From Azolla caroliniana (Eukaryota > Plantae > Polypodiophyta): a DNA stretch of 64,000 bases. The notes under the pieces are model-generated. The model was not told where the DNA came from. It made no database searches and was given only the letters and a program-made list of their open reading frames with translations. The stretch is from positions 16,244,001-16,308,000 of the forward strand of contig JBHGNT010000011.1 of the NCBI GenBank assembly GCA_043228905.1, in the 5' to 3' direction. Below are positions 1-64,000 of this stretch, in pieces. Position 1 is the stretch's first letter. Each line of letters opens with the position of its first letter. The position numbers were made by a program, and so were the translations under genes.

Positions 1-1860
1 AGAACTTGCGCCATAGTGATCCGCTGCACAATATATAAATCTTGTAAGATTGAGTTGCCCATTCTATATGGACATGCAGCATGTACCCATTTTTTATTCA
101 CAATTATGTTATGTAGGTCTTACGTGCTTTGGATTTGGTGTCAATATCCTTCTGATCAACTTCTGAGCTCCTTCTGGGAAGCCCCGTGGAGTTCTGTACT
201 CACTCTTAATAATCTGGGAGCATCAAAAACAGGAATTCGAGTTTAGGCAAAGCCAAACAGGTATATACTATACACCATCCATATGTAGTAGACATGTGGT
301 GGTGGAACACATATGATTCTTAAGAGATGACACCTTCTTATAAAGCTGCATCAGATTTCCATCTTCAAAAGGTAGCGATCCCGTCATTAAGACGAACAAG
401 ATTACACCACATGACCATAGGTCTGCTTTTGCTCCATCGTAGCCTTTGCTACAGATGATCTAACACACCACAAAACAAATCAACATGATCAATAACAAAC
501 AAATATTAACATGTGTATGTGTGAGGAATGCAAATACCTCTGGAGCAACATAATTTGGCGTTCCACATGCAGTATGTAGAAGTCCATCTGTCTGAAGGAG
601 AAGACTTAATGATTATCAATAATAACACACACGATATTCCTTCATTGCAGAGTGGCAAATGGCAATTGTGAATGTTATATTTGACTTACCAAACATTGTT
701 CTTTCAATGCACTCAATCCAAAATCAGATATCTTCAGATTGCCATCCTCATCTAGGAGCAAATTTTCAGGCTGCAAAGACAAAACAGGATTGTGTGCTGA
801 AGGTTAACCTAACAAGAAGACCTATTACACGGCATGCACAGATTCAGATGACCGGTGATCTAATCAATAACCTTCAAGTCCCTGTGATATACACCCTTGC
901 TGTGGCAGTAGTTTACTGCGTTAATTAGTTGCTGGAAATATTTCCTGGCTTCTCTCTCAGACAGTCTCCGCTGGTATCTCTGAGAACATTCCATATCAGC
1001 TCATAAGGAGAACATCCCAAATTGATTCATAAGAAAACTAACTAGGTACAATAATCCACAATCTAGACCTAGCTCAACTACTTACAATTTTTTTCAGCAA
1101 TTCTCCTCCAGCAGCAAACTCGAGAACAAAGTAAACCTTGGTCTTGCTGGCCATGACCTTCAAATCAGAAAAGAGTACTAATATATAAAACTAACACACA
1201 CATCAAGGCATTTTAGATCTGATATCAATACAAAGATCAGAGAGTGGATCCAAATCAGTAATGATGAAATACGATTGGCAGGTGACTTACTTCGAAAAGT
1301 TGCACTATGTTCGGATGCTTTACCAGCTTCATAGTGGAGATCTCACGTTTGATCTGAGATAATTGTGGAGGTGGAAACAGAGTGAATATGTTTATTGCAG
1401 ATTGCAGAGACCACAAGAAAACTCGGTGCAGTGCAGAGCTCTATCATACACACATACACACATCAAAGAGATCACACACCTGTTCGGATAACTTGTGCTT
1501 CAGAATTTTCTCCTTGTCAAAAATTTTGATGGCGTAAGTATCACCAGTCGTAACATGCCTGGCAAGTTTAACTTTGGCGAAATTTCCCTCACCCAGGGTA
1601 CGGCTAAGCTCATATATGCCCACCCGTGTTCGGACATGAGCATCAAAATCAGCAGAGTGGGAAGAAGAGAAGGATGGGGTGGACGATGAACGAGAGGGGG
1701 GTCGTGGCCGTGGCAGGGGCCGCGATTGGGGAGGATCAGGAGCAGGGGGAGGGGAGGTGGGATTAACAGCTACATCTGGAGGATTTGGGGAACTACTGTT
1801 GCTACTGCGTACAGAAGAGGAAGGGCCAAGGGGGGATGGATTAGCAGTAGCCGTCTGCAT
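1..1860 (-). CDS. CIPK: CBL-interacting Ser/Thr protein kinase (SnRK3, intron-rich CIPK23-like clade); 5' part only, gene continues beyond the left edge
   Basis: GT-AG exons at about 1860-1480, 1353-1291, 1157-1086, 979-872, 770-690, 591-538, 459-333, 213-124 and 23-1. They splice to [60 protein letters not shown]|[48 protein letters not shown]. The NAF domain lies outside the window. Confidence 0.92.
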
Positions 1861-1871
1861 TCCTTTGCGAT

Positions 1872-2066
1872 GAAGAAGAAGAAGAAGAAGAAGAAGAAGA
1901 TGATGATGATGATGAGACACAGCAACTAGCGAGTCCTATGCTCTGATCTGCTCTGCTCTGATCTGGTCTGATCTGCCCTACTCTGCAGCTCGTCTGTCAA
2001 TTAATTAGGCTCGACCCCTAATCTCCATGTACTGCTAAATACGGCCTCTGTCTGTGTCTGTGTCTG

Positions 2067-2120
<54 letters not shown>

Positions 2121-2345
2121 TGTCGCGTCGCCTTTGTTTCCATGTCCACGCGGAACGATAGCGCATGCGACCACAAAAACACATACACACACCTCCATGA
2201 TGGGACCGCTCATGGCCCATGCCATCACCTCTCTCCCTTACATGCATGCATGTACATATTTGTATGTGTGTTTTGTATGTATGTATATAATGTGTGTATG
2301 TATGTATGTATGTATGTATGTATGTATGTATGTATGTATGTATGT
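1872..2345. repeat. Microsatellite cluster upstream of the CIPK start: (GAA)n(GAT)n, (CT)n, (TATG)n
   Basis: Visible runs at about 1872-1913, 2072-2117 and 2297-2350. Confidence 0.95.
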
Positions 2346-4420
2346 ATGTATTGTATTGTATTGTTTGACACTTGTTCTAAGTTGTTGCTGATGCTATCGC
2401 TTCTCGAGAAATACCTTGTCCATTGAACTCAAATAAATGTGAAACCTCCCTTCGCGCAGGCTTCGAATTGTTGGCGCCATCACAATATTCCAAGTAACGT
2501 GTTATTTGAGATCAATGCACAAGACATCATCGAGGCACTTGAGCACCCGTCTTGTTTGAGGTTGTGATAGAAGGCCACTTTGTTGCATTGAATTGCAAAA
2601 TCCATCACATGTTACATTTCACTTGCCAAGCTTGAATTATTGAGTCCATCCTATAATTGGGTTAAAGAATATGAGAACTCTAGAATGGTCACTTTCATGT
2701 ACGTCATAGAATAAATATTGGTAAAGTCTGATGTGTTTCCATTGACAATATACATAAATATACTATAATAATAAATAGATTGTTAAATAAATGAATGTGG
2801 GCCAATGTTAAAATACAACTATATGTTTGTTATATTCAACTGCAATAACACTAATATACTCTAAGTAGGGAATCCCTACGTTGTACAAGTATTAACAAAT
2901 TATCACGTCATGTTTTGGTATGTCGTTATTGACATTGTCAAAGCTATGGAATTGTAGGCTCTCTATTTGCAATAGCCTAGACTTTGAAGATTATCATGCT
3001 TAAATCATAATTCATTTCATGTACAAAGAGGAAATTGTATGATATTGGTTGGTAGGAGTTGTTGTTCATCAAGGTATGGTTTGTGGGTGCTTCAATTGTC
3101 CAATTGGTTTGGAGGGTATTAAATAGGAGCCTTTGACCGGTGTGTGTTTGATAAGGGTTGTTAATGTGATTTATGTAATTGAGAATAGGGACAAAATGGG
3201 TTTATATTGGGTGAATGGAATCATGTTTGTACTCCATAAAGGCTCGAAGGTGACAATGTTAAAATTACATAAATATATGGTGGGTCTAAGATTTCCTTTT
3301 TTAGAGCAATATTTGAAGGTAAACAATTGTGGATATAGGCGTGTCCTTTTTTCCATAGAAAGGAGGGGTTATTTTTTAAAAGGACAATGATCCATGAGGA
3401 TTTATGGTAAAAGAACAAGGATAACAACCTCCACAAATGGGATGTAATGAATAGTAATAGACAAATGAAATGTTCTCATACTTTGGATTTTGAGAACGTT
3501 GCAATGTGAGGGTAATAATCAATTCTGAAATCAATTTCATTTGATGGCAAGACTTAAGTTGGTTATGATAATAGGATGCAATGTTGGCTATCCAAAGGAG
3601 AATATATGGCATTCTAAATGAGGACAAAAGTTGGCATTCCTAAAAATTATAGACTCATTTGTTTTAAGATGAAGGGTTGGCAAACATTGGAATGCCCAAA
3701 TTTAGATTTCACGAAGTCTTCACTTCATGTGATTAGACATTTGTAGGATAAAGTTATCTCACCAAAGCAAACATTATCACAACCTGACTTTGCATGTACA
3801 AGTGGATGGCATAGAGGGTTATGAAAAGAATGGAGAATTATAAAACCCCATAGTCAGATAGTGGTAGAGAGGGTTTAGTTGGCACCGTTTCTTGCATTTA
3901 GAGGTACAAAGTTTTTATTATATAAAGGGTTAATGATAGGAGGGGTTTACCCCTTAGGAGACGTCTTAAGAAAAGCAGAATATTGATAGTGAATATGTTT
4001 CTTTTACACAATGTGGCTAGGACATAGTAAGCATCACTTTATTACTTACATATTGGGCATGAAAATCTATTTGGACATATATACATATGTCTATAGTGTG
4101 GGCTTCTTCTAATCTAAAACAAGGCTGTCTAAACCCTACCCTAATGTACATTGTGTATTGTCTAAAACAAGGCACATGGCAAGGGAAGGGGGGGCGAGAG
4201 ACAAATATAAGTAGCTTTTTATTCACTATTTCTTTCATAAGTCTTCCAGTACCACCATATAATTTATACATACATACATACATACATACATACATACATA
4301 CATACAAATGATGTACATATATACATACATGATACACATAAGGGTATTGTCATTGTGTTCGTTCTCAACTTCAAGGGAAGAAGATTTTTGAATAGCATAT
4401 ATCGCTACACAGCAGTCTCC

Positions 4421-7400
4421 ATGGCGGCCTCGGCGGCAGCAGCAGCAGCAGGTGACGGCCCCGCTTCCACGTTGCCTGACTTCCTCAAGCCCTTCCACGA
4501 CAGAGCATCACTTGCTGAGGTGAGAGAGAGAAAGAGAGAGAGGATAATCATGACCGAAACTTGAAAACTGAGAGAGAGAAGGTCTGCAAGAAACACACGT
4601 GGTAACTATGGGTAGGGAGCGAGGTTGAGAGAGAGACAGAGAGAGCAGTAATTAGTAAGTACTCGCTATCATATTCTAGCTCCCGAATATCTCATTGTCC
4701 ATCTCTTTTAAGACTTTGATGTAGATACGAATCTGGCTACTTTTTGTGAGAGATATAATTCAATCAATCTCCACATCGAACCTCTCTCATTTACCACGAT
4801 GATTGATTTAGCACGGAGAAAATGTGGAGGAGAGTTGTGAACTTTGAAGGTCAACTGAGGAAGAAGAATAAAAAAGAGCTGCAGGTAAAAAGAGAAGATT
4901 CAAGAAAAAAGTCGATTTTGGGGAAAGCTAGGGTTACATTACTTTTGTTTCACATTAGATGGTTAGAAGGTGAAGCATACAATTATTTAAACTTATGCGG
5001 TCACTTTTGAATTCATGAGAAATGGAGCATGGATACTTAGAATTGTATCTATGCAGAATATGATCGTATTATTATGATAAATATTAATTATAAACAATTA
5101 ATTCAAAGATTAAAGAAAAGAATAGATTAAGGGTTGTTAATCACACCAACTACTCCTGAAAAAGGGACAGGAGATCAATACATAACCCCACTGAATATGG
5201 CCTTGTGTTATACCTTAGATGTTAGACAATTCCCAAAAGTTTTGCATCACCAGAAAGTCTCAACAGCATCCCAAAGATGTTGTGTAGAGGGGATCTCTAG
5301 TATGCATTATATAGCTTGACTCCTGAGGTTCCTAGATTGCCACAAGTTTCCACATGCTCCCAAACCTTATGGGTTGTTCCAAGCCCTAGGATATCCAGTT
5401 TCCCTCTTATCTTACCCTTAAATCCATTAAAAATAGCCTTTAACATTGGTTCTTTAGGATATGCCTATACCATGTATGAAACATCGTACCTTGTAGTCAT
5501 ACAAAATAAAAGAAACAACTCTATATTATAATAGGAATTTTTAATCTAAACATTGATCGATAACTAGCTTTTATTATTGCTGTTGGAGATCAATAATGAC
5601 CTACGGGGCCAAATTGAAACATTTTCACATAGTGCGTGTGGAATTGATAAGTGATTCTTGATGTTCTATAATGTTACTAATAAGTGTGCAATTGAGAGCG
5701 CATAGAGCTCTTAAGAAAGGAATGTTTTTTAGGGATACGTAAGGGTTGAAAATGTGGGAAATGCAAGCTTGAATGTGATAAAGGTGGAGCATTTTGTAAT
5801 ATTGTGATACTTATACTCTTGAACTTGAATGGGGCACAAGCACAGTTTATGAGTCTCTTTGTTGGTGCCCCAATGCCTCATCCCACATCAAATAAATTGT
5901 GTGTTATATCATATTGGAGTGATGGTGAAGATTGCAAATAAGGGAGCTGGCTCAAGGATGTGTGTGTGATTGTGAAGTCTATTTGAAGAAGAAGATTGTT
6001 TTGTGATTTGGTGCAATATATGTGATATAATGTGTGAAACATGAGCCTCCACATCTTTCTAACCTATCACACATGAACCTAGCATCCCAATCCACAGTCA
6101 AGAGTATGGCACTTGTTATCGTGTGATGACACTATCAATAGAACAACCTCAAGCATGCTACTTCCTCTTGATCTCAGAAATTAAGAAGGGGCTCCCCCAT
6201 TCCCTAAGAGGCTCATTTCATATGACATTGATGTCATATTGCGTCATCTTGTGTGAATGTTCATGTTTTGACCCAGTCATATTTTGACCCTCCAAGATAT
6301 GTGTTTATTTTGTTTATTGTATCCTCAATTGCATTACTTGTCATATTCCCTATATTATTTTATGTTGATCACAACCTAGCTTTCTAGGGCAACTTCTTTG
6401 TTTAAGGACTTTTTCTGCTTTACTTTGCTAGACATTTTATAAGTTTGTGGTGCAAAAGAACAAAAGAAAGAAGTCATGCTTGTGGTGCAAGGGCACCGTT
6501 TTAAGGGCATTAATGACACTCCCAAAATTGCAGAAGAATTAGTGTGACTCCTTGTCTACTTGATTGTTGTATTTGCATACGTTTCTCCCAAGGCATATTG
6601 ACCCTACCCTTGTCAATTATTAACCTCTTTGGGGAGTTGTAAACAATTAGTTGTCTTGTTGTTCCATCAACCACTATGTTGCCCCATCAATTGACCATAT
6701 CCTTGTCAATTGTTAACCTCATTGGGGATTCATTAAAACAGTCAGTTGTCTATGTTGTTCCATCAGCTTCTTATCCTCACCCATTTTATTCATCCACCTT
6801 GGTTGTTTTTCTTGGTTCTCTGTGAATATACGCTCGATAGGTTTGAATCTTCTATGGCCTTTCTACCTATATTCTTCAATCCACCATGGCCATTTGATCG
6901 GAAAAATTTGGATTGGGTAGAGCTTATCCCCAAACCTCTTGGAACGGAAGTCTCACTTGCAAGTCAGGGTCCCACTGCCGCCGACTCTGTTTGCTCTAAA
7001 TTTTTCCAAGGATAAACTTGCATTGCTATTTCAATTTCTTGAGACTCCACAATTCTCTCCTTATGTGGTTCCTTTGTCATGAAATGTCATATTCTTGAGA
7101 ATTTAATAAACCTCGAAAAAACCACGAGGACCAACATACACGTACTTTACATGATGTCGTGATGTGGCACGTCAACGGTGAGAAAAACACGTTGCACGCT
7201 CAGTTCACAGGGTCATGTAAATATGAAAAGAAATAAAGAACAAATAAGTATTAATGCCTAGTGGCTAGAACCATTGAGTATGTACAAAGTGGGTCTAAAG
7301 CCGCCGCGGTCGAAAGCCACCGAATCATGAGCTGATGCGGCCGAAAGCTAATGGGCCGAACCTTGTAAAGTACAAGACTTTCGTCTTCTGACTCCCTAGT

Positions 7401-10400
7401 CTGTGACCCCCGTGGTCCTGCCCAAACCAACCCGCACGTGCGAAATATTCACCAAATATGTCGTGAATATTTTGTGCATGTGGGTTAGTTTGGGCGAGAC
7501 CACGGGGGTCACAGACTAGGGAGTCAGAAGACGAAAGTCTTGTACTTTACAAGGTTCGGCCCGTAGGCTTTCGGCCCACGGTGCTTTCGGTTCGGTGGCT
7601 TCCGGCCGCGTTGACCTCCGACTCGCGTCAGCATTCAGCCGCGTCGGTTTTGGTTCGGTTGCGTTGGTTTTCGACTTGCCGACGATGTTAGGGTTCGGCA
7701 TGATTAACGTGACTTAAGAGATGATTAACACTCGATTTAGGGACTACGTGAGATTAAGACAAAATTTCGGCCAAAAATGTACACAATATGTGTTACGAAA
7801 CAGGTTTACAACAAAATGGCTTGATGCCACGATTTTGGTGGATTTTACAAGAAAATCTACAAAAAAAAACTGGTTCAAGTCAAGTGAGCCATTGAGACCG
7901 TGACTACCACCGTTGGTCAACCCCTGAAGATGGTATAATGTTCCCGTGTCACTTCGTTCTCCCTTCAATGATCCATCACAGTGTTAGCTTGCCTTTGACG
8001 AAACCGCTGCCACACGAAGCACTCTCCATCATGGAGAGGATGCCCGGACCACCGAGAAGACCGCCACCGGAATGCCGAAAAGGGTCGCCGTTGTAGAAAA
8101 CACCCAAACCAAAACAAAACCTCTCGAGTAATGAAGAGAGAAGAAACCTCGAACACTCACAAGAAAGAGCCCTCACAAAACTCACACCCACAAGAAGAAG
8201 AACCAAAGAGATCACATAAAAAGAAGCCCGAACTCGTAAATCCTCTTATACGGGAACATGAAACCCTAAACCTGAAGAAGAAGTATATGAAGAGACTAAG
8301 AAGAAACCCTAGAAACGATGGAGGAGGAGGAAAAGAAACCTTAAAAGGTACACCCTCTACCTCAAAATGGGCGACTTCCAAACCCTAATGGTGCACCACA
8401 AGCTACAAAATGAGACCCAAAATAAACCCCTCCCTCCTTTTTATAGATGAAGCGGACCCTGTTTTCTGAATTTTCAAAATTATTCCCTCCCTTTCTTCAA
8501 AATAAAGCAGAATAAAACACCCTTGATTCACGCTGGCAGAGACTCGAACTCTGCACCCCTCTGTACATACTCAATGGTCCTAACCATAGATTGAGATATT
8601 CGCATTCGTGGGGCCTCCCCCACGAATACCAACGAATACGTATAAGAATATTTCTTCCAATATTCGTTAACTTTTTTTCCCCCCTTTTTTTTCCCTATTC
8701 TTTTTTTTGAAAAAATGCATTCGACGAGTAGCGAATAGAGAAGAGCTCTGCAGGGAATAGCAATCAACAATCAACACAGAACAACATCAAACATCGGCTC
8801 CTCGGATCACAAATTTTCATTGAGCCATGGAAAATGAAGAAGCTTCTACACTTCCATGGCTCAATCAAGAAGCTCTTCGCAATCATTCACATTTTTAAGA
8901 GTTATAATTCCTCTTTGATCTGTGAAAGAGGAGTTTATATACATTATATGCAGAGTCTCATTTTATTCTGAAATAATCCATCGCTTAATGATAAATCTCG
9001 TCGAAGAATCATATGTATAATGGATTGGATCTTTCTTTGATCCCTGAGAAGAGGTTATGCAGAATTCATTATGTTGATGCATCTGGTGGATCATTTCCAT
9101 TGTTTGGTGATGAAGATTCTTGAAGAGTGATTCACGTGTACAGACCCGTGAAAGCTTGTTCAAGAAGCTCCTTGAAGAATCCTATGGTGTAATAATTTGA
9201 TAAAATGTGAAATCTTGTTGAAAAGAATACTTGCATTCATGGATCGATGATGAATCCACTTCTTGAGGAATCCTTCATCATTGATTGCAGATAGAATTAT
9301 TGTTTGAATAAGAAGACAGATGAGTCAAAAGAGATGAAAAAAAGCAGGAAATCAAGAACGACACTGAGCTTTTCACACGGTAAGGCTTCAGGAAGATCTT
9401 CAGATCAATCTCAAGCTTAAGTAATTGCTTCCATCATTTCAAAGCATCAGTTAAGAAAAGGACAAAGAGAAGGAAAAAATCATACCTCTAATATACTTTC
9501 AAATACAGGAACTGTAAGGAAAAGGTCAAAGACAAAATCATCTAAAATCATCCATTCAGATGCATCAAAAGGGCTCATAATCGCTTTAATTAAAACTTTT
9601 CTTTCTTATGTTAGTGTGATTTTGAAGACCTTCCATTTTTCTATTAATTGGTGATTTTTCCTTTTTTTTTAAGTGAATTGAATAATTTTTATTATGTAAA
9701 TTTATTTTCCATAAACGAATGGTTTTATAATATTCTTGGAGCAATTTTATATTCTCGAATACTACGAATATTGCGGATGTCGAATACCACGCATATCACG
9801 CATGGTTCAATCTATGGTCCTAACTATTAGGCCATTAATACTTATTTGTTCTTTATTTCTTTTCATATTTACACGACCTTGTGAAATGAGCATCTAACAT
9901 CTTTTTCTAACTTTTTTCTCACCGTTGACCTGCTAATTCACGAGAACGGTCTACGTGTAAGTGCAAGTAACCATTGTTTGACCCAAGGCAAAGTTGGTAT
10001 AAGCAATGAAGTTGTGTTTGTGAAAGGGTTTTCTGTTACAAGGATGTTAACGACACTACAAGAGCAAGGTGGTGTAGGTGGAAGGGCAGAAATTTTGATT
10101 TGAGGGAGTAAAAAATTCAAGTAGTTGATTGTTGTGGGGTGTGTGATGGCAAAAGGAAAAAGTGTACGTATAATGATAATGAGGTGAATGAAGCACAAAC
10201 ATTGATGTATGTGGAGACCATGTATATTGATTCAGTAAATAAAATATTAACTCAATGGAAGTATTTAAAATGTATTGTAAATGTGTTACTAGAAGATAAT
10301 GAAACATAATGTTAACATTGTTTGTTGAATGTATTAAAGATGACCAAGGATTAAAGGATATTTTAGAAAGCTGAGATCAAGTAGTTATTGCAATCATTCT

Positions 10401-13400
10401 CAATATTTTATGGTACAACACTCATTGTTTTTTACTAGAAAAATGCTAACTTTACCTTGGGTCGAACAATGGTTTGGTGCATTTTTACTAAAAGATTGAG
10501 TAAAATATGTGTATGTTGGTTCATGTGGCCTTTTGAGGTTTATTAAATTCTCAAGAGCAACAAGAAAATATATATACAAGATTGTCAGTATTTTATTTAA
10601 GGTGTGTAGTGCATATATTGCCATGGAGGCCACTAGTTACATTACAAGAAGTTCTCGAACATGCATGCTAACTATGGGTGGAGATTGAATGTTGACATTT
10701 GATCATGTGGTTTTTATTACAGTCCACAATGGCCATGGGGGGATGAATAAAATGGGTGAAGATAAGAAAATGATGAGACAACAGAATGGCTCATGGTACG
10801 ACAGACTGACTCATGGAATATGACATCTAGTTATTTTAACAACCCCCCATCCACGTCAACAAAATTGCATAATCAAATTAATTCTTATGCCGTGTTGGGA
10901 GCTTTCCAAATTTGGTAGAAACTTTAGTAGTGATGGAAGAGACATGATAAGTTTAAAGGGAAATAGTAAGGAGTTAAGGTAACTACATGAAACACATAGG
11001 GAGTGTGCTCTCCTAATTTAAGATGCATGAGTTACTTTGCAACAAAATCAATGGGATGTATTATGTGAAGTGGAGCATAAGGCCCTCCATTTGTTCACGT
11101 GGTTGGAATATATGCGTTGAAGTTATAATGGCAAATTTTCGCCCCTTGTTCTTCGGATGGACGACCAGGGATCCTCATGGGAGATTTTAATGTATGCTGT
11201 GAGGCAGACCAAGTCACATCGCCCCACTCTTTAGTGGATGCCCTCAAATTACAAACATGAGAACAATTTGATGTTGAAGTCTTGAGAGGCGATATATGGA
11301 AATGGATTCATGTGATGATTTATGTGTACACATATCAATATACATAATGTAGGTCTACATGGAATAGGTAGCTTGAAGACTCTTCTTTCTTAAGGCTATG
11401 TTTGAGGGACAACCATGGGCGGAAATTGTTGTTTACTTAATTGAGAAAGAAGATATTAGGAATGCAAAAACAAAGATTGCAGCCTCTTGTTGGCAAGGTG
11501 TTAATAGTGATAGACAAATTAAATGTGGTGGGAATTGATAACTCAACATTTCTTTGCCTCTTAGTAGAGTGTGTTAGTTTTTTTAGTGTCATGCATCACC
11601 CAAAAGGGAAAATACAAATTCTTTGCAATTGGAGGTATTGGTAACTTCTTGTGTTTTGGGATGGGAGTGTAATCACTCCAATTGAACCCAATTTAACCAA
11701 TGGCACGCTTTGGTTTTGGATAATGTACAAGATGCCATGTTGGAACCCAAAGATTAATTACAAGTTTTGGACAGCTAGGACAAGGTTTCTATTCCTAGAA
11801 ATTGCCATGCTATATGGTCTCAGTTGCAAGAAATGCCAACTTTCCAATTCCAAATTTGACTGAGGTTAATGCTTGAGGTAAATTGGATATGTTCAGCATC
11901 TCCATGTTCAGCAAGCTCTTTTTTGACATAAGTGGCAACCTTAAGTACCTTTGTATAGGGAGCTCCCAAAATCGTTGTACACTGGTCACTGATGGGAATA
12001 ATATCTTGATGATTATTGGGGCTGCTCCCATCTCTACCCGGATTATCTCATGGGCACTGGTGCTTGCTCCTTATCATGCAGGCAATCTTTGAGACTAAAG
12101 GGGTCTCTCTAAATTTTTCCAATTATTTGCCTTTTTAATACTCCGTCCCAGTTTTGTACTCCATAGAGAAGTGTATTAAATAGCCACAATTTATTGTGGC
12201 TCTTGGAATTGCAAATGTGCATATTGCCTCTTAAAGACGATGAAGGGCCGCATATCCATGCGAAAGTACAGCACAAGCAAACTTCGATAAGGAGAACCGA
12301 GGACCTTTGAATGTTACTCCTAGGTTTGTGTATGCCACCTTTTCCTCTCCTGAGAAGATTTCTGGTTCTGATCTTGCTACCCATGCTTTAGTGGTGTCAA
12401 ACACCATCACTTTAGTTTTATCTATGTTTACTGACAAACCTTTTGTCTGCACAAAATACTTTTCAGGCGTTTGGATGTATTTGGGGTTCCTCCTAAGTGT
12501 ATTAATGTATATGTCTATTCTTGCTAGGCATGCTCCCGAACTGCTGAATGTCTATATGTAATGTGGTACCTCATCTATATAGAGACCGAAGAGAGTTATA
12601 GTGGGCACTTTGTTTTACTTCAGTTGTGCTAGCCACAGCCTTCAACAAACCATTGGCCTCTTCAAAGGTGAAACTTCGAAAAAATGAGATAATGTTGATT
12701 GTACATTCAAATAATCATGATTGAATTTTGTACATTGAGAATCAAGATAAGTATATAGAAAAAGCTCATACGATATATGATTGAATTTTCTTGAGATATG
12801 TAGCTTTTTTTCAAATGATGATGGTTATATATCGTTGTTGAGACATCATACTAGGTCCTGTCTTAATTGATGCTATTCTTCATGGTTGAGTCTGTTCATC
12901 GCTCTTTGGAAAAGTGATATAAGCATGTATTTAGGATATATCAACCTTCATTTACTCATAGGCTGATGATGAGTAAGTGAAGTAATTTTAATGGAGTCCA
13001 TCCGAGATCCATTCCTCATGCTGGTTATATATTGCTGTTGAGACATCATACTAGTTCCTGTCTTACTTGATTCTATTCTTCATGGTTGAATCTGTTGATC
13101 GCTCTTTGGAAAAGTGATATAAGCTTAATGTGGCAATTCATGTATTTAGGATATATCAACCTTCATTTACACATAGGCTCTGATGATGGGTAAGTGAAAT
13201 AATTTTAATGGAGTCCATCCGATGTGGTAAGGTGATTGCCAAAATAGTACTAATTGAGATCCGTACCTCATGCAATGTAGATTTGTATGTAAATATTCTA
13301 GTTCTATATTTATGTGTCGCACTTTTATAATGTAGCTTAATAATTGATATTGCATTCCATTCTGATTTCTACATGATTTTCATTTTCTTATGTGTATACT

Positions 13401-13844
13401 TTCCAGGATCGTCTAGCTAAGCTTGAAGCTGCCTTGAGAACTGGTCTGTTATAAATGGACTTGCACGTTGTAACTATATTGTGATCTATCATTCTGTTAA
13501 CTCATTATTTAGAGATGTGCAGGAAAGGCATCAACTGATACCAGTGATTTGTTGAGCTCTCTGGTAGACCTGCGTGAAAAGATGGAAAAAGCGAAGGCAG
13601 AAATTTCTGCTGAAAGAGAACAGGTTATTTAGTGTAATGCTTTGTATCATACTGTAATGAATTATGCAAGATAAATCTGGTTCAAATGATAAAGTAACTT
13701 TTTCTTCGGAATTGGAAACAGTCAAGGAAAGAACAAGAAAGGCTTGCCATGGAGAATGCTAAGCTTCAGTATCGGATCAGTCATCTGGTTCGGTCTTTGG
13801 AAGAAGCTGATAAGATTTTGGAGAAAGCAACTACTAATCCATGA
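4421..13844 (+). CDS. Small (119 aa) coiled-coil protein of unknown function, 4 exons
   Basis: Exons 4421-4519, 13407-13443, 13523-13623 and 13722-13844 have GT-AG ends and consistent phases. They give MAASAAAAAAGDGPASTLPDFLKPFHDRASLAE-DRLAKLEAALRT-GKASTDTSDLLSSLVDLREKMEKAKAEISAEREQ-SRKEQERLAMENAKLQYRISHLVRSLEEADKILEKATTNP*. The link across the 8.9-kb intron is inferred from phase and protein continuity. Confidence 0.8.
7353..7562. repeat. Near-perfect palindrome/hairpin (~210 bp; imperfect arms extend to ~7290-7625)
   Basis: 7353-7417 pairs without mismatch to 7498-7562; the inner arms pair with a few mismatches around a small loop near 7455. Confidence 0.95.
8585..9816. mobile_element. Non-autonomous hAT-superfamily DNA transposon (1232 bp)
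   Basis: TIRs CATAGATTGA / TCAATCTATG, perfect 8-bp TSD GTCCTAAC (8577-8584 and 9817-9824), subterminal CGAATA repeats at both ends, no intact transposase. Confidence 0.88.
11430..12650 (-). pseudogene. Degenerate LINE (RTE-like) reverse-transcriptase/C-terminal remnant
   Basis: Fragments GLSVNIDKTKVMVF..YTNLGVTF..GYAAL and WLFNTLLYGVQNW, interrupted by frameshifts; boundaries approximate. Confidence 0.7.
12821..13222 (+). repeat. Local tandem duplication (~200-bp unit x2) in intron 1 of the coiled-coil gene
   Basis: 12821-13003 closely matches 13022-13222 (TGGTTATATAT..GAGACATCATACTAG..GGAGTCCATCCGA). Confidence 0.9.
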
Positions 13845-15685
13845 ATTTTATTTGTCTAATGCTTCACCTTTACGAAATATATTCGATATACAAAAATATC
13901 TTTTATTGTTGTCAGGATAGATAAGAGTGGTGAATGTATATTAGTTTGGATTTATGATAGTGTCAAACTGTTTTGCTACAATGAATTTTATTGAAAATTT
14001 AGTTGTATTAATATACAAATTTGATAATGTGATTTATGTGATGAAAACCTGAAAATATCCGGGAACTTGAAGAGGATGAGCATGCATTAGCTACAGTCAG
14101 ATCCATGGCTTGGAATTAACAATTTCAAAATTTTCAGGGCTGGATACCTCTATGGTGATAAGAACCCTAAGATTCGACTAATACACTGTATGGTGTTGCT
14201 TGAAATGTGAATAGGATGAGTTAGTGGCTGGCTATTGTCAGGTACATTGCCAAGAAGTTGAGAGCTTTCAAACTCTCAAGGATGGAAAATTTCTGCATTA
14301 TGGCAGGAATTGTTGGGGTAGAATAAACGTGCTGTATATCAAAGCTCCTAAAAAACAATTTAACCATTAGAGCGTTGACTCTGCCATTTACTTAAGTTTA
14401 ACCTGTCAACCACTCCATTAAATCTGTAACTTAAGTTGAAATTTTTTCACACCAACACTTCCCTAAGCATATCACCTACTTCTTTTGTTGCATCCTGAGT
14501 GCTAATAGAAGCGTTAATTCCACATGCTTCTCAAGATCGAACAATATTTGCCATAGTGTTGTAGGCTTCCCTTCTCCATGATTTATTTTGTTGTGGTGAA
14601 GCCCACATAGATGTTGGAATACTTCTCTATGGTGTTTGCAACTTTGGTGCTTTTGCACAAAATGTTCCTTGCTTGGATTATTTGCAGAATGTTCAACTCT
14701 ATGTATGTAATTGCTCATCTTGCTTTGATCACTAATTGTTGGTATTTTACTGGAGTTGGTCTACTGCTTTGTGGCACTCTTAGGTCGAGTATATATCATC
14801 CATGTACCTTGGTTTTTGTAATATTCTCATTTATGGAGAGTTGTGGCCAGTTTAGCTTCTAAGATCTTGTTGGCTGCAGGTTTAGGTACATATCATCCGT
14901 GACAACATTATGAGTAGCAGGTGCTCTATTTGTGTATGTGGGGCACCATGTAGCCCATATGGTTGCACCATACACGAGGGCAAGGATGATTATGGTGTTG
15001 AATAAAATAAAATCTCCTACCCTCTTTGGAAACTACACTAAAAGCTTCTAGAAGTCTTCTTGGAGGCGTTGCTTTTGTGTAGCCTCTTTACCTGCACGTA
15101 CCCCTCACCGAGCATTTATATCAATCACCATAAATTTGCATGGTTACACAGGATTAAGTTTTAGTTCAGTTTAAGAACATGAACACAACATTGTTAGTAG
15201 TAAGAATGAGATGCTCCTGATAAATATAAAAAACCATTGGAATAATTTGCCTTTGCTCAGATGTAAAACAATGGAAAAAATCTTTATGCGATGATCTCAG
15301 GTTTAAATGACGAGCCTTTTGCAAGTAAATGTGAATATACTTGCACAAACATCTTGCATATACTAGATAACCATTCATTCAAATGAAACAGATAACTGGG
15401 GATCAGGGATGATAGTTAAAATGTTTAAGACAGTGCATTGTGCATAGTACATAAGTAACTGAGGAACTAAAGCAAAGCATCATCAATTTGTATTCACTTG
15501 GATAAACATATTACAGATATACACAATTGCAAAATAAACAGCATCTAAGGCTGAAAAAAGGCGTGCGTGATGGACAAGCCAAAATTTGAGCAAAATGCAT
15601 CTACTGTACAGTTTTAGCAAAATGTCATTGAATGGATGAGGCACCTAAAAATGCGCACCTCTTCACAACGAACCCTGACTTTTTA

Positions 15686-15774
<89 letters not shown>

Positions 15775-15854
15775 ATCTTGAAGAAAACCCCTCATATAAA
15801 TTCCACTAATCCTCACAAATCAATATTTGCTACTCCGAGAAATACCATTCGTTT

Positions 15855-18538
15855 TCATTCTCGAGGAGCTAAATCTTTAGCCCGTCTCACCAAATAAATT
15901 CGACCATATGCCCATGGCCTGCCCAGTTGGGAACTTGATGGCTACAATAGTGAAAAAGAAGAAATTAAGTCTTAAATACAATGACAGCTGGCGTGGAATA
16001 CATTGTAACATACCTTAACTTTGGCATGGAATACGAGTGGCTGCTCACATACGTGACACTCAGTCTTATGTCGAGGATGTAAAGAATTATCTGTTCGTAT
16101 GAAAGTGTAAACCTACATTGCACATTAACCAGATGTATCAAACAATCTTCACTTTCGGACATGCATTGAGCTTCAGTGTGAGACTCAGATGCTTCATATA
16201 ATCTTGACTAGGACTAGGCACAAACAATGTTTCAAGGGATTTCACTGCTTTTTATCATTCTTATAATGGACCACATATTATATGCAATTCCCAAAAAGGT
16301 CGAAGTGAAATGTCAAATAGAAATGTGCACTTGCTATGTTGTGATAGAAATGTTATGAGCATGCATGTGTATACTTGCTAAGTTGGTAAGTAAAACATGA
16401 ATGCCATCCTAGATGGTGCAGAAAAACAATTTTAGATGTTGCAAGTTTTGGTCCTACTGCAATGCTATCCATCATGATTATGTGAAGATGTTAACATTAA
16501 TGCTTCGATGTTTAACAGCACGACCCCGCATAAATACAAGAACAAAAGCAGTCAATACAAGCCTAAACAAACACAATAAATCTTACCCATCAGCAAAAAT
16601 AACTGATAACTTTACATCACTGAGACCATGGAGAGATTTTCCAAAAAATCAATGACAGCTTACTTCTATAACTATACCTCTTCTCCACAACTAGGACAAC
16701 AACCTTTGAGCGCAACAAGTTCACCCCTCCAAAGGCCCTTGAGAGATTGAACTGTTGAAAAAATCAATCGATGCTTCTTATTAGTTAACTAAACATCTGA
16801 TTTCAGAGGCTTCAACATCAACATATGCGACTTTGGCAGCTTACACGCAGCTGTTGCTACAGGTACACCGATGGCAAATCCAATGGTAACTGTTATAGAT
16901 GCATTCAATGCTAATCCAATATGTGATGTTGCTGGAGGTCTCTGGTGATAGACAAAGGAAGACACCACATCTTCACACACCTTGCTGAAAGCACATGCAG
17001 ATGGACCCAATGCAGCCACAAGACCAATCACCAGAAACATTGTCCATACACTAGCTAATGCCATCACCTGAGAATCATCGACCTGTTCATCCTCCCTCCA
17101 TACCGACAATCGACTCAGTATGCCTATTAATGGAGACAGGAAAAAACTCTGAAATAACCCTGAGTTTCTCCTTATTTTGTTATTTCCTGAAAGGATGATA
17201 ATATGGTCACGTCATCCCCTTTTTCTATCTTTCAGTGGTTGATCCATAGGCATTTCAGAGTCTTTCCCTGGAGATCAATGTGCCATAAAAACGAATGAAA
17301 CATGGCATTCATAAAAAGCAATGGGCTTACCTCAGCATCAGCATAGACAGATAACCGCTTGAGGCTGCAACGAGGATACTTTAAAACAAGCTTTGATCCG
17401 TACCACCTCAACCTAACCTGGTTGGGATCCCAAACATGTTTTTGAAGTTCATTAAAGCTGAGGATAGATGCTCTTTTTTCAATCAGACATAAACTTACTA
17501 CAGACCCTTTGGTAAACAACTTTTCAAGGCAGACCTATTGAAGGGTTTTCATGGACTGGTTCTTCAAGATGATGAAATTCATCTGCTGTTTCTCTTAGTT
17601 ATAGCCTTATGTACTAATGTCATGCCAATATCATCCACAATGATCAGTATGTCACAGCTACCAAAGTTATTATGAAAAACTTTATTTTTCCCAACCAAAA
17701 GAAATTTCTAGTTACCAAAAGGTGACTTCTAGTTACAAAAGATACTTAAATACATGACAAACACAATTTTTGGATCAGGAGCATTGTTTTCATACCTCGA
17801 CTTTATCAAACATATCGTCCAAAATTAATGGTTTTCCATTATAGTAAGAGTCACGTGCCTGTAGACAAAAAGTACCATCAATTCTTATACTTCGGAATAA
17901 AGACAAAGATGCAGTGTAAAGTTATTGTTCATAATTGATCACCTTACGATGCATTAATATTATTACCATCTACACTACTGCATCACGGGTAGTGCAGAGA
18001 TGGATAAAACTAGATGCAGATTCCTCTATTAGCATCTTCAACTAGAAATATCGAGTTAAATGAACCAAGTTTAAAGACTGTATTCAACCCACAAATTCTC
18101 TTAAATGAACAAAATTAAAAGACCTTGACACACAATTCTCTAAGAAGGCGTAACAAGTTTAAAGGCTGCAATTCTATACACCAAAATTATCTCCTAAAGC
18201 TAGCAAATGAGAAGAAATACCTGTTGATATAAGGCTTCTAATCTGTCCTTATCTGCAGTCTCAACAGGCCCAACGAATACACAGGAAGGACCTTCGGTCA
18301 GAAAGGGATCAAAAGAACTCTGTAGAGCAGAAACCTTAGTAAGGACAGATCCGTCTGATCCACTTATACTTCTGTTCTCTCTGACATATTTGGATATGGA
18401 AGGAAATCTCGCCTTAGAAAGGCCAGATATTGCTTCTTGTCGGAGTCTGAAGCTTGAGCTGGAACAGAGATGTCTAGGTCCGGCCACGAATCTGTGACGA
18501 AAAAGCTGCTGCTGCTGCTGCTGCGAGTGGAGAAGCAT
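15855..18538 (-). CDS. PGRL2: PGRL2 / PGR5-like A protein (PGRL1-family thylakoid protein), 7 exons
   Basis: Exons about 18538-18221, 17858-17796, 17417-17331, 17082-16845, 16751-16678, 16112-16014, 15941-15855. They encode a transit peptide, EGPSCVFVGPVETADKDRLEALYQQ|ARDSYYNGKPLILDDMFDKVE|VRLRWYGSKLVLKYPRCSLKR, two TM segments, ALKGCCPSCGEE|VYTF..ECHVC and RPWAYGRIYLV; these motifs match the Arabidopsis At5g59400 type as recalled. Confidence 0.88.
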
Positions 18539-18637
18539 GGCGATGGCGCAGCTATGTATCCATGAATGTTAGGTAATGAGGATTACGATATCAGGGTAGT
18601 ACGATTAGGTTAATAGGGTTACGCACTGGGCTTCTGG

Positions 18638-18668
18638 TTTAGGGTTAGGGTTAGGGTTAGGGTTAGGG
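18638..18668. promoter_or_regulatory. Telomere-like tract TTTAGGG(TTAGGG)4, telo-box-like, ~100 bp upstream of the PGRL2 ATG
   Basis: Repeat is directly visible; the regulatory role is inferred from plant telo-boxes (AAACCCTA). Confidence 0.5.
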
Positions 18669-21263
18669 CTACGGAGGTCTCAAAGGAAATGACGGGACGG
18701 GAGGGGTTGTGTGTGTATGCGTGCGCGCGTGTGTGAAGGGGTCTTGAGGGTGTTTCCATGGCTCACGGAGTTCCATGTCAGCAAGAAGAAAAATCTATGT
18801 ATGCATAATAGCCAGCCCCCTTCAGAAAAATAGCCCTCATATTTCCTCAAATTCCAGATCTGGCCACAACCCTTCTAGTTCAATCTTCTCCTTCCCATTT
18901 TCGCCCGAAGAAAACACGAATGTGAATGTGAATGTTATTTAAGAGCCAATTGTCAGTGTGCACGATGTCATGCTAAAATTAATGAGCGATTTTGATCACG
19001 AGTGCCATGTCAACCCCATGGCTGCAGCCTTCAACCCACGTGCCATTAGTGTTGCGAAATGGATTCCTTCCAACACTCTTGTTTTTTCTTTTGGCTTCGG
19101 TTGAACAATATTTTTGCTCGAATATCTCATTATGCCCCTTTCATGATCAACCTTGGGCACCTTGTTATTAGCTATTCAATCCAACTAATAAGCTACTCTT
19201 GTTGTATATTTGATTAGGTTATTGCCATACTTCTACTCAATGACCATGAATCTACCTTGGCTATTGAGGGGGGTTTATATTGTAAGAGGGAGGCATCTCC
19301 TTGGGGAGATTCATGTTTGTATGTAAGGGAAGCATCCTCTTTGGGATCTCCTCAACTATTGTGACAAGTCAAGTGAGAAAACATGCATAGTTAAGGATGT
19401 GACTTGGTATGGGTTCCATCTATTGCTTTGCTAAGAGGGTTAAACACCATAATACAGGCATTGATTTGCAATTACAATTGACCAATGGCATTTTCTAGCT
19501 CCTCTCCGAGATGAGCCTCAACAAACTTCAATTGGAGGTTAAACACTTAGGGAATCCTACTATGAGTTATGTCAATTACCAAGGCAACAACCATGCCATT
19601 GGGTCCAAGGATGTCCCCATCAACTTGCAAAGACGCAAGTGAGAAAGTGTTGCCCTTAGAAATGAAGAGGAAACTTATGGTGGCTTGGGGTCAAAAGTTT
19701 GGTGAGGACATCACCACATGAAGATGATGCATGGAAGAATGCCTACATTGTGGGAGGATCTTGATTTGCTCTATGGTGGATTTTTTCATGGGATGAACTC
19801 TTGTATAAGTGTTGTGGTCAAGTAGGAACTCTAGGTGAGTGACTAGGCCACCTTTTTCATATCTTAAATTATTCTTTTGGTTCTTACATTCTCTATGCAA
19901 GTAAGAAAAATGAGTTTTTTCAATATTTTTGGCTCTTAATTTCTTGCACACCACTTGCCACATATCTTGTCCTTGAGCAAGATGTGAGTTGTGCTTCATT
20001 TTACTTATGTAAGACTTCTCCCCACCTTGCTGTGAAAGCATTATTTATTATATGCTATAATATGATTTATTACTCCAATTATTCTTCTAGTGACCCATCT
20101 CATAATTGTGTGTCCATGTGATTTTGCCCCTATTATTGCACACTGCATTCGATGACCTTTTGGATTTCATTTTCGTCAGTTGAGTACCTTTTGATTCTCA
20201 AGCAAGAGGTTTGGTTCAATCACCTCTTCCCCAACTCTTTTAGCATGAACTAGCTCAAAGTTTTGTTTCCCAAAAAGGTTTAATGACTAGTTCTTAGAGA
20301 GTTTCAACTTCTTAGTTCCCTTGGGCGTCCAATGTTTGTTTGACATTCCTATCAAGATATGAATTCACATATGGTGTTTGTTCATGTTAGATTTCATGGC
20401 TCAAACAACGCTTCAAGAAAATTGGGGTATGTATGCCTTTAGATTCTATAACATGTCCTCAAACGAAAGTTTTGAGATAAGGTTGACTCAAGCAAGTGGA
20501 AGTTCTTCCCTAAATCAAAATTCCTGACCTTTGTCCAAGCAAGCAATTTGCATCAAAGGTTGCATGATTTTGATTTAAGTTCAAAGGTTGCAAAATTCTT
20601 GAGTGTTGGCCCTAGGTTCATAGGTTGTCAAGTAATAAATCTCTATTCAAGTCAACCAGTTCACCTACAAAGCAATGTCAAGTCACTCGTTCCCATATTA
20701 AGTAAAATTAATCATCTCCATAGATGCAACGTATCACATAATATTAAATTTATCAATATTTTTTCAGAATAAAAATTAACACATTCACGAGAACAACAAG
20801 CATACATCTTTGACATAATCCGAAGTTTTCTTAGGGACATAACATTCAAGTTCTTAATCTCGAGACCAATTTGTGGTCACAGCGTGGCACCACATCAAGC
20901 GAGAAATCCATAAACAAAAGGAATGGAAAGAAGTGATTTAGAACAGGTACAATAACTTTATTTATTTGTGAGAGACAAAGTTGATATCAAGGGAATGAAA
21001 AAGCTACAACATAAAGAGGTGATGTGCCTCAGATACATTGGAATGCAATGCCACTGGGAAGAACTGCACCCACCTTTGCAAAAAGAGTATGGAAAATCAT
21101 GTGACACATATATGGCTTTTGGTTGTGCCTATACAGTAGGAGCGTATGGTAGCAAAATATGCTTTTAGCAAAAACATTGATGAAGATGAACACTGTTTCT
21201 TTGGTTTGTTTACAATACAGATTACAAGTACACACTGGAAAAGAAATTGGATTCATACCCCTC

Positions 21264-24200
21264 TCAACTCTTACAGCCCAGATCAAGTCTAGCATCTTCT
21301 GAAATGGTTGTGTTTCTACATAGCTTTTGCAGGTCTACATAACCAATGAGAACATCCTCAAAGTTAATATCTGCTAAATTTGCATTAACAAAAGTGGAGC
21401 CCGAGAGTATAGCATTCTTAAAATTAGCCCCCTGCAAGTCAGCGCCATCAAATACAACCCGGTCCAGAACAGCATTGGTAAAGTTAGTCCCTACAAAAGA
21501 AGAGGTTTGAGAAATTAATATGTAGCAAATACATCAGTGCCCATCCAATACTTCAACATTTACTATCATGAATATGATAAACTAGCACTTATGCACTCAC
21601 CTTTAAAGCTTGCACCTACTGCATATGCTTTAGACATCGTGACTTCTGTCATATCTGCACCATCAAACTTTGCATCTGGCATCAGAGCTGCAGACAATGT
21701 CTTGCCCTTCAGATTTGTTTTGTCATTTTGATAATCACAGAAACGCAAGTCAAGAAGTGTATCTGCTACTCCATTTGCTTGACCTATCGTGTTTCCCACA
21801 AATGCCTTCTCACATCGATTTGGATCTGTCGAAAGAGGTGGAAGTTTCTGCATCCAGCATAATAATATCAACAGTGTGCAGGTAATATGATACAAGCCTC
21901 ATCTAAAAGGTGTTAGTGGTGCCGGTCATCTTATGCCTACCACTGAAGATGCAGCCAAACTGGGAACTGCAGACCACATATTCAACACAGCAGCTGCAGC
22001 ACAAAGCCCACAACCAACCTGCCTAGTTATCTTAGAGATCTCTTCTCCCTCGAGGAAAGTTTGAGCTCGAGCTGAACATCCATTATACACAGTAGGATTC
22101 AGTCCCTCTCTCTCTTTCTCTCTCTCAAACACACACAATCTTAGTAATTGCATATGAAAAACACTACAATGTTATTGTGACTAATTTAGTGTTGCCAATA
22201 CTTGTAGTGGGACATGTTGAAGAACCAGTAGCCAGGAAGAACACTCTACCAAGAAGAGGATCTCCACTTGTTCCAATAATCAGATTTGCCAAATTAATAC
22301 TCCAAATTCCATAAATATGCCGTAACTCCATGCCTATCATTAAACATGAAGGTGTTGCACATATCCCAATTATGACCTGATTCTCAATACCTCAAAAAAG
22401 AGATCAAATGACCTTCATCTCTGATTTTTGGTTAATCATTGTATATTCCATATATACCCATTGCCTTGGTGTTATGTAACAACATACAAAAATCTGCCCA
22501 ATCTTGGACAGACCAGTTCCATTGTGGACTTTGCAGCAATATTAAGGAACTGTTGCTGAAGCAAAGGGATCAGCAATGGTAATCAAGGGATATCAAGGTG
22601 TTAATAAGCAAGACGATTCTCCAATCAATTTATGTTCTAATAGTTTATTTCTTGTTTAATTATCATACTCATCCTGTGTTAACCGGTTGTAGCCGGTAGT
22701 ATCCTCAACAGATATTTGGTCAGCTTGACATGAACTGGAGCGGCAAGGTGAGATGGAGGATTAACAAGAGATTCAAAGGACAATGGTGGTCACTTAATCA
22801 ATTTTCCTGGATGTTCCATGAGGAGGACAACATTGCCAGCATGAGAAGGACAATCAGCCAACTTGATGTGCGGAAAATTTCCGAGTTCCTAAAGTCTACA
22901 ACATGAAAATGAAGGAAAAAGTGGTAGGAAAAATTACTTGCTTTAAACAAGTGGCACAGGAAAATTTGCAAAGTCGAATTAGTGAGCTAAAATCTGCCCA
23001 CTTGAGCTAATTTTGAGCACTGCTCAATAAGCTTTCCCTCCACGACCTGGCAAGGATGAATCTACATCATTTCGTTGAATGGGTGGAATCAGATGGGAAA
23101 AATACAGTCACTCGAAATCTGCAATTTGGGTTATAGCTCACCAATTTGGCTTTACAAATTCAGTCTTCATTCAATCAAAGTGAGATTTTTTTCCTATTTC
23201 TTAGACTCCTTTCTGTTGCATCTCTTTGTTGTAGACCTTTAGGAAATTTTGATGTTCTTCCTGTTAAAATAGTCACCTGGCTGAATGTTTGACTGTCCTT
23301 CCCATGTCATCATGTTGTCCAGGTCTTGAAATATTTATTCAACAACTGCCATCATCCTCATAATCTCCAGTTGATAATCCAGCTCTCCTTGCTGCCTCAA
23401 TTCACATTGACTTCACTAAATATTGAGTAGATTTATGAGCTTAGGCACCCGGAGTGGAACCGAGGAGGTTTTGGGCAAACGAAAGAGGGAAAAAGCGAGA
23501 AATTTAATAATTTGTTAGACAAAATTAATTGAGGAATCTCTATTGTATTGTGAATAGCTACAATTGGATTGATAGATATGGATTAAACCCTAGCTACAAA
23601 GACTAACAATGCTTGGGACTGTTTAAGTTGTTGAAGGACAAAAATACAACCACAAAAACCCTCATATATATTCTACACGCATGTGTACATGGAGAGAGAG
23701 AAAGAGAGACAGAGATCTAGAGCAGATGGATGTTGCTCAGTTGATAAGGTGTCCCGCAGAGACCAGAAGGTCGTGTGTTATAAACACTTACGTTCCACAA
23801 GGTCAGCTAGTAAATTGTGCAAGCACGAGATACAAACCAGATATGTACTATTACCAAAGGTTAACAAGTGAGGATAATTTCATTCGCATAATGTAGAAGA
23901 TCGAAGCCAAGCAACAGTTTATGGTGAACAACGGTGTTTCTAACAATGAAAATGCACAATGCCATTGGGCATACCATGGCTATTCACCAGTAGCAAAGGC
24001 ACTACTTGCGATCGTATTTTTTGGTCACAAGACACAAACCAGGCCTGTGCTATTACCAAAGATTAACAAGTGAGGATAAATTCATTCATATAATGTAGAA
24101 GATTAAAGCCAAGCAACGGCTCATGGTGAACAATGGCAATTCTAACCACGACAATGCACGATTAAAATGAGCATACCACGGCGATTAACCAATGGCAAAG

Positions 24201-24483
24201 GCACAAAGTTGGAATCGTGTTTTTTCTTTCAGTTAGGAGGGGGGAAACCGACTGTTTTTTCTTTCAGTTAGGAGGGGGAAACCGACAAATTGCAAGAGTG
24301 ATCATAGTAGAAAAAGCTACGGTGTCTCTGTCTACATTACACCTCTACTCAGCGATGGATCATACCTGGAGAGGGGTAGTGAACAGCATGGGGGGCTTTG
24401 AAGGTGTTGCAGGAGAGAAGGCTTCTTGAGTTGTTGTCCCCAGCAAGGAAGGAAGAGACGCGTAGACAGGAGGAGGAGGCCAT
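21264..24483 (-). CDS. TL17: Thylakoid lumenal 17.4 kDa pentapeptide-repeat protein, 4 exons
   Basis: Exons about 24483-24366, 22071-21940, 21848-21601, 21490-21264. Bipartite transit peptide, then KLPPLSTDPNRCEKAFVGNTIGQANGVADTLLDLRFCDY..LKGKTLSAALM..AKFDGADMTEVTMSKAYAVGASFKG-TNFTNAVLDRV..DLQKLCRN..LGCKS*. Confidence 0.92.
22610..23545. repeat. Old degenerate long inverted repeat (foldback/MITE-like) in TL17 intron 1
   Basis: AATTTGCAAAGTCGAATTAGTGAGCTA (~22963) pairs with TAGCTCACCAATTTGGCTTTACAAATT (~23134); TTCCTAAAGTCTACAACA pairs with TGTTGTAGACCTTTAGGAA; centre ~23070. Confidence 0.7.
23848..24204. repeat. Diverged tandem duplication (~200-bp period) in TL17 intron 1
   Basis: 23848-24002 resembles 24049-24204 (CTATTACCAAAG.TTAACAAGTGAGGATAA..GCAAAGGCAC). 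Confidence 0.85.
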
Positions 24484-25308
24484 GGTAGATAGATAATGGG
24501 TTCTCGATTCCAAATGCAAAACACAGTCTCTGCTCTGATCTGTCTCCTCCGATGGATGATGATTTCCCAAGAATATGAATAAACTAGAAATATCTCTTAA
24601 TGGATAAGTAAGTGATCATAAGTTATAACCATCCCAGCCTCTTCCTCCTAAGTCCTAACTTCTTCAATATGAGAGATGAGGACCATGAGCTAGTGGCAGC
24701 CCTCCCGCCACCCAACCCTCAGACTACAGCCCTAACATTTCTCTCTTCCGTCCGAGTAGTAGCCGTCCACCCTCATCTACTCTTTTTACTCTTTGCTTGC
24801 CCCTGGAAGGGGGTCTCGTGTCATCATTTCTTATCTTAGAAATAGGACAATAATGTCCTACCTTTGATTTTGGGCCAATCTGTGTGAATCGTGCAAACAT
24901 GCCTTGCCTCGGTGTCAAATAACACTAGGACAAAACTTGCCAAATTCGAGAAAAATATAAGTCCAAATCTGACAGGCTATTGGACATTGTGTGAAATGGT
25001 AAGTAATACTATCTTCCACTTTGAACAATGCAAAAGAAGCAATTGCCCATTTACTTTCACGTTGCTTTAGAGCTAATCTCAAAGGCAAACCCCAATCAAA
25101 ACTCTACAAATAAAGACCTTCGCTACAAGTGGCAATTTAGAATGTCAACTATGTTTTAAGATCTGCCACCATCCATAATTAGAGTTATCTACTTTCCATT
25201 CTTGTTCAAGCTTAGATGATAGTCATCAAAGAGATTCAGCAGAGCAATGATACAAGAGATTAGTACTCACTTGTAAAAATGGATCCCATAAACATCAATA
25301 AACAATGG

Positions 25309-25372
<64 letters not shown>

Positions 25373-25877
25373 CACATGGAGAATCAGGCATCACAATTGG
25401 TCAAGAAGAAGAATAGAAAATAAAAAAAAGGAACATTGTATTTCTAAGTCATCCCAACCTTACGACATGTGTTTATGTACTAACTCACTATCAAGATTAG
25501 TTTACATGTCTACCCCATTCCCATGAGACTACAAAGTTGTGTGTTCACATTGCACATCCACATTGAAGACATCTCATAATGGCCGCACAACAAGTACAAT
25601 TGTGACACACCATCCTCGTTAAATGATTGGTCATCATCCTCAAATAGGATGTCACGAAATGCTTTCCAAATCCAAAAATTGCTCTCAACTCTCAAGCAAC
25701 ATTGGACGAAGGACAAGATTTCCAAAACACTAGAAATTTATGAAATATATGATTCCTCAACTTCTCTCAAGGTCTATGATATAAAATTATCCCTAATCAA
25801 CTTACCAAAGGACTTTATCAATATCTTCATCTAATAAACACTTCTTCAATCTACAAACATGCATGTGGGATGGATAC

Positions 25878-28800
25878 TGTTACCGGTCGGCAAAGGAGTC
25901 CACAGTGGGAAACGGAGAGCTAATTAAGTAGTAGGAATGTGGTTGTAATTAAGCTATAAGTGTGGACGGACGGACCGGAATCGGTATGCCGTTCCGGATC
26001 CGGACCGATCCCGAACAGGTGCGGATGGCACCGTTTTGTAATACAGACCGGAAACCTATTTAAAGGCCCGGATACAATGTAATAGTTAGCGGTTAATTAA
26101 TGAAAGCGTAAGCGTTGTTATATCTCTGTGTTAATTGCCGTTCTGTCTTAATTGTTATATCTTACGCGTGTTATGAAGACGATCCTAATAAGTAACTTAA
26201 CTAAGTCGGATTAAGCGTTGAAGTCTAATCCGGTTGCCGTAACACCCTTTGGTGAAGTGTCTCCCGTAGACACCCTGGGTTAGGCCATTGTCCGGCCCGA
26301 AGAGTTAACACAGTTTTTGGCGACCACGATTCCTGTTTTTGCAGCGAACGACGGCACGGATGGATGTCTAGATCAACGCACGACCTGGTTACAGATCGAA
26401 CTCGACGCCTTGCCGAAAGGCAAAGGAGACGCAAGGCTTTCCAGCAAGCGGCGCAGGAAATTAGAGCGGATCGCTCGTTTTCCAACGTAATCCGGAGAGT
26501 AGCGGAGGACTCCCTCTGGTTACAGCAAACATCGCACCCGGACGACGGTAGCAGCCTAAGCAGCCTCCGGGAAACCGAATCCCTTCTCCACGCGTTGGCA
26601 AACGGAGAAGGCGAAGCAGAGGCCTTTTCAGCATATGAATCGGACTCCGAAGGGGAATACAACGTGCACACGAACTACCGTAGCAGCAACGAAACCCCAG
26701 GTGGACCGGAGGACGAAGGATATGGCACGCCGTAACGCAGTGGCTCACCTTGCTGGTGCCACCCGTTCAGACCGTCCAGCCCAAGAAGCGAGGAAGAGTG
26801 TCGGACGACACCCCAAGGACGGCTTCCAAACGGCAACAGTTGTTGGCCTCTAAGGCCAGTAAGGGAAAGGCGGCGGATGCAGACCAGGCGGCAGCAGGAA
26901 GTGGCAGCCGGAAGCGCCCAACGGAGGCACAGGAGGAACCACCGGCACGGCCCGTAAAGGTCACACTCCGCAGACCGGTGAATTGAGAAGTGGACCCCTT
27001 GGCGGCAAAACTCAATGCCGGAGCTCAGGAGGAGGAAATAGAGGAGGAGCCTACAGAGCACCTCCAGTGACGGTCATCGGCAAGGACCGTTGAGACAGCC
27101 GGGAAATGTTCGGACCCTCAGACGGAGGGAGCACCGGCTCCCCATACTGAGACTCCCACGCCAAGGAAGGAACCGGAACCGGTGCAGATGGCACCGGAAA
27201 CAGAAGCCCCGGCACCACCGGCAACACCGGCAAGCCCCATCCCGCCAGAGCCGGAAAGGTCACTGCAGCCTCCCTCGGTGAGCCAAGAAGAAGCGCAAGG
27301 GGAACCAGGACAGCAGGAGGGTCCACGGGCAGAAACGGAACTGCAACTCAGCGCAACTCGGCGGGACCACCCCTCTACAAGTGAGCCCATCTATCAAACC
27401 TCCGTGCAAGCACAACAAGGCACCGGTAGCCTGTGGCTCCGGTGGATAGGCGAACAGATAGCCGGAGCGGTGGGGTATATAGAGGCGGAAGAAAGAGCGC
27501 AAAGCCAACAGTTGCTCGTCACAACCGAACAACTAGAGACGGCCCGGTCCAGAATCCGGTGCCTTGAAAAAGACTTGGATCAGGTCACGACAGAGATGGC
27601 CAAAATACGGATCCAATCACCGGTGACTCCGGTAAGTGTACAGAATAATGAAACGGAACGACCTGTACATAACAATAAGACCCCGGCAACGGAAACCGTT
27701 CCGGCGAGAGATGCGGCGCAAGCTCGGGTGCTTGCGGAATTGAGAGAGGAACTTGCCGCACAAGAAGCGCTAAGGAGTCATGAATGAGAATTGAAGACGT
27801 CGGCCGAAGCCGAATTGAAGAAGACTGATGAGAACCTCCGCCGGGCAGAGGAGAGCCTCTGGAAAGGCCATCAAGCGTACGATCGGCTAAAGGAGGAGAA
27901 AGACAAAGTGCTGCAGGAAAAGGACAAGCTACGGAAAACGGCGGAAATAGAGATTGAACGGCTAAAGGAAGAGCTCCGCTAGCAGAAGGACTGTGAGGAC
28001 CGGGCCCGTCGTCAGATCAACGCACGGCTCAAGCAAAAGACGGATGATTTTGAGCACCTGCACCGGGACTACAAACGGCTGGAAACGGAGCATAAAGAAC
28101 GGATGGCCGAGCTCCAGCAGGCAGTTGATCGGGCCGCGACGGCGATCGCCGACGAACGGGCGGAAAATACAAGACGCTTGGAAGAGGCGGAGAAAGTCCG
28201 GATGGAGCTCCAGAGGCAGCAGTAGGAAGACAAAGAGAGAGCGTCAACAGTATTGCAGAAATTACAAAGTACATATCAAAGGCAATTGACGCATTACAAG
28301 GCGCAAGCGGAGGACAACGTAAAAATCATCAAACAACTGAAGGAGGAACGGCAAGCGGCGGAAACCAAATCGCAATTGGGAACGAGCCGGATTCAGTCCA
28401 TCCTCCGGGCATGGCTGAATCAGACGAAGCACTTGATTGATGAAAGCTCCGTAAAATGGTGGACAAAGTGGGCACAAAACGCGGCGGAACTCCAGTTGCT
28501 ACGGGCGGATGTGGCAAACCAGCGGAAGGAAGGAGATGACTGTTATACGTTGACTTCCGAGGACTTCACCGCCATACGGGACGAGCTGGCCGACGACTTC
28601 CAAGTCCTGGCAGATGAACAGCTGGCGCAGGTCAGGCAGCTCGTAGCTCAGCTGGACGATGATAGGCTAGACGCTCAAATCTAGTTTGAAAGCTACGAGC
28701 GGTCCTGGGTACGGGAAGAAAAAGCACGGGAAGCGACAACGGTTAACCTTAGTGATGAGGAACCGTCGCCGGCTGAGGGCCAGCCGGGAACCAGTCAACC

Positions 28801-29462
28801 AGAGACCACCACGACGCAGGGAGCAACAACGGAGACGCCGGTGTCAGAGCCACAACCGGAGGAGCAGCCGTAGCAACCACCAACGAACCCGCCGCAGCAG
28901 ACAGCAACAGAGCAGCAACAAGAACAACCACTTCCAGATGAACCATTGGAGCCTCTCGAACAGAGCATTCTGGACATTTTGGACGAAGAATAACAAGGGT
29001 CGGTTGTGGATTCGACGTACAAGGTACTGTCCCAGGGGCGTGCCATGTGTTACCGGCCGGCAAAGGAGTCCAGAGTGGGAAACGGAGAGCTAATTAAGTA
29101 GTAGGAATGTGGTTGTAATTAAGCTATAAGTGTGGACGGACGGACCGGAATCGGTATGCCGTTCCGGATCCGGACCGATCCCGCGTTTTGTAATACAGAC
29201 TGGAAACCTATTTAAAGGCCCGGATACAATGTAATAGTTAGCGGTTAATTAATGAAAGCGTAAGCGTTGTTATATCTCTGTGTTAATTGCCGTTCTGTCT
29301 TAATTGTTATATCTTACGTGTGTTATGAAGACGATCCTAATAAGTAACTTAACTAAGTCGGATTAAGCGTTGAAGTCTAATCCGGTTGCTGTAACACCCT
29401 TTGGTGAAGTGTCTCCCGTAGACACCCTGTGTTAGGCCATTGTCCAGCCCGAAGAGTTAACA
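25878..29462 (+). mobile_element. Non-autonomous LTR retrotransposon (probably Gypsy Tat/Ogre-related) carrying only a decayed coiled-coil ORF
   Basis: TG..CA LTRs at 25878-26310 and 29048-29462 (about 7 substitutions plus an 18-bp indel), TSD GATAC/AATAC, PBS TGGCGACCAC at 26318 (tRNA-Arg-type), G-rich PPT-like segment ~29035. No protease, RT, integrase or CCHC motif seen. Confidence 0.9.
26364..28993 (+). pseudogene. Disrupted ~870-codon acidic/Pro-rich and coiled-coil ORF inside the LTR element
   Basis: ORF pieces starting at 26750, 27182, 27791 and 28253 share one frame and read through point stops to TAA at ~28993; one frameshift near 26745 joins the 26364 ORF. Confidence 0.75.
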
Positions 29463-31417
29463 AATACATACATCATACAACTACCCATTGCCAAAAATAT
29501 CTTGTACGCAACCTCCCATATATTCTTTATGATCACCCACAAACCTCAATATCACAAAGGTAGTGTAGGCATCTTAATAGTAGCACCAATATGGGGAATA
29601 ACTGGCAAATACACCAATTCTCCAACCTCAAAAGGAACTTGGATTATGGCTCATGTCCAAAAAGTTGTTTTGTCCATAGCATATTGCATATTTCTCTTAA
29701 CCATATCCAACGTGTTCCTCATATCTTTAATATCATGAAGCACATGGATTATGACTACTCTATCCTGCAAAATATACACAAACTACTTGAGCCCATAATT
29801 TAGCTCAATCAAGAAAAAACTTGTTTGTAAATACTTTCATGAGTTACATACAAGCTCAAGCAACAACAAATAACTTCCCTAAAGTGTCTAATGGACAATA
29901 TCTTCTAGCACTTGATTAATCCGTTTTATTTTTCCATTGGTCGTATGATGTTCTAGCCTAATACTTAATTTAGCTCCTAGATTCGCAAACACGCTCGTCC
30001 AAATTGTCATGTGAAACAAGTATCTCTATCTCTTTGTGCCATGATCGCCAACTCTTTCCGTTCGGTTCACATGATAAACGGGGAATAGCCAATAGCAATG
30101 TGGTAGTGGAGCCCATTCCCATACTCATGAGTCATGACCAATCCTAAAAGATTGTGCCATATTTGTGTTTATCCCCCCACACCCAACTACCCCCGACCAC
30201 CCATAAGAAGGCCAAAAACATGATGGGCAAAAATACTAGGCTCGAATTGTTTTTCACTCTCACCACTTCATCATCAACACAGTAATTGATTGTTAGATTA
30301 GAAGACTCGGGAGCAAGCCATCTTGAAGCTCATCCAAAGCTCCTAGGAGTTGAAGCAACTTTGGGCACAACTAACCAACGACCCAATAACAATCCCTCAA
30401 CCACCCACATGTAAGAAACCATGCATCAGCCACATCCACAAGGACAACTGAAACGAAGTTGTGCACGATGACGAGGCTCGTATAGGAGCTTAAAGAGGAG
30501 GTAGCATCTAAAGAGCGTCGCCTATGAGAAGTGGCAAGATATACACAATGCATGGCTAAGGCAAAAAGAAGCCACATATCAACCCAACCAGGCTGCAACA
30601 CATAAAAATGACAACTGCCACCAAATAGATGATGAATGCCATACTGAGGATTGCCAAGCTTGAGCATCAATACCACCTCAGCTACCTAGAGTGTGGTACA
30701 TGGTTTATGCACATTAGGGTCTCCTTTGCCTATTCCACTCTGGCTCCTCACACTCACTCATATAAGTAAAACGCACTTTCCTCTTCTACATGAAACTGTC
30801 AAAATTACCCTTAGAGGTCACATAATCCATACTAATGGCTATGAAATAATAATTATAATCCCTTAAGAGTGTCATGGAGTGTGGAATTATATCATGAATC
30901 CAAGTTTGCTATGTATTTGCTGATATTCTCGGAGGCTCCAATATTACTGCAAAAGCAGATGTACAATAATACTGCCGAAGTGCATTGCTGCCCAGAACCC
31001 TGATGTAAGCTTTTTGAAGAGAGCATAACTAAAACCTTAAAAATATAAAAGGGAGTAAAACCACAGAGCAAAGCTTTTATTAACACAGTACATCTAGATG
31101 ATGATTACAACATCTAATAGAGGCAGGGATGCCATAAACACGAACCATCGTTTTGACTGCTCCTAGATTCTTGAAACAATACAATGTGCTCATCTAGGTC
31201 AGGAGCATTGACAATACAAAAGACACCGACATTGGGTGCCAATACCTCAAAGAAGGGCCATGCGCAGCTGCAAGCATTTATGGCTCAAAATATGAGGGCG
31301 AAAACCCATCCGTCTGCCTTCCATGGCTTAGCCATACACCTCACATCATATGCTCTTCAAAAATTGTGAGGCATGCACAAGATGGGAAGAAGCAAAACCA
31401 TCGCACTGATTTATAAC

Positions 31418-34400
31418 TCAGGTTGATTCAGGTTCTGTATCACCCCGTGCTTCAGCTTCATAATTTCCACCCCAATCAATAGACTGCAAAGGCATAATAT
31501 GGTAAACTCGGGAGGAATGCTGCTCAGCATCGCCCATCATATGATCCTGCATAAATTCGATGCCGTCCATTCGTGTGTGTTGCATGGTGGGGAAAGAAGA
31601 AGTTCCTACAGATAATAGAGTGGGATGTTTACCAGCAGAGACTGCTTCATCACTTCCCACACTTTTCTGATTGTCTGTGAAAAAAGTTCCTACTACAACC
31701 TAAGAGAAACATAAAAAAAATACCCAGTTGTTAGCAGACTTATAGAAAATTAATTAAACAGGCCTTACAGCTACTGTTGTTGCACCTGTACAGGACTCGC
31801 TGCCATAAGAAGGCCTGCAACCCCCCCACCCATAACTCGACCATCTGGGCCTGCCAAAGACACACTTAATCCTCCAGTGCGGCTGCGTGTGCCACCACAT
31901 TCAGTAAGAAGAAACGAGCCTGACAAGGACAGAATCTCAAAATGACCCTGCCGTAAACAGTAGATAAGTGTTTCCTCAGAAAGACGTTTGCAAGCTTCTT
32001 TTCATTCCTTAAGAGATACAAATGTAAATGAGATAAGGCAGCCTCAGAGAAGAATGAAATTGAACCATATTACAGCAGACCCATGAGTTCCTACATAATT
32101 TCATTTCCGTTTCAAGAAAATATCTAATGAATCAGGAATTAAACCATACATGATGAAAAGGGCAATTTCAAAACAAAAGGAATGATTAAAAAAAAGACTT
32201 AATCTAGTAAATAGTAGCATAGTCACTAGTGTAATAGGAACAGAGACAGAAAAAACGAGTTTCAAAGTTTCCGAACTTGGGCATCTTGTATTTCATTAAC
32301 CTCTAATGTTACAGTGTGGTTGAAGCAGCAATTAAACCAAAAGATTCTGCAGGTGACAAGTGCAAACCTCATATGTAACAGCACCACCAGAGACTCCAGG
32401 GTGACGAAGTGTTGCATTTGAAATGGCTCCATTAGCTGACAGTATACACACAGCCCAGGGTCCCTGGCTTGTAAAAGTTATGATCCTTGTTGACACATCC
32501 TGAAACCATGTAATTATTCAATTCTAAGATAACAATCTGGAAATGTAAAAAATCTACAATAAACTTTGAACCATGTAAGAAAGCAACTTTAACCAATACA
32601 GAGAGAAAACACAACTGAAGCATGGCCTTAATAAAACCAGTCAACTGACATGATTTCAGCTCACTGATAAATTACCTCAAACGGGAATAACAAAAAAAGT
32701 TTAAAAGGTTGATATCTTGTATTTGTGAGTATCTGCTTCTGATCACTCGACATTGACACTTTTAAGATCAGAAGGATAAGGAATCATAAAATTCTAGAAC
32801 ACAGCTAGTTATGGCTCTTTGTGTAATTTTTCCATATGGAGATTCTACCATTATCATTCCCAAATTTACTCACATGGATTTCATGAGGCAGTAGCTCTAC
32901 TGGTTTTTAACTTTAACTGCTATATTGTCAAGATTATAATATTTCTGTTCATTTATAATTTAGCAATATATCTGCACTTTATTCACTACTAATTCTTCAT
33001 CCTGGCATTCAATTCCAACGTCAATGTGAAAGAAATCATAGCTCTCCTGCATCAATTTTTAAGACATTGAGTGATATTCAACTATACTGTCAAGAATTCT
33101 AATATTTCTGTTCATTTATAACTTAGCAATATTCACTACTGCTTCTTCATCTTTCCATTCCCATCAATGTCAAAGAAATTAATACCTCTCAGCATTACTT
33201 GTTAAGAAATCATAGCTCTCCTGCATCAATTTTTAAGACATTGAGTGATATTCAACTATACTGTCAAGAATTCTAATATTTCTGTTCATTTATAACTTAG
33301 CAATATTCACTACTGCTTCTTCATCTTTCCATTCCCATCAATGTCAAAGAAATTAATACCTCTCAGCATTACTTGTTAAGAAATCATAGCTCTCCTGCAT
33401 CAATTTTTAAGACATTGAGTGATATTCAACTATACTGTCAAGAATTCTAATATTTCTGTTCATTTATAACTTAGCAATATTCACTACTGCTTCTTCATCT
33501 TTCCATTCCCATCAATGTCAAAGAAATTAATACCTCTCAGCATTACTTGTTAAGAAATCATAGCTCTCCTGCATCAATTTTTAAGACATTGAGTGATATT
33601 CAACTATACTGTCAAGAATTCTAATATTTCTGTTCATTTATAACTTAGCAATATTCACTACTGCTTCTTCATCTTTCCATTCCCATCAATCTCAAAGAAA
33701 TTAATACCTCTCAGCATTACTTGTTAAGACATGAATGATATTCTGACCTGCATTTACTGTTAAGAACTCAAGACATTTGGTTTTTTAGTTTATCTCTGAT
33801 ATTCTGTCAAGATTCTAGGTTGTGTTCATTTATGAATTAGCACTAGGTGCACTCTATTTACTAGAGTTTCTTCATCCTCCCATTCCCATCAATTCCAAAG
33901 TCAATGTCAAAGAAATTAATACCTCTCCTGCATTAATTGTTAAGACATGTGGGGTGAATTTTTGACCTGCAGCTCCTGTAAAGCACAAAAATACTCTTTT
34001 TTGTAAACGTTATTTCATGCATATTACAAAGATGCAAAGCACTAGGTCACATGACCGCAACGAGTATAGGAAAAGCACTCTCTCCTCAATTGTAAATCAC
34101 AAAAACGTTTTACCCATAAACCATTGTGGGGGCATAGGCCAAGACAATAACCAGAGTTTAGGGATGGCCGTTTCTTTCAGGTTTATTTTGTGTGGATAAA
34201 ACCAACAATCAATGCCCTTCATGTCAGTATAGGACCATGCGAACGAGGTTTTTTCTGTTTCTGCTTGTCTTTCTTGTTTACAGCAACATTCCCGAGCATT
34301 ACAGGCCTAGTGTACATACCAAGGCTTTTCAGCAGTCCAGCTCCTTGCAATTTTGTTGAAGTCTTTGGCTGTATCACTTCCTAGCCCATAAACATTTCTG

Positions 34401-37400
34401 TCAGTACCCAGACAAACCCCCTTGTGAAGTGTATCAGGGTCCTCTCATGTCATCATAATTCATCATCTCACCAGGCATTCATCCTCCATTCATTCTTCAT
34501 GTTTGTCTGGGATTTTCACTCTATTATTGCCTGTACCACTGGATATTTCTATCATCTTCCTTGGTGTTCATATTTACCTGAACCTTTGGCCTCATCAGTT
34601 TGTACAGCCCCGCCAAGAATCTATCATAACACCCTAGGAGAGTAGTTATGCAACACATGTCATACTCCTTGCAACCTTACACACGCAATTTGGTGTTTCA
34701 TATGCATTCCATCTTTTTATGATTTCAATTCTTTAAATAAAGTGTTCAAAGAAAAAAATGCTTTAGGCCATGTACTTATGCAGTGATTTCTATACTTGCT
34801 CGTTTACAATAGATTGGTCAATAGCAATTTTTCATGCACGTCGGCCCTGGCTCTTCACCCTTGCCATCGCCAGATAAAGGCCGTTGCCATCATAAGTGCT
34901 TCCCTTGCCTTGGAGATCTCTCCATTTTGGATCAACCGATGCTAGGGATCTTTCCAAGACAAAAATTACAATCTATCTTACTTGAGAATCTCACATATAT
35001 ATATATATAGTGGAATTCTTTAGTCACTTTTAGGTTTTTTTTAAAAACTTAGTTACGTTTATTTTGGTTTGTTCTGCAAGACAAGACTACATTTTAAGAT
35101 GACATCTTCTCTTTGGTCTTATAGGCCATTTGACATTAATTAACTTGAAAAAATAGTAAATGAGGCTGCAAAAGGAGAAGCATTGGATGGCCCAAGATTC
35201 ATGCATGAACTTATTTGTATACTACTATATGCCGACAATTTTGTTTTATTCTCATCTACTTTTGATGATATGCAACAATTACTTGATGTATTGGACACAT
35301 TCTGTCAAATCTGTGGGCTAATGCACAAAACAAAAATGATGCCAATAAAGCAAATACAATCAAGACACTATCCCACTTTTACATACAAGGGAAATCCCAT
35401 ACAAGTGTTGCAAACCTTCAAATATCTTGGCATTAACGTCCCATCAACAAATAGGTGGAATCTATGCTATGAGTCTAAACTTTAAGCGGGTTGGAAAAGT
35501 CATTTTATGGAGTTCAGTTGTGAGGTAGCACTATCTTACTTAGTGCATAGAATGAAATAGAGAATCCAAAACTTATTCTTATGCAAACAATTGGGGGTAA
35601 ATTCCTCAACTTCCTATCCTCTCAAGTACTACCTACGCAAAGACTATACAAGTATATCACAAAAATCAAGAATATCCCTGATCATAGATTGCCAAAACAA
35701 GCTCAGACATAGAATGCAAGTTACAAAAAACTAATAAAAAAAAATCCTCTCATCTAGCTGGGTGCTTGACATTATGAAATGGTTTAAGAGATGGGGCGTA
35801 AAGATCCATTGGAGGTCGGTCTCAGGTGATGCTATGAAGTATGTGATCATCTAGGTTAGATTATTAGAGGCACTAAGGATGAAGTATCAAGATGGTAAAT
35901 GTCAAATTTTGAATGTTACATTGCAACTATTAACCCCCAATACAAGGTAAAATTGCCAGAATATATCCAATGACATTTCACTACACCAATAACCCTTGGT
36001 TCTCAGAGAGCATTAACACTTCTTTGAACTCGACAAGTTTGGTGTTCAAATAGCATCATAGCATCATCACAGATAAGCCTTGGTTCTCAGAAAGCATTAA
36101 CACTTCTTTGATTGCAACATTCACTGGTAAAGTTCTTGAACATTGAGAGTCGCTACTCACTTTCATATGTATTACGTGAAATGTAATATCTTTGGTCTCA
36201 TAGATCATATTTGACCTCCGAAGATGATAATAGAATCCATCTATCTATCTATCTCCCATGCATGCGCGTGAACACACACACACACAAATATCCTTCCCTC
36301 CCTCTAGCATATGTGTGTAATTTCACTTCTTCCATTTCTAGGCATATATGGTCCTTTAAAATTCTTCTGAGTAGCTCTAATCCATTATTGTTTCCAGGCA
36401 ACTCAGTCCTCCAAGCTTACAGTTGGCACATTTGGTGGAGCTTTTGTTCCTTGTTCCATTTAATCTTTTGCCAAACACCCCATATTACCACAACAAATGC
36501 AGCTCATTCATGCACTCATAAAGCACACATAAATCCTCTTTAAGGTGCCCATATCTTTGCATAGGATGCCCTTGAGCCTTGCCTAACGATACATAGTCAC
36601 TCCATCTGTTTTTTACAGAAGGTATCTACAATGTACAAAGACTACAAAGATGCAAACTGCTGTATCACAAAGATACTCATGCCAATAGTAAATAAGCTAC
36701 CATGTTTCACTTTTTTGTATTTATGATGCCCATGGGCCTAGGCTAATGTCCACATCAATGAACACAGAATGGATTGTACTACTTTACACCATACCAAATA
36801 TACATGAATGGTGGCTAGGGAACCTACAATAAATATGGCAAAAAAAATATTGCAGAGAATCGTCGACTATAGCATGTCCCTTATTCTATTGTCTAATGAT
36901 TCCTCATACTTTAAGAGGATTTCTAGGGGGTCTTTACAAACTGCTCAATAAAGCTAGGATGAGAGAGACAATTGTGCAAGAACATATATATGTATATGTT
37001 TTCAATGTTGCATGAACTCTAAGAATATTGGGGAAACAATATATTTCTGTGAACTAGAAGGCATAGTAAATTCCTCACAATTTGCATGGTCATAGCTCCC
37101 ACACAGTGCATAATCTCACTTGTTTTCAATGTCATGTGTTCGCTGACATTATTGGCAAATTTCTGTGCATTAGAAGAAGGCATAGAAATTTTTGCACAAT
37201 TTGCTTAGTGAGTTTCCCACGTAGTGCACCACCCTCAAACTTGTTTTCAGTATTGCATGAACCCTGGGATTATTGATAAATAACTGTGCATTAGAAGGGA
37301 TAGTAACTTTCTCACAATCTGCATAATGACACTATTTTTTAATGAAAGCCCTATTGCTAAAGCTGAAAACATACAAAGTGTCATAGGCCGCAATAAATGT

Positions 37401-39110
37401 ACCCAACAAAATGGCAATGTATAAGAATTTCTACAAAAACCATAAAAGATTTTCTAAGTGATATGCACAAGAAGCCCCTGTGAAGGGCTTTGATATCATT
37501 CTGCAATTTTCACCCTGCTTTGTAAACAACATTGACAAACATCCCTAAACTCAACAGAAGTCGTGTGGGCATCCTTAAGCACCACAAGACGAACTAGACG
37601 ATGCCTACCATACATTATTGTAGCGCATTCTACTCTCCTTCCCTTTTGCATCTCTTTCCTTGCCCTTTTTCATATTTCTTAATCTCCTTTGCCCAGAAAA
37701 ATCTTTTTTTTCCAATCATCCCATCGTGCCTAAAGATGCCAAACAATGAAGCTTACAGTTTTGAAAGATTCCAAAGTAATTTTGTCACATGTTTCCCATC
37801 TTCGCATCATACCAAAAGATATAAATTAATATATTCCACAATGCATTGGGAAACTCTTGTCATGGATACAAAAGCATTTGCTACAATTTGTATCTCATGA
37901 GTGGCACAATACTTAAGTGATAAATATGTGATGCAAAGAGCAAACCCTTGTTGTAATCCTAGTATTTTACATTACACCCTACAGGCTAAAATAACAAGCT
38001 TTCATGTTCCAAAAGCTGAGAACCTCAACATAACTAATAAAAACATGTCCATGTAAATTTGATACGATTTCCTAAAATCCCGTTTGCTGTGCTGGGGCAG
38101 GCAGTTCAAGAGAGCTAGTTCAGGAATCAAAATTTTGTAAGAGGCTTTGGCCAAAATAATCATAAGTTTCATTATAATATATAAATCTATATGGGAAGTC
38201 CTTGCTCAATAATAGAAAATGAAACGTGCAGCTGCACCCTCTGCTCGGTAACCTCAAAATTCTGTGAAGCTATGGACATGAACTTCGGCAGATGCGATCT
38301 ACATAAAAAGTTAGTTGAAAAACTAACTTGAACGCATTTGGGAAATTAAACAAACCTGACAGACACTACTAAACTTGAAGGGAAATAAATAAATCTGGAA
38401 TGAGGTTGCATATTGAGTAAATATATTGTTAAAGGAATCCTTATTGAAACCCATCATAGACACAAGAGAAGAAATGTACCTAATGCTAAAAGCTGAGCCT
38501 TTTTTCCAGAGCTGAAGTTCTTCTTCTTCAAAAAAGAGGATGCAGAGAGCAGTCGAGGTGACTGTGGGATGAGGATGGACACTCCATTTGCATCTTTGGC
38601 ATACTTTCGGGGCCTTCCCCTCTTCCTCTTGGCAGGCTCCAAGGAGGAGGGAGAGCGGTCTCCTCCGAAATCGCTCATTACAAGGCCCGAGTTGCCGGCT
38701 CCAGCCCCCTCTCCCTCCCTGAAGAAAGAAGAGGAAGATGTGTTGTTAGAGTTAGGGTTAGTGATGTTGATGTTGAAGTCAGATGCGGAGGTGACCGGGT
38801 CAGAGTTAAGGTTAGGGGTAGAATTTAGATTGGATAAGGTGCGGATGTGGCCATGGCTATGGTTATGGCCATGGCGCATAGCAGTGGGGGCATGGAGCAT
38901 ATTCATAGAAGCCCCTCGAAGGATATGAAAGCCTGACCCTTCCAATCGCTCCTCCTGCTCCTCCTGCTGATGATGCTGATGCTGATGCTGCTGCTGCTGC
39001 TGCTGCTGGTGGAGGTGGTGATGGAAGCTATTATAGGATCCACCTCCAAAAGGAGGACCCCGAGGGGAGGGGCTTATATGACTAGCAGCAGAGTCGCGGA
39101 CTTCTTCCAT
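31418..39110 (-). CDS. AHL: AT-hook motif nuclear-localized protein (AT-hook + PPC/DUF296; intron-containing clade B), 5 exons
   Basis: Exons 39110-38480 (KRKRGRPRKY), 33975-33923 (GAAGQKFTPHVLTINAGE), 32499-32368 (DVSTRI..AVCILSANGAISNATLR), 31947-31786 (GHFEILSLSGSF..RTGGLSVSLAGPDGRVMGGGVAG), 31699-31418 (VVVGTF..*); all GT-AG and in phase. Confidence 0.95.
33031..33726. repeat. 174-bp tandem repeat, 4 near-identical copies (plus diverged flanking copies to ~32885 and ~33950), in AHL intron 2
   Basis: AGAAATCATAGCTCTCCTGC recurs at 33031, 33205, 33379 and 33553. Confidence 0.97.
35140..36180 (+). pseudogene. Degenerate LINE reverse-transcriptase remnant in AHL intron 1
   Basis: ILLYADNFVLFS (YADD-like)..MQQLLDVLDTFC..KTKMM..FKYLGI; boundaries approximate. 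Confidence 0.75.
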
Positions 39111-39139
39111 GCATGCATGTGATACCCAACAACTGCAAA

Positions 39140-39171
<32 letters not shown>

Positions 39172-39814
39172 CCCCTTTGCTTCTGAGAAATCTGCAGCGA
39201 CCTTTTCTGTTTCTTCGGGGAATAAACTCTTATCTCTATCTCTACTTGTATTTCTACGTTGCTGCTTCTGAGAAATTTGCAGCAGCAGAGGCTTCTTATT
39301 CTTCAATTCAAGGAATACTCTCTCTGTGTGTGTCTCTCTCTCTTCTTTCTTCTTTCTTCTTTCTTCTTCTCAGATATGAGATGAGGGTGCGGGCAAATTC
39401 TTTCTTCTTCTCTTCTGCAGGATGCCAAAAGCAGGGAAGAGAAGGGGGGAACAGGGTTTTTAGTTGGAGGGGGGGAGAGACGGCGTGTTTGAACTCACAC
39501 ACACACACATAAACAGTCTCTCCTCTGCACTATACTGAGTACTCTACTCTACTGTCTCCCCTGCTCTCTCTCTCTGCTGCTCCCCTGCTCCTTTTGGTTT
39601 TTCTCCATTGACTTAACAACAGAGTGTGTGTGTGTGTGTGTACACACCACCTCATCCCCCAACACATAATACACACACAACACTCTTCTCTTTCTTTGCA
39701 AGGGCATGTGCTTTGGTATGAGAGAGAGAGAGAGAGAGAGAGAGACTAAAGTGGCATCTATGGCCAGATGGATTTAGCTCTGAGAGAGAGAGAGAGAGAG
39801 TAAAGTGGCATTTA

Positions 39815-39893
39815 TGCTCAGATGGATGTAGCTCAGTTGGTAAGGTTGCCCAATAGAGACCAGGTGGTCATGGGTTCAACCTCTACATTTCAC
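39815..39893 (+). mobile_element. Short tRNA-derived retro-copy/SINE head
   Basis: Box A TAGCTCAGTTGG and box B GGTTCAACC, flanked by an 11-bp direct repeat AGTGGCAT(T/C)TA (39804-39814, 39894-39904). Confidence 0.55.
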
Positions 39894-40043
39894 AGTGGCA
39901 TCTAGTCAAATAGAGATATATATGTAGTATATAATAGAGAGGTGAGAAAATTGGGTTCCAAACCCAAGTAAGGACGCAGTGCTTGTAGTGCTATCAACTT
40001 ACCACTAGGGTAAGCTAATTACGATAAAAAGAGAGAGAGACTA

Positions 40044-40077
<34 letters not shown>

Positions 40078-40174
40078 TGTTCTCTTTGCAAGGGCTGTGT
40101 TGTTTTGCCTCACTCCATGCATAGTTTTGTGTGTGTGAACAGTTCTAGCAATCTGAGAGAGAGAGAGAGGGTAC

Positions 40175-41215
40175 CATCATTTAGTAGAGAGCATTGTAAT
40201 TCTTTGCAAAAAGAGTTGCTTGTGTCTTCTCGGTTATTATGTTGGCCAAGAAAGGAGAGATTGTGCTCTCAATTTAATCGTTTGTTTCGTTTGGGGGTCA
40301 AAGAGGTGGGAGATATAGTTGAGGCTCCATCTCAAAGAATTTTGGAGTTTGCTTAAGCACAACAATTATTATGTATTCCGCCTAATTATGGGTTTATTTG
40401 GCAACAACTACAAAATATTGCATTGATGCAAGGTCCCTTACCTCTACAAACAAGAGAACAATCATGGCTTGATTGGTGTTTAAAGGGTCAAACATCGTTG
40501 TTACAAGTGACTACTAATCTTTTGTATCATTGCTCTGTTGAGTCTCTTGGATGGTTATCATCTAAGGCTGAAGAAGAATGGAGATTACACAAGTCAGATC
40601 ATGGTTGGTGGCAGATCTTACAACGTAGTTGGCATTCTAAATTGCCACTTGTAGCAAAGGTCTTCATTTGGAGAGTTTTGATTGGAGGTTTGCCTTTAGG
40701 ATTAGCTCTAAAGCGTCATGGATTAGCAACAAGTAATTGTTTCTTTTGCACTGTTCAAATGGAAGATAATACTCATCGATTTATACAATGTCCGATTGCT
40801 TGTCAAATTTGGAGTTACATTTCTCAAATTTGGCAAGTTTTATATCAGTGTTATTTGACACCTAGACAATGGGTGTTTGCACAATTTACATAGGTTGACC
40901 CAAAATTAGAGATGGAGATAGTTTTTCAATTTCTGAGATATTGGGGATTACTTCATAATTGGAATATGCGCAACACTTTTGCATTCGATGGTCGACATGG
41001 AGTGAAAGCATAGCTACGAAAGTTGAAGGGAGTACTAATGTGGCAATTTTCTTTATTGGAGCAAGTGGAAATTCTTTCCTCGGTGGAGTGTTCGTCTTGC
41101 CTATTGGCAATTCAACATGTTCCACTACCCATGTACTATAGTGTAGTTAGTGGGTGACCATACTCCATTGTCACACCTATTGTAAGTAGTGTTTTTTACA
41201 CACATTTATTAATAT
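40175..41215 (+). pseudogene. 5'-truncated LINE 3' fragment with zf-RVT domain
   Basis: WHSKLPLVAKVFIWRVLIGGLPLG..CFFC..EDNTHRFIQCPIACQIW; sits between two copies of a ~100-bp segment (~40060-40157 and ~41255-41385). Confidence 0.8.
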
Positions 41216-44200
41216 AATTGTGTGTTTTCACCAGAGAGAGAGAGAGAGAGAGTGTGTGTGTGTGTGTGAATTGTTCTCTTTGCAATGGACATGTTGTTTT
41301 GCCTCTCTCCATGCATAGTTTTGTTTGTTTGTTTGTTTGTTTGTTTGTTTGTGTGTGTGTGTGTGAACAGTTCTAGCCATCTAAGCTTGTGTATGTCATT
41401 CATGTACTCGTGATCTGATTATACACGTTCGTGCCTCGGCCTTAGGCACTTTGAAACAACATTACACACAAATATGTGCCTTTTGTGACAAAGAAAATGA
41501 CAAAACATTTTGGGAACCTTTTGTGCCTTTTGTCTCGCAAAAGTATAATGACCAAAGTGAATTTAGTCATTTATGCAAATCAAAGACATGCCTTGGTATG
41601 CGTCATATCTCCCTTTGGCATATGATTGAATAGTTTATTTTCAATTGTACTCCCACACCTCAATTACTAGATGGAACAAGCTCAAGGATAGACATTTGAT
41701 TTCAACACCTAATGGGGCTCTATCTACGTAAGCAACCAAGACGTCTTATTGGATATTGGAATAAACAAAAGAATCCATCAAGGGTGCATAGCTAAGTAGT
41801 AGAGCAATTGACTGCACTTCGATAGGTCATAAGTTCAATCATGGTTGCTTACGTAGAGCCCCGTTCGGTGTTGAATACATGGATTGCAAGCCCTGAACCC
41901 CATACACCTAACGGGGCTCTATGTAACCAAGAAGTTCTACGTAAGCGTATGATACACTTACTATTGACAAGAAGTTTTATTAGATATTGGAATAAACAAA
42001 AGAACCCATCAAGGGTGCATAACTAAGTAGTAAAACAATCGGCTGCACTCCGATAGGTCTAAAGTTCAATCTTGGTTGCGCCCTAAAGCAAGAAGAGTAG
42101 GGATTACCTCCAAGAACACTTACATCTTGAGATTATTAATTGCAAGTTTTTACACACGAACATGCATATGCCTTATGTGTTGAATGTTTCAAATCTAACA
42201 TGATATGAATACTATCATATCAATAACAAGTCTTATTGGATATTGGAATAAACAAAAGAACCAATCATGGGTGCATAGCTCAGTGATAGAGCAATTGGTT
42301 TCAGTCCGATAGGTCATCAGTTCTATCATGGTTGCGCCCTAAAGCAAGAAGAGTAGGAATTACCTCCAACAACACTTATACCCTAAGATTATTAATTGCA
42401 AATCTTTGCACACAAATATGTGTATGCCTTATGTGTCAAATGTTTCAGATATAAGATGATACGAATACTATCGGTAAGAAGTCTTATTAGAGATTGGAAT
42501 AAACAAAAGAATCCATCAAGGATGCATAGCTCAATGGTACAACAATCGGCTTTGTAGTTCGATAGGTCACCGATTCAATCTTGGGCGGTAAGAAGTCTTA
42601 TTAGAGATTTGAATAAATAAAAGAATCCATCAAGGGTGCATAGCTCAGTGGTACAACAATCGGCTTTGTAGTCTGATAGGCTTTGCGCCCTAAAGCAAGA
42701 AGAGTAGGGATTACCTCCAAGAACACTTACATTCTAAAATTATTCATTGCAAATCTTTGCACACGAACATGTGTATGCCTTATGTGTCCAATGTTTCAAA
42801 TATAACATGATACGAATACTATTGGCAAGAAGTATTGTTGGATATTGAAATTAAACAAAAGAATCCATCAAGGGTGCATAACTTAGTGGTAGAGTAATCG
42901 GATGCAGTCCGATAGGTCATCAATTCAATCATGGTTGCGCCCTAGAACAAGAAGAGTAGGTATTACCTTTAACAACACTTACATCCTAAGAATAAAAATT
43001 GCAAATTGTTACACACAAACATGCATATGCCTTATGTGCCGAATGTTTCAAATCTAAGATGATATGAATATTATCGATAAGACATCTTGGAATAAACAAA
43101 AGAATTGATCATGGGTGCATAACTCAGTGGTAGAGCAATCAGTTGCAGTCTGATAGGTCATAAGTTCAATCTCTTTTGTGCCTTAAAGCAAGAAGAGTAT
43201 AGATTACCTCCAACAACACCTAAGATTATTAATTTCAAATATTTGCACACGAACATGTGTATCCCTTATGTATCAAATATAACATGATACGAATACTATT
43301 GGCAAGAATCTAGAATCCATCAAGGGTGTAGAGCAGGGATTACCTTTAACAACACTTACATCCTAAGAATATAAATTGCAAATTTTACACACAAACATGC
43401 ATATGCCTTATGTGCCGAATGTTTCAAATCTAAGATGATATGAATATTATCGGTAAGACATCTTATTGGATATTGGAATAAACAAAAGAATTGATCATGG
43501 GTGCATAACTCAGTGGTAGAGCAATCGGTTGTAGTCTGATAGGTCATAAGTTCAATCTTTCTTGTGCCTTAAAGCAAGAAGAGTATAGATTACCTCCAAC
43601 AACACCTAAGATTATTAATTTCAAATATTTGCACACGAACATGCGTATCCCTTATGTGTCAAATATAACATGATACGAATACTATTGGCAAGAATCTAGA
43701 ATCCATCAAGGGTGCATAACTCAGTGGTAGAGCAATCGGTTGTAGTCCGATACGTTATCACTTCAATCCTGGCTGCACCCTAAAATAAGAAGAGTAGGGA
43801 TTACCTTTAACAACACTTACATGCTAAGAATATTAATTGCAAATTGTTAAACACAAACATGCATATACCTTATGTGTCGAATGTTTCAAAACTAAGATGA
43901 TATGAATACTATCAGTAAGACTTCTTATTGGATATTGGAATAAACAAAGGAAGCAATCATGGGTTCCTAGCTCAGTGGGAGAGCAATCGGTGGCAGTCCG
44001 ATAGGTCATTAGTTCAATCCTGCTTGTGCCCTAAAGCAAGAAGAGTATAGATTACTTCCAACAACACTAACAACCTGAGATTATTAATTTCAAATATTTG
44101 CACACGAACGTGTGTATCCCTTATGTGCCAAGAATCTTGTTGGATATTGGCATTAAACAAAAGAGTCCATCAAGGGTGCATAGCTCAGTCGTGCATGTGC

Positions 44201-46322
44201 CCTAAAGCAAGAAGAGTATAGATTACTTCCAACAACACTAACAACCTGAGATTATTAATTTCAAATATTTGCACACGAACATGTGTATCCCTTATGTGCC
44301 AAGAATCTTGTTGGATATTGGCATTAAACAAAAGAATCCATCAAGGGTGCATAGCTCAGTCGTGCAACAATCAGTTGCAATCCGATAGGTCATCACTTCA
44401 ATCCTAGTTGCGCCCTAAAACAAGAAGAGTAGGGATTACCTTTAATAACACATACATCCTAAGAATATCAATTGCAAATTGTTACAACAAACATGCATAT
44501 GCCTTATGTGTTGAATATTTCAAATCTAAGATGATATGAATGCTATCGGTAAGATGTCTTATTGGATATTGGAATAAACAAAAGATTCACCACTCATGGG
44601 TGCATAGCTCAATGGTAGAGCAATCCGTTGCAGTTCGATAGGTCATCAAGTCAGTCCTGCTTGTGCCCTAAAGCAAGAAGAGTATATATAACTGCAACAA
44701 CACTCACAACCTGAGATTATAATTTCAAAGCTTTGCACACGAATATGTGTATCCCTTATGTGTCAAATATAACATGATATGAATACTACTGGCAAGAATC
44801 TTGTTGGATATTGGAATTAAACAAAAGAATCCATGAAGGGTGCATAGCTCAATGGTAGAGCAATCAACTTCAATCCGATAGGTCATCAGCTAAACCCTGG
44901 TTGCGCCCTAATATAAGAAGAGTAGGGATTACCTTTAACAACACTTACATCCTAAGAATATTAATTGCAAATTGTTACACACAAACATGCATATGCCTTA
45001 TGTCTCGAATGTTTCAAATCTAAGATGATATGAATGCTATCGGTAAGATGTCTTCTTGGATATTGGAATAAACAAAAGATTCACCACTCATGGGTGCGTA
45101 GCTCATTGGTAGAGCGATCCGTTGCAGTTCGATAGGTCATGCTTGTGCCCTAAAGAAAGAAGAGTATAGATAACCTGAAAAGTCATGCTTGTGCCCTAAA
45201 GCAAGAAGAGTATAGATAACCTGAAAAACACTCACAACCTGAGATTATAATTTCAAAGCTTTGCACATGAATATGTGTATCCCTTATGTGTCAAATATAA
45301 CATGATATGAATACTACTAGCAAGAATATTGTTGGATATTGGAATTAAACTAAAGAATCCATCAAAGGTGCATAACTCAATCGTAGAGCAATAGGTTGTA
45401 GTCCGATAGGTGCATAACTCAATCCTGGTTGCGCCAAAAAATAAGAAGAGTAGGCATTACCTTTAATAACACATACATCGTAAGAATATTAATTGCAAAT
45501 TCTTACAACAAATATGCATATGCCTTATGTGTCGAATGTTTCAAATCTAAGATGATATGAATGGTATCGGTAAGATGTCTTATTGGATATTGGAATAAAC
45601 AAAAGATTCACCATTCATGGGTGCATAGCTCAATGGTAGATCAATCCGTTGCAGTTCGATAGGTCATCAATTCAATCATGCTTGTGCCCTAAAGCAAGAA
45701 CTGTATAGATAACCTGCAACAACACTCACAACTTGAGATTATTAATTTCAAATCTTTGCACAGGAACATGCGTATCCCTTATGTGTCAAATATAACATGA
45801 TACAAATACTATTGGCAAGAATCTTGTTGGATATTGGAATTAAATAAAAGAGTCCATGAAGGGTGCATAGCTCAATGGTAGAGAGATCGGTTGCAGTCCA
45901 ATAGTTCATCAGTTCAATACTGGTTGCGCCATAAAACAAGAAGAGTAGGCATTACCTTTAATAACACATACATCCTAAGAAGATTATTTGCAAATTGTTA
46001 CAACAAACATGCATATGCCTTAGGTATCGAATGTTTCAAATCTAAGATGATATGAATACTATCAGCATGACATATTCTTGGATATTGGAATAAACTAAAG
46101 AACCAATCATGGGGGCATAGCTCAATGGTGGAGCAATCGATTGCAGTCTGATAGGCCATTAATTCAATACTACTTGTGCCCTAAAGCAAGAAGAGTATAG
46201 ATAACCTGCAACAACATTCACAACCTGAGATTATTAATTTCAAATCTTTGCACTCGAACATGCGTATCCCTTACATGTCAAATATAACATGATATGAATA
46301 CTATTGGCAAAGAATCTATCAA

Positions 46323-46394
46323 GGGTGCATAGCTCAGTGGTAGAGCAATCAGCTGCAGTCCGATAGGTCATCAGTTCAATCCTGGTTGCGCCCT
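46323..46394 (+). tRNA. tRNA-Cys(GCA), best-preserved copy of the array (functional or recent pseudogene)
   Basis: Acceptor GGGTGCA/TGCGCCC plus U73 discriminator, D-stem GCTC/GAGC, anticodon loop CT-GCA-GT (one A-C mismatch in stem), T-arm ATCAG-TTCAATC-CTGGT. Confidence 0.7.
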
Positions 46395-47309
46395 AAAAGA
46401 AGAAGAGTACGGATTACCTTGAACAACACTTACATCCTAAGAATATTAATTGCAAATTGTTATACACAAACATGCGTATGCCTTATGTGTCGAATGTTTC
46501 AAATCTAAGATGATATGCCTTATGTGTTGAATGTTTCAAATCTAAGATGATATGAATAGTATCGGTAAACACAAAACCAATCATGGGTGCATAGCTCAAT
46601 GGTGGAGCAATCGGTTGCAGTCCGATAGGTCATCATTATAGATTAGCTCCAATAACACTCACAACCTGAGATTATTAATTTCAAATATTTGCACACGAAC
46701 ATGCAAATCCCTTATGTGTCAAATATAAAATGATATGAATACTATTGGCAAAAAATTGTTGGATATTCGAATTATACAAAAGACTCTATCAAGGGTGCAT
46801 AACGAAGTGGTAGAGCAATCAGCTGTAATCCGATAGGTCATTACTTCAATACTGGTTGCACCCTAAAACAAGAAGAGTAGGGATTACCTTTAACAACATT
46901 TACATCGTAAGAATATTAATTGCAAATTGTTACACACAAAAATGCATATGTCTTATATTTCAAATCTAAGATGATATCAATACTATCAGTAACAAACATT
47001 CTAAGATGATATTAATACTATCGGTAAGACGTCTTACTGGATAATGGAATAAACAAGAATGAATAATGGGTGCATAGCTTAGTGGTAGAGCAATCGGTTG
47101 TAGTCCAATAGGTCAACAGTTCAATACAACTTGTGCCCTAAAGCAAGAAGAATATAGATAACCTCCAACAACACTCACAGCCCGAGACTATTAATTTCAA
47201 AATTGTGCACACGAACATGCGTATCTGTTATGTGTCAAATATAACATAATACGAATACTATTAACAAGATTCTTGTTGGATATTGGAATTAAACAAAAGA
47301 ATCCACCAA

Positions 47310-47381
47310 GGGTGCATAACTAAGTGGTAGAGCAATCAGCTGCAATATGATAGGTCATCCGTTCGATCCTGGTTGCGCCCT
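47310..47381 (+). tRNA. tRNA-Cys(GCA)-like copy, probably pseudogene; last unit before the LTR insertion
   Basis: Acceptor stem intact, canonical GTTCGATC T-loop, GCA anticodon; D and anticodon stems have mismatches. Confidence 0.45.
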
Positions 47382-47407
47382 AAAACAAGGAGAGTAGGGA
47401 TTACCTT

Positions 47408-50400
47408 TGTTGAGCGGCAAGCTCAACTGGAGTCGGATCGGCTGAATAAGCTTGAGCCAGCAAGCGAGACGGATCGGTAAGCCATGAGCAACCGAGCTGG
47501 CAAACAACAGAGCCGATTAGCTGGATCCAGACGGTAACCGGAGGCCTAATATTAGTTTAGACTACTAGGAAGTTATAGTCTCGTAGTAAGTGTCAGATGC
47601 TCGTGTGAGCATTGAAGTATGCGGTACTTCTGTCAGTCCCACGAGGACTTGTATAAATAGTGCTACTGAGCACAGTTGTAAATACAGAGTGTCTATATCA
47701 TTTTTGAATATAGCTTTTACGTTTTGCTCTCTCTGTCTCTCCCATGTACTCTGTGTATTCTCTGCTTTTACGTTTACATGGTATCAGAGCATGAGGGTTG
47801 AGAACCTCTGCAACCGACAAACGCTTGAAAGCAAACCCTAACAGGTCGAAAGAACAGCAGACAGAGAAGTGGTGGATAGAGGGATGGCTAGCTCGCTCCC
47901 TGTGGAGAAACTCGACAGATCCAACTACGCATCTTGGTCGTACAAGATGCACCAATACCTGCTTGGGCATGGCTACTGGAGTTTCGTCGAAGGAGCCAAC
48001 GAAACAACACCTGATGCGGCACATAAGGACTTCCTAGTGTGGGAACAATCGGCAAGCAGAGTGATGTATTGCTTCGCGTCCAGTGTTGGAGACCAGCTGC
48101 TGAGCCACATTCGAGACGCCAAGACGCTGAAGGAGGCTTGGGGAAACCTGAAGAAGGTTTTCGCCGCAAGCACTACAGCCCGGAAGTTGCAACTCCGACA
48201 GGAGTTAAGCAATGTCCAACAGAAGGACATGTCGGTGGTGAGTTACACGGCCCAGATCAAAGAGATCTGTGACTCGCTTGCCTCTATCAACGTTACCGTA
48301 GAGGAAGACGAGATGGTACAGGTTTGTCTTGGGGGCCTGTCGTCTAAGTTCAGAGCGTTCCGAACGGCGGTATGTACAAGGGAGAATACGCCATCATTTT
48401 TCGACTTACATTCGATGCTCCTTGTAGAGGAGAACCATGCCGGTGCGTCAACTAACGCACCCATTGACAGCCGGATGCTGTACACGGAAGCGGATCGGTC
48501 CTGTGGGCGTGGTGGACGAGGTGGGTCGGCACGCAATGGAGGCGGCCGGCAAGACCAGGAACAAAGGCACAAAGAACGTGCCAACAATAGTTCCGGACCC
48601 TCCGGGAGCAGGGGGAGTCATGGCAGCACCGGAAGACGGCAAGAGAAGACTGCAACGGAATGCTGGTACTGTGGCAAAAAGGGCCACAGAGAGAGCGAGT
48701 ACTGGAGAAAACGCGCCGATTCGGACAAATCTGGATCCGGCAAGGCCGGCAAGGATGGTCGGCAAAGCTCGCACTACGCGAAGGTATCGGGAGGATCCAA
48801 GAACGGTAACGGGCCAGCCTTGGTGATGAAGCACGAGGCGAACTCGATGAAGAAGATCACTTCCAAATCAGAGGAAGTGTGGTATGTTGATTCCGGTGCA
48901 TCGAACCACATGACGAACCACAAAGAGTGGTTCTCCTTTTTGGAGAAACCGGATCAACCAGGAGTAGTCGAAACCGGAGACGACACTCCTCACCCAATTG
49001 TGCACGTCGGAGAAGTCCCTTTGAGCCACCTCAGACAGAAGGGGAAGCTGATGAACGTATTACACGTTCCGACAATCACGAAGAACCTGGTGTCGGTCGG
49101 ACAGATCGTCGACCAAGGGATGCAGGTGTGGTTTACGCACCTCGGGTGCTTCATCGAGGAAGAGGGCCAGATTATTGCACAAGGGCGCAAAGACGGGAGG
49201 ATGTTTATCCTCGACACCAATGACGTCGGCACCGCTCTGTTTGCAAAAGGATAGAAGGTCGAATCGGACATCGACCTGTGGCACAAGTGGATAGGGCACA
49301 TCAATTACTGGAGGCTTCAAGACCTGCAAGCGAAACAAGTTGTTTTCGGTTTGCCAAAGTTCAGCGACCGGAAGGCCCAAGTATGTGAAGCCTGCCAGCT
49401 CGGGAAGCAACACCGGCTTCCATTCCCTACCGAACGTAATCGGAGCCGTAACAAGCTCGACCTTATCCATTTGGATGTGTGGGGACCGACACAGAATGTT
49501 AGTCTCGGCAGGAGTCGATATTTCGTCTCCTTCATCGACGACTATACGCGGCACACATGGATCTACCTCATTGAGCGGAAGAGTGAAGTCTTCGAGTGTT
49601 TCCGGAGTCTCCAAAGCATGGTGGAACGGGAATCAGAGAGGAAGATCAAATGCCTGCGGTCGGATGGCGGAAAAGAATACTTTTCCGGCCAATTCAACAG
49701 TTATCTGCAGCAAAAGGGAATTCAGCGAGAGTTCAGTTGTAGATACACACAGTAACAGAACGGTGTTGCCGAGAGGAAGAACCGGTTGCTTATTGATGCG
49801 GTAAGGGCAATGCTGGAGGAGAAGAGCATGCCCAAATTCTACTGAGCGGAGGCAGTCCGAACGGTTGTCTACATCTAGAACCGGATCAGTGACAAGGTGT
49901 CAGCTCACGAGCTGTATTTCGGATGCAAGCCGAATTTAAGACACCTTAAGATCTTCGGCAGCATTGCATATGTGCATGTACCGGATGAGAAGAGGAGGAA
50001 GCTGGATGCAAAATCGGAAAAATGCATCCTAATCGGCTATGCTCAAGAGCAAAAGGGTTATAAGTATTATAACCCTCGGACAAAGCAGGTCCGAGTTAGT
50101 CGAGATGTCAAGTTCGATGAATCAGCATTGTGGTACTCCTTACCGGCCCCGACTTCCGAATCCGACCTGATGCCGGACGATGAGGCTAGTGAGCTTGAAC
50201 CTGCCCATGTAGATGATGATGAAGCGTGGACTCAGGATGAGAGTTCGGAATCGTTTCGGTTGAGCGGGCCGAACGAGAGACTGAGTCAATCTGACCAGTC
50301 CGATGAGGAACCGACGAGTAGTGGAGACTCTACCGTGCTCTCCTCGCGCAAGGAACCGAGGAGACGGTTCACGCGCAAAGAGAAAGGGAAGAAAAAGATG

Positions 50401-50535
50401 CCGGAATTCGAAACTGACAACGATGAGTCGGATCGGTGTGCATTTGACTCCGGCAAGGAGAAAGGCGGATCTTCGGCAACGAAGACCGAACCGACCAAGA
50501 AAGGCCTTAAACCGTGTAATGGTGAGTTACGCCGG
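47408..50535 (+). mobile_element. Ty1/Copia LTR retrotransposon A, 5' part (LTR, gag, PR, IN), decayed and interrupted by a Gypsy insertion before RT
   Basis: LTR TG..CA 47408-47778, PBS TGGTATCAGAGC (tRNA-iMet) 47779-47790, gag from ATG 47884, degenerate knuckle CWYCGKKGHRESEY, WYVDSGAS protease, IHLDVWGP..FIDD..LRSDGGKEY integrase; in-frame stops at 49252, 49753, ~49843, ~49876. Confidence 0.93.
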
Positions 50536-52347
50536 TGTCGTGAAGAAAACCGTCCACGAGCGGAATCGGTGCGCCGGAGCATAGGAACCGGCTCTTCATG
50601 CATGTACGCCTTACGTTGTACATAGAAGATCCTAGGTAGGAAGACTCGGTAGGTAAGAAGTTAATAGGAAACGGCTCCCTTCTTGCCTATAAAAGGAGGG
50701 AGACGAGGAGGAGGAAGGGATCGCGGAGAGTCGAGGACGAAGTGCTGTCGGTTTGTGGGCGAAGGCTTCTCTCTCTCTCTGGCTCGCAAACTCCATAGCT
50801 TCTTTCTGTGCAGGTTTCGTGAGGCTCGCGCTGCTCTGAGGAATGCCCGAGTGCTTCCGGCAGCACCTCTAACCCTCCTTCCTTTTTGCGCGTTTGCGAA
50901 CAGGCATCGGCATCTGTTCGCCGGCCTGTTCGGTTGTAACTGACTTCGTGTTTTGATTGTTTGTCTTTGTTAATACATACATACATTCGTGTCTCTCTGT
51001 GTCGCTGTCCCACTCGCGTCTTTGTGTCGAAGGGCCGTGTCCCTGTGAATCTACGCTCGCACGCAGTGGGTCTCTTCTCCTTTCTCTCTTGCTCTTCGGT
51101 ACAGGACCCCCGAGGTCCCGCCTCATTCCACGCATCAGCGAGGAATACCTCGACATCTTGGTGAACCCGACGTGAAGGAGGCGGCAGAAGAGCAGAAGAT
51201 GAAAGGGTCGGATCTTGCGGAGGCCATGGCTTCGGCCGTGGATCGGATATTGAGCGCACGCGAGGGCTCCGGCGCCCTCGACAGAGACATTGAGGCAATC
51301 GTCGGTACGATCGGCCGGTTCAGCGGAAGGGATGCCACGAAGTATTTGGCGTCCTATGGGGCAGAAATGTTGATGCGGGACATTCCGGAAGAGAGGCGTC
51401 TTGCCGGGTTTCCTCGAGTGGCGATGCCGAGCATCCATGCGGAGGTGCTCGAGGTGCGGGCGGAGAGCCGTACCTGGGAGGAGTTCGAAGGTCGACTCCT
51501 AGAAAAATACGGGCTGGACGATGCGCTCCGGCTTTCGAAACGGGAATTCATGGAGTGGGTGGAGTCCCCCGGCAAGGGGAGAAACGCATCGACACTCCTC
51601 CGGGAGTTCGAAGAACGCTTTGCGCGCCTTTCGGCGCTTGACCGAACCGTTCTGGATACGAGCCGGGTCCTATTGTTCGTCAAGTCGGTGGATGAGCGGG
51701 ACCGGGATGAAGTCGGCTCCTTGCTGGAAACCGAAGACGGGCTGACGACCGACTGGGCTGTGGTTAAGAGAGTCTGTGGCCGTTTCGACAAACGACGAGA
51801 ATGGGCTGATAACGGGGCGGCCGGTGCGGGCTCTGTCACAACAAGGAGGCTTGAACTGGCACCGCAAGGGCGAAGGGAAGAAACCCGGGAATGGCTCGGA
51901 ACCGGTCCGGCTTTGACCGGCATGGTCAGTGGCTCGTCCGGAGGAGCAGCGCTGGAGGAGTTGACGCGGGCGATAAAGGATCTCCAGATCGCCCAGACTC
52001 GAAGGGAAGGCGGTGAACCGGCTCGTGACCGACGGCCGGCAGCAGGGAACAGGTGCATGTGGTGCGACGAGGTCGGCCACATCCGGAAGGATTGCGGCGA
52101 TTTCGCAGAAGCGTTGAGGAACCGGGTGGTGTACCTGTGGGAAGGCCGGGTGCACGCCGGCGACACCAGAAGGGCCCTAAACCGAAACGACGGACGAGGA
52201 GGTATGAAGAGACTGATGGAAGAGGCAGCGGCCCGACACGTGGAGGCCATCCACTACTCGGCGTTGGCCGACATTCGGGTCGGGGGCAGCGAGGCCCGAA
52301 AGGAGGGCAAAGACGGATTCTGGTCGGCAATGCTGGAAGGTCTTGCC

Positions 52348-52434
52348 TGTTGAAGACAAGGCCGTGTCGATGCGGAAGATCAGATAGCATTCGATTGGGG
52401 TTTGATACCTGCGTATGACAGTTTGCAAGATCGT

Positions 52435-52477
<43 letters not shown>

Positions 52478-55400
52478 GCACAAAAATGACTTTCTCTATT
52501 CAATAGAAACAATAATACAACCAACCTTATGAAAAGGTTACTAGGTCACTTTATATAGTGACAGACTTAGGGCAACTACCATTTATGCTAATTACACAAA
52601 TGGCCCAAACTTGAGCTATACAAAGGGATAGTGTGAATACGTCCATTATACACTTGTATTCGACACTCCCCCGTAATGGGCGTATACATGAGTTATCTAA
52701 GATTACAGGTATAAACCTAGGTTCTCGGACATATCAGTTTTGTTCGAGTCGGCAGGGTCCAAAGGCAGAAGACCGAACTGGTCGGGTCGGAAGAGTTGAA
52801 ACCGATCGTTAAGGAACTGATGTCGGTTGTCGGAAACCATCCTGCGCTGTGTCCGGCTCTAACCGGACTGGTTTGTCGTTACGCCCATCTGATGCCGAAG
52901 GGACCGAAAGCGGTCTGCCGAAAGACACTTGGTCATTCCATCTGCGACATTGTCGGTTGTGGATATTTTCTCTAGACCGATTTTCCCTGAAATGACGCAG
53001 TCCCGAACGAAGTGATATCGAACGTCGATATGTTTGGAGGCGTTGTGGTGAACCGGATTTTTCGACAAGGCAACAACACCTTGACTGTCGCTATAGACAA
53101 CTGGGGCCGAGTCATGGTCGACTTGTCGAAACGTGTGCGCCAGCCGGCCGAGCCACAAAGCTTCTTTTGCAGCGTCGGACGCAGCTACATATTCTGCTTC
53201 GGTCGTTGAGGTCGCTGTGCACTCCTGAAGTTTCGACTTCCACGAAATTGCTCCATTGCCGAATTTGAAGCAGTATCCGGTTGTTGATTTCCGACTGTCT
53301 ATACAGCCGGCGAAGTCCGAGTCGGTGTAACCGACTACGCCTGAGGTTGAGTTCGGACCGAAAAGAATGCCGTGGTCTTTTGTGCCAGCCAGATATTTGA
53401 ACACATGCTTGACTGCGTTCCAATGCGATCGGCCAGGATTGTGCATAAATCTGCTAACGACTCCTACGGCATGAGAAATATCAGGCCGTGTCGCGACCAT
53501 CAGGTACATAAGGGAGCCGACTGCCGGTGCATACGGTACCGACTTCATATCTTCCCCCTCCGGACCGGATGTCGGGCAGTCTCGCTGAGAGAGCCGAAGA
53601 TTCATGGGGAGCGGGGTTGAAGCAGATTTGGCTGATTGCATGTTGAAGCGTTCCAAGACACGTCCGATATAGTCGGTCTGAGACAAAAAAAGATGTCGTT
53701 TATCGCGATGCCGACTAATCTTCATGCCAAGGATGTGTCGTGCCGGACCGAGGTCCTTCATGGAAAACTTCAACCGCAGTTGCCGAATGAGATCGGCAAG
53801 TTCGCCCGCGTGGCGTCCAGAAATTAGCATGTCGTCCACGTAAATGATGAGGAAGATGGGTGATCCATCTTGAGCTGTGTTGGTAAAAAGACAATGGTCC
53901 TCATCGCTTTTTGAGAAGCCGATCGATTGGATGAAGTCGTCGAACTTCTTGTACCATTGTCGCGGTGCCTGTTTGAGGCCGTATAGACTCTTCTTGAGTC
54001 GGCAGACTAGATGTTCTTGGCCAGTTGCCACGAAGCCTTTTGGCTGTTCCATATAAATTTCCTCTTCAAGATCACCATGGAGGAAGGCTGTTTTGACATC
54101 TAGCTGAATCAGCTCCAAGTTGTCGGCTGCCACTACGCCGAGTAGAAAACGAAGGGTTGTCATTTTCACCACTGGTGAAAAAATCTCGTCGAAGTCGACG
54201 CCATATTCTTGTCGGAAGCCCTTTGCAACTAATCTGGCCTTGTACTTTGGGGTGGTCGAATCAGACGTCTCTTTTAGTCGATAAACCCACTTGCAAGGAA
54301 GAGCACGTCGATTCTTAGGTAGTTCGACCAGATCCCAAGTCTTGTTTGCCCGAATGGAGTGCATTTCCGACTCCATCGCCAGATGCCAGGTGGCTGAATC
54401 GACAGATGTCGATGCTTCTTCGTAAGACGTCGGTTCGCCGGCGTCGGTGAAGAAAATTCCAGGAGAATACCTCTCCGGAGGTTGCGACAGTCTCTCGGAT
54501 CGTCGAGGTATGATTGGACTGGTCGCATCGGGTATCGAGGTCGGATGGTCCGAAAGCGAATTATTCGGCTGTGCCGAGTCAGAGTTGTCCGAGTCGGTGG
54601 TGTAAGGTTCAGCTACCCGTGAAGCTGACCGTGTGTTAAGAGCGGGGCCTTCTTGAAGGGTCGGCACATCGGAAAATGTTACCCTTCGGACTTCGATCGG
54701 TTTTTCGACTGATGGATTCATAGCCGACTCGTTGAACACAACGTCCGAACTTCGAAGGATTTGTCTGCGTTCGGGGTCCCAGAGTCGGTATCCCATTTCG
54801 CCGTCTGATCCATATCCAAGGAAAATGCATTTCCTGGACCGAGGTGCAAGTTTTCGGCGATCATCTTTCGGAATAAGGGCGTATGCCTCGCATCCGAAGA
54901 TCCTCAGCTTGTCGTAATTCGGCTTACTGCCGATCCATAGTTCCTGAGGAATTTGAAGTCCTAGAGGTCTGCTTGGCGACATATTGATTATGTGTACTGC
55001 CGTGAGTAGAGCCTCTGCCCAGAAGCCATCCGACAGTCCGGAGTGTTGGAGCATGGAAACTATCCGTTCTTGGATTGTCCGATTCATGCGTTCTGCAATC
55101 CCGTTTTGCTCCGGACTGTGTGGTGCCGTAAATTCACGTCGGATGCCGCGTTGTCGGCAGAATTTGACGAATTCTTCTGATTTGAACTCTCCCCCATTGT
55201 CGGTCCGAAAGCATTTCATTTTTCGGTCAGTTTGATTTTCTACCATAGCGAGCCAATCGGAGAAGATCGAGAAGACACGATCTTTGGTGCGAATTGGATA
55301 AGCCCACACCTTTCGAGTCGAATCGTCAATAAAACTGACGAAGTAAGAGGCACCGCCGAGAGACTGATGCGGCATTGGGCCACAGACGTCCGAGTGGACT

Positions 55401-57674
55401 AAATCGAGAGGTCTCGTTTCTCTTGGTGCTGATGTCGGGTGTGATGCGGCTGCTTGTTTGCCATACTGGCAATGTTCGCAGAATTGATGGTCGGAGAAGG
55501 AGAGTTTAGGGATGTATCCGGCTCTAGATAGGTGCGTAATGCCGGCCTTGCTGAGGTGTCCTAATCTTCTGTGCCATAGTGATGACACAGGAATATCCAC
55601 CAAAAATAGGTTACCCTCCCTGAGCGTAACATGTAACGGATACAGGGAGTGTATCTTGGGTCCTCTAGCAAGCAGGAGGTTCCCCCTGTGGAGTGTCCAC
55701 CCTCCCGAAGAGAAACCGACACGAATGCCGTCTTCATCTAGTTGTCCGACTGAGATCAATGGCCTTGAGAGCTCGGGTACATGTCGGACATTGTGAAGTA
55801 CAAGTGTAGAGCCACATGCAAGGTTGAGCTCTACTGTGCCGATTCCAATGATGTCACAGTGTTGCGAGTTGCCGACTCGAACTGAGTCGGAGTGACGGAT
55901 GGTATATTGCCGAAATTGGGATCGATGAGGAGTCACGTGAAATGACACGCCCGAATCTAAGAGCCATGTGCTCGATTCTTCAGTCGTGAGCAGAACTTCT
56001 GATCCGACTGGATTTTCGATTGATAGTATATTCGGGTCGTTTGGTAGCACATCAGCTGAGAAGCTGACGTAATTGATCTCCTCATGCCGGCCACTCTTCT
56101 TGTCTGATTTCTGAGACTTGTCGTTCTTGTTCTTGAGTGCGCGGCAGTCGGCTTTGATGTGTCCGGGTTTCTTGCAATAGTTGCAGATTCGATTATCCCG
56201 TGACTGGCTCCGTCTTCGCTGATTGTTCGGCTGCCGTGAGGAATCTCTTCCTCGTATGTTCGATCGGTCTGTCGAACCTTGTACTACATAAGCGTCGTCT
56301 GTTGAGTCTTTGGCGAAAGACTTTCTCCGAGCTGCTTCGGTCAGGATTGCGCTCGTGACTTCGGAGTATTTAGCAGCCGTGGTTGACGCGTTGCACACGG
56401 TTGTGACGAAAGTTTCCCATGATGAGGGAAGGCTGCTCATGAGTATCATTGCTCTGAGTTCATCCTCGATTGCCATGTCCTGAGATGAGATTTGGGAGCT
56501 TATGCTTTCGTACTCATTGAGATGTGCTTGAACCGAATCTGATTCTTTCATCCGCAAGTTGTAGAGGCGCCGGATCAGAAACATCTTTGTTGCAGCGACC
56601 TTCTTTTCGTAAGTGTCCGACAGTGTTTTCCACAGTTCGAATGCTGTCGTACACGATTGCACCGTAAAGTATACCGATTCCGATAGGTGCATCCGAATCG
56701 TGGCGCGGACGATTCTGTCCAGCTTCTGCCACTCAATTGGTTTGTATCCTTCTGGAGGTTCTTCATTTTCGATGGGATCGATTTGCCCCTTGACTATGAG
56801 ATAGTCCTGCATTTGCTCCTTCCAGAAGTTGAAGTTCGATCCATCGAACTTTCGTAGACTCATTTCTGACGAGCCGGATGTTGATGCCATCAAATTTGGT
56901 TTCGGTTGACGAAGCTCGGTTCGGAGTTGACTACGAACCTTGTTGGAGTGCAGCCGGTTGGCTCACCCGATATCGTTCTAGTCGGATTTGAACCCGAGTC
57001 GGTTCGGCTTCGGATATATGTGTTGTTGAACTTGCTCGAATTGACTCCGGTAACTTGAGGGACAGAACCGACTGGTCTTCCCGAATGTTGCCGAGTCGGA
57101 GTGAGCCCGGTTTGCTTCCGAATATATATGCCAAATACCGATTATTGAAACCGATTGTCTGGACCGATTCTGCTTCGGGTGACTGCAGCGACGAGAGAGA
57201 CGGATCCAACTGATCCTCCCGAATGTCGATCAGCCGGATGAAGCACAAATTTGGGTTGTTGTCTTGAGACCGATCTGCACCGAGTGGTTACAATGAGCGG
57301 CGAGCAGCGTTTGATGACCTCTTCGGATGCCGTTTAACCGAGTGGAGCACGATCGTGTCAATGTTGCACAAGGGGATTTCACCTCGAGCGGTTACGATCA
57401 CAAGGAACAGAGTACAACCGGCTGGCTTACTCCAAGCGAAGATGATCTAACGCGATGAGATGCAAGCCTCGTTCTTCTTCTTCTTCTCTCTTCTTCGAAT
57501 GACGCAAGAAACCGAATGCTGTGCAGGCTGAGACGACGGCCGACAGCGGGTTGAAGGACCGAATACTGTGCAGGCTCTGATACCAAATGTTGAAGACAAG
57601 GCCGTGTCGATGCGGAAGATCAGATAGCATTCGATTGGGGTTTGATACCTGCGTATGACAGTTTGCAAGATCGT

Positions 57675-57721
<47 letters not shown>

Positions 57722-57909
57722 GCACAAAAATGACTTTCTCTATTCAATAGAAACAATAATACAACTAACCTTATGAAAAGGTTACTAGGTCACTTTATAT
57801 AGTGACAGACTTAGGGCAACTACCATTTATGCTAATTACACAAATGGCCCAAACTTGAGCTATACAAAGGGATAGTGTGAATACGTCCATTATACACTTG
57901 TATTCGACA
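52348..57909 (-). mobile_element. Complete, young Ty1/Copia element B1 (Tnt1/Tork-like), 5562 bp
   Basis: LTRs 57588-57909 and 52348-52665 (one substitution plus AG-repeat length difference), PBS tRNA-iMet 57574-57585, PPT CGGGGGAG at 52666-52673, TSD TTGCC/TTGGC. Confidence 0.97.
52859..56893 (-). CDS. Copia Gag-Pol polyprotein (gag-CCHC-PR-IN-RT-RNase H), uninterrupted 1344 aa
   Basis: CNYCKKPGHIKADC, WLLDSGVS, LWHRRLGH..CEHC, VHSDVCGP..FIDD..RTDNGGEF..QNGIAER, YKARLVAKG, QLDVKTAFLHG, YVDDML, YTDSDFAG, KHIDVRYHF. Confidence 0.97.
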   Translation of the reverse strand: MMASTSGSSEMSLRKFDGSNFNFWKEQMQDYLIVKGQIDPIENEEPPEGYKPIEWQKLDRIVRATIRMHLSESVYFTVQSCTTAFELWKTLSDTYEKKVAATKMFLIRRLYNLRMKESDSVQAHLNEYESISSQISSQDMAIEDELRAMILMSSLPSSWETFVTTVCNASTTAAKYSEVTSAILTEAARRKSFAKDSTDDAYVVQGSTDRSNIRGRDSSRQPNNQRRRSQSRDNRICNYCKKPGHIKADCRALKNKNDKSQKSDKKSGRHEEINYVSFSADVLPNDPNILSIENPVGSEVLLTTEESSTWLLDSGVSFHVTPHRSQFRQYTIRHSDSVRVGNSQHCDIIGIGTVELNLACGSTLVLHNVRHVPELSRPLISVGQLDEDGIRVGFSSGGWTLHRGNLLLARGPKIHSLYPLHVTLREGNLFLVDIPVSSLWHRRLGHLSKAGITHLSRAGYIPKLSFSDHQFCEHCQYGKQAAASHPTSAPRETRPLDLVHSDVCGPMPHQSLGGASYFVSFIDDSTRKVWAYPIRTKDRVFSIFSDWLAMVENQTDRKMKCFRTDNGGEFKSEEFVKFCRQRGIRREFTAPHSPEQNGIAERMNRTIQERIVSMLQHSGLSDGFWAEALLTAVHIINMSPSRPLGLQIPQELWIGSKPNYDKLRIFGCEAYALIPKDDRRKLAPRSRKCIFLGYGSDGEMGYRLWDPERRQILRSSDVVFNESAMNPSVEKPIEVRRVTFSDVPTLQEGPALNTRSASRVAEPYTTDSDNSDSAQPNNSLSDHPTSIPDATSPIIPRRSERLSQPPERYSPGIFFTDAGEPTSYEEASTSVDSATWHLAMESEMHSIRANKTWDLVELPKNRRALPCKWVYRLKETSDSTTPKYKARLVAKGFRQEYGVDFDEIFSPVVKMTTLRFLLGVVAADNLELIQLDVKTAFLHGDLEEEIYMEQPKGFVATGQEHLVCRLKKSLYGLKQAPRQWYKKFDDFIQSIGFSKSDEDHCLFTNTAQDGSPIFLIIYVDDMLISGRHAGELADLIRQLRLKFSMKDLGPARHILGMKISRHRDKRHLFLSQTDYIGRVLERFNMQSAKSASTPLPMNLRLSQRDCPTSGPEGEDMKSVPYAPAVGSLMYLMVATRPDISHAVGVVSRFMHNPGRSHWNAVKHVFKYLAGTKDHGILFGPNSTSGVVGYTDSDFAGCIDSRKSTTGYCFKFGNGAISWKSKLQECTATSTTEAEYVAASDAAKEALWLGRLAHTFRQVDHDSAPVVYSDSQGVVALSKNPVHHNASKHIDVRYHFVRDCVISGKIGLEKISTTDNVADGMTKCLSADRFRSLRHQMGVTTNQSG

Positions 57910-59230
57910 TTGGCGGCGCACGGCTAAGGAAAGACGAAACTGACCGCGCTGAGAGACGGGTCCGGGAAATTACCGGGTGGAGCGATCCGGTCGAGGAGAA
58001 GACGGGCTTCGTAGAAGCCGCCTTCCGGAACTATGAGGCTCTGGTAGAAGACAAATGAGTGGGGAAAGCCGGAGCGGCCGGGCACTCACAACGGTACGAG
58101 ACCCGATTCGGGCAACGACGGAACGATGCCGGTGGGTCCAGCTCGCAAGATAACCCCAGGAAGGGCGGATACCGACTAGGGACGGAAATAGAAAGGACCA
58201 CGGACCTACGAAAGGTCCTAGAAGAACGGATCCTCGACAGCAAAGTGGAGGTATCATTACGGGAGGTGCTAGGGATCGCCAAGAAGGAGTTTCACGACTC
58301 CATTGTGGACTTGGTGAAACGGAAGAGGCTGTCGACGGAGACAGAACCGGAGAGACCGGTGGAGGTGCGGACGACGCACATCGACGACTCGGCGCTGGCA
58401 GATGAGTGGGCGGAGAGCCAGTATTCGAGGCCACACTGGGCCCGAGCGACCACGGAGACCCCGGTAAAGATCGGAGATGTTCAGGAACCGGTGGTGGCAC
58501 TGGTGGACCACGGTTCGGAAATAAACCTGATGTCCATGGACTTCTATAAGAAGGGAAAGTGGCTGATCAACACCAAGCACGGGTGGAAGATCCGGGTGGC
58601 GACGCGCGCCACCGAGGAACTGCACGGGGCCTGCCTGAACGTGCGTGTCAAGATCGGCGACGTCGAGATTGACCAGCACTTCTTCGTGCAGGAGACGTCC
58701 TCGCATCCGATCATATTAGGGGAACCGTACATCACAGCGGCACGAATGGAGACCAAGGTGCTGGACAACGGTTCGGCCTACGCGAGGGTCAAAAGCCAGG
58801 ACGGGCGCCATTCGGTTCAGTTTCTGACGGTGCGGCCAAACCACGAGAGAAACCGGGAATCCCTCGGTGGCGAGAACCGGGAGGATTTTTAGAGAGGGCT
58901 GCCAAGGCGTGGGGCCGAGACAGCCCGGACACTCGGGAAAACCCCCCGACTGTACGATAGAACCGAAACCGAAGGAACCCTGTACGATAGGTAGGAAGTT
59001 TTGCTTCTCCAACAACGGAGGGTGTATGATAGTCGGCATCGTTGGCCAAGAAAAGACAAGGGCGGAAGTGCGACTTCGAGCGTGCGGAGTTCTCGGCCCG
59101 GACGAGGAAATCAGCGGAGCTGTGGAGGTGGTCTCCTTTGACGACACCTTGGGAATGCTGAGGGAGGTAGCCGGAGAAGACCTTAACGAAGACCGGACGA
59201 AACCGGTATGTTCCAAAGAGATGTACGAAG

Positions 59231-62200
59231 TGTTGTAAACAAAGGCCGTCAATGCGGAAGATCAAGAAGCATTCTTTTCCTGTTTGATACCTGCGTATGA
59301 CAGTTTCTGAGATAGTGCACAGAGAGAGAGAGAGAGAGAGGGAGGCACAAAAGACTTTCTATTCCATAGAAACAATAATACAACCAACCTTACAAAAAGG
59401 TTACAAGGTCACTATATATAGTGACCGACTTAGGGCAACTCCCATTTATGCTAATTACACAAATGGCCCAAACTTGAGCTATACAAAGGGATAGTGTGGA
59501 TACGTCCATTATACACTTGTATTCGACACTCCCCCGTAATGGGCGTATACATGGGTTATCTAAGATTACAGGTATAAACCTAGGTTCTCGGACATATCAG
59601 TTTTGTTCGAGTCGGCAGGGTCCGAAGGCAGAAGACCGGACTGGTCGGGTCGGAAGAGTTGAAGCCGATCATTAAGGAACTGATGTCGGTTGTCCGAAAT
59701 CATCCTGCGCTGTGTCCGGCTCTAACCGGACTGGTTTGTCGTTACGCCCATCTGATGCCGAAGAGACCGAAAGCGGTCTGCCGAAAGACACTTGGTCATT
59801 CCATCTGCGACATTGTCGGTTGTGGATATTTTCTCTAGACCGATTTTCCCTGAAATTACGCAGTCCCGAACGAAGTGATATCGAACGTCGATATGTTTGG
59901 AGGCGTTGTGGTGAACCGGATTTCTCGACAAGGCAACAACACCTTGACTGTCACTATAGACAACTGGAGCCGAGTCATGGTCGACTTGCCGAAACGTGTG
60001 CGCCAGCCGGCCGAGCCACAAAGCTTCTTTTGCAGCATCGGACGCAGCTACATATTCTGCTTCGGTCGTTGAGGTCGTTGTGCACTCCTGAAGTTTCGAC
60101 TTCCACGAAATTGCTCCATTGCCGAATTTGAAGCAGTATCCGGTTGTTGATTTCCGACTGTCTATACAGCCGGCGAAGTCCGAGTCGGTGTAACCGACTA
60201 CGCTTGAGGTTGAGTTCGGACCAAAAAGAATGCCGTGATCTTTTGTGCCAGCCAGATATTTGAACACATGCTTGACTGCGTTCCAATGCGATCGGCCAGG
60301 ATTGTGCATAAATCTGCTAACGACTCCTACGGCATGAGAAATATCAGGCCGTGTCGCGACCATCAGGTACATAAGGGAGCCGACTGCCGGTGCATACGGT
60401 ACCGACTTCATATCTTCCCCCTCCGGACCGGATGTCGGGCAGTCTCGCTGAGAGAGCCGAAGATTCATGGGGAGCGGGGTTGAAGCAGATTTGGCTGATT
60501 GCATGTTGAAGCGTTCCAAGACACGTCCGATATAGTCGGTCTGAGACAAAAAAAGATGTCGTTTATCGCGATGCCGACTAATCTTCATGCCAAGGATGTG
60601 TCGTGCCGGACCGAGGTCCTTCATGGAAAACTTCAACCGCAGTTGCCGAATGAGATCGGCAAGTTCGCCCGCGTGGCGTCCAGAAATTAGCATGTCGTCC
60701 ACGTAAATGATGAGGAAGATGGGTGATCCATCTTGAGCTGTGTTGGTAAAAAGACAATGGTCCTCATCGCTTTTTGAGAAGCCGATCGATTGGATGAAGT
60801 CGTCGAACTTCTTGTACCATTGTCGCGGTGCCTGTTTGAGGCCGTATAGACTCTTCTTGAGTCGGCAGACTAGATGTTCTTGGCCAGTTGCCACGAAGCC
60901 TTTTGGCTGTTCCATATAAATTTCCTCTTCAAGATCACCATGGAGGAAGGCTGTTTTGACATCTAGCTGAATCAGCTCCAAGTTGTCGGCTGCCACTACG
61001 CCGAGTAGAAAACGAAGGGTTGTCATTTTCACCACTGGTGAAAAAATCTCGTCGAAATCGACGCCATATTCTTGTCGGAAGCCCTTTGCAACTAATCTGG
61101 CCTTGTACTTTGGGGTGGTCGAATCAGACGTCTCTTTTAGTCGATAAACCCACTTGCAAGGAAGAGCACGTCGATTCTTAGGTAGTTCGACCAGATCCCA
61201 AGTCTTGTTTGCCGGAATGGAGTGCATTTCCGACTCCATCGCCAGATGCCAGGTGGCTGAATCGACAGATGTCGATGCTTCTTCGTAAGACGTCGGTTCG
61301 CCGGCGTCGGTGAAGAAAATTCCAGGAGAATACCTCTCCGGAGGTTGCGACAGTCTCTCGGATCGTCGAGGTATGATTGGACTGGTCGCATCGGGTATCG
61401 AGGTCGGATGGTCCGAAAGCGAATCATTCGGCTGTGCCGAGTCAGAGTTGTCCGAGTCGGTAGTGTAAGGTTCAACTACCCGTGAAGCTGACCGTGTGTT
61501 AAGAGCGGGGCCTTCTTGAAGGGTCGGCACATCGGAAAATGTTACCCTTCGGACTTCGATCGGTTTTTCGACTGATGGATTCATAGCCGACTCGTTGAAC
61601 ACAACGTCCGAACTTCGAACGATTTGTCTGCGTTCGGGGTCCCAGAGTCGGTATCCCATTTCGCCGTCTGATCCATATCCAAGGAAAATGCATTTCCTGG
61701 ACCGAGGTGCAAGTTTTCGGCGATCATCTTTCGGAATAAGGGCGTACGCCTCGCATCCGAAGATCCTCAGCTTGTCGTAATTCGGCTTACTGCCGATCCA
61801 TAGTTCCTAAGGCATTTGAAGTCCTAGAGGTCTACTTGGCGACATATTGATTATGTGTACTGCCGTGAGTAGAGCCTCTGCCCAGAAGCCATCCGACAGT
61901 CCGGAGTGTTGGAGCATGGAAACTATCCGTTCTTGGATTGTCCGATTCATTCGTTCTGCAATCCCGTTTTGCTCCGGACTGTGTGGTGCCGTAAATTCAC
62001 GTCGGATGCCGCGTTGTCGGCAGAATTTGACGAATTCTTCGGATTTGAACTCTCCCCCATTGTCAGTCCGAAAGCATTTCAGTTTTCGGTCAGTTTGATT
62101 TTCTACCATAGCGAGCCAATCGGAGAAGATCGAGAAGACACGATCTTTGGTGCGAATTTGATAAGCCCACACCTTTCGAGTCGAATCGTCAATAAAACTG

Positions 62201-64000
62201 ACGAAGTAAGAGGCACCGCCAAGAGACTGATGCGGCATTGGGCCACAGACGTCCGAGTGGACTAGATCGAGAGGTCTCGTTTCTCTTGGTGCTGATGTCG
62301 GGTGTGATGCGGCTGCTTGTTTGCCATACTGGCAATGTTCGCAGAATTGATGGTCGGAGAAGGAGAGTTTAGGGATGTATCCGGCTCTAGATAGGTGTGT
62401 AATGCCGGCCTTGCTGAGGTGTCCTAATCTTCTGTGCCATAGTGATGACACAGGAATATCCACCAAAAACAGGTTACCCTCCCTGAGCGTAACATGTAAC
62501 GGATACAGTGAGTGTATCTTGGGTCCTCTAGCAAGCAGGAGGTTCCCCCTGTGGAGTGTCCACCCTCCCGAAGAGAAACCGACACGAATGCCGTCTTCAT
62601 CTAGTTGTCCGACTGAGATCAATGGCCTTGAGAGCTCGGGTACATGTCGGACATTGTGAAGTACAAGTGTAGAGCCACCTGCAAGGTTGAGCTCTACTGT
62701 GCCGATTCCAATGATGTCACAGTGTTGTGAGTTGCCGACTCGAACTGAGTCGGAGTGACGGATCGTATATTGCCGAAATTGGGATCGATGAGGAGTCACG
62801 TGAAATGACGCGCCCGAATCTAAGAGCCATGTGCTCGATTCTTCAGTCGTGAGCAGAACTTCTGATCCGACTGGATTTTCGATTGATAGTATATTCGGGT
62901 CGTTTGGTAGCACATCAGCTGAGAAGCTGACGTAATTGATCTCCTCATGCCGGCCACTCTTCTTGTCTGATTTCTGAGACTTGTCGTTCTTGTTCTTGAG
63001 TGCGCGGCAGTCGGCTTTGATGTGTCCGGGTTTCTTGCAATAGTTGCAGATTCGATTATCCCGTGACTGGCTCCGTCTTCGCTGATTGTTCGGCTGCCGT
63101 GAGGAATCTCTTCCTCGTATGTTCGATCGGTCTGTCGAACCTTGTACTACGTAAGCGTCGTCTGTTGAGTCTTTGGCGAAAGACTTTCTCCGAGCTGCTT
63201 CGGTCAGGATTGCACTCGTGACTTTGGAGTATTTAACAGCCGTGGTTGACGCGTTGCACACGGTTGTGACGAAAGTTTCCCATGATGAGGGAAGGCTGCT
63301 CATGAGTATCATTGCTCTGAGTTCATCCTCGATTGCCGTCCCCTGAGATGAGATTTGGGAGCTTATGCTTTCGTACTCATTTAGATGTGCTTGAACCGAA
63401 TCGGATTCTTTCATCCGCAAGTTGTAGAGGCGCCGAATAAGAAACATCTTCGTTGCAGCGACCTTCTTTTCGTAGGTGTCCGACAGTGTTTTCCACAGTT
63501 CGAATGCTGTCATACACGATTGCACCGTAAAGTATACCGATTCCGATAGGTGCATCCGAATCGTGGTGCGGACGATTCTGTCCAGCTTCTGCCACTCAAT
63601 TGGTTTGTATCCTTCTGGAGGTTCTTCATTTTCGATGGGATCGATTTGCCCCTTGACTATGAGATAGTCCTGCATTTGCTCCTTCCAGAAGTTGAAGTTC
63701 GATCCATCGAACTTTCGTAGACTCATTTCTGACGAGCCGGATGTTGATGCCATCAAATTTGGTTTCGGTTGACGAAGCTCGGTTGGGAGTGGACTACGAA
63801 CCTTGTTGGAGTGCAGCCGGTTGGCTCACCTGATATCGTTCTAGTCGGATTTGGACCCGAGTCGGTTCGGCTTCGGATATATGTGTTGTTGAACTTGCTC
63901 GAATTGACTCCGGTAACTTGAGGGACAGAACCGACTGGTCTTCCCGAATGTTGCCAAGTCGGAGTGAGCCCGGTTCGCTTCCGAATATATATGCCAAATA
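59231..64000 (-). mobile_element. Ty1/Copia element B2, sister copy of B1; 5' LTR lies beyond the right edge
   Basis: 3' LTR 59231-59528 with adjacent PPT; internal region nearly identical to B1; left flank CGAAG (candidate TSD). Confidence 0.96.
59722..63756 (-). pseudogene. Copia B2 Gag-Pol with a single premature stop
   Basis: Same 4035-nt span as B1; CAG>TAG at 61807-61809 splits it into the 649-aa and 645-aa ORFs. Confidence 0.93.

What the first reader, a model, noticed from the sequence alone, without database searches (positions are those of the whole stretch)
41745..47407. Head-to-tail array of ~25 tRNA-Cys(GCA)-derived genes behaving like a satellite
Seen: a 72-nt cloverleaf recurs every ~240-255 bp on one strand for 5.7 kb (acceptor GGGTGCA/TGCGCCC, U73, consensus anticodon stem ATCGG/CCGAT fully paired, GCA anticodon). 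It is cut off by an LTR insertion, so it may be longer. Known: U73 plus GCA are the Cys identity elements, and tandem tRNA clusters exist in plants (Arabidopsis Ser-Tyr and Pro clusters). Inference: the anticodon stem differs from the usual plant tRNA-Cys yet stays paired, so the founder was a real, divergent tRNA-Cys that was amplified and is now decaying. The locus could be a tRNA dosage cluster, a tRF/siRNA source, a TFIIIC boundary between the gene-rich and transposon-rich blocks, or a nascent satellite/SINE. The ORF track does not show it.
Basis: partly seen in the sequence, partly recalled or inferred. Interest (0 to 1): 0.85.

Follow-up and report, generated by a model that had tools for sequence, protein, structure and literature searches.

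The report
Decaying tRNA-Cys gene array in fern
This is a real run of 25 head-to-tail copies of a cysteine tRNA gene, arranged in alternating A/B pairs in what is likely a fern genome; every full-length copy carries damage and none has a normal stop signal, so it is likely a dead, methylated gene cluster turning into satellite DNA, a fairly ordinary relative of known plant tRNA clusters.

Summary
Observation confirmed: 25 units at 41782-47407 (+): 19 full-length tRNA-Cys(GCA)-derived 72-mers, 5 partial copies and 1 stub, cut by a Copia LTR at 47408. Short-read contigs from three studies reproduce parts of it. The copies are unconstrained: 0 of 19 is fully intact, 14 of 19 lost a B-box invariant, changed stem pairs are mostly broken (65 vs 32), the tRNA varies more than its spacer, CG/CHG transitions dominate, and no copy has a T4 terminator. 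The founder was not unusual for its lineage: two other organisms carry the same anticodon arm. Contig depth suggests the spacer belongs to about this one array, while many near-identical tRNA-Cys copies lie elsewhere. Best reading (0.78): a tandem tRNA-Cys homocluster amplified by unequal crossing-over, methylated, now a pseudogene satellite. Dosage, TFIIIC-boundary and SINE readings are not supported; expression is untested. Tandem Cys clusters are published for Arabidopsis, pepper and a moss. The fern setting, dimer structure and full decay are modest additions. Interest 0.27.

The parts
41782..47407 (+). Tandem array of 25 tRNA-Cys(GCA)-derived units (19 full-length tRNA bodies, 5 partial, 1 stub), each followed by a related AT-rich spacer of up to about 200 bp
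41782..42871 (+). Units 1-5: edge units lying outside both the A and B clades (likely the older monomeric layer)
   Evidence: tree; alignment
42872..47407 (+). Units 6-25: A/B dimer (about 490 bp) higher-order repeat, alternating strictly apart from one extra B unit (44174)
   Evidence: lag-1 distance 0.224, lag-2 0.124; A clade bootstrap 89, B clade 99
46323..46394 (+). Best-preserved copy: GCA, all invariant positions kept, one A.C mismatch in the anticodon stem, 56 bits; no T4 run within 260 nt downstream
42269..42340 (+). Copy with anticodon mutated to TCA (ARAGORN mislabels it SeC); also lost G19, R57, C61
47068..47139 (+). One of five copies with anticodon mutated to GTA (ARAGORN mislabels it Tyr); T-stem has 3 mismatches
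41701..41930 (.). Left-edge rearrangement: three copies of a 27-34 bp motif (41701-41734 +, 41842-41875 -, 41904-41930 +). The inverted one truncates unit 1 near its 3' end and ends in letters complementary to the tRNA T-stem (likely fold-back or template switch)
47403..47407 (+). ACCTT, candidate target-site duplication; it lies inside the spacer of unit 25, and its partner is not in the window
47408..47778 (+). 5' LTR (TG...CA) of a high-copy Copia element that cuts the array; primer-binding site follows at 47779-47790 and gag-pol at 47842; no second LTR in the window
38454..39302 (-). Context: first coding exon of an AT-hook (AHL) gene starting about 2.5 kb from the array; closest named relatives are Adiantum proteins at 42-45% identity; spliced in the RNA-like run X12

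Best explanation
This is a tandem array of 25 damaged tRNA-Cys(GCA) gene copies that likely arose from one ordinary fern tRNA gene by unequal crossing-over, was likely silenced by DNA methylation, and is likely now a non-functional pseudogene satellite. Shown: the unit (tRNA plus a shared spacer that keeps a gene-like AT-rich/CAA 5' flank), the A/B dimer, small recent block duplications and deletions, loss of structure without compensation, a CG/CHG-biased mutation spectrum, and no T4 terminator. Inferred order: (1) a piece holding one tRNA-Cys gene but no terminator was duplicated head-to-tail; (2) two neighbouring monomers diverged into A and B (spacers 24% apart); (3) the A-B pair became the unit of unequal exchange and expanded about ten-fold, leaving older monomers at the left edge; (4) CG/CHG methylation silenced the block and methyl-C deamination eroded the GC-rich tRNA bodies faster than the AT-rich spacers; (5) a Copia element and further nested LTR elements inserted at the right end. 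Cys decoding is inferred to come from the many near-identical copies elsewhere in the genome.
For: Dimer: lag-1 distance 0.224 vs lag-2 0.124; the tree splits alternate units into two clades (bootstrap 89 and 99); spacer A-A 0.111, B-B 0.101, A-B 0.239. Youngest pairs are block duplicates: u07/u09 2.8%, u06/u08 5.8%, u11/u12 5.9%. No constraint: 0 of 19 full copies has all stems paired and all invariants; 65 of 97 changed stem pairs are broken; variable columns are 43 of 84 in stems, 29 of 60 in loops and 104 of 338 in spacers; 14 of 19 lost a B-box invariant; 7 of 19 lost GCA. Methylation signature: transition rates 0.13-0.20 at CG/CHG sites vs 0.02-0.05 at CHH; variable columns 35 of 40 CG/CHG vs 66 of 137 CHH, p=8e-6. 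This matches the CG+CHG, low-CHH methylome reported for Ceratopteris (PMC9477723, passages). No T4 within 60 nt 3' of any of 19 copies, and only 4 T4 runs in the array, whereas Arabidopsis clustered tDNAs keep T tracts of median about 5 (PMC7544208). Depth in run X2: spacer 33-59x single copy vs 33-62x simulated from this array alone; tRNA body 252-299x vs 25-46x. Same anticodon arm in organisms C and D with other flanks.
Against: Methylation and silence are inferred from sequence only; no bisulfite, tRNA-seq or Pol III data could be examined. The copy at 46323 has one mismatch and an intact A and B box, and 5 of 19 copies keep a full B box, so low or cell-specific transcription is possible, as shown for the Arabidopsis SYY cluster (PMC12308677, abstract) and for one boundary gene of the Arabidopsis Cys cluster (PMC10701932). 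A residual excess of variability in the tRNA remains after stratifying by context (odds ratio 1.47, p=0.09). Mean depth over the whole array at 90% likeness (10.5x) exceeds the simulated 2.1-2.6x by more than the extra tRNA bodies obviously explain, so more related units may exist. The tool warns that summed contig depth is no copy number, and the tRNA-versus-spacer contrast rests on one run.
Confidence: 0.78

Rival explanations
1. A silenced but conditionally active tRNA-Cys cluster (dosage reserve), like the Arabidopsis SYY cluster; one or a few copies would still yield tRNA in particular cells.
For: The consensus is a complete cloverleaf. The copy at 46323 scores 56 bits with one mismatch. 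CAA lies directly upstream of 9 of 19 copies. Precedent: PMC12308677 (abstract).
Against: 0 of 19 intact, no T4 terminators, stems as variable as loops. The genome appears to hold 5-10 times more tRNA-Cys bodies elsewhere, with lower shares of the array's variant alleles, e.g. anticodon C>T in 12% of depth vs 7 of 23 window copies.
Confidence: 0.1
2. A source of small or read-through RNAs: without terminators, Pol III would run through several units, and RNase P/Z cuts would release tRFs or spacer RNAs, as in plant dicistronic tRNA-snoRNA genes (the latter recalled; the title is seen in a reference list).
For: Only 4 T4 runs in 5.7 kb on the + strand; 5 of 19 copies keep a full B box. Spacers are less variable than the tRNA bodies.
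Against: Spacers are unstructured: z = -0.69 and +0.18, consensus energy -3.9 kcal/mol with a positive covariation term. Rfam C/D-box hits are far below threshold (17-20 bits vs 43-50). The lower spacer variability is largely its lower CG/CHG content. No C>T over G>A strand bias in non-methylatable tRNA columns (4 of 15 vs 3 of 14).
Confidence: 0.04
3. A TFIIIC-bound boundary that would shield the AHL gene from the LTR block.
For: Position between an expressed gene and a nested LTR block; many B-box-like sites.
Against: B-box invariants are hit at least as often as the rest of the tRNA (21 of 133 site-copies vs 165 of 1368 overall; counted). Very high-copy repeats and a LINE fragment lie between the gene and the array (39505-41509), so the array is not at the repeat border.
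Confidence: 0.04
4. A tRNA-derived SINE (or other dispersed repeat) that was tandemly amplified here.
For: A tRNA head plus an unrelated body of about 180 bp is SINE-like in size; many tRNA-Cys-like copies exist elsewhere.
Against: No A-rich or simple-repeat tail and no target-site duplications between units. The 5' flank is shared between copies, as expected of DNA-level duplication. Spacer depth fits about this one array, whereas a SINE body would be as abundant as its head.
Confidence: 0.04

Closest known systems
Arabidopsis chromosome 5 tRNA-Cys(GCA) cluster (PMC10701932, first of 5 parts read; PMC7544208, abstract and first third of Results)
   Same: Same isotype, same-strand tandem units of tRNA plus spacer, units 84-94% alike, copy number changed by whole-unit gain and loss, methylated and largely silent, with a pseudogene at its edge.
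   Different: There 4-6 units of about 420 bp, and all four genes pass the tRNAscan-SE high-confidence filter and keep T tracts. Here 25 units of about 245 bp, an A/B dimer, no intact copy and no terminator.
Arabidopsis Ser-Tyr-Tyr (SYY) array (PMC2886086 abstract; PMC12308677 abstract)
   Same: Multi-gene repeat unit expanded by unequal crossing-over, with concerted evolution and neutral copy-number drift; heterochromatic.
   Different: SYY genes stay intact and are reactivated in root cap cells. Here the two members of the dimer are one isotype and are decaying.
tRNA-Ile/tRNA-Cys tandem clusters of the moss coded Cpu (26, 18 and 14 identical genes; PMC12652284, parts 1-2 of 4); pepper (5) and mouse (12) Cys homoclusters (PMC13437025, Table S3 summary sheet)
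   Same: Cys(GCA) genes repeatedly form tandem clusters of this size range.
   Different: Those are identical or annotated genes. No fern cluster appears in the summary sheet of that table (Azolla and fern have 0 hits in the file), and decayed arrays like this one would largely fail the high-confidence filter used in PMC12652284.
Satellite DNA with higher-order repeats, and plant satellites proposed to derive from tRNA genes (recalled, not read)
   Same: Divergent monomers amplified as a fixed multimer, older monomers at the edge, CG/CHG decay.
   Different: Here only about 25 units at apparently one locus, with the tRNA still recognisable.

Membership tests
Plant tDNA homocluster (at least 5 genes of one isotype within 5 kb; PMC13437025) | At least 5 same-isotype tRNA genes within 5 kb, same orientation | tested here: met
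   13 Rfam hits at or above the gathering score within 4.9 kb, all +; met only if pseudogenes are counted
Plant tDNA homocluster (at least 5 genes of one isotype within 5 kb; PMC13437025) | Flanks shared between copies (tandem DNA-level duplication) | tested here: met
   Spacers align across 24 units; 10-11% divergence within subtype
Functional tRNA-Cys(GCA) gene | Cloverleaf, GCA anticodon and U73 in the founder | tested here: met
   Majority consensus called tRNA-Cys(gca) by ARAGORN
Functional tRNA-Cys(GCA) gene | Intact stems and invariant nucleotides in individual copies | tested here: not met
   0 of 19 full-length copies; the best has one A.C mismatch
Functional tRNA-Cys(GCA) gene | Pol III terminator (T4 or longer) close downstream | tested here: not met
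   0 of 19 within 60 nt; longest run T3
Functional tRNA-Cys(GCA) gene | Purifying selection on the tRNA body relative to its flanks (PMC6130373, abstract) | tested here: not met
   Variable columns 72 of 144 in tRNA vs 104 of 338 in spacer; odds ratio 1.47 after context stratification
Functional tRNA-Cys(GCA) gene | Transcription and aminoacylation; tRNAscan-SE high-confidence score | not testable with these tools
   No tRNA-seq or raw RNA reads were offered; tRNAscan-SE is not available
Satellite DNA with higher-order repeat | Fixed multimer of divergent monomers repeated head to tail | tested here: met
   A/B alternation, lag test and tree
Satellite DNA with higher-order repeat | High copy number or long arrays | tested here: not met
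   Spacer depth is about 0.8-1.7 times that expected from this 25-unit array; one run, rough
Satellite DNA with higher-order repeat | Heterochromatic methylation | tested here: inconclusive
   CG/CHG transition excess is indirect; no methylome available
tRNA-derived SINE | 3' A-rich or simple-repeat tail and target-site duplications | tested here: not met
   None in the unit alignment
tRNA-derived SINE | Head and body dispersed together at high copy | tested here: not met
   tRNA body in 5-10-fold excess, spacer with no clear excess; indirect, no genome held
Dicistronic tRNA-snoRNA gene | C/D-box snoRNA directly 3' of the tRNA | tested here: not met
   Only sub-threshold Rfam hits, at the far end of the spacer; no conserved structure

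The most novel reading that the evidence does not exclude
Fern tRNA-Cys(GCA) genes are a recurrent seed of satellite DNA, and this locus catches the gene-to-satellite transition midway: a terminator-less tRNA unit that has already gained a higher-order dimer. Organism D holds its own amplified, variable tRNA-Cys family with shared but different flanks (33+16 contigs share a 5' flank, 21 a 3' flank, and one contig runs back onto the tRNA). If that family is tandem too, the same tRNA was amplified and killed in separate lineages, and raw fern tRNA gene counts in the thousands may be inflated by such arrays.
Probability: 0.3. Interest if true: 0.5.

Novelty: new member of a known kind. Interest (0 to 1): 0.27.

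Why it matters
As a single locus it matters little: tandem tRNA clusters, Cys clusters among them, are well described in plants. It is a clean example of the death phase of such a cluster, which surveys that keep only high-confidence genes filter out. It shows a tRNA gene array gaining a satellite-like dimer, and it warns that automatic annotation will call spurious SeC and Tyr tRNAs here. It would matter more if the amplified tRNA-Cys family seen in organism D proves to be an independent tandem array, or if copies with TCA or GTA anticodons turned out to be expressed.

Tried and rejected
Whole-genome search: no genome is held for this window, so dispersed copies and the far side of the LTR block could not be read directly; contigs of public runs were used instead. 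Array resuming after the LTR: no second LTR, no array sequence elsewhere in the window, and none of the 17 later ACCTT sites is followed by spacer. Expression: no RNA holder listed; the RNA-like run X12 covers the AHL exon but not the array, and nothing of X14 was laid; these blanks are no evidence either way. My idea that the founder's T-stem was already deaminated: the differences from the main forms in organisms C and D are C>T/G>A at CG/CHG sites, but about 90% of depth in X2 carries the array-type T-stem and organism C has a 54-nt contig with one difference from the best copy (carry-over within one study is not excluded), so I dropped it. My first reading of 10x depth as about 250 array units: simulation showed that unitig overlap and extra tRNA bodies explain much of it. 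Transcription-associated mutagenesis: no strand bias. Structured or snoRNA spacer: rejected. Homology of organism D's 3' flank to the spacer: 15 of 29 letters match in register by my hand count, p about 0.01 post hoc; inconclusive. MFE folds of five copies do not give cloverleaves, which is weak evidence since this is common for unmodified tRNAs (recalled). Earlier findings by sequence and by words: none. Literature: searches found no paper on a fern tRNA-Cys array or a decayed dimeric tDNA array; subscription journals and most supplements were not seen.
Full report
OBSERVATION. The sequence at 41.7-47.4 kb holds a head-to-tail repeat. A profile built from the copies finds 24 tRNA-like segments at 41782-47381, all on +, and nothing else in the 64 kb window at E below 3. 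A 25th unit at 43324 keeps only the first bases of the tRNA. Nineteen are full-length ungapped 72-mers, 2-14 differences from their majority consensus, and ARAGORN draws that consensus as tRNA-Cys(GCA) with two G.U pairs. Rfam gives 13 tRNA hits at or above the gathering score, best 56 bits, and 21 at E up to 10. ARAGORN copies, labelling one SeC and one Tyr because the anticodon has mutated; 12 of 19 keep GCA, 5 read GTA and 2 TCA. Twelve of 24 spacings fall in 238-256 bp; deletions and small duplications give the range 114-275. Nine DNA runs in four studies hold part of the array. The three I laid give contigs with 0-5 differences over 159-396 bases inside it, none spanning it; one of them may be the source sample.

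HOST AND CONTEXT. The neighbouring AT-hook gene exon has its closest named relatives in Adiantum at 42-45% (9 hits among 718 candidates), so the host is likely a fern. Left of the array lie that gene, then very high-copy repeats and a LINE fragment. Right of it a Copia 5' LTR starts at 47408, after ACCTT (43 contigs have loose ends at 47408). The element is followed by further nested LTR elements, its 3' LTR is not in the window, and the array does not resume. The left edge is a small fold-back rearrangement that truncates unit 1.

STRUCTURE. From unit 6 on, units alternate between two types. Mean distance is 0.224 between neighbours and 0.124 between next-but-one units. Spacers differ by 0.111 within A, 0.101 within B and 0.239 between them. 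A tree of all 25 units gives an A clade (bootstrap 89) and a B clade (99), with units 1-5 outside both (units 1, 8 and 12 were left out of the tRNA comparisons as truncated). The closest pairs are local block duplicates at 2.8-5.9%. This is the pattern expected from unequal crossing-over acting on a dimer, the mechanism proposed for the Arabidopsis SYY array (PMC2886086, abstract).

CONSTRAINT. None of 19 full-length copies has all stems paired and all invariant bases; the best (46323) has one A.C mismatch in the anticodon stem. Of 97 changed stem pairs, 65 are broken and 32 kept. Variable columns are 43 of 84 in stems, 29 of 60 in loops and 104 of 338 in spacers (9 A and 9 B units; tRNA vs spacer p=8e-5). 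Fourteen of 19 lost a B-box invariant (all). Functional tRNA genes show the opposite, a conserved body with variable flanks (PMC6130373, abstract). Transitions run at 0.13-0.20 at CG/CHG sites against 0.02-0.05 at CHH, and CG/CHG columns are variable in 35 of 40 cases against 66 of 137 for CHH. This fits CG and CHG methylation with little CHH, as reported for Ceratopteris (PMC9477723, passages). Stratifying by context shrinks the tRNA's excess variability to an odds ratio of 1.47, p=0.09, and there is no strand bias of the kind transcription would leave (unit 16 and the stubs left out). No copy has T4 within 60 nt downstream, and the whole array has four T4 runs; Arabidopsis clustered tDNAs keep T tracts of median about five (PMC7544208, first third of Results). 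CAA lies directly upstream of 9 of 19 copies, a gene-like feature shared through the spacer.

FOUNDER AND OTHER COPIES. I laid four runs on one unit at 80% likeness. Their main T-stems differ at two or three sites, but organism C also has a 54-nt contig one letter from the best copy. In run X2 (organism B, which holds the array), six contigs continue 3' of the tRNA with a T run and 20 have other 5' flanks by loose ends (some may be B-type units), which points to dispersed genes. Because summed contig depth is inflated by overlap, I simulated the graph from this array alone. Spacer depth observed in X2 (33-59 times single copy) matches the null (33-62); tRNA-body depth (252-299) exceeds it (25-46) five- to ten-fold. 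So the spacer family is about this one array, while many near-identical tRNA-Cys bodies lie elsewhere with lower shares of the array's variant alleles. Against this, mean depth over the whole array at 90% likeness is 10.5 times single copy against 2.1-2.6 simulated, more than the extra tRNA bodies clearly explain; the tool warns that depth is no copy number, and the contrast rests on one run. Organism D has its own family with shared flanks (33+16 contigs at the 5' side, 21 at the 3' side); whether it is tandem is unknown.

MECHANISM. Shown: unit anatomy, dimer, lack of constraint, mutation spectrum, missing terminator, LTR interruption. Inferred: duplication of a terminator-less piece around one ordinary tRNA-Cys gene, divergence of two monomers, about ten-fold expansion of the dimer by unequal exchange, methylation and silencing, decay, and later retrotransposon insertion (0.78). 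Rivals: conditionally active cluster (0.10), small or read-through RNA source (0.04; spacers unstructured), TFIIIC boundary (0.04) and tandem SINE (0.04). Expression was not testable.

COMPARISON. Tandem tRNA-Cys clusters are published for Arabidopsis (4-6 units; PMC10701932, first of five parts), the moss coded Cpu (Ile/Cys clusters of 26, 18 and 14 genes; PMC12652284, parts 1-2 of 4), pepper and mouse (PMC13437025, passages and the summary sheet of Table S3). A review describes homoclusters as a standing class in land plants (PMC13578239, passages). The SYY cluster shows that methylated clusters can be reactivated (PMC12308677, abstract). PMC9858662 (passages) held nothing specific to ferns. 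The locus works like these clusters in origin but fails the tests for functional genes; it meets the structural test for a higher-order satellite but not its copy number. Searches found no report of a fern tRNA-Cys array or of a decayed dimeric one; closed journals and unseen supplements may hold one.

VERDICT. Real, well explained, and a new member of a known kind. Interest 0.27. The boldest open reading is that fern tRNA-Cys genes repeatedly seed satellites (probability 0.3, interest 0.5 if true).

Noticed in passing
run X11 (organism D), laid on window:46283-46442: A second amplified tRNA-Cys family: 199 contigs laid, dozens sharing one 5' flank and one 3' flank unlike this array's; summed depth is about 1000 times that of single contigs. 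Tandem or dispersed is unknown.
   Followed up: partly
window 42269-42340 and 44838-44909: Two copies have a TCA anticodon and five have GTA on a Cys body; automatic annotation would call false SeC/suppressor and Tyr tRNAs.
   Followed up: yes
window 41701-41930: Three copies of a 27-34 bp motif, one inverted, at the left edge of the array, with microhomology to the tRNA T-stem; likely a template-switch scar.
   Followed up: partly
window 47408-64000: Nested LTR block: Copia gag-pol (47842 onward) interrupted near 50.6 kb, a second element's gag-like ORF (51049-52353), and a minus-strand Copia (52859-56962) duplicated at 97.7% identity in 59231-64000.
   Followed up: no
window 33030-33729: Four near-identical 174-bp tandem copies (99% matches) inside a more diverged repeat region 32901-33986.
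   Followed up: no
window 25878-29462: A 433-bp direct repeat (94%) flanks a GC-rich 3 kb stretch with ORFs lacking Pfam hits (27071-27787, 28226-28684); possibly a non-autonomous LTR element.
   Followed up: no
window 1444-1935, 21566-21898, 38454-39302: Host gene exons: a protein kinase, a pentapeptide-repeat protein and an AT-hook (AHL) protein, all on the minus strand.
   Followed up: partly
window 18639-18668: Five exact TTAGGG repeats at an internal position.
   Followed up: no
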